Assembly: GCA_963771275.1 (NCBI GenBank) | Contig: CAVYSW010000004.1 | Location: 1 to 34,648 of the forward strand | Source of the DNA: an uncultured Gemmatimonadales bacterium | GTDB lineage: Bacteria > Gemmatimonadota > Gemmatimonadetes > Gemmatimonadales > GWC2-71-9 | Direction of reading: 5' to 3' | Length of the DNA stretch: 34,648 nt | Part shown: positions 1-34,648 of the stretch, in pieces | How positions within the stretch are numbered: the stretch's first letter is position 1 | Layout of the letters: every line of letters begins with the position of its first letter | Notes under the pieces: model-generated | Databases searched by the model: none | What the model was told of the DNA's origin: nothing | What the model saw: the letters and a program-made list of their open reading frames with translations, nothing else | Translations under genes and position numbers: made by a program

Positions 1-1921
1 TCGGCGAGCGCGAGCGTGGTGGACGCCCCGCCGAGGTAGCCGAACGTCGCGCTGATGTTGACCGACTTGTTGGCTCCGTCGTTGTAATCGAACGCCGGTC
101 GAGACCCTCGTAGTCCGTCGGCAGCGTGTACGCCGCTTGCAACCGCTTGTAGGGCCCGCCGAGCGAGGTGATCGTCGGCGTCGGCATGGCCGCGCCCAGG
201 GTCACGGTGCGCGCCGCCAGCGTATGGAAGTACTCCGTGATCAATCGGGAATGCCGTGGTGGTGGACGCGCTCACGAACAGGCCGTGGAAGTCCGTCCCC
301 AGCTGCTGGCCGCTCGGGATGCCGGACGCCGTGAAGGTCGCATCGCCGGTGCCGCCGCTGTAGAGCGTGGCCGTCGCGCAGTTCGCGCCCACCTGGTAGA
401 ACATCCCCTGGATGACCGTCTCGCCCCCGAGCAGGCCTGCGAGCGTGATGGTGGCGGTGGCGGGCGCGAACGCCTCGCTGCCCGCAAAATCCAGCGTCCC
501 GACCGAGCCGTTGTCGGCGATGTCCTGGTCCCGGCGGATGATCGCGGCATCGGAACCGCCGATCAGGCTGTGGCGATACGCCACCAGGTCCTGGGCGCCG
601 TCGGGAACACCGGTGAGCTGGAAGTCGGATGGCGGGATGAACGTCAAGACCGTGGCCGACCTCCCGCCGAGCGAGACCGTGGAGATGTCCGTCACGGCGG
701 CACCCGCCACGGCGCCGTTGACGGTCTTGCCGGCGGCGGTCGGGGCACAGAACACCAGCGTGCTCGCCGTGAACTCCGCCTGTGTCATGTACTGCACCGT
801 CACCGACGACACGTCGCCCGCGCCTGCCACGACATACGCCAACCCACCGCCGCTGCTCCCGATGGTGAACGTGTAGACGTCGCCCGTGCCCGTGATGCGG
901 GCCCACGGATTCGCGCCGTCCTTGGCGGCGACCCAGACGGCCCGCTCCGCTACCGGACAGCTCGAGAAGTCCACCGTGACGTTGCCCGTGCCCCCGGTGC
1001 CCACGGTGAGTGTGAGCGGCGTCATGCGGGTGCCGGCGCCGCCGGTACCCTCCACGGTTAGGTGGTAGACGCCGGGGGTCACCGCACCGCCCACGTCTAC
1101 CGTCAGGGTGGAGCTCGTGCCGGTGGGGGCGGACGGATTGAACGAGCCGGTGACTCCGGCGGGCGCGCCGGTGAGACTCAACGTCACCGCGCCGGTGAAG
1201 TTGGTGCGGGTGAGGAGGACGGTTGTGGTGCCGTTCCCTCCCGGGGCGATCGAGAGCGCCGACGGCGTGCGCGACAGCCCCAGGGCGACGATCGGCGGAC
1301 GTTTCATCCGGGAGCCTCGTCGTCACGAAGACCTGGAACGTCGAACGTCGTCACCGTGGTCGGCACGGTGAACTCCCAGGTCTTCGCCGAGGTCGTGGCA
1401 CCCGACGCCAGCACCGCGCCGTCCGAGTACAGGAAATACGCCTGGTTCGACCCGGTGAACGTCCCCGTGCCGTCGGCGTTCGCCACGCTGACCGTCCCCG
1501 ACCCTCCGGTCACCGTGGGACCGGAATGGAAGAACACCTTGATGCCGCCGGCGTCCGCGGTGGTCCCGTCGGCCGTGTTCATCGGCTGCGCGACGAGATT
1601 CTCGACAGTGACGTTCGACGTGAACGCCTGCGTTCCGCTGTTGTAGGCGGTCCCGCTCGACGCCAGCCGGACCAAGGCGCCCTGACCGCCCAGGATCCGA
1701 TTGAGGCTTATCCCAGGGGCGGGCCGCGCTTGCGGGGCGCCCTGCGGCTGCGATGAGGCGCAGGTGATGGTCCCGGCGCTCACCGACGCCTGGCACGTGA
1801 TCAGCTCCGTGCGGAACTGACCCGTCGGCGCCGCGGGAGCATCGGGCTCGGTGCACGCCGCGACCAACAACACGACGGCGGACAAAGCCCCTGCGTCGAT
1901 CAGCCGGACAGTGCGAAGCAT
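1..1921 (-). CDS. Large secreted/surface lipoprotein with Thr/Gly-rich beta-sandwich (Ig-like) domains; broken by several frameshifts, 3' end runs off the window
   Basis: Signal peptide with lipobox VVLLVAA-C. Re-reading across frameshifts near 1340 and 1293 gives a continuous beta-rich protein (FQVFVTTRLPDET...ALSIAPGGNGTTTVLLTRTNFTGAVTLSLTGAPAGVTGSFNPSAPTGTSSTLTV...). Further shifts near 245 and 105. Confidence 0.7.
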
Positions 1922-2417
1922 TGTCTACCTCCGGGGGCTCCCGCCCCGCGCCAGCAGCTGTGGAGATATTGGCTTAACCAGGCGAGCTTCCCGCTCCCCC
2001 GGGCACATCGCAGGCACGGAAACGGATCGGTCACTCCGGTCTGCTCGGAATCGGAATAGGAATTTCAACCCCCCAAAGTACGGCGGGCTGAATGAACCGT
2101 CCAGGGACCCTGCGGGTCGGGTCGATCCGCTGCCGGGGGCGGGGTCTGGGGGCTGCGCGGCGGCGGCCGGCGCGTGCGGGTGCGGCACGGGGGCAAGCAG
2201 CGTCTCCTCCAGCCAGAGGCTCCACCGGGGCCGTCACGCCCGGCCGTCAGCCCGCGACTGGCGCCACAAGCCGCGCGCGTGATTCGCCTCGCATCCTCCC
2301 GCCCCAACTCGCGACCTTCCAACCCCGCCGTGTGCTGAAACGATGACGTCGCTGAGATCGAGTCCCCCCATCATCCCCCATGCCCCCTTGTCCCGGTCAC
2401 CCGGAGGACCCGATACT

Positions 2418-2981
2418 ATGGCCATGCCGCTCGCGCACCGCCGCTTCACCGTGGACGAGTATCACCGGATGGCCGAGGTGGGCATCCTGGGCGAGGACGA
2501 CCGCGTCGAGTTGCTCGACGGGGAGATCGTCCTCATGACGCCCATCGGAGCTCGTCATGCGAGCACGGTCGCTCGGCTCGGACAGCGGCTCGGCCGCCTC
2601 GCGGGTGCGGGGGCGACCGTGTGGATCCAGAACCCCGTCCGCCTGGGCCGCTACGCGGAGCCCGAGCCCGACCTCACCCTCCTCAAGCCGCGTGATGACT
2701 TCTACGCCAAGCGCCTGCCCGGGCCGGATGACGTGCTCCTCGTGGTGGAAGTGGCCGACAGTTCGCAGCGCACCGACCGCGAGCAGAAGATCCCGCTGTA
2801 CGCGCGCGCGGGCCTCCCCGAAGTGTGGCTCGTGGACCTCCCGCGGGACGTGATCGAGGTGTATCGCGAACCAGCGGCCGGAGCCTATCGCAGCGTCCAG
2901 ACCGTTGCGCGCGACGCCACGCTTGCGATCCTCAAGCTGCCCGGAGTCACCCTCCCCGCCACCGAGGTGCTGGGCGCGTAA
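2418..2981 (+). CDS. Uma2 family (PD-(D/E)XK-like) endonuclease
   Basis: RRFTVDEYHRMAEVGIL..DDRVELLDGEI, EPEPDL, LLVVEVADSS..DREQKIPLYARAGLPEVWLVD motifs; start at ATG 2418 or 2424. Confidence 0.92.
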   Translation: MAMPLAHRRFTVDEYHRMAEVGILGEDDRVELLDGEIVLMTPIGARHASTVARLGQRLGRLAGAGATVWIQNPVRLGRYAEPEPDLTLLKPRDDFYAKRLPGPDDVLLVVEVADSSQRTDREQKIPLYARAGLPEVWLVDLPRDVIEVYREPAAGAYRSVQTVARDATLAILKLPGVTLPATEVLGA

Positions 2982-3066
2982 CGGCGCCCTTCCAGGGCGC
3001 TGTTCCTTGGCCGAGCGCGGGCGCTCAGCCCGCGACTGGGCGCGAGAGAGGTGGCGCTCGGCCCGC

Positions 3067-3101
3067 TTGCGCCCATTTGGCAGCCCCGGCATACTCCGCC
3101 C
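3067..3101 (+). promoter_or_regulatory. sigma70-type promoter for a probable leaderless mnt-hepT transcript
   Basis: TTGCGC (3067-3072) - 17 nt - CATACT (3090-3095) - 6 nt - ATG 3102, no SD. Confidence 0.55.
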
Positions 3102-3518
3102 ATGAACGACGTCACGGCGGCCATTCGGGCCGTCTTCGAGCAGCGGGGAGACGGCGTGGTTTCGGTCTACCTGTTCGGCAGCCGGGCCCGCGGCGTCCCG
3201 CACAGCGAGAGCGACATAGACGTGGGCATCGTGTTCGACTACGCCGCGCTGCCCGATCGCGCCGCGCGTGCCCGTCGTGCCCTGGGACTCGCACCGCACC
3301 TGATCGCCGCCACCCACGTAAACCGCGTGGACGTCGTGGCGCTGAACGATGCCCCACCGGAGCTGGCAGCGCGCGTCATCCTGGAGGGTATCCGCCTGGT
3401 CTGCGCCGACTCCGAGGCCGACCACGCCTTCATGCGCCGGACCCTCCTGCTCGCCGCCGACCAGGCCCCGTTTCTCGAACGGGTCAGGCGGCTCAAGCTC
3501 GCGGCCATCGCCCGATGA
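3102..3518 (+). CDS. mntA: Minimal nucleotidyltransferase (MNT) antitoxin, type VII TA
   Basis: YLFGSRARG..HSESDIDVGI (GSX10DXD), VDVVALNDAPPELAARV; ATGA overlap with the HEPN gene. Confidence 0.88.
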   Translation: MNDVTAAIRAVFEQRGDGVVSVYLFGSRARGVPHSESDIDVGIVFDYAALPDRAARARRALGLAPHLIAATHVNRVDVVALNDAPPELAARVILEGIRLVCADSEADHAFMRRTLLLAADQAPFLERVRRLKLAAIAR

Positions 3519-3931
3519 CGTTCCTCGTCGAGCGCCTCGCCGATCTCCAGCGTCACTTGGATCACCTGCGCATGGTCCGCCCGCAGGTCCGCAACGCCGC
3601 CCAACTCGAGACCGACCTGTCCCTGCACAACGACGTGCTGTTCTCGCTCCTGGTGGTCTGCCAGGCCGTGATCGACATCGCGGGTGAGCTGGCCGGGCGG
3701 CGTGGCATCCGGTTCCAGGACTACGCAGGCGCGATCGGTGCGCTGCGCCAGATCGAGGGCATCCCGGCCGACCTGGCGGACGTTTTGCTTCCCCTCCCCG
3801 GGTTTCGGAACATCCTGATCCACGAGTACGTCGACCTGGACTACGGCCGCGTGCTGGAGGCGCTCGATGGCTTGGAGCCGGTCGAGCGCTTCGTGTCGGC
3901 CGTCGCGGCACTCGAAGCCGCCTCCTCATAG
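3515..3931 (+). CDS. hepT: HEPN/DUF86 ribonuclease toxin (HepT-like)
   Basis: C-terminal 138 aa of ORF 2825..3931 starting MTFLVERL; QAVIDIA and GFRNILIHEY (RX4HXY) motif. Confidence 0.88.
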   Translation: MTFLVERLADLQRHLDHLRMVRPQVRNAAQLETDLSLHNDVLFSLLVVCQAVIDIAGELAGRRGIRFQDYAGAIGALRQIEGIPADLADVLLPLPGFRNILIHEYVDLDYGRVLEALDGLEPVERFVSAVAALEAASS

Positions 3932-3942
3932 CCGTTGGCCGT

Positions 3943-4191
3943 CTAGCTGTACGCTCGCTGCAGCGCTTCCCGCCATTTGGCCTCGGGCGCCAGGGTCACC
4001 GCCTCGAGCAGCCCCACGTTTGCCAGCAGCAGCGCGAGGAGCCGGCGCCGCATCTCCGGGTACTCGGGACCCTCGAACAGGTACCCCTCCCACACCTCGA
4101 ACTTCTCCGGCGTGTAAGCATGGTACTCGTCCAGCGTGATCGGCCGGGGCTCAAGATCCGCGCGCGGGAGTTCTCCAGCGGCTTCGCTCAT
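3943..4191 (-). CDS. Small hypothetical protein resembling the Uma2 N-terminal segment
   Basis: 82 aa, GGAGG SD, ITLDEYHAYTPEKFEVWEGYL resembles the Uma2 N-terminus; no nuclease motifs. Confidence 0.65.
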   Translation of the reverse strand: MSEAAGELPRADLEPRPITLDEYHAYTPEKFEVWEGYLFEGPEYPEMRRRLLALLLANVGLLEAVTLAPEAKWREALQRAYS

Positions 4192-4436
4192 GACACCTCC
4201 GAATCACGGTGCGCCACCGCAGGCGAACGCGTCGCAGACAGCATGCGGCAGAGCAGCGACACGGTTCTCACCATCCAATCGCGCCAGGCGCGGTCCCGCG
4301 CGAGCAGGTCTTTCCGAATCCGGTGCTCTGTCTCGTGAATCTCGGCCTCGAGCGAGATCACCCGCCGCTCACCCTCTCCAATGCGCGACGGCGACCAGGA
4401 CGATTCAGACAACGCGAGCGAATCACGGGCTTCCAC
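4188..4436 (-). CDS. Small hypothetical protein (82 aa, possible coiled coil)
   Basis: Strong SD GGAGGAGG 5 nt before GTG at 4436; stop overlaps the ATG of the next ORF (ATGA). Confidence 0.5.
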   Translation of the reverse strand: MEARDSLALSESSWSPSRIGEGERRVISLEAEIHETEHRIRKDLLARDRAWRDWMVRTVSLLCRMLSATRSPAVAHRDSEVS

Positions 4437-4600
4437 GTGATCCTCCTCCGGCAAATGACTCGCACACCGTACGCTCGGCCGGCGAGTCACGCAAGCGCGT
4501 AGAAATGGTACGGGTGATATAGTCCCGCACTGAGGTGCGCACTCGGCCGAGGAGCAAAGAGGCTGCAGCGTGACGGGCGGAGCGAGCGGAGCCCGCCCAC

Positions 4601-5488
4601 TCATCCGGCGCCGAGGGACGCCACCAGTCTGGCCACGGTGTCGAAGGCACGGTCGAGGTCGAACTCCGCGAAGTCGCGCGCCCGCAGCACCGGCCGCAAC
4701 TCCGTCTCGAGCTGCGACCGCAATGCGGCGAGCCGAGTTGGAGAGACATCCACCGGCTCGCTCCCAGCCACGGCGAGCTTCCACCGAACCAGGGCAACCA
4801 ACTTGGCGTCATCCAGGCGGAGGCCCAGCCGGCGAACCGCGTGATCAATGTCGTAGAAGTCGCGGATCGCCCCTCCACGACGGGTCAGCGCGGCCCGCAG
4901 CTTCTCGGCCATGGCCTCCTCGCGCGACAGGCACGGGACGGACACCGGCGGCGCCAGCGGCGAGCCGGAAACCGGATCGAGAAGGAGTGTCCCCGCCTCG
5001 CCGAGCGCCACGGGATCGAGCAGTGGCTCGCGCAGGCTCACCTCCACCTGGATGGTTCCCTCCTCACCGCCCAACGGAGAGGTGTAGCCGAGCACGGCGA
5101 GGTACTGCGTCGAGGTGTTCGCCCCCGTGAGCGGCATCGTCACGCGGAAGCCTGGGAGCTGCCGGTCAATGCGCGCCAGGGAATTTCTCAGGGTCCGGGC
5201 GCGGCTCCGCCGCTCGCTCCGGGTCGCTTCCACCGGTGTCGGGATGGCGAAGTCGAGGTCCTCACTGAGCCGGTAGAACCCCGCGTGAACCTTGGCCAGG
5301 CAGGTACCGCCCTTGAAGACCAGCGGGCCTCCGGCCGGCGCGAGGCCTTGCAGGAGGACAGTGCAGAAGTAGTCCTTCACGATGAGCCGTGCAGGGAAGC
5401 CGGTCTCGGCAGCTGTGAAGTTCACGGCTTCCCCGAACAGCGCAGCATCGTCATGCAGCCGGAGCGGCGCGGCGTCAGGCGCGCTCAT
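4601..5488 (-). CDS. abiEii: AbiEii/AbiGii nucleotidyltransferase toxin, type IV TA
   Basis: KDYF, LVFKGGTCLAKV..FYRLSEDLDF, EAMAEKLRAALTR..AIRDFYDI motifs. Confidence 0.9.
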   Translation of the reverse strand: MSAPDAAPLRLHDDAALFGEAVNFTAAETGFPARLIVKDYFCTVLLQGLAPAGGPLVFKGGTCLAKVHAGFYRLSEDLDFAIPTPVEATRSERRSRARTLRNSLARIDRQLPGFRVTMPLTGANTSTQYLAVLGYTSPLGGEEGTIQVEVSLREPLLDPVALGEAGTLLLDPVSGSPLAPPVSVPCLSREEAMAEKLRAALTRRGGAIRDFYDIDHAVRRLGLRLDDAKLVALVRWKLAVAGSEPVDVSPTRLAALRSQLETELRPVLRARDFAEFDLDRAFDTVARLVASLGAG

Positions 5489-6275
5489 TCAGCACGACGC
5501 CCCATCGCCGATCGAGCGTTCCTCGTTTGGGCCGAGTGGGAATCCAGGGGATCAGGCTTGTGGTGGGCTCAAGCGCCCGCTCCAGCGTGCGCAGGTGTGC
5601 GGCGCCGACGCCTTCGCGCTCCAGCAGTGCGCCGATTCGGCGGATCGTGCCCGCATTCCCGTATCGCAAGGTCGCCCGAACCAACTCGTTGGCGCGGACC
5701 CGTCGTGCCGCCAGCTCGGTCCGAATCCATCCGAACGCTCGCGGCAGGCTGCCGAATCGAGACCAGTCATACACGGCGTCCACCAACGTGCGGGCGCGCG
5801 AAGAGTACGTTGCGGTCACGCCGTCCGCCGTCCGCACCTCCTCGGTATCGCCGAGCCGCCCGTCGGCCACTTTGATCAACGTCAGGGCCACGGCGCCGAC
5901 GGTTCGCGTGCCGGATATTCGGTTGTTATACGCATACACGCGGGCCGGCACTTGGGTGGTGAAGCCGTACCGGTTGAACGCGTTGGGACCGCAGATCTGC
6001 CAGCGCCCGCGGCGCTCCATCATCAGCGTGTCGAGGGCGAGGATCTCGTCAGGGCTCCACTTGCCGCCCAGAGGGAGCCGTGGCGGCACGAGGTACAGGC
6101 CCCGCCACACCCGGGCGATGAGGCCGGCTCTGGCGAGGCGGCTCAGGAGCTTCGCCTCCTGCGTGCGCGTGATCCGCAGGGCCCGCGTCAGGTCGCCGAC
6201 GCGGACGGCCCGCAGCTGCCGCATCTGGACGTAGGCCAGTAGTTGGGTTTCGAGCGGGCCCAAGGTCCGTTTCAT
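5475..6275 (-). CDS. abiEi: AbiEi antitoxin / transcriptional regulator, type IV TA
   Basis: N-terminal wHTH (LLSRLARAGLIARVWRGLYLV), AFNRYGFTTQVP, RTLVDAV; overlaps the abiEii start. Confidence 0.87.
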   Translation of the reverse strand: MKRTLGPLETQLLAYVQMRQLRAVRVGDLTRALRITRTQEAKLLSRLARAGLIARVWRGLYLVPPRLPLGGKWSPDEILALDTLMMERRGRWQICGPNAFNRYGFTTQVPARVYAYNNRISGTRTVGAVALTLIKVADGRLGDTEEVRTADGVTATYSSRARTLVDAVYDWSRFGSLPRAFGWIRTELAARRVRANELVRATLRYGNAGTIRRIGALLEREGVGAAHLRTLERALEPTTSLIPWIPTRPKRGTLDRRWGVVLNERA

Positions 6276-6320
6276 GGGGGTATTCTATTTATAGCTTATT
6301 CCCTTGGCAAGGGAATAAGC
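6276..6320 (-). promoter_or_regulatory. abiE promoter with overlapping palindromic operator
   Basis: Minus strand TTGCCA (6310-6305) - 17 nt - TAGAAT (6287-6282) - 6 nt - ATG; perfect inverted repeat GCTTATTCCCTTG-G-CAAGGGAATAAGC at 6294-6320 covers the -35. Confidence 0.8.
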
Positions 6321-6384
6321 AGAAGTGGTATACACCTGGCTGGGAGGCTGTTCTCACCTGAAACGCTGGTGAAGAGCCTCCACG

Positions 6385-6450
6385 AACGCAGAGCCGCACA
6401 ACCGGTACAACAGCGTAGTCGCCTCTGCGATCTCTGCGTGCTCCGCGGTG
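6385..6450. repeat. 9-nt-period CGCAGAG inverted repeat element directly after the rarA stop
   Basis: AACGCAGAG (6385-6393) opposite CTCTGCGAT CTCTGCGTG CTCCGCGGT (6423-6449); same family as 29895-30161. Confidence 0.7.
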
Positions 6451-7819
6451 TTACTCGGGTGCCTTCTTCTTGATACTCGCCCACCACGCCAGCCGCTCCC
6501 CGATCGTCTTCTCGAACCCGCGGTCGGTGGGCTCATACCACTTGGCGCCCCGCAGCACCTCGGGCAGGTATTCCTGCCCCGCCGCCAGCGCCTCCGGCTC
6601 GGCGTGGTCGTAGCGGTAGCCCGCGCCGTAGCCCAGGTCCTTCATCAACGCCGTGGGCGCGTTCCGGATGTGGAGCGGCACGGGCTCGGCCGGGTGCTCC
6701 CGGGCGGCCTCCATCGCCTGGCCCCAGGCCAGGTAGATCCGGTTCGACTTGGGGGCCGTGGCCATGTAGACCACCGCCTCGGCAAGCGCCAGCTCCCCCT
6801 CCGGCGAGCCGAGGAAGTGGTACGTGTCCTTGGCGGCCAAGGCCAATGACAGCGCCCGCGGGTCCGCGAGCCCGATGTCCTCGGCCGCCATCCGCACCAC
6901 CCGCCGCGCCACGTACAGCGGGTCCTCCCCTCCCACAATCATCCGGGCGAGCCAGTACAGGGCCCCCTCCACATCGCTGCCCCGTACGGCCTTGTGGAGC
7001 GCGGAAATGACGTTGTAGTGCTCCTCCCCCGACTTGTCGTATTTCGGGAGCCGCTTGGCGAGGACGGCTTCGAGAACCTCGAGTGAAAGGGGAAAAGTGA
7101 ACAGTGAAAAGTCGGCTGCGGTGTAGGTCGCGATTCCCTCGATCGCATTCAGCACCCGGCGCGCGTCCCCATCTGCCACGCGCACGAGACGGTCCACCGC
7201 GTCACTCGGAGAGCCAAGCCTCGACGTTCGTTTCACTTTTCACTTTTCTCTTTTCACTCGCCGGCAGTCCCACCTCGGCAAACGCCCGCCGAACGATCAC
7301 CGCCAGATCCGCTTCCGTGAGGGGTTCCAGCACGTACACCTGGAGCCTGGAGAGCAGCGCCCCCGTGAGCTCGAAGCTCGGGTTCTCGGTCGTGGCGCCG
7401 ATCAGCGTGATGATGCCCTGCTCCACCCACGGCAGAAACGCGTCCTGCTGCGCCTTGTTGAACCGGTGGATCTCGTCGCAGAACATGATCGTCCCACGCC
7501 CCTCGAGCCGGAGCCGCTCCTGCGCCTGCTTGATGATCTCCCGCACCCGCGGCACGCCTTCCGTGACCGCGCTGAACGGCTCGAACACCTTGTCGGTGTG
7601 CTTGGCGATCAGGTAGGCGAGCGTGGTCTTGCCGCACCCCGGCGGGCCCCAGAAGATGATGCTCGGCACCTCGCCGCGCTCGATCGCCTGCCGGAGCGGC
7701 TTCCCCTCGCCCAGCAGGTGGCGCTGCCCCACGAACTCCGCCAGGGCTTGGGGCCGGAGCCGGGAGGCCAGGGGCTCGTGGGAGTCGGACTCGAACAGCG
7801 AGGGCTCGGAGTGGGTCAT
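6451..7819 (-). CDS. rarA: Replication-associated recombination protein A (MgsA/RarA AAA+ ATPase); one frameshift near 7205
   Basis: EPLASRLRP, Walker A GPPGCGKTT, DEIHRFNKAQQD, GATTENPSF, DGDARR, ISALHKAVRGSD, EDIGLADP, VPLHIRNAPT; joins ORFs 7202..7864 and 6451..7236. Confidence 0.95.
7082..7258. repeat. Intragenic inverted pair of GTGAAAA heptamer arrays inside rarA
   Basis: 7082-7111 GTGAAAA-like units and 7231-7258 TTTTCAC units; translated as FSLFTFPLSL and SEKRKVKSE. Confidence 0.9.
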
Positions 7820-7820
7820 G

Positions 7821-7897
7821 GGTGAACAGTAAGAAGTGAAAAGTGAAAAGTGAAAAGTGAACACGTATGGAGCGACTTTTCACTTTTCACTTTTCAC
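7821..7897. repeat. Inverted heptamer array pair at the lhgO|rarA junction
   Basis: AGTGAAA x4 plus 2 degenerate units (7821-7862), about 14 nt spacer, TTTTCAC x3 (7877-7897); supplies the lhgO C-terminus VKSEK and its TGA stop. Confidence 0.95.
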
Positions 7898-9088
7898 TCC
7901 GTCCACGACCAGGTCAGCGAAGCTCAGTGAGCACGTGAAGGCTGGCGACACCGCATTCAAGACGTGCGTGGAATTCGGGCCCGGCTCGATCACGAAGTCC
8001 ATCTCCAGCTCTCCCTTCTCCCGGTCGAACAGCTGCGCGCGGATGCCGTACTTGTCCGCCTTGACGAGGTCGTGGCTCGTGATCCGGGGCAGCATGCCGC
8101 GCGTGGCGCGCATGAACGCGGGCTTCAAGAGCCGCGGTGCCTCGGCGTGAAGGTAGTGACGAAAGCCGTTCGGATTCCGGACGTACTGCTGGAGGATCCG
8201 GCCGGTGATGGCGCCGAGGTCGCTCAGCGAAAGGTCCTCGAGCCCACGGTAGTTCTCCCGCCCGAACGCCGGCATGGCCGTGGGCCCAAAGTACACCGTG
8301 CCGGACACCGCCGTCGTGGCGTGCACGCCGAGGAATGGGAAGCGGAGGTCCGGCACGGGATAGATCAGCCCATTTACGGTGATCGGGCTCCCGGGCCGGA
8401 GCTTGTAGTAGAACCCGCGGAACGGGAGGATGCGGTAGCGCTCCCCGACCCCGAACGCGTGGGCGACCTTGTCGGCGTGCGCGCCGGCGGCGTTGATCAG
8501 GTGGCCGTAGCGGTAGGTGGTGCCGGCCGCCGTCACCGTGCGCGAGCGGGCGTCGGGCACGGCGACCTCGCCCAACCGCACCTGGACCCCGCCCGCCGTG
8601 ATCTCCTTGGCCACGTGCTCCACCACCGCCACCGGGTCCAGCACGGCCGTGGCGGGATTGTAGAGCCCGCGCCCGTCCGCCGAATGGGCGTCCGGTTCCA
8701 CGCGGCGGATCTCCGCCTCGTCGATCAGCCGGAAATCGGCGCCGTTGGCCCGCCCCCGCGCCTGCAGCGTCTCGAGCCGGCCGCTGTCTTTGCGATCGAG
8801 CGGGATGATCAGCTTCCCCACCCGCTTGATCGGCAGGCCGTGCTCGTCGCAGTACGCCGCCAGCCGCCTCCCGCCCTCGGCGCAGATCCGCCCCTTGAGC
8901 GACCCCGCGCCGTAGTAGATCCCCGAGTGGATCACCCCGGAGTTCCGGCCCGAGGCGTGCGCCGCGAGCCGCGGCTCCTTCTCGAATACGACGATCGAGG
9001 CGTCGGGGTACCGCAGCCGCAGGGCACGGGCGATGGTGAGCCCGACGATGCCGGCGCCGATTACGGCGAAATCAACGGAAGTGGGCAT
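7880..9088 (-). CDS. lhgO: L-2-hydroxyglutarate oxidase family FAD-dependent oxidoreductase
   Basis: VIGAGIVGL, EKE..LAAHASGRNSGVIHSGIYY, IYPVPDLRFPFLGVH, GIRAQ, HVLNAVSPAFT. Confidence 0.9.
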   Translation of the reverse strand: MPTSVDFAVIGAGIVGLTIARALRLRYPDASIVVFEKEPRLAAHASGRNSGVIHSGIYYGAGSLKGRICAEGGRRLAAYCDEHGLPIKRVGKLIIPLDRKDSGRLETLQARGRANGADFRLIDEAEIRRVEPDAHSADGRGLYNPATAVLDPVAVVEHVAKEITAGGVQVRLGEVAVPDARSRTVTAAGTTYRYGHLINAAGAHADKVAHAFGVGERYRILPFRGFYYKLRPGSPITVNGLIYPVPDLRFPFLGVHATTAVSGTVYFGPTAMPAFGRENYRGLEDLSLSDLGAITGRILQQYVRNPNGFRHYLHAEAPRLLKPAFMRATRGMLPRITSHDLVKADKYGIRAQLFDREKGELEMDFVIEPGPNSTHVLNAVSPAFTCSLSFADLVVDGVKSEK

Positions 9089-9591
9089 GAGTGAAAAGTG
9101 AAAAGTGAAGAGTGAAAAGGCGGGGATTCATCACGCTCCGCGATGGTTTGGTTAGTCCGTACCTTGTGGCCGCCCGCAATGTACTGCTCATGTACAAGCT
9201 ACGGTCACTGAAGGTGTGGGGTGCCGCCAGCCGGCTGGCGCGGGAGGCCTATCGGCTCACGCTCACTCGCCCCCTCGACCGGCATTTCTCGCTGGCCGAC
9301 CAGATTCGGCGGGCGGCCATCTCCATCCCGGCGAATCTCGCCGAGGGCTACGGGCTCGGCACGACGCCTCAGCTGCTCCGCTGTACCCGCATCGCACTCG
9401 GCTCGGCCTACGAGCTGCAGATCCACCTCGAGCTCGTGCGCGATCTTGAGCTCGTCGAGACCGGCAAGAGCGCGACGGTAGAGCAACTGGCGGACGAGAC
9501 GATTCGGATGCTGATCGGCATGCTGAAGGGTCTGGGACGCAAGTAGTCACCCCGCTCACCCTTTTCACTTTTCACTTTTCACTTTTCACCC
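9089..9591. mobile_element. Putative intervening element: four-helix-bundle gene bracketed by inverted heptamer arrays
   Basis: GTGAAAA x4 (9091-9118) and TTTTCAC x4 (9562-9589) fill the ZIP|lhgO junction; no transposase or target-site duplication seen, so mobility is inferred only. Confidence 0.5.
9190..9546 (+). CDS. Four helix bundle protein (23S rRNA intervening-sequence protein / Avd-like family)
   Basis: 118 aa: LKVW..A..LA...Y.LT...P....FSLADQIRRAAISIPANLAEGYG...IALGSAYEL...L.L..DL; antisense to the surrounding genes. Confidence 0.93.
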   Translation: MYKLRSLKVWGAASRLAREAYRLTLTRPLDRHFSLADQIRRAAISIPANLAEGYGLGTTPQLLRCTRIALGSAYELQIHLELVRDLELVETGKSATVEQLADETIRMLIGMLKGLGRK

Positions 9592-10308
9592 AATTCCCAC
9601 CGCCTCCACGATCTGCTTCGTCAAGAAGAACGCTCCCGCGCCCAGGAAGAACGCCACCGGCAGTCGCCACCCCCGCTTGCCCTGGAACTCCGGCACCAGG
9701 TTCGACGCCGCGACGTAGATCGTGACGCCCGCCGAGAGGGCAAGGCCGTGCTCGGTGAGCACGCCGACGGTATCGGTGAGCAGCACGCCGAGCACGGTGG
9801 CAAGGCCGAGCAGCGCGGCGCTGCCCACGGCACGGGTCGTCGACGTGCCGCCCGCCACCTGGATGCTCGAGATCGTGACGCCTTCGGGCAGCTTGTGCAG
9901 GAAGATCGCGAGGAACAGCAGCACGCCGAGCTGGTTGCTCACCGCGAACCCGCTGGCGATCGCGACCCCGTCGAAGAACGTGTGGAGCAGGAGCCCGATC
10001 AAGGCCGAGATGCCGGCCGCGTGCGACACCGAATGGGTCTCGACGCCGAAGTGGAAGTGCGGCGTGAGCGTGTGCTGGGTGAGGTGAACGAGCAGATAGC
10101 CGAGCAGGATGAACCCCGCGGCATTTGCCCCGCCAATGGACAGCGCGTGCGGCACCATCTCGGTGAGGCTCACCGCCAGCATGTAGCCCGCCCCGAACGC
10201 CACGAACCCCTCGATCACGGCGAGCCCGAACCGGGCGCTCCGCGCCACGGCGAGCCCGCCCGCGACGTTGGCGGCGGCGGCGATCAGCGCATAGAAGACG
10301 GGCGTCAT
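9586..10308 (-). CDS. ZIP family metal transporter
   Basis: Hydrophobic 240 aa from MTPVFYAL; GLLLHTFFDGVAI, AIFLHKLPEG, His-rich loop, IYVAASNLVPE; ATGA overlap with cca. Confidence 0.92.
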   Translation of the reverse strand: MTPVFYALIAAAANVAGGLAVARSARFGLAVIEGFVAFGAGYMLAVSLTEMVPHALSIGGANAAGFILLGYLLVHLTQHTLTPHFHFGVETHSVSHAAGISALIGLLLHTFFDGVAIASGFAVSNQLGVLLFLAIFLHKLPEGVTISSIQVAGGTSTTRAVGSAALLGLATVLGVLLTDTVGVLTEHGLALSAGVTIYVAASNLVPEFQGKRGWRLPVAFFLGAGAFFLTKQIVEAVGIG

Positions 10309-11604
10309 GGGGCGCTGGGCGGGGTCGCGGGCCCCGGCGGCTCCGACGCGCCCGACGGCCGCGAGGTGCGGCGCGACCGGCGCGCGGCGGGCAGCGGCAG
10401 CTCGGCCGTGATCCGCGTGGCGGCGCGGAGCAGCGCCTCCCGCGTGTTCAGCTCGGGGTGCACCAGCACGAGGTCGAGCAGAGCCTCCAGCACGATCCCG
10501 ATCTCCGGCCCCTCGGTCATCCCGATCGCAAGGACGTCGGTGCCGGTGACCGCGAGATCGCCGATGCTGAGCGGCGCGTGCGAGGCGCGGACCCGGGCGA
10601 CGACGTCCGCCAGCTCGGTCCCCCACCCTTCGGCCTGCGCGATCGCCACCAGGTCGTCCGCCGCCGGCCCGACGTCCACCAGCCACTCGCGCACCGCGAG
10701 ATCGGTCATCACCGTGGGCCAGGCATCACGGCACTCGCCGATCCGCCTGCCCGCGCTCGATCTCGGCGTTGGAGCAGCGGAGACGCGCGAGGGTGGTTGC
10801 GGGATCGGACGACAAGAACGACGTGACGAGAACGGGATCCCGCGGCATGAACCTATCCACCACTGCGAAGTCCCCTTTCACTTTTCTCTTTTCACTTTTC
10901 ACTATCTCCGGGAGCCACGACTCCAGGGCTCCAATCTCAGCCCACAATCGCACCAGCTCCGCCGGGCTCCTTGCGCCCGTCAGTCCCTTGAACCACTCGT
11001 CCCGCACCCGCTCGGCCGACAGGTGCTCGAGGCCGGCGACCTCCGCGCGCGCCGCCTCCCACGTGGCCGGCTCGATCACGAAGTGGAACCGCGCCGCGAA
11101 CCGGAGCGCGCGCACGATCCGCAGATAGTCCTCGCGGAACCGCTGGCGCGGCTCGCCCACCGCCCGGATCACCTTGGCCGCGAGGTCGCGCTCGCCGCCG
11201 AACGGGTCGCGCCACTCGTGGCGTATCGGGTGGTAGGCGATCGCGTTGATCGTGAAGTCGCGCCGGGCCAGGTCGTCCTCGAGCGCCACGCCAAATTGGA
11301 CCTCGGCGTGGCGCCCGTCGGTCCGCACGTCCTTGCGGAACGTGGTCACTTCGTGCGCCGCGCCGGTCTCGTCCATCACCGCCACCGTGCCGTGCTCCAC
11401 GCCGATCGGGATCGTCCGCCGGAACAGCCGCCGCACCACGTCTGGGGTGGCCGCCGTCGCGAGGTCGAAGTCCTTGTTCGGGATGCCGAGCAGGTTGTCC
11501 CGTACCGCGCCCCCGACGCACCACGTCGCGTGGCCGGCTTCCTCGAGTCGACGGGCGATGGCGACGACGGGGGCGGGAATCGGGAGCGAAGGCGGGAAGG
11601 TCAT
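10305..11604 (-). CDS. cca: CCA tRNA nucleotidyltransferase; one frameshift near 10750
   Basis: VGGAVRD, KDFDLAT, EVTTFR, DLARRDFTINA, EDYLRIVRALRF, LSAERVRDEW; C-terminal DLAVTGTDV...GPEIG in ORF 10305..10712. Confidence 0.92.
10875..10903. repeat. Intragenic heptamer array in cca
   Basis: mRNA GTGAAAA GTGAAAA GAGAAAA GTGAAAG, translated VKSEKRKVKG. Confidence 0.9.
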
Positions 11605-11607
11605 GGA

Positions 11608-11753
11608 AGTGAAAAGTGAAAAGTGAAAAGGAGTGAAAAGTGATAAGTGAAAAGTGAAAAGGGAGAACGGGGCCGGCGTTGACGCAGGCCGCGGAGCATG
11701 GAGCACGAATCAGCAGTAATCAGTCTTTTCACTTTTCACTTTTCACTTTTCAC
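11608..11753. repeat. Inverted heptamer array pair at the SDR|cca junction
   Basis: AGTGAAA x3 + x4 (11608-11659) and TTTTCAC x4 (11726-11753); the SDR TGA lies in the outermost unit; the cca ATG follows 3 nt after the array. Confidence 0.95.
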
Positions 11754-12520
11754 CCACATAGCACCGCCCCCCCATTCACGTTCACGATCTCCCCCGTGAT
11801 ATGCCGCCCCAGCTTCGAGCAGAGAAACACGATCGGCCCGGCGATGTCGTCCGCGGTCGCGACGCGGCGGAGCGGGATCCCGGCCTCGATCCGGCGCCGG
11901 CCCTCACCCCCGTCGGCTTGGTAGGGGAGCGCCGCCATCTCGGTGTCCACCCAGCCGGGAGCCACGGAATTGACCGTTACCTCGGGCGCCGCCTCGATGG
12001 CGAGCGATTTCACCAGGGCGATCAGCGCCCCTTTGCTGGCGGCGTAGTCGGCGTGGAACCCCTCGCCGCGCTGGCCCGCCGTGCTGGTCACGATCACGAC
12101 CGACCCGCCGGGCCGGATCACCCGCAGCACCGCGCGGCAGCCGTAGAACACCGAGTCCAGGTTCACCTGCATCGTCTCGCGCCACTGCGCGTCGCTCATC
12201 CGGGCGACTGGAACCTCCTCGGGCACCCAGATCCCGGCATTCGCCACGAAGCAGTCGAGCCCGCCGAAGTCGCGCACGACGTCCGCGACGACCCGTTCGT
12301 TGGATTCGCGCGAAGCCAGGTCGAGCTGGTAGGCCCGGAATCGGCCTCCCCCCGACCCCCTCAGCTCCCCAAGCACCCGCTCCGCATCCGCCTTCCGCGA
12401 CCGGTACGTGAACGCCACATCAGCCCCGGCCTTGGCGAATAGCATGGCCGTCGCGGCGCCGATGCCGCGGGAGCCCCCGGTGATGAGGGCGACTTTCCCG
12501 GAGAGGTCGATCAACGGCAC
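11750..12520 (-). CDS. SDR family NAD(P)-dependent oxidoreductase (FabG-like)
   Basis: TGGSRGIG, VANAGI, YAASK, VNSVAPGWVDT, ITGEIVNVNGG; GAGGAG SD before GTG 12520. Confidence 0.93.
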   Translation of the reverse strand: MPLIDLSGKVALITGGSRGIGAATAMLFAKAGADVAFTYRSRKADAERVLGELRGSGGGRFRAYQLDLASRESNERVVADVVRDFGGLDCFVANAGIWVPEEVPVARMSDAQWRETMQVNLDSVFYGCRAVLRVIRPGGSVVIVTSTAGQRGEGFHADYAASKGALIALVKSLAIEAAPEVTVNSVAPGWVDTEMAALPYQADGGEGRRRIEAGIPLRRVATADDIAGPIVFLCSKLGRHITGEIVNVNGGAVLCG

Positions 12521-12560
12521 GGGTGGTTGCTCTCCTCGCGCAGGGGCAGCTCCGTGAGTG

Positions 12561-12677
12561 AGTGAAAAGTGAAAAGTGAAAAGTGAAAAGAAGCCACTTG
12601 GCAAGCTACAGGGCCACCGGGCTGGCAACGAGAATCGTGCGGAGCGGACTTTTCACTTTTCACTTTTCACTTTTCAC
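12561..12677. repeat. Inverted heptamer array pair at the PHP phosphatase|SDR junction
   Basis: AGTGAAA x4 (12561-12588) and TTTTCAC x4 (12650-12677) abutting the TAG stop. Confidence 0.95.
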
Positions 12678-13459
12678 TAGCTCCACTTCTCGCCCTTCGC
12701 ATGCAGCCACCCACGAACACGCTCGGCGAAGCCGCCTTGGATTCGAGCTTTCGGCACGGGAACCAGCTTCCCGTCGCCAATCACCGCCCGCGGGTTCTCC
12801 ACGGTGAGCCACATGGCGGCGTCGGCGGCACCGTGCCGCTCGAGGAATCGCCGGCCGGTGGCGAGGCTGCGCCGGTCGCCGTGGTTGTCGGCGGCGAGCA
12901 CGTCCGCCAGGCCCGCCCGCAGCAGGCGGCGGGCAAGCTCCCCCCGGCTCGTGGGGCGCGTAATCTCGGTGGCGTCCACCTGGATCGCGGCGCCGACCGT
13001 GCGCCACAGATCCACCGAACGGGCCGAGCACAGGCGGTACCGCTCCGGGTGTGCGACGATCGGGACCAGCCCCTTGGAGCTGATCGCCTGGAGCACGTCG
13101 GCCACCAGGTGCCCCATCACGGACAACGGAAACTCCACAAGGTAGTAGCGCGAGCCGGCCAGCGCGTACCGCCGGTCTCCCAGCGCCTCAGCCGGGAGCG
13201 GCCGGTCCAGCATGATCTCGAAGCCTGGGTGCAACCGGATCCCCGGCGGGGCGGCCGCCTTGAGCTCCGCCAGCCGCTCGTCCCGCACGCGGATGGCGTC
13301 CTCCCCCTTGGTGGCGATCTCGCCCGCCCTGAGGTGCGGCGTCATGACGATGTCGGTGATGCCCGCCTCGGCGAGGGTCGTGAGCACCCCCACCGATTGG
13401 GCGAGGGAGCGCGAGCCGTCGTCCACCCCCGGGAGGAGGTGGGAGTGGAGGTCAATCAC
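12677..13459 (-). CDS. CpsB/CapC/YwqE family PHP protein-tyrosine phosphatase
   Basis: MIDLHSHLLPGVDDGS, VMTPH, YYLVEFP, PIVAHPERY, AADNH. Confidence 0.92.
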   Translation of the reverse strand: MIDLHSHLLPGVDDGSRSLAQSVGVLTTLAEAGITDIVMTPHLRAGEIATKGEDAIRVRDERLAELKAAAPPGIRLHPGFEIMLDRPLPAEALGDRRYALAGSRYYLVEFPLSVMGHLVADVLQAISSKGLVPIVAHPERYRLCSARSVDLWRTVGAAIQVDATEITRPTSRGELARRLLRAGLADVLAADNHGDRRSLATGRRFLERHGAADAAMWLTVENPRAVIGDGKLVPVPKARIQGGFAERVRGWLHAKGEKWS

Positions 13460-13464
13460 GGCGC

Positions 13465-13511
13465 CCCCTCTCCCACTCTGCCCCTCTCCCCCTCACCCCC
13501 TCACCCCTCAC
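13465..13511. repeat. 8-nt-period G-rich tandem repeat (mRNA GTGAGGGG/GAGAGGGG) filling the hyp|PHP junction
   Basis: CCCCTCTC CCACTCTG CCCCTCTC CCCCTCAC CCCCTCAC CCCTCAC on +; upstream TGA stop lies in the first mRNA unit. Confidence 0.8.
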
Positions 13512-13834
13512 CGGATCTCCCCCAGCCGTTGGGGCTCCGTCTCCCCCACCCATTCGCAGGCCAGCGTGATCAGGGCATCGGCGGCGAGCAGGGTGAGGGC
13601 GGTGTCGTGCGTCGGGGGGCCGGCCTTGGCGGCGGCGAGGAGATCTTCCGCGACCGCCCGGAGCTCCTCCTCGAACGGCCGCTGACGCACGCTGCACGCT
13701 GTACGGCTGTTACGCTGCACGGCGTCAGCCTCACGCTGCACGCTACACGCTGCACGCGCGGTTATGATTCGGGCCCGCAACGCCGGCGGGGCTTCCGCCA
13801 GGCGCTCATCGAGCCAGCCCTCGGGGTCCGTCAC
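13508..13834 (-). CDS. Hypothetical protein downstream of alaS, with an internal heptamer-repeat insertion
   Basis: GTGA overlap with the alaS stop; WLDERLAEAPPALRARI...ALTLLAADALITLACE helical protein. Confidence 0.75.
   Translation of the reverse strand: MTDPEGWLDERLAEAPPALRARIITARAACSVQREADAVQRNSRTACSVRQRPFEEELRAVAEDLLAAAKAGPPTHDTALTLLAADALITLACEWVGETEPQRLGEIR
13685..13757. repeat. Intragenic CACGCTG heptamer repeats
   Basis: Two blocks of CACGCTG/CACGCTA-like units; translated RAACSVQRE...TACSVRQ. Confidence 0.8.
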
Positions 13835-16557
13835 GCGCCGGCGCCGAGCGCCGCACGGACGATGTCCGGTATGCGGCGCCGGGTTTCGTCCAGCTTGGTC
13901 GGATCGCCGATCCCGCCCGAGGCGAAGTGCGGGCGCCCCCCGCCGCTCCCCCCGCTGATCGCGGCGATCGCCTTCACCAGGTCTCCGGCGCGAATGCCGC
14001 GCGAGACGAGGTCGTCCGTCACCGCCACGTGGATCCCCGGCCGCTCGCCGCCGGTGAGCAGCACCTTGATCGCCCGCTTCTGCTGCTCGCGGAACGTGTC
14101 CATCAGCATCCCGATCTGCGCCCGGTCCGACACGGGGGATTCGTCCAGCACGAGGGAAACGTCGCCCACGGCCACGGTGCTGCCGTCTGCCCCCTGCCCC
14201 CCTCCCCCTCTACGCAGCAGCTCTTCAATCTGCTTGTCCAGCCGCCGTCGCTCCTCGATCAACGACTCGATCTTCTTCACCAGATGCTCGGGGTTGGCGC
14301 GCAGCAGGTCCGACGCGGCGGCGATCCGCTCGTCGAGCTGCTTCACGAGATCGTAGGCCCCGGGGCCCGTCACCGCCTCGATGCGGCGCACGCCCGCCGC
14401 GACACCCGACTCGTGCGTGAAATGGAACAGCCCGATCTGGCCGGTGCTCCGCACGTGGGTGCCGCCGCACAGCTCGACCGAGAGCCCCGGCATGTCGACC
14501 ACGCGCACCACGTCGCCGTACTTCTCGCCGAACAGCGCCATGGCGCCCTTGGCAAGCGCCTCGCGGTACGGCAGCTCGTAGGTCGCGAGCTCCACGTTGA
14601 GCCAGATGCCGTGGTTCACCTCGGCCTCGATGCGCTTGAGCTCCGCCTCGCCGATTGGGCCGTGATGCGAGAAGTCGAACCGCAGGCGGTCGGGCGCCAC
14701 CACCGAGCCCGCCTGCCGCACGTGGTCGCCCAGCACGTCGCGCAGCGCCGCATGGACCAGGTGGGTGGCGCTGTGGTTCCGCTCGATGTCGCGGCGCCGC
14801 TGCTCGGCCACCGCCGCCTCGACCGGCGTGGGCTCGAAGTCGCCTGCGTAGGGCCCACCCACGATCTGGCGCCCTTCCGCCTTGTGGACGTCGTCGACCT
14901 GGAGCTCCCACCCCTCGCCGCGCACCACCCCGGTGTCGCTCACCTGCCCGCCCGACTCGGCGTAGAACGGATTCTCGTGCAGCACCATCTCCAGCCGGTC
15001 GTCCGCCCGGCGGAACGCCAGGATGTCGGTCTCGGCCGTGGTGGTGTCGTAGCCCACGAACTTCTGGCGCTTGCGCGGGGTCACCCGCACCCATTCTTGC
15101 CCGGTCGCACGCCGAACCCGGTCAACTATCTCCGCCTTCTCTGAGAACCTCGCGGCATCCGCACCCCGAACGTTCCGCGACCGCCGCTGCTGCTCCTCCA
15201 GCGCCAGCTCGAAGCCCGCGACGTCCACCTTCCGCCCGCGCTCGGCGGCGATCAGCTCGGTCAAGTCGAGCGGGAACCCGTACGTGTCGTACAGCTTGAA
15301 CGCGTCGGCGCCGCTCACCGCGCCGCTCGATTCCGTCAGGATCTCTTCCAGGCGCGTGAGCCCGCCCTCGATCGTCTCGAGGAAGCGCTCTTCTTCGATC
15401 CGCGTCACCTTCTCGATCTGCTCGCGCCTGGTCTTGAGCTCGGGGTAGACGTCCTCGAGCCCGTCCACCACCGCCATGGCGAGCGGCGTCAGCGTCGGCT
15501 CGGAGCGCCCCATGAGATACGCGTGGCGCACCGCGCGCCGGAGAATCCGCCGCAGCACGTAGCCGCGGCCGTCGTTGGACGGGTACACACCGTCGGCCAA
15601 CAGGAACGCCACGGCGCGCGCGTGGTCGGCGAGCACGCGGAAGCCGGCACCGAGCGGGCCGGGATCGTAGCGGCGGCCCATCACCTCTTCCGCCCGCCGG
15701 ATGATCGGCATGAACAGGTCGGTGTGGAAGTTCGAGTCCACGCCCTGCATCACTGACGCGATCCGCTCGAGGCCGGCCCCGGTGTCCACCGACGGCGCCG
15801 GGAGCGGCGTCCGCGAGCCATCCTTCGCCTGGTCGAACTGCATGAAGACCAGGTTCCAGATCTCCAGGAGCTGCCCTGATTCCGCCAGCTGGACGAACTG
15901 GGGGAGGGTGGGCGGATGAACGATGGCCGATGGCCGACCGCCGACAGCCGATTGCCGATGGCCGATGGCCGAATCAGGGGGGGGGCTGGGTCGGCTATCG
16001 GCCATCGGCCATCGGCCAACGTCGACATAGATCTCCGAGCACGGCCCACACGGCCCGGTGTCCCCCATCTGCCAGAAGTTGTCCTTGTCGCCCAGGCCGT
16101 AGATCCGGGATTCGGCGATGCCCGTCACCGCGCGCCACAGCTTCCGCGCCTCGTCGTCGGAGTGGTGCACGGTGACGTAGATGCGGTCGGGATGGATGCC
16201 GAGGTACTGCTCCGACGTCACCCACTCCCAGCCGAACGCGATCGCGTCCTTCTTGAAGTAGTCGCCGAACGAGAAGTTGCCCAGCATCTCGAAGAACGTG
16301 TGGTGCCGGGCGGTGTGCCCCACCTGTTCCAGGTCGTTGTGCTTGCCGCCGGCGCGGACGCACTTCTGGACGGTGACGGCGCGGGTGTAGTCGCGGTGCT
16401 CGAGACCCTGGAACACGCGCTTGAACTGCACCATGCCGGCATTGGTGAACAGCAGCGTCGGGTCCCCGTGGGGCACGAGCGACGCCGAGGCCACGGGCCG
16501 GTGGCGGCGCGCGGCGAAGAAGTCGACGAACGACTGGCGGATGGCGGAAGCGTGCAT
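13831..16557 (-). CDS. alaS: Alanine--tRNA ligase
   Basis: DPTLLFTNAGMVQFK, RHHTFFEMLGNFSFGDYFK, GPCGPCSEI, EIWNLVFMQ, NHSATH, ELCGGTHV, GVRRIEAVTG, GGGRP. Confidence 0.99.
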   Translation of the reverse strand: MHASAIRQSFVDFFAARRHRPVASASLVPHGDPTLLFTNAGMVQFKRVFQGLEHRDYTRAVTVQKCVRAGGKHNDLEQVGHTARHHTFFEMLGNFSFGDYFKKDAIAFGWEWVTSEQYLGIHPDRIYVTVHHSDDEARKLWRAVTGIAESRIYGLGDKDNFWQMGDTGPCGPCSEIYVDVGRWPMADSRPSPPPDSAIGHRQSAVGGRPSAIVHPPTLPQFVQLAESGQLLEIWNLVFMQFDQAKDGSRTPLPAPSVDTGAGLERIASVMQGVDSNFHTDLFMPIIRRAEEVMGRRYDPGPLGAGFRVLADHARAVAFLLADGVYPSNDGRGYVLRRILRRAVRHAYLMGRSEPTLTPLAMAVVDGLEDVYPELKTRREQIEKVTRIEEERFLETIEGGLTRLEEILTESSGAVSGADAFKLYDTYGFPLDLTELIAAERGRKVDVAGFELALEEQQRRSRNVRGADAARFSEKAEIVDRVRRATGQEWVRVTPRKRQKFVGYDTTTAETDILAFRRADDRLEMVLHENPFYAESGGQVSDTGVVRGEGWELQVDDVHKAEGRQIVGGPYAGDFEPTPVEAAVAEQRRRDIERNHSATHLVHAALRDVLGDHVRQAGSVVAPDRLRFDFSHHGPIGEAELKRIEAEVNHGIWLNVELATYELPYREALAKGAMALFGEKYGDVVRVVDMPGLSVELCGGTHVRSTGQIGLFHFTHESGVAAGVRRIEAVTGPGAYDLVKQLDERIAAASDLLRANPEHLVKKIESLIEERRRLDKQIEELLRRGGGGQGADGSTVAVGDVSLVLDESPVSDRAQIGMLMDTFREQQKRAIKVLLTGGERPGIHVAVTDDLVSRGIRAGDLVKAIAAISGGSGGGRPHFASGGIGDPTKLDETRRRIPDIVRAALGAGA
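15919..16020. repeat. In-frame palindromic GCCGATG heptamer insertion in alaS
   Basis: About 8 GCCGA(TG) units (15919-15974), G9-containing loop, 4 (CA)TCGGC units (15991-16016); translated GRWPMADSRPSPPPDSAIGHRQSAVGGRPSAIV. Confidence 0.92.
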
Positions 16558-16587
16558 AGAGGAGGAACTTAACTAGCACCGGGAGAA

Positions 16588-16672
16588 AGTGAAAAGTGAA
16601 AAGTGAAAGGTGAAAAGGGAACCCGAGACCGGGGGGGGGACCACTTTTCACGTTTCACTTTTCACTTTTCAC
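16588..16672. repeat. Inverted heptamer array pair at the wecB|alaS junction
   Basis: AGTGAAA-type x4 (16588-16615), spacer with G9, TTTTCAC-type x4 (16645-16672). Confidence 0.95.
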
Positions 16673-16681
16673 TCAGCCCCA

Positions 16682-17778
16682 CTACCGATACTCTGCCCCG
16701 TCGAGAATCACTCCCACAATCCGCTCCGCCGTCTTCCCGTCCCACCGCTCGATCTGCGCTTTGCGGTAACTGGAACTGGCGAGGGCCTCGCGCGCCGCGG
16801 TCTGGAGTGCCTCCTGGGTCGGGGCAACCAAGCGATTCGTCCCGTGGGTGCATGTAACCGGGCGCTCGGTGTTGGGTCGGACGGTCAGGCACGGGACGCC
16901 GAGGAACGAGGTCTCCTCCTGCAGACCGCCCGAGTCCGTGATCACCAACGCCGCCTGCTCCACGAGGCCCAGCATGTCGAGGTAGCCGATCGGGTCCATG
17001 AGCCGGAGGTGGCCACTGGAGGGAGCTTCGAAGCCCAGCCTGTCGATTCGGTCGCGTGTGCGGGGATGCACGGGGAACAGCACCGTCAGGTCGCGGCCGA
17101 GGACCTCCAAGGCACCCAGGAGCCCCCGCAGGGCCACCGGCTCATCCACGTTGGCCGGACGGTGCAAGGTCACCACGGCATACCGCTGACCGCTAACCGC
17201 TAACCGCATCGGCGTGTTTCGCTCCCGCGCAGCGGGCAGGGCGTGGACGAGCGAGTCGATCATGATGTTGCCGACAAAGTGGATGCGGTCCGCGGGAACC
17301 CCTTCGGCCTTGAGGTTCGCGTCGGCATCCCGCGAGGGCGTGAACAGGAGATCCGCCAGGCGGTCCGTGACCACGCGGTTGATCTCCTCCGGCATGGTCC
17401 AATCGCGGCTGCGGAGACCAGCCTCGACGTGCCCCACACGGATGCCGAGCTTGGCGGCGACGAGGGCCGCAGCGACGGTCGAGTTGACGTCGCCGTAGAC
17501 CAGGATCACGTCGGGCTTCTGCTCGAGCAGCACGGGCTCGAGGCGCTGCATGATCAGCGCGGTCTGCTGCGCGTGCGAGCCAGAGCCCACGTCCAGATTG
17601 CAGTCAGGTGCCGGGATCCCCAGCTCGTCGAAGAACGACCCTGACATCTCGGGGTCGTAGTGCTGGCCGGTGTGGAGGATGACGTGCCGCGCATCAGAGC
17701 GCCCCGCGAGCGGCGGGCCAGCGGGGCGAGCTTCATGAAGTTGGGGCGGGCGCCGACGACCGAGAGGAGGGTCGTCAT
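16682..17778 (-). CDS. wecB: UDP-N-acetylglucosamine 2-epimerase (non-hydrolysing); frameshift near 17712
   Basis: VVGARPNFMKLAP, HTGQHYD, VYGDVNST, HVEAGLRS, MPEEINR, VTLHRPANVD, TDSGGLQEE, TERP. Confidence 0.95.
17182..17207. repeat. Short intragenic GCGGTTA heptamer repeat in wecB
   Basis: mRNA GCGGTTA GCGGTTA GCGGTCA GCGGT, translated RLAVSGQR. Confidence 0.7.
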
Positions 17779-17782
17779 GACC

Positions 17783-18571
17783 CTACTTGAAGATCGCGAT
17801 GAGTCCTGCGATGGCGGCAGGGATGGTGACGATGGCGAGCAACACGCGCGTGCTGCCCTCGAAGCTGCCGATTCCGCGCGGCTTCGCCCCGACGACGATC
17901 TGGTCGCCCGCGCGCACGCTCAGCTGATCGAGCGTGCTGCCGCCCGCGATGGCCCGCTGCATCGCCGAGGCATCCCACACCCGCTGGTTCTGGCGCAGGA
18001 TCGTAATGTCACTCAGCTTCGCGTTCGGGGTGAATCCCTGCGCGGCCTGCAGCGCATCCGAGATCACGATGTCCGTCGGGAGCGTGTAGAAGCCCGGCCG
18101 GGCGACCTCACCCTGAATGGACAGCCGGATGTACGATCGGGCCTGGACCGCCGGGTCCCGGACGTACCGGGCGATCTGCGTCGTGAGATAGCCCTGGATC
18201 TCCGAGCGGAGCACGCCCTTGAGCGAGACGGCACCGAGCGTGGGGAGCACGACCTCGGGTCCCGCCACCACCGTGAACGTGTCGGTGAGCGCCGTCTCCC
18301 GCTCGACCGCAAGCCGGATGCGGTCACCGACTTGGAAGTCGCCGTTCTCGAGCCGCTGATGGACGCCCTCCGCCAATTGTCTTGCTTGCTCGCGCAGAAA
18401 CTCGCTGTAGGCGGGGGACTCGGCCGACGCCTGATAGCGGCGATAGAGAGACTCGAGCGACTCGCGCGTCGCATAGACCCGTCGGGGATCCCATTCCGTC
18501 TGTTGCGCCAGCGCGGGCCCGGCAAGACCGGTGAGCAGCAGCATCGATGCGAGCAAGCGCAGCTTGATCAT
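17783..18571 (-). CDS. Polysaccharide biosynthesis/export (Wza/SLBB domain) protein
   Basis: Signal peptide MIKLRLLASMLLLTGLAGPALA; FQVGDRIRL, LPTLGAVSLKG, IQGEVARPGFY, VRAGDQIVV. Confidence 0.85.
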   Translation of the reverse strand: MIKLRLLASMLLLTGLAGPALAQQTEWDPRRVYATRESLESLYRRYQASAESPAYSEFLREQARQLAEGVHQRLENGDFQVGDRIRLAVERETALTDTFTVVAGPEVVLPTLGAVSLKGVLRSEIQGYLTTQIARYVRDPAVQARSYIRLSIQGEVARPGFYTLPTDIVISDALQAAQGFTPNAKLSDITILRQNQRVWDASAMQRAIAGGSTLDQLSVRAGDQIVVGAKPRGIGSFEGSTRVLLAIVTIPAAIAGLIAIFK

Positions 18572-18605
18572 GGCTCCAATGATAACGCGAGGCGGAGGCG
18601 CGCCG

Positions 18606-20430
<1,825 letters not shown>

Positions 20431-20652
20431 CTAGTTGGATCCTTCGGACCGCCCGGCGACGGCATGCTTCTCGGTGAGACCGAACCGGGCGAGCTGTTTC
20501 AGCTTGGCGAGCAGCTCAACGCCCGACGCATGCGCCGGCAGCAGCGCGCCACAGCGCTGGCACTGCAGCTGACCGAAGCGGTCCGCCCCCGCTCCGCCCT
20601 CGCGCAACGCCGGCGCCTCCTGCCGCAACCGCTCACAGTCCGGGCAATGCAC
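20431..20652 (-). CDS. Small putative zinc-ribbon protein
   Basis: 73 aa, CPDC...CQRC; GGGAG SD before GTG; TAG directly abuts the glmS ATG. Confidence 0.6.
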   Translation of the reverse strand: MHCPDCERLRQEAPALREGGAGADRFGQLQCQRCGALLPAHASGVELLAKLKQLARFGLTEKHAVAGRSEGSN

Positions 20653-20951
20653 AGTGCTGCGCTCCCTTCGTACCGGTCTTTGTGCCCTCTCACTCGCGTG
20701 AGAATTCAATTTCGAAACCAGCCCGATGACCCGTGTCGCACATCACGGCGCAACACCTTGGCGATGAAGGACTTGAGCGGTGTGAGCGCGACGTTTCTAT
20801 GACAGATCCCTGGGCGTGCCCGCGTTGCGCCGTCGCCGCATCTGATGGATGCCGCGGGAGCGGGCCGTAGCCCGCCGCACCCCGGCGGGACTGAGGGGTA
20901 GCACCAAGCAACTCTCGGGCTGCCAAGACGGGCGGTGGAACGGTGTAAGTA

Positions 20952-20967
20952 CGGCACAGGATGTGCT
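20952..20967 (+). promoter_or_regulatory. Putative sigma54 (-24/-12) promoter
   Basis: CGGCACAGGATGTGCT: GGCAC with GG-N10-GC spacing, about 65 nt upstream of ATG 21032. Confidence 0.55.
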
Positions 20968-21031
20968 GCAAAACGCGGCACGTCCACGAGTGGGTGAAGA
21001 ACGGTGGACCCAGCCCCCTGAGAGAGACCGC

Positions 21032-21919
21032 ATGAGCGAAACGACCCGGCACGCTCGGACGCCGCTGGCCCTGATCATCAACGATCAGGAGTGGTCCACC
21101 CGTTCGCTGGAGAGCATTCTCTCCCCCAACGGGTATGCGGTGCTGCGGGCGTATACCGGCGTGAAGGGACTGGAACGGGCGCTGACGTCGCATCCGGACG
21201 TGATCGTGGTCGGTGCCAGCCTCCCGGACATGGACGGCCTGGAGGTGTGCCGCCAGCTCAGGTCGGCCCGCGTGTCCGACAGCACGCCGATCATCGTGAC
21301 GACGACCGCGAAGCCGGCCCGCGGCGAGCGGCTCGAGGCCCTCCGGGCCGGAGCTTGGGACTATCTGGGGCACCCGTTGGATGCGGAGGAGCTGCTGCTC
21401 CGGTTCGACGCCTTCGTTCGCGCCAAGCACGACGCAGACCAGGCAAGGCAGGAAGGGTTGATCGATGCGGTCACCGGCCTTTACAGCATGGCCGGATTGG
21501 CGCGCCGGGCCCGCGAGCTGGGCTCGCAGGCCTACCGCCAGGGCAGTCCGCTCGCCTGCGTCGTGTTCAGCGCCACGGAGGAGCCGGAGCAGCCGGGCAC
21601 GACCGGCAGCGAGCTCATCCAGGCGCTGGCGGACGTGCTCCACAAGCACGGCCGGGTAGCCGACGCCATCGGGAAGATCGGCGAAGCGGAATTCGCCCTG
21701 TTCGCGCAAGGAGCGAACGACGCCGGCGCGGCAAGGATCGCCCGCCGCGTGTCTGAAGCGCTGCAGGCTTCTCTGGCGGATGGTCAAGCACCGGTCCTGG
21801 CGGGGTACTACGCAGTCCCCGATTTCCGAGAGGCCGGCCTCCAGCCCCTCGACCTTCTGGAGCGGGCCACCGAGGCCCTGAACGAGGTCCGCCGCCAGGG
21901 TGTCGCGACGCTTCACTGA
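21032..21919 (+). CDS. PleD-like response regulator with atypical receiver and degenerate GGDEF domain
   Basis: REC fold (LALIINDQ, PDVIVVG, LPDMDGLEVCRQL, GAWDYLGHP), DAVTGLYS, GKIGEAEFAL. Confidence 0.85.
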   Translation: MSETTRHARTPLALIINDQEWSTRSLESILSPNGYAVLRAYTGVKGLERALTSHPDVIVVGASLPDMDGLEVCRQLRSARVSDSTPIIVTTTAKPARGERLEALRAGAWDYLGHPLDAEELLLRFDAFVRAKHDADQARQEGLIDAVTGLYSMAGLARRARELGSQAYRQGSPLACVVFSATEEPEQPGTTGSELIQALADVLHKHGRVADAIGKIGEAEFALFAQGANDAGAARIARRVSEALQASLADGQAPVLAGYYAVPDFREAGLQPLDLLERATEALNEVRRQGVATLH

Positions 21920-21926
21920 GGAAACG

Positions 21927-24377
21927 CTATCGCCCTTTGGCACCTTTCGCTGGCAGCGCCGCGCTCCTCTCCTCCGCCTGCTCCTGTCCCTCGTCCCGCG
22001 ACTCGTACCCCTCCGTGTAGTAGTGATACCCATAGTACCGGTAGTGGCCGGTGGGCTGCACGTCGTTGAGGATGGCGCCGAGGATCCGAACCGGTAACCG
22101 ATCCAGCATGTCGAGCTTCGCCTCGGCAAGCTCACGATCCGTGACCCCGGTGCGCAGTACGAGCAGCAGGCTCCCCGTCGCGGTGCCGAGGACGTAGGGA
22201 TCGACCCCCGCGCCGAGCGGCGGGCTGTCGAGCAGGATCACGTCGTAGGCGCTGCGCAACGAGAGCAGGAGCTGGGACAGGGCCGGCGAGGCAAGCAGCT
22301 CCGGGGCGTTCCCCATGCGCGTGCCGCCCCCCACGAAATGCAGTGACGGGTAGCGGGTCTGCTGCAGCACGTCGTCCCGCGACACGGTGCCCTTGAGGAA
22401 ATCGGTGAGACCCGGCTTGCGCGAGACGCCGAGCAGCCGATGCAGCTCGCCGCGACGCACGTCGCCGTCGATCAGGATCGTGCGATGCCCGGCGTCGGCG
22501 AACGCCAGGGCGAGGTTGGAGACAACGAAGGACTTCCCTTCCCCCGGCCCCGGACTGGTCACCGTCACCATCAGCGGTCCCGCGGCGCCGTGCGCGTGCA
22601 CCAGTCCCAGGCGCACCCCGCGGAGCGCCTCCACGACCTGTGCGGTATCCATGGGCTTGAGCGCCCGGCCGTTGCCGGCCGTCTTGACGCGCGGGATCGC
22701 GCCGAGGATCGGGAGCCCCAGATCTCCGGTCACCTGCTCCGGGTAGCGCACGCGCCGGTCCAGGCGATCGAGCAGCACCGCGCCGAGCAACCCGAGCCCC
22801 AGGCTCGCGGCGAACGCCATGCCCATCATCCGGACGGCCGTGTCCCGGACCGGCCGCTCCGGCACGACGGCCCAATCGAGCACTCTGGCGCCCAGATCGG
22901 ATGCGGACTCGGCAAACATGGCATCCTGGTAGGCGGCCTTGAGGCGCCCATAGGCACTGGCCGCGACATCCTGCTCGCGCCGGAGCCGCTGCTCCTCGGT
23001 GGAGCGGCGCGGGATTTCGCGCAGATCCCCGGACGCCGACGCGATGCGAGACGACAACTCGCGCTCGCGCGCGCTCATCTGCGCCAGGAGTCCGCGCGCC
23101 AGGTCCGGGATCGAGCGATCCTGCAGCTCGCGGATCTGCGCCGCGGCCCGCGCGACATCGGGATTCTCGTCCGTATATCGCAGCCGCAGCGCCCGGAGCT
23201 CCGCCTGACGCGCGGTCAGATCCCCGAGGGCCTTGGAGAGGTCCGCCGACTGCTGCACCGCCTGGATGTACAGCAGCGCGTCGGGAGACAACTCACCGCC
23301 CTGGGCCTGAACCAGCGCCCGGCTGATGGCTTCGCGGTCTTTTTGCAGCCCGTCCAGCTCGAACTTCATCTTCATGAAATTGTCCATGACGGGACTGCGG
23401 GTCTCGGCCAGACCCGGCGGTCACGGGGGTGGCGCGCTCGCTGGGTAGCGTGATCGTCTGGACCCTGAACTGCTCAAGGGCGACGTCAGCCGCGCGGAGG
23501 CGAGAGTCCGCCTCGTCGAGCTGGGCGCGCAGGGTGCTCACCATCTCCCGGCTCTTGGCGTTGGTGAGCGCTTTCGCGGTGTCGACGAACCCCTGGGCAA
23601 CCTTGTTCGATGGTGGCGGCCACGAGCCCGGGGTCGGTTCCCTGAAGGCGAAGGGCGAGGAAATTGGCTCCACGCTCGTTGCAACTGGACGCTCAATTCC
23701 TGCTGAAGTCTGAGCGCCGCATCCCGCGGCGGGAGCACGGCGAACCCGATCTTCTGACCCGGCCGCAAGGACCCGTGCGGCGGGACCCACGCGAGGCCCA
23801 GATCGGGGCCCACGGAGTCGCCCACTCTCCCCTGCTGGATGGTGATCCCCTGCGCGTTCCGCAGCGCGAACGTGGCGCCGGAGGTGGCGACGTCCAGCTC
23901 GTAGCGGCCGGGGACGAACCGCTGCTTGAGCCCCAACGTCGACAGGGCCAGCGAGTCCGGCCCCGCGGTCGGCGACAGGTAGAGACGGAGGTCGCGCACG
24001 ACGTCGTCCAGCACGACGAACGAGGTCTTGATCAGCTCGATCCAGCCCATCGCAGGAGAAGACCTGGGGCTGTTCGATCGGCCCACCGCTCCGACCCTGG
24101 GTCGCCGCTGGCCGGGACCCAGATCGTCGCCTGAGCCTGGTACGTCAGCCGGAAGGAACCGCGACGCCACGACGCCCGCCGCCGTCCCGAGCACGGTCAC
24201 GGCCAACACGAGCCACTTGAAGCGGAGGACGGCGGCGAGGTACCGGCGCCAGTCCATGCCCGCGCCGTCGCCATCGCCGGCCGGCTCCCCCGCGAACGGG
24301 GGCGGCGGAACGGGGGGCGGCCCACCTTCATAGGGGACCGGGAAACCGCGAGTCCGGATCGGAAGTTGTTCAGCCAT
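21927..24377 (-). CDS. wzc: Polysaccharide biosynthesis tyrosine autokinase / chain-length determinant (Wzc/GumC); several frameshifts
   Basis: DWRRYLAAVLRFKWLVL TM, coiled coil, second TM, Walker A GPGEGKS, ILIDGD, ILLDSPP, Tyr cluster YRYYGYHYY. Confidence 0.9.
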
Positions 24378-24672
24378 GAGGCTCGAGCTCAGTAAGCACG
24401 GTAGTCGGGGTCATTCCACCACGCGTCACGCAAGAATCGGGACACCGCTCAGACGGCCGGACCCGGTCTCCCGCGACGAATACCCCACTTAGCCAGGTTC
24501 GAGGTGTTGCTGACAGCCAACAGGGACCGGAGCCGACCAACCTGACCGTTGCATTGACACAACAACTCATTGCAGTGCAGATTATAACCGCTTGTTACAA
24601 GGCCAGATAGGTGGTCGACCCGACTGACGTCGACCCTCGGCCCGGACCCTGCGAACACCGGAGGGGTGATCC

Positions 24673-26266
24673 ATGGCGCGCCAATCCAGCACGCCTCGCC
24701 GACGCACCCGAGCCGGGAACGACGCGATGACCGTTGCCGAGAATGAAGACAGCCTTTCCTCGCCCGAGGAAGTCCGGGATGCGGGCCCAGCGGGCCTGAC
24801 TCCGGATGCCAAGCGCAGCCTCCGCATCCTCACGATCGACGACGAGCGGACCCTCCGGGAAAGCTGCAAGATGTTCCTCGAGAGCGAGGGCTACCGGGTC
24901 GAGACGGCGGGGCGCGGGTCTGAGGCGATGGAGGTCCTGCGGCGTCGCCCGTTCGACGTCGTGCTGATCGACCTCAACATGTCCGAGGTCCACGGCATGG
25001 ACCTCCTGGCGGCCTGCCTGGAGAAGAACCCCGAGACGATCGCGATCATCATGACAGGCAACGCGTCGGTGCAGTCGAGCATCGAGGCGCTCCGGGCCGG
25101 CGCCTGGGACTATCTCCCCAAGCCGTTCTCGGCGACCCACCTCCAGATCCTGATCGGGCGGGCGGCGCACGCGGTGATGGTCGCGCGGGAATCGAAGGAG
25201 CTGCAGGCGCTGACGGCGCGCGAGCATGGACACAGTGAGAAGGTCACGGTCTTGGGCAGCGCGCCCGCGTTCCGCGCGGCGATCGAGCTGGCGCGCAAGG
25301 TCGCGCGAACCGACGCATCGGTGTTCATCACCGGGGAGAGCGGGACCGGCAAGGAGCTGTTCGCCCAGTTCATTCACTACAACAGCCGTCGATCCAGTCG
25401 CCAGATGGTGGCGATCAACTGCGCAGCCTTGCCAGAGAACCTGCTCGAGTCCGAGATGTTCGGCCACCGGAAAGGAGCGTTCACCGGGGCCGTGCGGGAC
25501 AAACCGGGCCTGCTCGAGATCGCCAACGGCGGGACCATGTTCCTGGACGAGCTGGGGGAGATGCCCAAGCCGATCCAGGCCAAGCTGCTCCGCGTGATCC
25601 AGGACGGGGTGGTGCGCCGCGTGGGCAGCGAGACCAACGACGCGATCGTCAACGTACGGTTCATCGCCGCCACGAACCGCGATCCGGACGAGATCACGGC
25701 GCAGGGGGTTCTCCGGGAGGATCTTTACTACCGGCTGCGGGTGGTCCCCATCCGCATCCCGTCGCTGCGCGAGCGCCCGGAGGACATTCCGCTCCTGGCG
25801 AACTACTTCCTGCAGCACTATTGGGCCAAGCACCGGGATGGCGAGCAGGCGCCCAAGCTCTCCGAGGCTGCCATTCGCGCGATGCGGGCCTATCCGTGGC
25901 GTGGGAACGTGCGCGAGCTGCAGAACGTGATCGAGCACGCCGTCGTGCTGCTCGAGCCCGGCTCGCCGATCCGCCCGGAGGACATCCCGTTCATCGGCGG
26001 GGACTCGGGCGCCGAGGACGTGACCCGCGCCCGCCCCAGCCATGGTGTCGAGCGCCACAGACGCCGATCTGGACGGCGCGTACCATGACGTACGGGACCG
26101 CGTGCTGGCGGACTTCGAGCTGCGCTACTTGACGAACCTGGTGCAGCGCGCGGGGGGCAACATGTCCCGGGCGGCGAGGCTTGCGGGGGTAGACCGCACG
26201 ACCTTATATCGCATCATGGAAAAGCACGGCCTGCAGCGCGAAACGATCATGGTGGAGGCTGATTGA
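24673..26266 (+). CDS. sigma54-dependent response regulator (REC-AAA+-Fis HTH); frameshift near 26030
   Basis: ILTIDDE, VVLID, GESGTGKE, ESEMFGH, GAFTGA, FLDE, WRGNVREL; HTH GNMSRAARLAGVDRTTLYR in ORF 26042..26266. Confidence 0.93.
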
Positions 26267-27390
26267 GCCAACCCGCGGCGCAGAGGGCCGCGCGGGCGGC
26301 CGGACGCCGCAGCGCACCGAGTGCGGAGGACCCGTTCGCGTCGATTGCGTCACCGGACCTGGCGACCGCGGCGCGGCAGGTTGCGGCGTCATTCCGCAAC
26401 GAGAGCGGTGACGCCATCGCTGTTGACGAGGTGCGGGACGTCCTCGTCGATCTCGCCCACCGCATTGCGGGCGCGCGACACGATCCAGCCGAGGCCCGAA
26501 ACGGCGACAAGCGCTCGGTGGCATGGCTCGGGCGCCGCCTGCTCGAGCTGCTGCGCGCCCAGCTGCTGGAAACTTGGGCTGCCGCGCCCCCACCCACCGC
26601 CGAGGTCGTCGAGCTGCTCCGGGCGGTGGAGCACGTGCGCGCGGCGGTCGAGCCTGCCTGGTCGGACTTCTTCAGCGCCCGCCTTTCGGGACCGGGTGGC
26701 CTCGATCTCGTTGTCGAAGTGGCGCACGACCTCCGCTCGCCGCTGACATCCGTGCTGTTCCTCGCGGAAACGCTGCAGCGCGGGCAGAGTGGCCCGGTGA
26801 ACGAGGTCCAGCACCGCCAGCTCGGGCTGATCTACGGGGCGGCCTTGGGCCTGAGCGCCGTGACGAGCGACGTGATCGAGCTGGCGCGGGGCGGCGACGT
26901 GCTCGTCGACGCCCAGCTCTCCCCGTTCTCCGTGACGGAGATCCTCGACTCGGTGAAGGACATCGTGAGCCCAATCGCCGAGGAAAAGGGACTGTCGGTG
27001 TGCGTGAAGCCACCGGCCAGCGACCACCGCCTGGGCCATCCCCTGGCGTTGAGCCGGGTGCTGCTCAACCTCACCACCAACGCCCTCAAGTTCACCGACC
27101 AGGGCCACGTGGAGATCTGCGCGGCCCCGCAGGGGCACCAGCAGCTGGAGTTCAGCGTGCGGGACACGGGTCGCGGCATATCCGCCGAGGCGTTGGAAAC
27201 GCTGTATCAGCCGTTCCGGCGCACGGCGGCGCGACGCGGCGGGTACACGTTCTCCGGCACCGGGCTCGGTTTGGCGATCTGCCGGCGGCTGGTCGAGGCC
27301 ATGGGGTCCACCCTGGAGGTCGAGACCCGGGCCGACTGGGGGACCCGGTTTGCCTTCGTGCTGGACCTTCCAGGCGCGGGGGTACTGTAG
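26263..27390 (+). CDS. Cytoplasmic sensor histidine kinase (HisKA + HATPase)
   Basis: H-box VAHDLRSPL, N-box NLTTNALKFT, VRDTGRGI, GTGLGL; no TM segments seen. Confidence 0.92.
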   Translation: MSQPAAQRAARAAGRRSAPSAEDPFASIASPDLATAARQVAASFRNESGDAIAVDEVRDVLVDLAHRIAGARHDPAEARNGDKRSVAWLGRRLLELLRAQLLETWAAAPPPTAEVVELLRAVEHVRAAVEPAWSDFFSARLSGPGGLDLVVEVAHDLRSPLTSVLFLAETLQRGQSGPVNEVQHRQLGLIYGAALGLSAVTSDVIELARGGDVLVDAQLSPFSVTEILDSVKDIVSPIAEEKGLSVCVKPPASDHRLGHPLALSRVLLNLTTNALKFTDQGHVEICAAPQGHQQLEFSVRDTGRGISAEALETLYQPFRRTAARRGGYTFSGTGLGLAICRRLVEAMGSTLEVETRADWGTRFAFVLDLPGAGVL

Positions 27391-27558
27391 CCACGCGGGT
27401 TTCCCTGCTGTAGCACGCCTTGTAGTAGTCCTTCCACAAACGCGGACCATCAACCACGTCGGGTGTTGGCGATGGGCGAGGCACACACGATTTGAGAACC
27501 CGTAAGCGCTTATGCCGCAATAGCTTGCTGTCCGTCAGCATCATCGGCTCCGTCCCGC

Positions 27559-28362
27559 ATGAGGCTTGCCATACGTGCGACCGGCAAGACTCGACCCGAT
27601 TGGAGCCGTTCCGACGTGACATCCCTCAGGCTCAACATCCCGCCCACTCGTTGGCGTGCGCGCAGCGCAGGCCACGAGACCTATCACCCGGCGGAATGGG
27701 GTTCGCCCGGATTCGAAATGGAGCGGGAACGGGCGCGGCGGGTGCTCAACGTCGCGGTCGCGGCCGTCGGGCTGCTGATCACCTTGCCGGTCATGCTGGT
27801 GGTCGGGCTCCTGATCCGGTTGACCTCACGGGGATCGATTCTCTACCGACAGACCCGGGTCGGGCTCGATCGGCGCGGCGGCCGGCTGCCGGCAGTGCAC
27901 AGCCGGCGCCAGCACGACATGGGCGGCAGCCCGTTCATGATCTACAAGTTCCGCACGATGTACACGCGACCCCACAACGCGGACGCCGAGGTGTGGGCCA
28001 GTCCCGACGACCCGCGCGTCACCCCGATCGGCCGGGTGCTCCGGAAGTACCGCCTCGACGAGCTGCCGCAACTGTGGAACGTGCTGCTGGGCGACATGAA
28101 CATCGTGGGCCCGCGGCCGGAGCAGCCGACGATCTTCGTGAACTTAAGGGCGCAGATCGAGCACTACGAGGTGCGGCAGCGGGTGCGGCCGGGGATCACC
28201 GGCTGGGCGCAGATCAACCACTCGTACGATCGCTGCCTGGACGACGTGCGCCGCAAGGTGCAGCTCGACCTGGAGTACCTGGGGAAGCAGTCGGCCCTGG
28301 AGGATCTCAAGATCATGGCGCTCACGGTGCCCGTGATGGTGGGTCGCCGCGGGGCGTGGTGA
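27559..28362 (+). CDS. Bacterial sugar transferase (priming undecaprenyl-phosphate glycosyl-1-phosphate transferase); exact start uncertain
   Basis: [64 protein letters not shown]. Confidence 0.93.
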
Positions 28363-29246
28363 CCGCCGGAGCCACCGGCCTCCGTTCCTTCCAATCCGCA
28401 TTCAGTAGCTGGCAAAGAGCAGCCCCGATCCTGGTGACGGGGCTCGCGTTCTTTCTGTTGTACCGCCAACCGATCGCGACCCTGTTGCGAGACTGGTGGA
28501 GCGATCCGGAGGCGGGTCACGGACTCCTGCTCGGCCCCCTGGCGATCGTGCTGGCGTGGCGGCGCGGTGCGGCGCCCGGATCCCGCCCGCAGCCAATCCT
28601 CGGCCTCCTGCTGCTGCTCGGCGCGGTCGTGCTGCGGTACGTATCGGGGCTCGCCGCCGAGTTGTTCACCATGCGGCTCTCGCTGCTCGGCGCGGCCATG
28701 GGGCTGGTGGTCTTCGTCGGGGGGCTTCGCCAGCTGCTGCACTGGTGGCTCCCGGCCGTGCTTCTGCTCCTGTCGGTGCCGCTCCCGGCGGTGGTGCTCT
28801 CCTCGCTGGCGTTCCCGCTCCAGCTCAAGGCCTCGCAGTTCGGCGCGGGCCTGCTCGAGTGGCGCCACGTCCCCGTCGCCGTGGCTGGCAACGTGATTCA
28901 CCTGCCGGGACGCTCCCTGTTCGTGACGGAAGCGTGCAGCGGCCTCCGGTCCTTGACGGCGCTGCTGTCACTCGGCCTGCTGATCGGCGCCCTGTTCCTC
29001 AAGTCGGTGCCGGCCCGGGTGCTGCTGGTGCTGGCCTCGCTCCCGGTGGCGATGCTGCTCAACGGGTTGCGCATCTTCCTCACGGGGTTCCTGGTGTATT
29101 TCGTGAGCCCGGCGCTGGGTGAAGGGGTGATGCATTACTCCGAGGGTTGGGCGATGTTCGTCGTCGCGTTCGCCATGCTCGGGGGACTCGCATTCGTCGC
29201 CGCGCGAGTGGAACGGCTCGTCGCTGCGCGGCGGGGCCCGGCATGA
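28359..29246 (+). CDS. Exosortase (EpsH family)
   Basis: Multi-TM; WWSDPEAGHG, catalytic Cys in VTEACSGLRSL, Arg in NGLRI, His in MHYSEG; GTGA overlap. Confidence 0.92.
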   Translation: MTAGATGLRSFQSAFSSWQRAAPILVTGLAFFLLYRQPIATLLRDWWSDPEAGHGLLLGPLAIVLAWRRGAAPGSRPQPILGLLLLLGAVVLRYVSGLAAELFTMRLSLLGAAMGLVVFVGGLRQLLHWWLPAVLLLLSVPLPAVVLSSLAFPLQLKASQFGAGLLEWRHVPVAVAGNVIHLPGRSLFVTEACSGLRSLTALLSLGLLIGALFLKSVPARVLLVLASLPVAMLLNGLRIFLTGFLVYFVSPALGEGVMHYSEGWAMFVVAFAMLGGLAFVAARVERLVAARRGPA

Positions 29247-29887
29247 GCCGGCCTGTCGCCTGGCTGCCGGCGCTCCTGATGGGGGTGGGCGCCCTGTTCA
29301 CGGTCGGCGTGAACCTGCAGCGCGCCCTGCCGCTGCGGGAGCCGCTCGCCGCGGCAGTGCCCGTCGAGCTGGCAGGTGGAACCGGCACGGACGCGGCGCT
29401 CTCGGATGATGAGGCGCGGGTGGCCGGAGTCACCACGTATCTGCTCCGCAACTTCGAGCCGCGCGACACCGCGGGTGCTTTCCTCCCGTTCTCCGTCTAC
29501 GTGGGCTACTACGACAGTCAGACGCAGGGGAGAACGATCCACTCGCCGAAGAACTGTCTCCCGGGCTCCGGGTGGGAAGCGCTCGCCTCGACCCAGGTGG
29601 ACCTCGACACGCCCGCGGGACCGGTCCGGGTGAATCGCTACCTGCTCCAGAACAAGGCGGCGCAGGCACTGGTGCTGTACTGGTATCAGGGCCGCGGGCG
29701 CGTGGAGAGCAACGAGTACGTCGTGAAATGGGACCTGCTGCGGGACGCGGCGCTCAAGCAGCGCAGCGAGGAGGCGCTCGTGCGTGTGGTCGTGCCCGTC
29801 ACGGATGGAGAAGAGCACGCCTTCCGGGTCGCCGCCCAGGCGGCGTCCCTGCTGGTTCCCGCGGTCTACCGCGCCCTCCCAAGCTGA
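29243..29887 (+). CDS. epsI: Exosortase-associated protein EpsI
   Basis: SVYVGYYDSQTQGRTIHSPKNCLPGSGW, LVLYWYQGRGR, ALVRV. Confidence 0.9.
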   Translation: MSRPVAWLPALLMGVGALFTVGVNLQRALPLREPLAAAVPVELAGGTGTDAALSDDEARVAGVTTYLLRNFEPRDTAGAFLPFSVYVGYYDSQTQGRTIHSPKNCLPGSGWEALASTQVDLDTPAGPVRVNRYLLQNKAAQALVLYWYQGRGRVESNEYVVKWDLLRDAALKQRSEEALVRVVVPVTDGEEHAFRVAAQAASLLVPAVYRALPS

Positions 29888-29894
29888 TCCGTTT

Positions 29895-30161
29895 CACCGC
29901 AGAGAACGCAGAGCCCGACTTGACAGCTGTGCACCGCAGAGTACGCAGAGAACGCAGAGGCCTCATCTGCTGCGGGAAGATCTACTGTCTCTGCGTCCAT
30001 GATCTGTCCGCAGAGCACGCAGAGCCGGTGACAGCTGCACCGCAGAGTGCGCAGAGACCGCAGGGTCTCATGCTACTGCAGGAGCACCTACTGTCTCTGC
30101 GTTCTCTGCGATCTCTGCGGTTTCTCAGCTTTCTCTGCGGTTTCTCAGCTTTCTCTGCGGT
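29895..30161. repeat. 9-nt-period CGCAGAG complex inverted/direct repeat between convergent epsI and GT2
   Basis: Terminal IR ACCGCAGAGAA/TTCTCTGCGGT; about 95 nt imperfect direct repeat (29898-29996 vs 30009-30102); exact 20 nt duplication 30121-30160. Confidence 0.9.
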
Positions 30162-31379
30162 TCAGCCGCCACACACTCTCACTTGCGCCCCGGCCCTTGC
30201 GGGACCAGCGCTCCCCGAGACGGCGCGCCGAGTGGGCTCCCAGGTCGGGGTCATGTCCCCGCGCAGGGCGTTGATCCACGCGTGGATGCCAGCGATCAGA
30301 CCCCAGATCACATAGGCGGGGATCGCGACGATATGCGGCAGCCGTTGATCAGGTCTGAACCACCCGATGGCGGCGCACAAGCTGGCGAAAACGAACGCCG
30401 CCGTAATTGGGAGCCGTAGCGAAGGAACCTCGCCAGCGGCGAGCAGCGCGCCCGCCATCCCCAGTACCACGGCCCAAGGCACCAGCCAGCGCGCCAGCTT
30501 GTGGCTGATCACCATCCAGGAGAAGCGCCCGTGACGCAGCGGGTTCATCAGGTGGCGCTTGTAGAACAGCGTCTGGAGGCCTCGGCTCATCGTACGCACC
30601 TTGCGCCGGTACTCGCGCCGGAGCGATAGCGCGCGCGGCACGAAGCAGACCGCGTCGCGCACCGACACCGAGCGGTACCCGTGCTCGTGGGCGATCAGTG
30701 GTGCGGCGAAGTCGCGGCTCAGCGCTTCGGGCACGATCTCTTTGTGCAACTCGATCCGGCTCGCGTAGAAGCAGCCGGATGCCCCCACGATGCCCCCAGC
30801 GGCCGTCTCGAGATCGCGCACCCACATCTCGTAGCCCACATACCCGGACTCCCCGACGTTCGCATCGTCCTCCACCCGCGCGACACTGACGTCCCGCCCG
30901 GATGCGACGCCGACCGACGGGTCGCGGAACGCTGCGATGAGCGGCTTCAGGGCCCCGGGGCGGAGCCTGACGGACGCGTCCGTGTTGACGACGACTCCCC
31001 CCCGGAGGTGCGCTCGGGCCGCGTTTTCAGCGGCGGTCTTCCCCCCGCGCTCCGGCAGGCGGATCAGCTCGACTCCGCGGGCTTCGTAGGATCGCACGAT
31101 CTCGTCGGTCCGGTCGGTGGAGGCGTCGGACACCACGAGCATCTGCAACCGGTCGCGTGGGTAATCGAGCTCGAGCAAGCGGTCCAGGGTCGCGGCGATC
31201 GCCGCCTCCTCGTTGTACGCCGGGACCGTGATGCTCACCGCCGGCCAGTCGGGGGTGGCGCGAGCGCCCACGCCGTCGCGCCTGCCACGGGCGATCAGCC
31301 AGAGGAGGACGGGGTAGCCGGCATACGCGTACAACGGCACCGCCGCCGCCGCGGCAAGGACGATCCAGAGGATCACCAT
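30162..31379 (-). CDS. Glycosyltransferase family 2
   Basis: N-terminal TM, VSITVPAYNEE, VVSDASTDRT, GKTAA, VNTDA, RRKVR, C-terminal TMs. Confidence 0.92.
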   Translation of the reverse strand: MVILWIVLAAAAAVPLYAYAGYPVLLWLIARGRRDGVGARATPDWPAVSITVPAYNEEAAIAATLDRLLELDYPRDRLQMLVVSDASTDRTDEIVRSYEARGVELIRLPERGGKTAAENAARAHLRGGVVVNTDASVRLRPGALKPLIAAFRDPSVGVASGRDVSVARVEDDANVGESGYVGYEMWVRDLETAAGGIVGASGCFYASRIELHKEIVPEALSRDFAAPLIAHEHGYRSVSVRDAVCFVPRALSLRREYRRKVRTMSRGLQTLFYKRHLMNPLRHGRFSWMVISHKLARWLVPWAVVLGMAGALLAAGEVPSLRLPITAAFVFASLCAAIGWFRPDQRLPHIVAIPAYVIWGLIAGIHAWINALRGDMTPTWEPTRRAVSGSAGPARAGAQVRVCGG

Positions 31380-32500
31380 GAAGCGACCGCCCCGTCCGAA
31401 GTCGCTCGCGCGGCGTAGATCGCCTCGTACCGGTCGAGCCAGGGGTCGAGCGCGAACGCGGCATCCACACGCGCCCGCGCGGCGCGGGCCCGCTCCTGCG
31501 CCCCTGCCGGGTCGTCCAGGACTGCGGCGATCGCGTCGCCGAGCCCAGCCGGGTCGTCCGGGGGCACGAGCACCGCCTCGCGCGGCCCGACGACGTCGGG
31601 CACGCCCCCCACCGCAGTCACCACGAGCGGCACGCCCGCACGGACGCCTTCGAACAGCAGGATAGGGGTCCCCTCCGAGCGCGAGCTCAGCACGAGGGCA
31701 TCGAACGCCTTCAGCAGACGGCCGGCTCCGGGCATCGCCCCATGCCACGTCACGCGCCCCACCATCCCGTGGCGCTCGGCAAGGCGGCGCAACGCGCCTT
31801 CCATCGGACCGGCACCAATCAAGGCGGCGTGGGCCGCGTGCAAGCGGGGGATCGCCAAGGCTGCAAGGAACAAGTCGGGTGCCTTCTCGGCAGTGAACCG
31901 CCCAACCCAGCCAACGATCGGCCCGCGCACGGCCTCCAGCCCGAGGGCTGCGCGTGCTGCGTCGCGGTCCAGCGGCTCCGGGTCGTCGGGCGCGGCGTTC
32001 GGCACCATATGGAGGACCTCGTCGGGCACGCCCGCCGATCGCAGCTCGTGTCGGAGCTGGCGCGACACCGCGACGACGGCGTCGAACCGGCGGAGGCTCC
32101 GGCGATCGAGGGCCTCATAGATCCGGTTGCGCCAATCTCCCCCCGTGAAGCCGTGCACGGTGGACACCGTACGCAGCGACAAGCGGCGGCCGACCGGTCC
32201 GTCCACGACATCCGACCGGTACCCATGCGTGTGGAGCACCTCCGCCCCGACCGATCGACAGTAGTCTGCCACGAACCGACGCTCGCGGCGATAAGCCCGA
32301 GTGCGCACTGTTACGGCGACGACGACCGCGCCGGTCCCATCCATCTGCCGCAACGCGGGGTGGTCGGCGACGGGCGCGTCACCTGTCACAGTGAGCACGT
32401 GCACCTGGTGCCCGCGCCGGGCATGGCCGCCGGCCAGCGCACCCACGACGCGCTCCAGCCCCCCGAACCCGGCGGGCGCCAACACATGCACGATTCTCAT
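31373..32500 (-). CDS. Glycosyltransferase family 4
   Basis: MRIVHV..GGLER, HTHGYR, VGRFTAEKAP, SSRSEGTPILLFE, TAVGGVPDVV. Confidence 0.92.
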   Translation of the reverse strand: MRIVHVLAPAGFGGLERVVGALAGGHARRGHQVHVLTVTGDAPVADHPALRQMDGTGAVVVAVTVRTRAYRRERRFVADYCRSVGAEVLHTHGYRSDVVDGPVGRRLSLRTVSTVHGFTGGDWRNRIYEALDRRSLRRFDAVVAVSRQLRHELRSAGVPDEVLHMVPNAAPDDPEPLDRDAARAALGLEAVRGPIVGWVGRFTAEKAPDLFLAALAIPRLHAAHAALIGAGPMEGALRRLAERHGMVGRVTWHGAMPGAGRLLKAFDALVLSSRSEGTPILLFEGVRAGVPLVVTAVGGVPDVVGPREAVLVPPDDPAGLGDAIAAVLDDPAGAQERARAARARVDAAFALDPWLDRYEAIYAARATSDGAVASW

Positions 32501-32756
32501 CGCTTCATCGTTCCGCTGTCCGAATGCCGGGGTCAAGTTCCGTGCCCCCTGCGGCACTTGTGGCACTCAGCCGTTTCTGCGCAGACGCGGGGATTGTGGC
32601 GATCGCGCAACGCCGACTCCCCTGGCTTCTCATGCTGGTGCCACGAGCGCACTTAAGTCATTGACAAGCAGCATATTATGGCCATCCTTCTCAACCGCGT
32701 CACTGAGTCCGGGACTTGCTCCCGGAGGTGGGCACGTGGTCGGCAGGCCGCTGCGT

Positions 32757-32792
32757 TCGAAAGGTACTTCAGGGTCGAAAGGTACTTCAGGG
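32757..32792 (+). repeat. 18-nt perfect tandem duplication immediately before the methyltransferase start
   Basis: TCGAAAGGTACTTCAGGG x2, followed by ATG 32793. Confidence 0.85.
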
Positions 32793-34089
32793 ATGACATC
32801 CGTCCGAACCAAGACCCAGGCCGATCCCCGGCTCGTCACCCACACCGGCGCCCCGCGCGCGGGCTGCTGTCGTTTTTGCGGCGCACCCCTGCGCCACCTG
32901 GTGACCGACCTGGGCATGTCGCCGCTGTGCGAGAGCTACCTCCGCGTCGATCAACTGAACCAGATGGAGCCGTTCTACCCGCTGGTGGTCTACGTCTGCG
33001 ACCGCTGCTTCCTCGTGCAGTTGGAGCAGTTCGTGAGCGGGGAGGAGATCTTTCGAGACTACGCGTATTTCTCGTCCTATTCCGACAGCTGGCTCGATCA
33101 CTGCCGCCGCTACACCGAGCAGATGATCCGGCAGCTTCCGCTCGACTCGCGCAGCTTCGTGGTGGAGGTCGCGAGCAACGACGGATACCTGCTGCAGTAC
33201 TTCGTCGAGCGCGGTATCGCTTGCCTCGGCATCGAGCCCGCAAGGAACGTGGCCGAAGTGGCGGTGGCAAAGGGTGTCCCAACGCTGACGGAGTTCTTCG
33301 GGGTGGAGCTGGCCACCCGGCTCGCGCGCGAGGGGAAGCGCGCCGACCTGCTGCTCGGCAAGAACGTGCTCGCCCAGGTGCACGACGTGAACGACTTCGT
33401 GGGGGGCATGAAGGTCCTGCTCAAGCCGCGCGGCACGATCACCATTGAGTTCCCCCACCTCGAGCGGCTGGTCGCCGAGAACCAGTTCGATACGATCTAC
33501 CACGAGCACTTCTCCTACTTCTCGTTCGTGAGCGCCGAGACGCTGTTCGCGGCGCACGGGCTCACGCTGTTCGACGTCGAGGAGGTGCCGACGCACGGTG
33601 GGTCGCTCCGGATCTATGCCCGCCACGCGGAGGACGGCTCGCGCCCGGTCACTGAGCGCGCCGTCGCCCTGCGGGCGCGGGAGCTGGACGCCGGGGTCGC
33701 CACGCTCGGGTACTACGCGGCGTTCAATGAGCAGGTGCGCGACACCAAGCGCAAACTGCTCGAGTTCCTGATCCGGGTCCGGCGCGAGGGCAAGACGGTG
33801 GTGGGCTACGGGGCGCCCGGCAAGGGCAACACATTGCTCAACTACTGCGGCGTGCGGGCCGATTTCCTGGATTACACGGTGGACCGGAGCCCCCACAAGC
33901 AGGGCAAGTTCCTCCCCGGCACGCACATTCCGATCTACGCGCCGGAGCGCATCTTCGAGACCAAGCCAGACTACGTCTTGATTCTGCCCTGGAATTTGAA
34001 GAGCTGAGGTCATCAAGCAGATGGCCGGGATTCGCGAGTGGGGTGGGCGGTTCGTCGTACCGATTCCGGAGGCGACGGTCATCCCGTGA
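32793..34089 (+). CDS. NDP-sugar C-methyltransferase (SAM-dependent, Zn-binding N-terminus); frameshift near 34002
   Basis: CRFC, DLGMSPL, CDRC, EVASNDG, FDTIYHEHFSY, THGGSLR, GYGAPGKGNTL, PWNL; C-terminus REWGGRFVVPIP in the shifted frame. Confidence 0.92.
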
Positions 34090-34623
34090 TCTTCACGGCC
34101 ACGGAGTTGCCGGGCGCGTATCCTGCTGGACCTCGAACGTCCAGGACGACGAGCGCGGGTCGTTCGCGCGCACGTGGTGTCGGCGTGAGTTCGAGGCGCA
34201 CGGGCTGCCGGGTACGTTCGTCCAGTGCAGCGTGTCGTCCAACCGGCGCGCGGCACGCTCCGCGGCCTGCACTATCAGGCGGCACCGCACGCGGAGGACA
34301 AGCTGGTCCGCTGCACGCACGGCGCGATCTGGGACGTCGTGGTCGACCTCCGCCCCGACTCGCCGACCTATCTGCGCCACCTCGGCATCGAGCTGCGGGC
34401 GGAGACCGGGCAGGCGCTGTTCGTCCCCAAAGGGCTCGCGCACGGCTTCCAGACGCTGGAGGACAACACGCAGGTCTTCTACCAGATGACGGAGTTCTAC
34501 GTGCCGGAGGCCGGGCGCGGGGTGCGTTGGAACGATCCCGCGTTCGGGGTCCGGTGGCCGATTCCCGATCCCATTCTCCACCCCCGCGATGCCGCGTATC
34601 CCGACTTCCGGCCCGTGGCCTGA
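34086..34623 (+). CDS. rfbC: dTDP-4-dehydrorhamnose 3,5-epimerase; frameshifts in the 5' half
   Basis: MIFTATELPGAY, DERGSFARTWC, GTLRGLHYQ, KLVRC, DVVVDLRPDSPTY, GLAHGFQTL, RWNDP. Confidence 0.92.
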
Positions 34624-34648
34624 GCCGGGCGGCTCCGCGGACGCGGTG

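Follow-up and report, generated by a model that had tools for sequence, protein, structure and literature searches.

Inverted heptamer arrays at the gene junctions of a bacterial operon as candidate DNA-level hairpin elements linked to PF05635 genes

An operon of a soil bacterium carries, between the stop codon of one gene and the start codon of the next, arrays of the heptamer GTGAAAA followed by arrays of its reverse complement, TTTTCAC. At one junction the two arrays enclose a gene for a four-helix-bundle (4HB) protein of the family PF05635. What are these arrays, and how are they related to that gene? To our knowledge, decades of cataloguing tandem heptamer repeats in bacteria have yielded no mechanism for them, and PF05635, a very widespread family whose structure has been solved, has no assigned function. 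A sequence-only reading of the window (the whole analysed stretch of 34,648 nt) had taken the arrays for intervening sequences at the mRNA level. The answer towards which we lean is that they are DNA-level hairpin elements of the 23S rRNA intervening-sequence (IVS) type, in which one copy bears a gene and many derivatives are empty, a situation comparable to that of REPIN/RAYT.

Layout of the arrays in the operon

Allowing at most one mismatch, GTGAAAAGTGAAAA matches the window 37 times, every time within 7097-16672, where shuffled sequences would give 0.01 matches, so the arrays of the sequence-only reading are real. TRF and a unit-wise scan count 13 arms; the window total is six inverted pairs of the form (GTGAAAA)n...(TTTTCAC)n, with a solo array besides, spanning 7083-16672. 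The junction arrangement described by the sequence-only reading is indeed shared, but its count of five junctions has to give way to this tally, part of which lies inside genes. Its observation that the purine arm always comes first is correct as to the arrangement but strand-neutral, because the reverse complement of a pair gives the same arrangement and the pair reads identically from either strand. Independent assemblies from other samples bridge both the rarA pair and the PHP-SDR pair, and the arrays are therefore not an assembly artefact. Pair coordinates are given on the plus strand; the operon genes read on the minus strand. The arms at the junctions and the 4HB gene are as follows.

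16645..16672, minus strand: purine arm, wecB-alaS (operon-sense GTGAAAA x4), 10 nt past the wecB TAG
16589..16616, minus strand: pyrimidine arm, wecB-alaS (operon-sense TTTTCAC x4), 31 nt ahead of the alaS ATG (16557)
12650..12677, minus strand: purine arm, PHP-SDR, its first G being the final base of the PHP TAG
12562..12589, minus strand: pyrimidine arm, PHP-SDR, 41 nt ahead of the SDR GTG (12520); spanned by an independent contig
11726..11753, minus strand: purine arm, SDR-cca; unit 1 provides the SDR TGA (11752-11750)
11609..11660, minus strand: pyrimidine arm, SDR-cca, 7 units (4+3), 4 nt ahead of the cca ATG (11604)
9562..9589, minus strand: cassette arm on the ZIP side, holding the ZIP TGA (9588-9586); on the plus strand, (TTTTCAC)4 downstream of the 4HB gene
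9190..9546, plus strand: 4HB gene (PF05635, 118 aa); Pfam E 7.2e-27, 94 bits against a cut-off of 33.8
9091..9118, minus strand: cassette arm on the lhgO side, 2 nt ahead of the lhgO ATG (9088); on the plus strand, (GTGAAAA)4 upstream of the 4HB gene
7877..7897, minus strand: purine arm, lhgO-rarA, 3 units; lhgO crosses two units and ends at the TGA of the third
7822..7863, minus strand: pyrimidine arm, lhgO-rarA, 4 units (7836-7863) and 2 degenerate ones, 2 nt ahead of the rarA ATG

As had been read, the repeat itself supplies the TGA of SDR, ZIP and lhgO, in the last case at 7882-7880; the PHP TAG shares 1 nt with its array, and that of wecB stands wholly ahead of it. The pyrimidine arm had been placed 1-3 nt before the start codon in lhgO, cca and rarA and 30-40 nt before it in alaS and SDR; the gap is 2 nt in lhgO and in rarA (counted there after the two degenerate units), 4 nt in cca, 31 nt in alaS and 41 nt in SDR. 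Folding energies of the stems range from -38.6 to -64.1 kcal/mol, with z between -7 and -10, these extremes of energy belonging to lhgO-rarA and PHP-SDR, respectively; the wecB-alaS stem folds at -55.4 kcal/mol (z -8.3), and the final three units of the SDR-cca pyrimidine arm are unpaired in the fold.

Two further heptamer words occur in the same operon. The alaS word differs at no more than one position from the arms of another 4HB cassette of the genome (C3:424 kb). Heptamer arrays also break short-read assemblies.

15921..16018, no strand assigned: second-family inverted pair GGCCGAT/ATCGGCC, in frame within alaS
13687..13757, no strand assigned: third-family array GCACGCT x9.9 in the alaS-PHP interval, of strain-variable length

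Arrays inside rarA and cca

Other members of the GTGAAAA family stand within coding sequence.

7230..7257, minus strand: purine array in rarA, in-frame peptide SEKRKVKSET
7083..7110, minus strand: pyrimidine array in the rarA linker, in-frame peptide FSLFTFPLS; spanned by an independent contig
10875..10902, minus strand: solo purine array in cca, in-frame IVKSEKRKVKG, in a variable loop

The "spacer" of the rarA pair (7083-7110/7230-7257) is native rarA coding sequence (ADGDARRVLNAIE), which encodes a conserved ADGDARR segment, and both arms must therefore have been placed separately. The in-frame TGA of the purine array is lost because unit 2 reads GAGAAAA, and rarA of the sister species G003 is a single open frame across both arrays. 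In cca, (GCGCACA)4 of G003 occupies the position of the solo array. For annotation, it matters that the arrays provide stop codons and stand in frame within the essential genes alaS, rarA and cca.

These arrays bear directly on the mRNA-level reading, according to which the spacer is looped out by the stems and then either cut out or bypassed, so that the arrays would be RNA introns or processing sites. Stable, perfect stems placed precisely from stop to start are what it expects, and rRNA IVS of like build are excised by RNase III, as described in the accessible part of PMC4990558. However, the rarA and cca arrays are translated, the rarA spacer is indispensable coding sequence, and the alleles described below differ at the DNA level. 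Canonical RNase III is absent from our searches of this genome, which is 96.7% complete (PF14622, PF00636, TIGR02191 and tblastn), and from all 46 genomes of the class searched (this one and 45 others), which makes IVS-style cutting doubtful here. Rfam gave no ribozyme or intron family, only sub-threshold microRNA-precursor hairpins (21-38 bits against gathering values of 67-90). A spliced mRNA intron was rejected on the in-frame arrays and the conserved rarA spacer, and we regard looping-out or excision at the mRNA level as improbable altogether.

The 4HB cassette and four array families

The longest spacer had been said to carry the 4HB gene; the ZIP-lhgO pair does hold a PF05635 gene, but this runs antisense to the operon. 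The stem arms of this cassette measure 28 nt each, (GTGAAAA)4 at 9091-9118 and (TTTTCAC)4 at 9562-9589, a leader of 71 nt separates the upstream arm from the gene, and the neighbours are genes for a ZIP transporter and for an FAD oxidoreductase, not 23S rRNA. PF05635 is the sole family above its Pfam cut-off on the ORF (DUF6297 reaches 19.7 bits, below its 29.8), and the structural match is PDB 2GSC (E 1.3e-11), the Xanthomonas PF05635 protein XCC0516, a relative solved with five chains per entry. We know of no catalytic activity, established or predicted, for the 4HB protein.

The genome contains four families, each with one gene-bearing copy composed of a PF05635 gene, a short leader and inverted arrays of its own word. 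Heptamer arrays track the cassettes in a genome-wide scan: four of the five PF05635 genes are closely flanked by inverted arrays, with a different heptamer at each, and no flanking arrays were found at the fifth (C7). Period 7 is dominant: at a TRF score of at least 45 there are 145 such arrays, whereas period 6 has 6 and period 8 has 19. At up to one mismatch, the four cassette-arm words account for 170 of 217 period-7 arrays (84 by exact match), where random GC-matched heptamers are expected to match 4.2%. The gene-bearing copy of the GTGAAAA family is the one at ZIP-lhgO, and most of its nearby copies are in the same operon. The family's confinement to 7-16.7 kb, as originally stated, holds within the window for all 37 matches and fails genome-wide, where 14 of 47 array segments fall in the window region and 33 elsewhere. 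Local clustering around the 4HB gene, also noted at the time, is borne out by the cognate arrays within 15 kb of each cassette, which number 11, 7, 3 and 2 against expectations of 0.27, 0.22, 0.31 and 0.39, the arrays being clustered and non-independent.

Short inverted pairs follow the polarity of their own cassette, with the arm that lies upstream of the 4HB gene first, in 38/38 cases; the purine-rich arm is the upstream one in 36/38, and at 18/22 loci. In sharing both word and polarity with the cassette they behave as its empty versions, as proposed earlier. Array pairs are inverted in 46 cases and direct in 3, a typical arm has about 4-5 units, and 27 adjacent array pairs are neighbours of mixed word. 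The empty pairs of each family appear to have only their arms in common: no common sequence emerged when their loops were compared with one another and with the cassette interior. No clear target-site duplication was detected, nor a consistent one at the three filled SDR-cca alleles, so that, the loops being unrelated, simple transposition of a unit does not fit. A MITE was rejected for the unrelated loops, the lack of a consistent target-site duplication and the lack of a transposase.

The arrays might instead be bidirectional transcription terminators or attenuators, hairpins whose 3' arm is rich in U whichever strand is read. The 3' arm of the GTGAAAA family does have UUUU runs on both strands and, by crude gene calls, convergent gene ends are enriched (10/28 classified pairs against a background of 14%) and gene ends touch arrays more often than starts do (47 against 25). 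However, the six window pairs all lie inside genes or in a co-directional gene string, the other three families are without U runs and a simple terminator scan flags none; we regard this reading as very unlikely.

Filled and empty sites in relatives

The association extends beyond this genome. Inverted same-word arrays occur at 18/29 4HB loci in the order and at 35/74 across many phyla, against 0/145 control positions shifted by 800 nt. No arrays were found in the 100 kb sampled of three 4HB-rich genomes (G025, G027 and G042), and one genome (G014, 97% completeness) has arrays with no PF05635 gene found.

Aligning orthologous junctions, a check proposed with the first reading, revealed both filled and empty alleles. 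SDR-cca is empty in five relatives, with overlapping stop and start; it is filled in the present genome (G000) and in G003, and also in G009 with a different word. PHP-SDR is empty in the congener G003 (TGA-ACGC-GTG, a 4-nt gap). Between genomes, these alleles show insertions at the DNA level. The elements occupy variable protein loops and junctions at which stop and start overlap in relatives.

The heptamer word shifts in concert genome-wide between sister species. G003 has arrays at matching sites, yet none of the 62 orthologous units reads GTGAAAA and 41 read GTGAAAC or GGGAAAC, compared with GTGAAAA in 42/54 units of the orthologous arrays of G000; in congeners the word is chiefly GTGAAAC.

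Plain slippage would make the arrays long simple-sequence repeats unconnected with the 4HB gene, which would land or persist in repeat-rich spots. Copy number does vary between strains, the arrays of G014 come without a 4HB match, and many bacteria have heptamer repeats with no linked protein, as far as the accessible portions of PMC4679880 and PMC4692102 go. Slippage nevertheless leaves unexplained the excess of inverted over direct pairs, the uniform polarity, the correspondence of four words to four cassettes, and the contrast between 4HB loci and control positions, and we give it scant probability.

More serious, though still unlikely, is a cis-regulatory network in which the arrays, selected rather than copied, are RNA or DNA binding sites of the 4HB protein as a repressor, antiterminator or translation regulator in the manner of TRAP, which reads triplet repeats. 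Each 4HB gene has its own word, arrays cluster near the gene with fixed polarity, and arms of about 4-5 units stand beside a protein whose relative has five chains per entry. Against this, sites are gained and lost among close relatives and strains, they fall in loops of the proteins encoded by unrelated essential genes, the genes beside them have no common function, and a wholesale change of word between sister species is unexpected of a regulon.

A possible mechanism

If the arrays are DNA-level hairpin elements, the 4HB protein would bind its own repeats and, together with host replication or repair enzymes, would be required for the copying or maintenance of the arms. Copying would be restricted to the arms, leaving the loops unrelated. 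In the transcript, the arms would pair as very stable stems that set the upstream stop beside the downstream start; the terminating ribosome may then open the stem and pass to the next gene, keeping the ancestral translational coupling. Such a hand-over may reasonably be inferred, given that stop and start overlapped at the ancestral junction. RNase III cutting as in rRNA IVS would be unlikely in this lineage. Tentatively, and with clearly less confidence, PF05635 proteins in general could be sequence-specific readers of their own arrays, driving transposase-free copying of arms into nearby DNA, rewriting hairpins at junctions and loops, and holding all copies to the current word.

Comparison with known systems

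The likeness to S23p-bearing 23S rRNA IVS, noted from the outset, is upheld. In the accessible part of PMC4990558, the IVS of Coxiella burnetii is closed by a 28-bp terminal stem and contains tandem heptamers together with an S23p ORF; elements of this type (Coxiella burnetii, Leptospira) share with ours a PF05635 ORF within a stem of about 28 bp formed by terminal inverted repeats, terminal tandem heptamers with strain-variable copies, and a size of about 430-500 nt. Those IVS lie in helix 25 or 45 of 23S rRNA, whereas the present elements lie between or inside protein-coding genes, with dozens of same-word empty pairs, a gene antisense to the host transcript and no RNase III found.

RAYTs are tyrosine transposases of the IS200/IS605 type, and REP repeats are single palindromes. 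REP/REPIN sequences and RAYT genes are the topic of PMC2817692, to judge from its accessible part. As in REPIN/RAYT, the inverted repeats that flank a single-copy gene are dispersed as doublets (170/217 arrays match the cassette words, with 38/38 polarity), and several families coexist in one genome, every one of them with a gene of its own. Unlike there, the gene product is a small helical bundle without a known catalytic site, matching PF05635 alone above cut-off and no transposase, and the repeats are tandem heptamers with unrelated doublet loops.

Avd, of the same superfamily as the 4HB protein, is the accessory protein of diversity-generating retroelements and a nucleic-acid-binding partner of an enzyme; our cassette has neither a reverse transcriptase nor a template or variable repeat beside it. 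PF05635 is named in the accessible part of PMC10053308. We found no paper describing array-flanked PF05635 cassettes as a class. The cassette-word correspondence, the fixed polarity, the clustering, the sister-species word and the empty SDR-cca junction in five relatives are new here.

Cyanobacterial STRR are long simple-sequence heptamer repeats, and the dominance of period 7 places the present arrays beside them. With STRR and the TAACTGA repeats of Beggiatoaceae (PMC4679880, accessible part) they share abundance between genes, frequent ends by start codons and lineage-specific words; those are described mainly as direct arrays without a cognate gene, whereas ours are inverted, of fixed polarity and tied to PF05635. 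In Xanthomonas, GGGAATC heptamers form 70-75 convergent inverted pairs per genome, chiefly intergenic, and the accessible part of that paper (PMC4692102) deals with G-quadruplexes without naming a linked protein; ours are likewise inverted pairs of heptamer arrays but PF05635-linked. One good assembly pairs four heptamer families one-to-one with four PF05635 cassettes. That the heptamer word is that of the repeats flanking a 4HB gene ties together two long-unexplained features of bacterial genomes and opens both puzzles to bench experiments. The tentative proposal on PF05635 proteins would, if true, account jointly for the function of a large orphan family and for the heptamer repeats of bacteria, from STRR and other long simple-sequence repeats to the GGGAATC arrays of Xanthomonas.

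The operon and its heptamer arrays

The heptamer-armed hairpin elements are a real family that looks active, and the cognate four-helix-bundle gene (4HB; PF05635) is their sole coding part. Each inverted pair consists of a purine arm, a spacer and a pyrimidine arm, an arm being a tandem heptamer array, and a 4HB gene bracketed by such arrays is called a cassette. In the window, the pairs lie along an operon read from the minus strand.

Operon genes and the 4HB gene in the window
16682-17647, minus: UDP-GlcNAc 2-epimerase, wecB-like
13831-16557, minus: alaS
12677-13459, minus: CpsB/PHP phosphatase
11750-12520, minus: short-chain dehydrogenase (SDR)
from 11604, true extent to about 10410, minus: cca, CCA-adding/poly(A) polymerase family
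to 9586, minus: ZIP transporter
9190-9546, plus, antisense to the operon: PF05635 four-helix-bundle gene
7880-9088, minus: lhgO-like FAD oxidoreductase
from about 7818 to 6451, minus: rarA/mgsA

The probe GTGAAAAGTGAAAA (two units, at most one mismatch) has 37 matches in the window, all inside 7097-16672, against 0.01 expected by shuffling, and contigs from other samples span both the rarA pair and the PHP-SDR pair, so the inverted arrays reported by the sequence-only reading are real and not an assembly artefact. Unit-wise scanning and TRF sort these matches into 13 arms: a solo array and six inverted pairs, where five gene junctions had been counted before. One of the pairs is in fact located inside rarA and the solo array inside cca. 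The 4HB gene, in the longest spacer, is encoded on the plus strand, antisense to the operon. On the operon strand, the order in each pair is (GUGAAAA)n, spacer, (UUUUCAC)n, and the repeat does provide the UGA of SDR, ZIP and lhgO, through the first heptamer in the former two and the third heptamer in lhgO. In front of lhgO, cca and rarA, 2-4 nt separate the pyrimidine arm from the ATG; the gap to the start is 31 nt for alaS and 41 nt for SDR. Predicted RNA folds of the junction elements have energies between -38.6 and -64.1 kcal/mol (z from -7 to -10). The terminator/promoter scan flagged no array and found no sigma-70-like promoter in 6900-17000, and Rfam returned nothing beyond sub-threshold microRNA-hairpin matches. 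At 29897-30162 there is a separate repeat system, with arrays of CGCAGAG-type 9-10-mers in a direct repeat of 106 nt and inverted arrays of the TCTCTGCG type after it. Downstream of rarA, the ORF at 5475-6275 has two weak matches, to the AbiEi antitoxin and to DUF6088, and neither reaches its Pfam cut-off.

Arrays inside coding sequences

The pair at 7083-7257 sits within rarA, where its 119-nt "spacer" codes for a conserved ADGDARRVLNAIE segment, and the solo array sits within cca at 10875-10902. These internal arrays are translated in frame, in loops that are variable among relatives, and an in-frame TGA in rarA is avoided because the second unit of the array is GAGAAAA. In the congener G003, rarA is a single open frame across both arrays. 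The 28-nt array does not split rarA, since it proves to be in frame when aligned with G003 and the contigs of sister strains; what breaks the frame is one additional base, apart from the array, near 7204-7206. This base and another one at 10748-10749 in cca disrupt the reading frames in this assembly, and the contigs of two sister strains have one base fewer at both places, so the frameshifts are either assembly errors or private mutations.

In alaS, an in-frame inverted pair of another heptamer family, (GGCCGAT)7/(ATCGGCC)4, occupies 98 nt at 15921-16018, and at this site the congener G004 has 48 nt containing a period-8 array (GGCAGCGG). The operon is also seen in a different genus (locus L024, G016:C20), where an antisense 4HB cassette with arms GGGATTC/AATCCCG follows ZIP, at the ZIP-rarA junction, and where an in-frame AATCCCG array lies in the rarA linker that also holds the second rarA array of the window.

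Four heptamer families, each with its own cassette

The genome (G000; 3.86 Mb, 70% G+C, 11 contigs, of which C4 is identical with the window) shows a marked excess of period 7: the arrays number 145, and those of periods 6 and 8 number 6 and 19, respectively (TRF score of at least 45). The GTGAAAA family comprises 47 array segments, 14 of them within the window; confinement to 7-16.7 kb, as previously claimed, therefore holds for the window but not genome-wide. Of the five PF05635 genes, four are closely bracketed by inverted arrays whose word differs from gene to gene, and the flanks of the fifth, on contig C7, are without arrays.

4HB cassettes of the genome and their arm words
Window: GTGAAAA
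Contig C3, 424 kb: TAGCCGA
Contig C3, 142 kb: GTGTAGC
Contig C9, 232 kb: TCAATGT

The scan for period-7 inverted arrays against PF05635 genes that the sequence-only reading had proposed finds the two co-located at these four genes, and the dispersed arrays follow the words of the four cassettes. These words occur exactly in 84 of 217 period-7 arrays and with at most one mismatch in 170, the value for random GC-matched heptamers being 4.2%. Neighbouring arrays no more than 600 nt apart form 46 inverted, 3 direct and 27 mixed-word pairs. Within the four families, every one of the 38 short inverted pairs runs in the same polarity as its cassette, beginning with the arm found upstream of 4HB. Cognate arrays, those with the cassette's own word, number 11, 7, 3 and 2 within 15 kb of the respective cassettes, where 0.27, 0.22, 0.31 and 0.39 are expected, counts that are not independent events, so that the P values come out too strong. 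Enrichment of non-cognate arrays near cassettes is much weaker, the cognate effect being 5- to 40-fold. Mixed-word pairs, such as those at C3:355974, C10:35395 and C10:71070, with CGTGCAG then CGGCCAA seen three times, suggest that arms of different heptamer families are able to abut or be exchanged. The loops of empty pairs, which have no gene inside, show no kinship to each other or to the cassette interior, and a MITE model was rejected because the best spacer-spacer and spacer-cassette matches are just 7-9 nt long.

Cassettes in related genomes and other phyla

Gemmatimonadaceae records among the related loci agree with a placement of the genome in the phylum Gemmatimonadota. PF05635 is present in 26 of the 31 genomes of the order searched, G000 included. 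An automatic test for inverted same-word arrays (period 5-12) is passed by 18 of 29 loci from relatives, several others having compound arrays. In other phyla, both flanks are complete at 74 loci, of which 35 pass the inverted same-word test and 67 show one array or more; among 145 control positions, shifted by 800 nt, none passes and 39 have an array. The arm upstream of 4HB, on the 4HB sense strand, is purine-rich at 36 of 38 loci in other phyla and at 18 of 22 in the order, which makes "purine arm first" a real cassette rule. For a pair by itself, the order says nothing about the strand, since the reverse complement keeps it. According to a crude strand call at loci L001-L005 and L031-L059, which is wrong at least once, namely for the window's own gene, 4HB runs antisense to both neighbours at 16 loci and sense to both at 5, the other 13 being mixed. 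In samples of about 100 kb per genome (84 kb for G014), the 584 kb from six PF05635-negative genomes hold 3 arrays, none of them in an inverted pair, and the 700 kb from seven positive ones hold 26 arrays, with 3 inverted pairs, 16 of the arrays coming from one genome and none from three. Across genomes, array load following 4HB presence points in the expected direction, but is too noisy to count.

Filled and empty junctions

At the SDR-cca junction, stop and start overlap or abut in five relatives (for example, GGATGACG in G016), whereas a hairpin element is found in three genomes, with the words GTGAAAA in G000, GTGAAAC in G003 and GATTGCG in G009. The PHP-SDR junction is TGA-ACGC-GTG in G003 versus about 155 nt in G000. 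Comparison of orthologous junctions, as had been proposed, therefore reveals filled and empty alleles at both places. The elements there are DNA-level insertions into tightly coupled junctions, which is why the arrays appear "clamped" between stop and start. Contig joints such as 9118 to 9553 were not accepted as empty alleles: their sides span 21-39 letters and are separated by further ones, and they most likely stem from other array copies.

The G003 DNA is 72-80% identical to this region and has arrays at the same four places (SDR-cca, ZIP-4HB-lhgO, inside rarA and lhgO-rarA). None of its 62 orthologous units is GTGAAAA and 41 are GTGAAAC or GGGAAAC, whereas 42 of the 54 units in G000 are GTGAAAA and 2 are GTGAAAC; GTGAAAC is the main word in five congeners. 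The 4HB proteins of G000 and G003 at this position are reciprocal best matches, yet only 52% identical. The arrays would have been either rewritten in place, or lost and then re-made at hot spots, whose existence follows from the independent fill in G009 and from the cca and alaS sites, at each of which different words are found. Either route, rewriting or re-making, implies a still-active process tied to the current word of the genome. Strains also vary: in two sister-strain assemblies, the 52 nt at 13680-13731 in the GCACGCT array region are replaced by 10 other letters. The alaS-PHP gap contains a (GCACGCT)9.9 array at 13687-13757 and a C-rich octamer array (CCCCCTCT) at 13464-13512.

Possible role in RNA and comparison with known systems

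The available part of one report (PMC4990558) describes a 428-nt, S23p-bearing intervening sequence (IVS) of Coxiella 23S rRNA with a 28-bp terminal stem and a variable number of tandem GACAGAT heptamers, cleaved by RNase III at the first repeat. An RNase III gene was not found in G000, either with the PF14622, PF00636 and TIGR02191 profiles or by tblastn with a same-phylum RNase III query, which makes IVS-style cutting of these stems doubtful in this genome. PF14622 gives no hit in any of the 46 genomes from the class of G000, several of which are single contigs (0/45 without the unpublished G074); in the remaining classes of the phylum, 14 of 15 genomes have it. As the rarA and cca arrays are translated in frame, the rarA spacer is coding and RNase III was not found, the earlier interpretation of the elements as mRNA introns is unsupported. 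PF05635 occurs in 37 of the 45 genomes sampled from the RNase III-less class and in 6 of 15 from other classes; both genes are missing from the three complete genomes of families f6 and f7 and from one draft of f4. No clean relation emerges and phylogeny confounds the comparison, so a link of the cassettes to the loss of RNase III was rejected. At the junctions, the stop codon is found in or at the 5' arm and the start codon just past the 3' arm, and in the ancestral state the two codons overlapped. This geometry suggests a stem that may preserve translational coupling, as the terminating ribosome would open it.

Heptamer repeats are on record, in the available parts of two reports, without a linked protein (PMC4679880, PMC4692102), and PF05635 genes are noted within cas loci in the part available of a third (PMC3936711). 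In the full-text literature searched, subscription journals lying outside it, no title or abstract presents repeat-flanked PF05635 cassettes as a class. These hairpin elements are organised like REPIN/RAYT, but differ from it in having no recognisable enzyme, and they are built like rRNA IVSs, the S23p-bearing IVS of 23S rRNA being the closest described object.

Follow-up and report, generated by a model that had tools for sequence, protein, structure and literature searches.

The window analysed here, that is, the whole stretch of 34,648 nucleotides, is contig C4 of a 3.86-Mb genome with a GC content of ∼70%, assembled in 11 contigs and 96.7% complete (G000). On its minus strand a gene for a ZIP-family metal transporter precedes lhgO, and the gap between these two cistrons is occupied by a cassette (positions 9090-9589) in which a gene of the PF05635/TIGR02436 family, on the strand opposite to both neighbours, is enclosed by inverted arrays of four GTGAAAA units (Table 1). 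An initial annotation of this DNA had proposed a hairpin-bounded cassette of ∼500 nt reaching from the ZIP stop codon to the lhgO ATG, and this layout was confirmed by TRF and by the open reading frames. It was also correct in stating that ZIP and lhgO would be adjacent if the cassette were removed, with the caveat that ZIP takes its stop codon from the arm (TGA at 9586-9588, minus strand, within the right array). The stop codon of lhgO, likewise a TGA, falls inside the next array (7875-7898). The start of ZIP was set by alignment with relatives, and a longer ORF extending to 10686 overlaps the 3′ part of cca. The leader between the left arm and the start codon of the enclosed gene is conserved in part in the relative L079, whose four-helix-bundle copy is 97% identical.

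Table 1. Features of the cassette, its neighbouring genes and other GTGAAAA arrays, in positions of the window.
Feature	Position	Strand	Remarks
Two GTGAAAA arrays inside rarA	7231-7258 and 7082-7112 (7082..7258)	-	Flank 118 nt of native coding sequence
Gene-less hairpin, lhgO/rarA	7822..7898		(GTGAAAA)x5.7, 13-nt loop, (ACTTTTC)x3.4
lhgO, L-2-hydroxyglutarate oxidase, downstream cistron	7880..9088	-	NF008726, 337 bits
Left arm, (AGTGAAA)x4.3	9090..9119	+	TRF; one variant unit; 1 nt from the lhgO start codon
Leader, arm to start codon	9120..9189	+	Holds the inner CGGGG (9121-9125), pairing with CCCCG (9550-9554)
Four-helix-bundle gene	9190..9546	+	118 aa; antisense to ZIP and lhgO
Right arm, (CTTTTCA)x4.1	9561..9589	+	TRF; perfect; complement of the left arm; contains the ZIP stop
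ZIP-family metal transporter, upstream cistron	9586..∼10308	-	Profile match
Single GTGAAAA array inside cca (CCA-adding enzyme)	10876..10903	-	In frame
Gene-less GTGAAAA hairpin, cca start/upstream SDR gene	11607..11753		63-nt loop
Gene-less GTGAAAA hairpin	12561..12678		57-nt loop
Gene-less GTGAAAA hairpin	16586..16673		20-nt loop

When the RNA of positions 9075-9605 was folded, the two arrays paired with each other in the structure of minimum energy as well as in the centroid, whichever strand was used. The predicted stem consists of 22 + 9 pairs with one mismatch (31 bp), followed by a 5-nt bulge and then by the CGGGG/CCCCG extension, in agreement with the arm pairing of ∼30 bp, the single mismatch and the inner extension that the initial annotation had described. 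The z-scores of the fold were −6.95 and −8.14 for the two strands, and none of 100 shuffled sequences folded as well. At ≤2 mismatches, a 15-mer made of two repeat units matched the window 41 times, as compared with no match in 100 shuffles.

The evidence speaks against an insertion sequence or MITE and agrees with the initial annotation, which had noted neither a transposase nor a target-site duplication: the ORFs and Pfam revealed no transposase in the loop of the cassette, and no direct repeat that could represent a target-site duplication was present at the two outer borders of the cassette. Rfam detected no rRNA in 6400-17800 or around the other three genes of this family in the genome, so that none of the four copies lies near rRNA; at the locus itself it returned only sub-threshold hairpin matches, to eukaryotic microRNA models. 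A promoter scan found no sigma-70-like site in 8950-9750, a result that carries no weight. The locus was also compared with read contigs from four runs. One contig of run X2 (record 15) spanned 8906-9335 with 1 difference, and one of run X3 spanned 9301-9451 with no difference; in run X1 the gene interior was without cover, but no contig bridged the gap, and we draw no conclusion from it. Joints in the reads that connect 9116-9121 to 9553-9568 were considered as empty-site alleles and rejected, because their sides comprise only 21-29 nt of array and the letters between them are the loops of other GTGAAAA hairpins (C10:828736 and C9:58211).

The ORF in the loop scored 95 bits on Pfam PF05635, the model of the 23S rRNA-intervening sequence protein (cut-off 33.8), with residues 6-110 aligned to profile positions 2-106. 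Its score on TIGR02436, the model of the four helix bundle protein, was 90.5 bits against a cut-off of 24. PF05635 was its sole Pfam match, and an IS200/IS605-type tyrosine transposase was thus absent from its matches. The protein is basic (pI 9.9), contains no known catalytic motif and matched the structure 2gsc_A with an E value of 1.3e-11; this PDB entry holds 5 chains of one sequence, and the four-helix-bundle protein is probably a pentamer. The codon differences between this gene and the 97% identical copy of L079 comprise 28 synonymous and 4 non-synonymous changes (50:11 for ZIP and 19:6 for lhgO in the same comparison), which indicates that the gene is maintained by purifying selection.

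The arms of the cassette recur elsewhere in the window, which contains 13 (GTGAAAA)n arrays, and in the genome, which contains 43. Fifteen inverted pairs are formed by the arrays of the genome, and all 15 have the identical polarity, 5′-(GTGAAAA)n...(TTTTCAC)n-3′. Their loops measure 11-118 nt, with the gene-bearing cassette (441 nt) as the exception. The hairpins of the window are placed at the rarA/lhgO and cca/SDR junctions and at two further junctions, and other arrays lie within the coding sequences of rarA and cca. In the cca array, one unit is altered (AGAGAAA) exactly where a consensus unit would create an in-frame TGA. We considered the gene-less hairpins as deletion products of the cassette and found no support for this origin, because five of their loops aligned to the cassette interior no better than shuffled sequences did (22 to 187 of 200 shuffles reached the score). 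Two 63-nt loops (C4:11662 and C10:830064) resemble each other, with a score of 71. Some hairpin pairs join the arms of two different families (C3:770527, C3:64008 and C3:1740439). These hybrid pairs, together with the rarA pair that encloses native sequence, lead us to speculate that the two arrays of a pair may be added separately, each on its side of a site, instead of by copying of a whole hairpin.

A profile search of all six-frame ORFs identified four strong PF05635 genes in the genome, every one of them located between inverted arrays, and the arm units of these four paralogues are all different (GTGAAAA, GTGTAGC, TAGCCGA and TTCAATG). A fifth, weak PF05635 match, on C7, is without arrays. 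Among the seven heptamer families that are most frequent in the genome, six correspond to one of the four cassette units, either identically or with 1 mismatch; the remaining one, AAACGGG (15 arrays), has the unit type seen in the orthologous cassette of a relative from the same genus. In total, 199 arrays are ≤1 mismatch away from a cassette unit, with a modal copy number of 4 and a median length of 31 nt. Within ≤10 kb of the cognate cassette we counted 11, 4 and 8 arrays where 0.27, 0.23 and 0.17 were expected, respectively; the TAGCCGA family showed no clustering near its own cassette (0 observed, 0.31 expected). We conclude that the GTGAAAA cassette is the gene-bearing member of a genome-wide hairpin family and one of four gene-plus-repeat-family pairs in this genome.

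PF05635 matches were present in 26 of the 31 genomes of the order (G000 included), a set of relatives that share ancestry, so that this and the following cross-genome counts are not independent. Among the 30 loci that were fetched, including the present ZIP-lhgO locus, complementary arms of 7-, 8- or 9-nt units flanked the gene on both sides in 22; the remaining eight had a one-sided array (three loci) or none near the gene or none that pairs (five loci). The period of the repeat was distributed unevenly on a tree of 37 PF05635 copies, with 8-nt arms in 10 of the 12 array-bearing rows of one 13-row clade and in 0 of the 20 array-bearing rows outside it, a pattern that may represent a single change on the tree and therefore shows only that period and protein are inherited jointly. 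Arms built of 7-nt units had a median length of 31 nt (4.4 copies), and those built of 8-nt units one of 26 nt (3.2 copies). Arm length thus looks more constant than unit count, and these values do not favour the earlier suggestion that each subunit of a pentameric ring binds one repeat unit, for which we obtained no support. Hairpin pairs were also counted in sequence samples from three relatives. G025, with eight PF05635 genes of an array-less clade, had 0 pairs in 400 kb, and G014, which is without a PF05635 gene, had 0 in 304 kb; G022, with no PF05635 match but a few arrays, had 2 in 232 kb, one of them convincing.

Synteny of ZIP and lhgO was found in 1 of 30 species-level relatives, where the site was filled, and further ZIP|lhgO junctions, including an empty one, were obtained from a metagenome scan. 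The same cassette with GTGAAAA arms was present in L079 (ZIP 95%, lhgO 93% and the four-helix-bundle copy 97% identical). L042 and L040 (lhgO 68-73%, ZIP 78%) had a cassette with GTGAAAC/GGGAAAC arms and a protein that was only 52% identical, and L092 and L093 (lhgO 68-69%) had one with arms of the GTGCGCT/GCGCACA type and a protein that was 38-40% identical. At all filled junctions the arrays were flush with the ZIP stop codon and the lhgO start codon, and at five of five the arms were complementary, with 50-54 pairs in a duplex fold. An empty site, for which the initial annotation had proposed to look among relatives, was found in L044 (lhgO 68%, ZIP 75%), in which ZIP and lhgO are 83 nt apart with neither the gene nor the arrays between them; because the 83-nt spacer is unrelated, the exact insertion point is not mappable.

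The gene copies at these junctions do not share one history. Monophyly of the five copies was rejected (AU test, p = 0.005): those of L092 and L093 group with the TAGCCGA paralogue of G000 (support 100/99), and that of L042 groups with the GTGTAGC paralogue of G000 (support 92/82). Because the junction copies are not one clade, the ZIP|lhgO site must have been filled or refilled more than once, and the tree placement indicates that the gene at this site was exchanged, or copied to other sites, within the history of the genus. The cassette is retained at the junction in lineages down to 68% lhgO identity. We conclude that the ZIP|lhgO junction occurs in filled, empty and replaced states.

The abundance of a given repeat unit across the 31 genomes was compared with the cassettes that the genomes carry, and each of the three units searched for peaked in a genome with a cassette bearing it in the arms. 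The GTGAAAA tandem pattern had 55 matches in G000 and ≤13 in any other genome, a search with an invalid control, since reversing this unit gives a rotation of it. The ACACCCT pattern occurred 27 times in G026 and 10 times in G028, both of which have cassettes with ACACCCT arms, 4 and 1 times in two other genomes, and 0 times in 27 (controls 0). The AGCCCCT pattern occurred 66 times in G020, whose cassette L006 has AGCCCCT arms, ≤6 times in five others, and 0 times in 25.

The arrays inside rarA allow the unit to be followed at fixed sites. The 118 nt between them belong to the native gene and include its conserved GDARR motif, and in the same-genus L032 and the near-conspecific contig L045 rarA is one open frame in which the arrays are translated. 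The present assembly shows apparent 1-base frameshifts in both rarA and cca. Arrays occur at or near the same two sites in 10 of the 24 genomes with a rarA match, and their unit differs in nearly every one of these 10. In 7 of the 10 genomes the rarA unit matches an arm of a PF05635 cassette from the same genome (≤1 mismatch, any rotation or strand), as compared with 5 of 90 cross-genome pairs. The three genomes that fail to match (G004, G015 and G017) are all fragmentary MAGs; their other assembled cassettes were compared as well, and none has the unit. A caveat applies to the G003 row, whose rarA and cassette come from separate contigs in a bin of 750. On a single contig, L042, however, the cassette and the lhgO|rarA hairpin carry one common unit. 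We conclude that the unit at fixed sites turns over in step with the resident cassette.

On balance, we favour the explanation that the locus is a complete "IVP cassette", in which a functional four-helix-bundle gene in a hairpin loop represents the gene-bearing copy of a cognate protein-and-repeat system; we hold this to be probable, though by no means secure, and within it we infer RNA processing, protein-repeat binding and spread. Whenever a transcript of either strand runs through the cassette, the arms would pair into ∼31 bp of double-stranded RNA, and the insert would be folded out of the cca-ZIP-lhgO-rarA message and, by analogy with rRNA intervening sequences such as the Coxiella IVS, would probably be cut by a double-strand RNase. 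In such a message the 5′ arm would supply the ZIP stop codon and the 3′ arm would end at the lhgO start codon, so that both cistrons could stay intact. The basic, probably pentameric protein would recognise arrays of its own unit, both in its own arms and in the gene-less copies, and could thereby serve as a family-specific factor by which arrays are retained and spread, above all in the vicinity of the gene that encodes it. Set against this explanation are the eight of 30 loci without paired arms, G025 with eight genes but no hairpin pair in the 400 kb sampled, the arrays that G022 has despite yielding no PF05635 match, the lack of clustering in the TAGCCGA family, the three genomes whose rarA unit fits no assembled cassette and, as regards the making of arrays, a protein with no known catalytic motif in a genome with no RVT_1 match.

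A different explanation is that the arrays came first, as ordinary intercistronic hairpin repeats that arise and are homogenised by slippage and recombination and that stabilise mRNA, provide processing sites or act as spacers in translation, with the gene being merely resident in some of them or encoding an RNA-binding regulator that has no role in their spread. Such functions would agree with the presence of hairpins at most gene junctions of the rarA-lhgO-ZIP-cca-SDR string and with the placement of stop codons in the 5′ arm and start codons after the 3′ arm. The arrays of G022, where no PF05635 gene was detected, and the finding of no polymerase-like partner in the genome point in the same direction, as do the heptamer repeats of other bacteria that, in the part of the article at hand, have no linked gene (PMC4679880). 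However, no gene other than PF05635 was found in array loops (where it lies in four of four strong copies of this genome and at 22 of 30 loci examined), the paralogues all differ in their unit, and the repeat period follows the protein clade. In addition, the unit at the orthologous rarA sites changes with the resident cassette, and because the unit families share no homology, slippage or recombination could not easily swap units at a fixed site. For these reasons, we consider it unlikely that the arrays came first.

The initial annotation had instead treated the cassette as a lone selfish insertion with no host function, harmless because its hairpin would loop the insert out of the ZIP-lhgO message as in an rRNA IVS. 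The predicted stem on both strands, the empty site of L044, the non-monophyly of the junction copies and the lack of both transposase and duplication are all consistent with this idea, and the Coxiella IVS is described, in the sections available, as a selfish element excised by RNase III (PMC4990558). Nevertheless, the element is not alone: it is one of the genome-wide GTGAAAA hairpins (43 arrays, 15 pairs) and one of four cassettes that each have a dispersed repeat family of their own. Moreover, its gene is under purifying selection (28:4), the cassette has been kept at the junction in lineages as distant as 68% lhgO identity, and a lone insertion does not explain why gene-less arrays at fixed sites track the cassette unit. 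We therefore regard this earlier view as having a distinctly small probability.

It is very improbable that the system resembles a diversity-generating retroelement, in which an Avd-like protein would act together with a reverse transcriptase, an RNA serving as the template for the repeats. PF05635 does resemble Avd, the accessory protein of such retroelements, according to the portion of the article consulted (PMC10053308), and the fixed polarity of the arms and the hybrid pairs would fit the addition of repeats at DNA ends. However, the 96.7% complete genome gave no RVT_1 match in a search that yielded matches in 3 of 14 control genomes, and no template/variable repeat pair was seen. Finally, that simple-sequence repeats happen by chance to flank a small gene is scarcely credible, since all that speaks for it is that short repeats are generally abundant where DNA is GC-rich, as against 41 matches where 0 were expected, fold z-scores of −7 to −8 and a layout that recurs in 22 of 30 loci.

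Returning to the cognate protein-and-repeat system that we favour, a more far-reaching version of it would make PF05635 proteins specificity factors for writing DNA repeats without a transposase or reverse transcriptase. Each paralogue would specify its own 7-9-nt unit, and arrays in fixed polarity would flank a site, which may hold native sequence as in rarA, and would be renewed in place to the unit of the resident cassette. We put this forward as a tentative possibility and with considerable doubt. If it were true, it would explain the heptamer repeats of many phyla (STRR, TAACTGA, long SSRs) and would provide a function for a very large "unknown" family whose first members came from rRNA intervening sequences. 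It would link the PF05635/Avd-like family, a common one for which we know of no role outside retroelements, to the tandem heptamer repeats scattered through many bacterial genomes, and the interest of the locus lies in its offer of a testable function for a large protein family. With four paralogues, four units and dozens of gene-less copies, this genome is a clean test bed. The arrays also matter for annotation: stop codons come from them and start codons lie directly beside them, housekeeping enzymes gain peptide loops from them, and short-read assemblies break at them. We found no paper linking PF05635 proteins to tandem-repeat arms in the open full text that we searched, a coverage outside which most subscription journals lie.

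The arrays described here belong to a known, unexplained class of bacterial heptamer repeats, which is said to include the STRR of cyanobacteria and the long SSRs reported by Mrazek et al. in 2007. As in other heptanucleotide tandem repeats, the units are 7 nt long, occur in 2-6 or more copies and are mostly intergenic, near starts or stops, with some inside ORFs. TAACTGA heptanucleotide repeats are found in Beggiatoaceae, cyanobacteria and Bacteroidetes (MacGregor 2015, PMC4679880), and repeats of this type are described there, as far as the text at hand extends, as direct repeats with no linked gene; terms for a four-helix or intervening-sequence gene are absent from the same text. In contrast, the present arrays are paired in inverted orientation, and one hairpin of every family encloses a PF05635 gene. 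A tolerance for repeat DNA that is translated inside housekeeping genes, here rarA and cca, is shared with the Rickettsia palindromic elements, which Ogata et al. reportedly described in 2000 as inserted in frame in genes. Unlike those elements, the inserts here are tandem heptamers, and their unit changes between related genomes at one site.

The overall organization is also like that of REPIN-RAYT systems, which, by accounts attributed to Nunvar (2010) and to Bertels and Rainey (2011), consist of REP doublets and a REP-associated tyrosine transposase. In both cases the hairpin repeats on either side of a single-copy gene recur between other genes as doublets that lack the gene, and one genome harbours several such gene/repeat families. 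The present gene, however, encodes a four-helix bundle without a transposase fold, and its arms are made of short tandem units rather than a unique palindrome, with arrays that also occur in frame inside genes. In protein fold, the closest comparison is with Avd, the accessory protein of diversity-generating retroelements (PDB 4DWL), and with Xcc0516 (PDB 2GSC), which is described as "five four-helix bundles" in the part of the source available (PMC10053308). The present protein has a homologous fold, as judged by the 2gsc_A match, and is likewise basic, whereas its genome, unlike those with Avd systems, has no reverse transcriptase match (RVT_1) and no template/variable repeats.

The nearest relatives of the cassette appear to be the ORF-bearing intervening sequences of 23S rRNA, such as those that Ralph and McClelland reportedly described in Leptospira in 1993. 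Like them, it carries a PF05635 protein in its loop, has inverted repeats that form a long stem, is without a transposase and measures ∼0.4-0.5 kb. The 23S rRNA IVS of Coxiella burnetii is portrayed, in the portion of the report drawn on here, as a selfish element that is excised by RNase III and whose ORF is decaying (Warrier et al. 2016, PMC4990558). The gene of the present cassette, in contrast, is under purifying selection rather than decaying as reported for the Coxiella ORF (PMC4990558). Furthermore, the cassette lies between protein-coding genes, with no rRNA near any of the four copies, and its arms are tandem arrays of a 7-nt unit common to dozens of gene-less hairpins. The analogy to an IVS drawn in the initial annotation thus held for the discrete hairpin-bounded cassette and for the gene family, which is that of 23S rRNA intervening sequences, and failed for the setting, which is not rRNA. 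The cassette is best interpreted as a free-standing element related to the ORF-bearing intervening sequences of 23S rRNA.

Inverted arrays occur at the same two sites within rarA in 10 of the 24 genomes with a rarA match (loci L181-L199 and L202), where they enclose about 107-118 nt of native rarA coding sequence; the array unit varies from genome to genome. In the relatives, the rarA arrays are translated in frame, yielding peptide inserts with a 7-residue periodicity. Immediately upstream of rarA in one related genome (G016) is a PF05635 cassette (L183 1010-1490) whose arms are GGGATTC/AATCCCG, and the arrays inside this rarA share the unit of these arms.

In the gene for the CCA-adding enzyme (cca), one shared site carries approximately four units of three different repeats (AGTGAAA, CACGCTA and GCGCACA) in three lineages; the related contig L044 has no array at the corresponding site (about 960-1000). 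The cca array of the source genome contains one AGAGAAA unit precisely where a consensus unit would create an in-frame TGA. Between the source genome and the related contig L079, the coding sequence flanking this array is far more diverged than ZIP.

Both genes are interrupted in the window. rarA is split into two ORFs (7205-7864 and 6454-7236) by a 1-base insertion at about 7204-7206; the extra base is absent from contigs of two sequencing runs, and the frame is open in the rarA of the related contig L045. cca is also split (at about 10735-10745), by one extra C relative to L079. Each of the two frame breaks reflects either an indel of the assembly or a recently formed pseudogene.

The lhgO-rarA junction of the source genome consists only of a 77-nt hairpin, whereas in L045, a contig with 93-95% identity, lhgO and rarA are separated by 1.7 kb (453-2207) with two ORFs, one exported-looking and one apparently membrane-bound. 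This difference is therefore an indel bounded by arrays.

Positions of arrays and array pairs, including those of other repeat families in the window
Feature	Contig	Position	Remark
rarA inverted array pair	window	7082-7258	
cca array	window	10876-10903	corresponding site
cca array	L079	219-250	corresponding site
cca array	L042	630-658	corresponding site
CCCCCTCT 8-mers	window	13464-13512	
(GCACGCT)x9.9	window	13687-13757	
Inverted CGATGGC/TCGGCCA pair	window	15921-16018	family of the TAGCCGA cassette
(ACCGCTA)x3.7	window	17182-17207	
Inverted 9-mers, CCGCAGAGA type	window	29897-30162	
Hybrid doublet	G000 C3	64008-64034	
Hybrid doublet	G000 C3	770527-770548	
Hybrid doublet	G000 C3	1740439-1740463	
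Hybrid doublet	G000 C10	827482-827542	

Elsewhere in the source genome (G000), GTGAAAA-type arrays form hybrid doublets with arrays of another family, namely GCCGTTA-type, ACGCTGC-type, the 9-mer CTGCCGCTT or GGGAAAC (in direct order), and each family retains its usual polarity. A short GAATC-containing motif adjoins the 3′ arm in several hairpin loops and recurs in the cassette leader. The 63-nt loops of two hairpins that lack a gene and lie at unrelated sites (window 11662-11724 and C10:830064-830126) are homologous, with an alignment score of 71 as compared with 13-29 for other loop pairs.

What the first reader, a model, noticed from the sequence alone, without database searches (positions are those of the whole stretch)
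15919..16020. A different heptamer (GCCGATG) forms an in-frame palindromic insertion in essential alaS
Seen: about 100 nt, 4 units / C9-containing loop / about 8 complementary units on the mRNA, between GPCSEIYVD and EIWNLVFMQ, with the frame intact. Known: this segment of AlaRS is a length-variable loop. The period-7 inverted design is the same as in the GTGAAAA arrays but the unit sequence differs, which suggests the period and hairpin, not the sequence, define the family. The loop of the wecB|alaS pair also holds a 9-base G/C run (16631-16639).
Basis: partly seen in the sequence, partly recalled or inferred. Interest (0 to 1): 0.7.

Follow-up and report, generated by a model that had tools for sequence, protein, structure and literature searches.

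The report
Rewritable heptamer-repeat slot inside alaS
A hairpin of 7-base repeats sits in frame in a floppy loop of the essential alanyl-tRNA synthetase, and related bacteria refill the same loop with their own repeat units, often the units that bracket a small four-helix-bundle gene in the same genome, which points to an unexplained repeat-copying system.

Summary
Confirmed. Window 16020-15919 (alaS, minus strand) holds 4 GCCGATR units, an 18-nt spacer with C9, and 7.4 complementary units. The frame is open and the stem is 31 bp (z -7.3). Contigs from two other DNA studies span it without gaps. The net gain over the nearest congener is 69 nt, because this loop is an old slot: 26 of 110 family loops carry period-7/8 tracts of 20 different units (control periods 0). 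The unit is genome-specific (7 of 8 tested) and within one mismatch of a unit flanking a four-helix-bundle (TIGR02436) gene of the same genome in 8 of 13, against 9% across genomes. This genome has 199 such arms; 51 of 55 close pairs point inward, and 15 of those cannot base-pair. Period and polarity therefore define the family, not the hairpin. Best reading: a selfish repeat system, partnered with the four-helix-bundle protein, copies about 4-unit arms into tolerant sites, and the insert is translated as a disordered loop. The writer is inferred; no reverse transcriptase was found and no RNA data exist. The scan noted such cassettes and alaS/valS heptamer inserts before on other DNA. I found no paper on slot rewriting.

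The parts
13831..16557 (-). alaS, alanine-tRNA ligase, 908 aa, host gene
   Evidence: TIGR00344 850 bits; solved relatives such as 3HXU match residues 4-188 and 227-350 and leave the loop unaligned
15991..16020 (-). L arm (first on the mRNA): 4 units GCCGAT(G/A), family F2; occupies the slot right after V-D that relatives fill with other units
15973..15990 (-). 18-nt spacer with C9 on the mRNA (G9 at 15977-15985); unique in the genome
15921..15972 (-). R arm (second on the mRNA): 7.4 complementary units; pairs with the L arm in a 31-bp stem
14187..14209 (-). second, weaker G-rich arm in the C-terminal linker of alaS; G003 has an 8-mer arm at the same place
9166..9546 (+). four-helix-bundle gene (TIGR02436 / PF05635), one of four in the genome; its own arms are family F1 (GTGAAAA). 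The paralogue with F2 arms, matching the alaS insert, is at G000:C3:424155-424469
9090..9119 (+). L arm of the four-helix-bundle cassette (F1)
9561..9589 (+). R arm of the four-helix-bundle cassette (F1)
16586..16673 (.). F1 arm pair between wecB and alaS, spacer with G9 at 16631-16639
17182..17207 (-). single in-frame arm (F2-like) inside wecB; G003 has a different arm here, G004 none
7231..7258 (-). L arm (F1) inside rarA; with the arm at 7082-7112 it encloses about 40 codons of conserved host sequence
7082..7112 (-). R arm (F1) inside rarA
10876..10903 (-). single in-frame L arm (F1) inside the CCA-adding enzyme gene; G003 has an unrelated unit here
11630..11753 (.). 124-nt arm-spacer-arm block with a second copy at G000:C10:830032-830155 in unrelated flanks; abuts an older arm at 11607-11630
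7822..7898 (.). intergenic F1 arm pair (rarA | lhgO)
12561..12678 (.). intergenic F1 arm pair (SDR | cpsB-like)

Best explanation
The insert is one arm pair of a polarised short-repeat system partnered with four-helix-bundle (FHB; TIGR02436/PF05635, S23p/Avd-like) genes. SHOWN: (1) Arms are about 4 units of 7-9 nt with a fixed polarity: the L form comes first on the sense strand, and pairs point inward. (2) FHB genes sit between an L and an R arm, each paralogue with its own unit. (3) Arms are depleted about tenfold inside genes and survive there only in a few loops; this AlaRS loop is one of them. (4) The loop is a persistent slot: relatives carry arms at the same place, often at the same loop length, but made of their own genome's units, frequently the unit flanking one of their FHB genes. 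INFERRED: (5) Arms are copied in trans over or beside existing arms by short-patch DNA copying with host polymerases (no RT needed). The FHB pentamer is the likely unit-specific factor that binds the arm as RNA or single-stranded DNA. (6) In alaS only events that keep the frame survive, and the product is an ordinary AlaRS with a disordered 23-residue-longer surface loop, neutral or slightly costly. In this lineage the L slot was refilled with GCCGATR units and an R arm was added, which gives the hairpin.
For: Genome: 199 period-7 arrays against 5-29 at periods 5, 8, 10, 11, 13. 51 of 55 close pairs are L then R and none R then L, including 15 of 16 pairs of different families. Of 192 classified arms, gene 3' ends on the sense strand carry an L arm 102 times and an R arm 19 times. 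16 of 199 arrays are gene-internal although 77% of the genome is (own gene caller). All 4 FHB genes over the cut-off are bracketed, each by a different one of the four largest unit families. Family: 18 of 30 best FHB loci have arms on both sides, control periods 0 of 90; 6 of 30 in other lineages. FHB tree: 10 of 10 armed members of one 16-row clade have 8/9-mers, and 27 of 29 armed rows outside it have 7-mers (SH-aLRT 85, weak). alaS loop: 26 of 110 with tracts, 20 distinct units, 0 at periods 5, 10, 11. The loop unit occurs elsewhere in its own genome in 7 of 8 cases and is absent or rarer in most others tested. It is within 1 mismatch of an own FHB-flank unit in 8 of 13 genomes against 9% off the diagonal, 0 of 20000 permutations. 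9 of 9 window sites that could be aligned on both flanks hold an arm in a congener, none with the identical unit (read by eye). 400 kb around alaS: 1 array in FHB-less G135 against 42 in G091 with 8 FHB genes. AlphaFold: residues 181-217 coil, pLDDT 43-61 for 181-210, 270 of 352 residues at 90 or more. In print: a 4-unit GGGAATC arm overlaps the start of XCC0516, the FHB of structure 2GSC (PMC4692102 supplement), and GACAGAT heptamers precede the Coxiella S23p ORF (PMC4990558).
Against: No copying activity is shown, and an FHB has no known catalytic domain. RVT_1 was not found in G000 (96.7% complete) nor in 15 of 18 genomes. FHB presence predicts a loop tract only weakly: median 4 vs 3 genes (p 0.02, kin not independent), and 2 of 15 FHB-less genomes still have a tract against 24 of 100 (not significant). 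5 of 13 genomes fail the flank-unit match. Family F5 (17 arrays) has no cognate FHB in G000. G019's loop unit was not found elsewhere in its genome. The alaS insert is F2 although the nearest FHB gene (about 6.4 kb away) has F1 arms; clustering around the cognate FHB holds for F1 (11 of 15 within 10 kb) and F4 (7 of 10) but not for F2 or F3. The alaS flank tree cannot exclude a single ancient origin of the slot. Co-inheritance of gene and arms would also give the tree pattern. Retention of the hairpin in mRNA and protein is untested (RNA runs share only 5-6% of words).
Confidence: 0.5

Rival explanations
1. Cassette-footprint model. FHB cassettes or small arm-spacer-arm blocks move as units (MITE-like), land by recombination at existing arms and later lose their interior. 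Slots and mixed pairs are stacked footprints; no unit-by-unit writing is needed.
For: One 124-nt arm-spacer-arm block is duplicated at unrelated flanks (83% spacer identity) with a third diverged copy, and the window copy abuts an older arm. Nested arms of different families occur. The model explains the FHB-flank match. The Coxiella IVS is such a cassette (PMC4990558).
Against: Only 1 pair of the 51 spacers has a clear twin, the alaS spacer is unique, and spacers do not match FHB cassette interiors. In rarA and ksgA the two arms enclose conserved host codons. A 0.5-kb intermediate in alaS would be lethal unless it kept the frame open. No convincing target-site duplication is visible at the alaS insert.
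Confidence: 0.22
2. Neutral model. Arms arise by replication slippage and hairpin-guided template switching, homogenise by gene conversion and are filtered by selection. FHB genes are passengers that insert at arm-rich safe sites.
For: Heptamer excess has been attributed to polymerase slippage (hypothesis quoted in PMC4692102). Tracts in alaS cluster at four tolerant spots only. Unit gradients inside single arms look like slippage. 36 of 51 pairs are complementary.
Against: It does not explain fixed polarity in non-complementary pairs (15 of 16), the match of loop units to FHB-flank units (8 of 13 vs 9%), unit class following the FHB clade, replacement by unrelated units at constant loop length (22 loops of 45 aa), or near absence of arrays in the FHB-less stretch (one genome).
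Confidence: 0.17
3. Regulatory model. Arms are selected RNA elements (FHB binding sites or RNase III stems) that tune transcripts; the alaS hairpin lowers or regulates AlaRS output.
For: Strong placement at gene 3' ends on the sense strand. The 31-bp stem exceeds the 28-bp Coxiella IVS stem that RNase III cuts at the first heptamer (PMC4990558). Geobacter paired arms were proposed as regulator sites (PMC2700814).
Against: Neither unit, orientation nor hairpin is conserved at the alaS site, even within the genus; 84 of 110 loops have no tract. Target genes are functionally mixed. L units contain stop triplets, which alone could bias them to gene ends.
Confidence: 0.08
4. RNA-level removal. The hairpin is spliced out or bypassed by the ribosome, so mature AlaRS lacks the insert.
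For: Stable stem; kinship with rRNA intervening sequences; one relative (G137, 68% complete) has a frameshift in this loop beside an 8-mer tract.
Against: 26 of 27 tract-bearing loops are in frame; most have one arm and cannot form the stem; no Rfam match in 6500-17700; IVS excision is not followed by re-ligation (recalled), which would destroy an mRNA.
Confidence: 0.03

Closest known systems
Convergent heptamer repeat pairs of Xanthomonas (GGGAATC) and Nostoc (GGGGAYT); PMC4692102, passages and supplement rows seen
   Same: About 4 units per array, pairs in convergent orientation, placed just after stops on the coding strand, 7-11% intragenic in Xanthomonas; one array overlaps the start of the FHB gene XCC0516.
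   Different: Studied as one G-quadruplex-forming unit per species; the main text has no occurrence of XCC0516, four-helix, S23 or intervening. Here there are several non-G4 unit families per genome, mixed pairs, and unit replacement at orthologous coding loops.
Paired hepta/octanucleotide multicopy sites of Geobacter metallireducens; PMC2700814, passages seen
   Same: 3-5 tandem 7/8/9-nt units on opposite strands at variable distance, several classes in one genome, some copies inside genes, absent from a congener.
   Different: Interpreted as binding sites of IHF/HU-type global regulators; no FHB term was found in the 12 of 19 supplement files searched.
ORF-bearing 23S rRNA intervening sequences (S23p / PF05635), e.g. 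Coxiella; PMC4990558, passages seen
   Same: An FHB gene in the loop of a terminal stem that contains heptamer repeats of variable number; same protein family as window 9166-9546.
   Different: IVS lie in rRNA and are cut out by RNase III; the alaS insert lies in mRNA, carries no ORF and keeps the frame.
Rickettsia palindromic elements and cyanobacterial STRR/SDR repeats (recalled, papers not seen)
   Same: Repeats tolerated in frame in surface loops of housekeeping proteins; STRR are heptamer arrays.
   Different: RPE and SDR are copies of one conserved sequence; here the sequence changes between genomes while position, period and polarity persist.
Diversity-generating retroelements (Avd + RT); PMC10053308, passages seen
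   Same: PF05635 is structurally homologous to Avd; a target region is replaced in place from a template held elsewhere.
   Different: No RVT_1 gene found in G000; no TR/VR pair was looked for; content is tandem repeat, not adenine-mutagenised coding sequence.

Membership tests
Polarised heptamer repeat pairs (Xanthomonas / Geobacter type) | Genome-wide excess of short period-7 arrays of about 4 units | tested here: met
   199 arrays against 5-29 at other periods; median 4.3 units
Polarised heptamer repeat pairs (Xanthomonas / Geobacter type) | Neighbouring arrays in convergent orientation, mostly intergenic and near gene 3' ends | tested here: met
   51 of 55 pairs L then R, 16 of 199 gene-internal; 102 vs 19 at stops
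Polarised heptamer repeat pairs (Xanthomonas / Geobacter type) | G-quadruplex-forming unit (Xanthomonas/Nostoc subtype) | tested here: not met
   the unit GCCGATR has no G3 tract (sequence)
S23p-bearing rRNA intervening sequence | Located in a 23S/16S rRNA helix | tested here: not met
   lies in the alaS coding sequence; no Rfam hit in 6500-17700
S23p-bearing rRNA intervening sequence | PF05635 ORF inside the stem | tested here: not met
   the alaS spacer is 18 nt; met only for the separate cassette at 9090-9589
S23p-bearing rRNA intervening sequence | Excision by RNase III | not testable with these tools
   no RNA run of this organism
Rickettsia palindromic element | In-frame palindromic insert in a surface loop of a conserved protein | tested here: met
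Rickettsia palindromic element | Full-length copies of one conserved element elsewhere in the genome | tested here: not met
   only the arms recur; the spacer is unique
MITE / REPIN | Whole element (ends plus interior) present in several copies | tested here: not met
   not for the alaS insert; met for one 124-nt block elsewhere
MITE / REPIN | Target-site duplication and a cognate transposase | tested here: inconclusive
   no convincing duplication by eye; no empty allele among close contigs; transposases not searched
Diversity-generating retroelement | Reverse transcriptase gene | tested here: not met
   PF00078 not found in G000; found in 3 of 18 genomes
Diversity-generating retroelement | Avd-like four-helix-bundle accessory protein | tested here: met
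   PF05635/TIGR02436, 4 copies; matches the 5-chain structure 2GSC
Phase-variable contingency locus | Unit-number variation switching the frame among close strains | tested here: not met
   0 gaps in two spanning contigs (contigs drop rare variants); 26 of 27 tract-bearing loops in frame

The most novel reading that the evidence does not exclude
Four-helix-bundle (S23p/Avd-like) pentamers are the unit-specific factors of a widespread, RT-free repeat-writing system. Each paralogue recognises its own 7-9-nt unit and drives copying of about four units, in a fixed polarity, over older arms across the chromosome. Loops of essential proteins such as AlaRS are thereby repeatedly rewritten with whatever unit the resident paralogue carries. 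This would give the protein family a function and explain the long-noted excess of heptamer repeats in bacteria.
Probability: 0.35. Interest if true: 0.85.

Novelty: new variant of a known kind. Interest (0 to 1): 0.55.

Why it matters
Heptamer arrays (STRR, Xanthomonas and Geobacter pairs) and the four-helix-bundle / 23S-IVS protein are two long-standing unexplained features of bacterial genomes. This loop links them in a way that can be tested: the unit found in an essential gene can be predicted from the unit flanking a resident four-helix-bundle gene, and this genome offers four paralogue-unit pairs for a direct binding matrix. It also shows a route by which protein loops change sequence in jumps while keeping frame and length. 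If the neutral model is right, the finding is an ordinary tolerated repeat insertion.

Tried and rejected
Assembly artefact: rejected. Protein-level conserved insert: rejected. G/C9 run as family signature: rejected, 2 of 51 spacers; two runs 650 bp apart is more than 23 runs per genome would give by chance and stays unexplained. RT-based writer: RVT_1 not found. Spacers as remnants of FHB cassettes: only 3 marginal scores, at or just above the shuffle maximum, nothing convincing. A common 7-nt register across unit families: inconclusive, 8 of 27 foreign units in register against about 4 expected, and one between-family junction. A shared R-N-Y-G core in units: 196 of 199 match in one orientation or the other, but so do 79% of random heptamers and 121 match both ways, so it was not used. 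Polar growth of arms: boundaries equally sharp at both ends, outer units slightly more perfect (0.94 vs 1.26 mismatches, p 0.02), not used. Counting independent origins on an alaS tree: 93 columns, 66 of 107 forks open, one origin not excluded. FHB count against loop tract: weak. The 124-nt block was not found in 130 family genomes beyond short, weak hits. The backwards-read control of the pattern searches is uninformative for tandem units, because a reversed unit can be a rotation of the same array. No complex prediction was run. The 2007 survey of simple repeats was not held and is cited only second-hand.
Full report
1. Observation. The window belongs to a Gemmatimonadales genome: the closest named alaS relatives are Gemmatimonadales, and G000 has 3.86 Mb in 11 contigs and is 96.7% complete. 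alaS runs 16557-13831. Bases 16020-15919 encode V180-V213 between GPCSEIYVD and EIWNLVFMQ without a stop. On the mRNA there are four GCCGAT(G/A) units, an 18-nt spacer with C9, and 7.4 complementary units. They fold into a 31-bp stem (-73.3 kcal/mol, z -7.3, 0 of 200 shuffles). The period-7 score of 27 compares with at most 11 in 1000 codon shuffles of alaS. Contigs from two other DNA studies span the insert with no gap. Solved AlaRS structures align on both sides and leave the segment out. AlphaFold models residues 181-217 as coil with pLDDT 43-61 over 181-210, while 270 of 352 residues score 90 or more. Low confidence there also reflects the missing alignment depth, so 'disordered' is a prediction.

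2. The genome. There are 199 period-7 arrays at score 11 or more, against 5-29 at periods 5, 8, 10, 11 and 13; at score 14, period 9 adds 43. 192 arrays fall into six unit families; the alaS insert belongs to the largest, F2 (56 arrays). I fixed the L orientation of each family from complementary pairs and then tested pairs of different families: 15 of 16 are L then R, with 3-4 mismatches per unit between the arms, so they cannot pair. In all, 51 of 55 close pairs are L then R and none R then L. Arms have a median of 4.3 units. An L arm lies at a gene 3' end on the sense strand 102 times, an R arm 19 times. Only 16 of 199 arrays are gene-internal, against 77% of the genome (my own gene caller, and 4 of the 16 are unclassified). 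In-frame arms also sit in ftsK (the same F2 hairpin type), a Ser/Thr kinase, pdxA, ksgA, wecB and cca, and rarA has two. In rarA and ksgA the L and R arms enclose conserved host codons, so arms can be placed singly. All four four-helix-bundle (FHB) genes over the TIGR02436 cut-off lie between an L and an R arm, each of a different family, F1-F4. The F2-armed paralogue is at C3:424155.

3. The loop in relatives. I obtained 118 loop regions from 117 of the 118 family genomes with an alaS match. 110 matched my motif: 26 carry a period-7 (17) or period-8 (9) tract at score 10 or more, and none scores even 8 at periods 5, 10 or 11. Of the 8 left over, 6 have variant motifs and no tract, 1 is cut by a contig end, and 1 (G137) is frameshifted beside an 8-mer tract. 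The tracts comprise 20 distinct units in 8 single-linkage classes, mostly 27-35 nt long and starting 4-13 nt after the invariant Asp codon. 22 loops are exactly 45 aa. The same-genus G004 has an 8-mer arm in a 45-aa loop, so the net gain in the window is 69 nt. In 43 long loci, the loop (4.3 kb in sum) had tracts in 17, while 88 kb of other alaS sequence had 19 tracts, nearly all at three other spots. None of 66 non-Gemmatimonadota loops had a period-7 tract (period 8 not tested). The flank tree is too weak to count origins.

4. Whose units? Three-unit patterns taken from five loops were counted in the same five genomes: G017 25 matches (others 2, 0, 0, 0), G020 7 (others 0), G134 39 (1, 0, 0, 0), G056 60 (1, 0, 0, 0), and G019 2, both in the loop itself (matches overlap). 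In 25 genomes the window's unit matched in 6 (73 times in G000), G004's 8-mer in 4 (none in G000) and G122's 8-mer in 6. So 7 of 8 loop units recur in their own genome. I then compared loop units with arms around FHB genes for 13 of the 26 tract-bearing genomes, using 61 of their 73 FHB matches. 8 of 13 lie within one mismatch of an own flank unit, against 9% for other genomes (0 of 20000 permutations); exact identity was 2 of 13 vs 2% (p 0.05). At 14 arm sites of the window, 9 could be aligned on both flanks to G003 or G004. All 9 hold an arm in a congener, none with the identical unit, and some with an unrelated one (cca, alaS loop). Two FHB flanks aligned on one side show G003's unit, two sites in changed gene context show none, and one did not align (read by eye). 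These are persistent slots with changing content.

5. The FHB link. 18 of 30 best FHB loci of the family have arms on both sides (23 on at least one), with control periods 0 of 90. In other lineages the figures are 6 and 12 of 30. Unit class follows the FHB tree (10 of 10 8/9-mers in one clade, 27 of 29 7-mers outside; support 85, 107 columns). 400 kb around alaS hold 1 array in G135 (no FHB found) and 42 in G091 (8 FHB) (one genome each). Against: FHB number predicts a loop tract only weakly, and 2 of 15 FHB-less genomes have one. F5 has no cognate gene. Local clustering holds for F1 and F4 but not F2 or F3. No RT was found.

6. Mechanism. I favour (0.5) copying of about 4-unit arms over or beside older arms, with the FHB pentamer as unit-specific factor and host polymerases doing the synthesis; selection lets only frame-keeping events persist in alaS, where the insert is translated. 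Shown are polarity, slot persistence, unit replacement and the unit-FHB match. The writer, its substrate and translation of the insert are inferred. Rivals are stacked footprints of mobile blocks (0.22; one 124-nt block is indeed duplicated), neutral slippage with conversion (0.17), regulatory RNA sites (0.08) and RNA-level removal (0.03).

7. What is known. PMC4692102 (passages; supplement rows; term check of the main text) describes convergent GGGAATC pairs with the same placement and lists a 4-unit array at XCC0516, the FHB of structure 2GSC, without naming that gene or family in the main text. PMC2700814 (passages; 12 of 19 supplement files searched; the alignments in its figures were not seen and may bear on this) describes paired 7/8-mer sites, some inside genes. 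PMC4990558 (passages) shows heptamers before the S23p ORF of an rRNA intervening sequence. PMC10053308 (passages) links PF05635 to Avd. bioRxiv 10.1101/2024.02.27.582315 (passages) finds the domain in rRNA insertions of CPR bacteria. RPE, STRR and SDR are recalled, not read. Ten full-text searches returned no paper on FHB-armed repeats refilling coding loops; most subscription papers are outside that library. Earlier notes of this scan on other DNA report FHB cassettes with heptamer arms, a heptamer hairpin in an Omnitrophota alaS and repeated hits on a valS loop. Two look-ups for unit replacement at orthologous slots returned nothing.

8. Verdict. Real, and a variant of a described but unexplained repeat class. 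The in-frame hairpin alone is ordinary. The new part is the evidence that the loop is refilled with genome-specific units that match resident FHB flanks, and that polarity holds without pairing. Interest 0.55.

Noticed in passing
window 7205 (rarA) and about 10740 (cca): Both genes are split by frameshifts that lie outside the repeat arms; the G003 orthologues are intact. Probably assembly indels, not heptamer slippage.
   Followed up: partly
window 11630-11753; G000:C10:830032-830155; G000:C6:13474-13598: A 124-nt arm-spacer-arm block in two clear copies (83% spacer identity) and one diverged copy, in unrelated flanks; not found in 130 family genomes. Candidate young mobile element.
   Followed up: partly
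L251:380-990 (G000:C9:285180-285790): A frameshifted GxxExxY (TIGR04256) gene with 9-mer-like arms lies between two copies of a 26-nt direct repeat, the second of which looks like a tRNA 3' end (tRNA judged by eye).
   Followed up: no
window 29897-30162: Period-9 arms and a 106-nt duplication after the exosortase-associated genes; the genome has 43 period-9 arrays.
   Followed up: no
window 13464-13512 and 13687-13757: An 8-mer pyrimidine arm and a 10-unit F3 tract overlap the ends or body of the 108-aa ORF next to alaS, which has no family match.
   Followed up: partly
L102, L105, L114, L117, L121, L131, about 54 aa after GPCSE: The conserved PLPAPS motif of AlaRS is encoded by a three-unit period-7 run in 6 of 43 loci; either codon coincidence or repeat-driven recoding of a conserved segment.
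   Followed up: no
G056:C49:12653, G093:C75:4976, G091:C1:1925524, G137:C4:13808: A four-helix-bundle gene lies within about 3 kb of alaS in several family genomes, and the alaS neighbourhood is the densest arm region of G000 (17 of 199 arrays in this 35-kb contig).
   Followed up: no
G091 400-kb stretch, offsets 293588 and 303776: Single arms drift stepwise from one unit to another along their length, as if extended or overwritten from one end.
   Followed up: partly
window 2418-6275: Cluster of Uma2 endonuclease, MntA/HepT-like pair and AbiEii-type pair, without period-7 arms above threshold.
   Followed up: no
L222 (G023 four-helix-bundle gene): The arms around this gene appear in the opposite polarity (R upstream, L downstream) to the other loci.
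   Followed up: no
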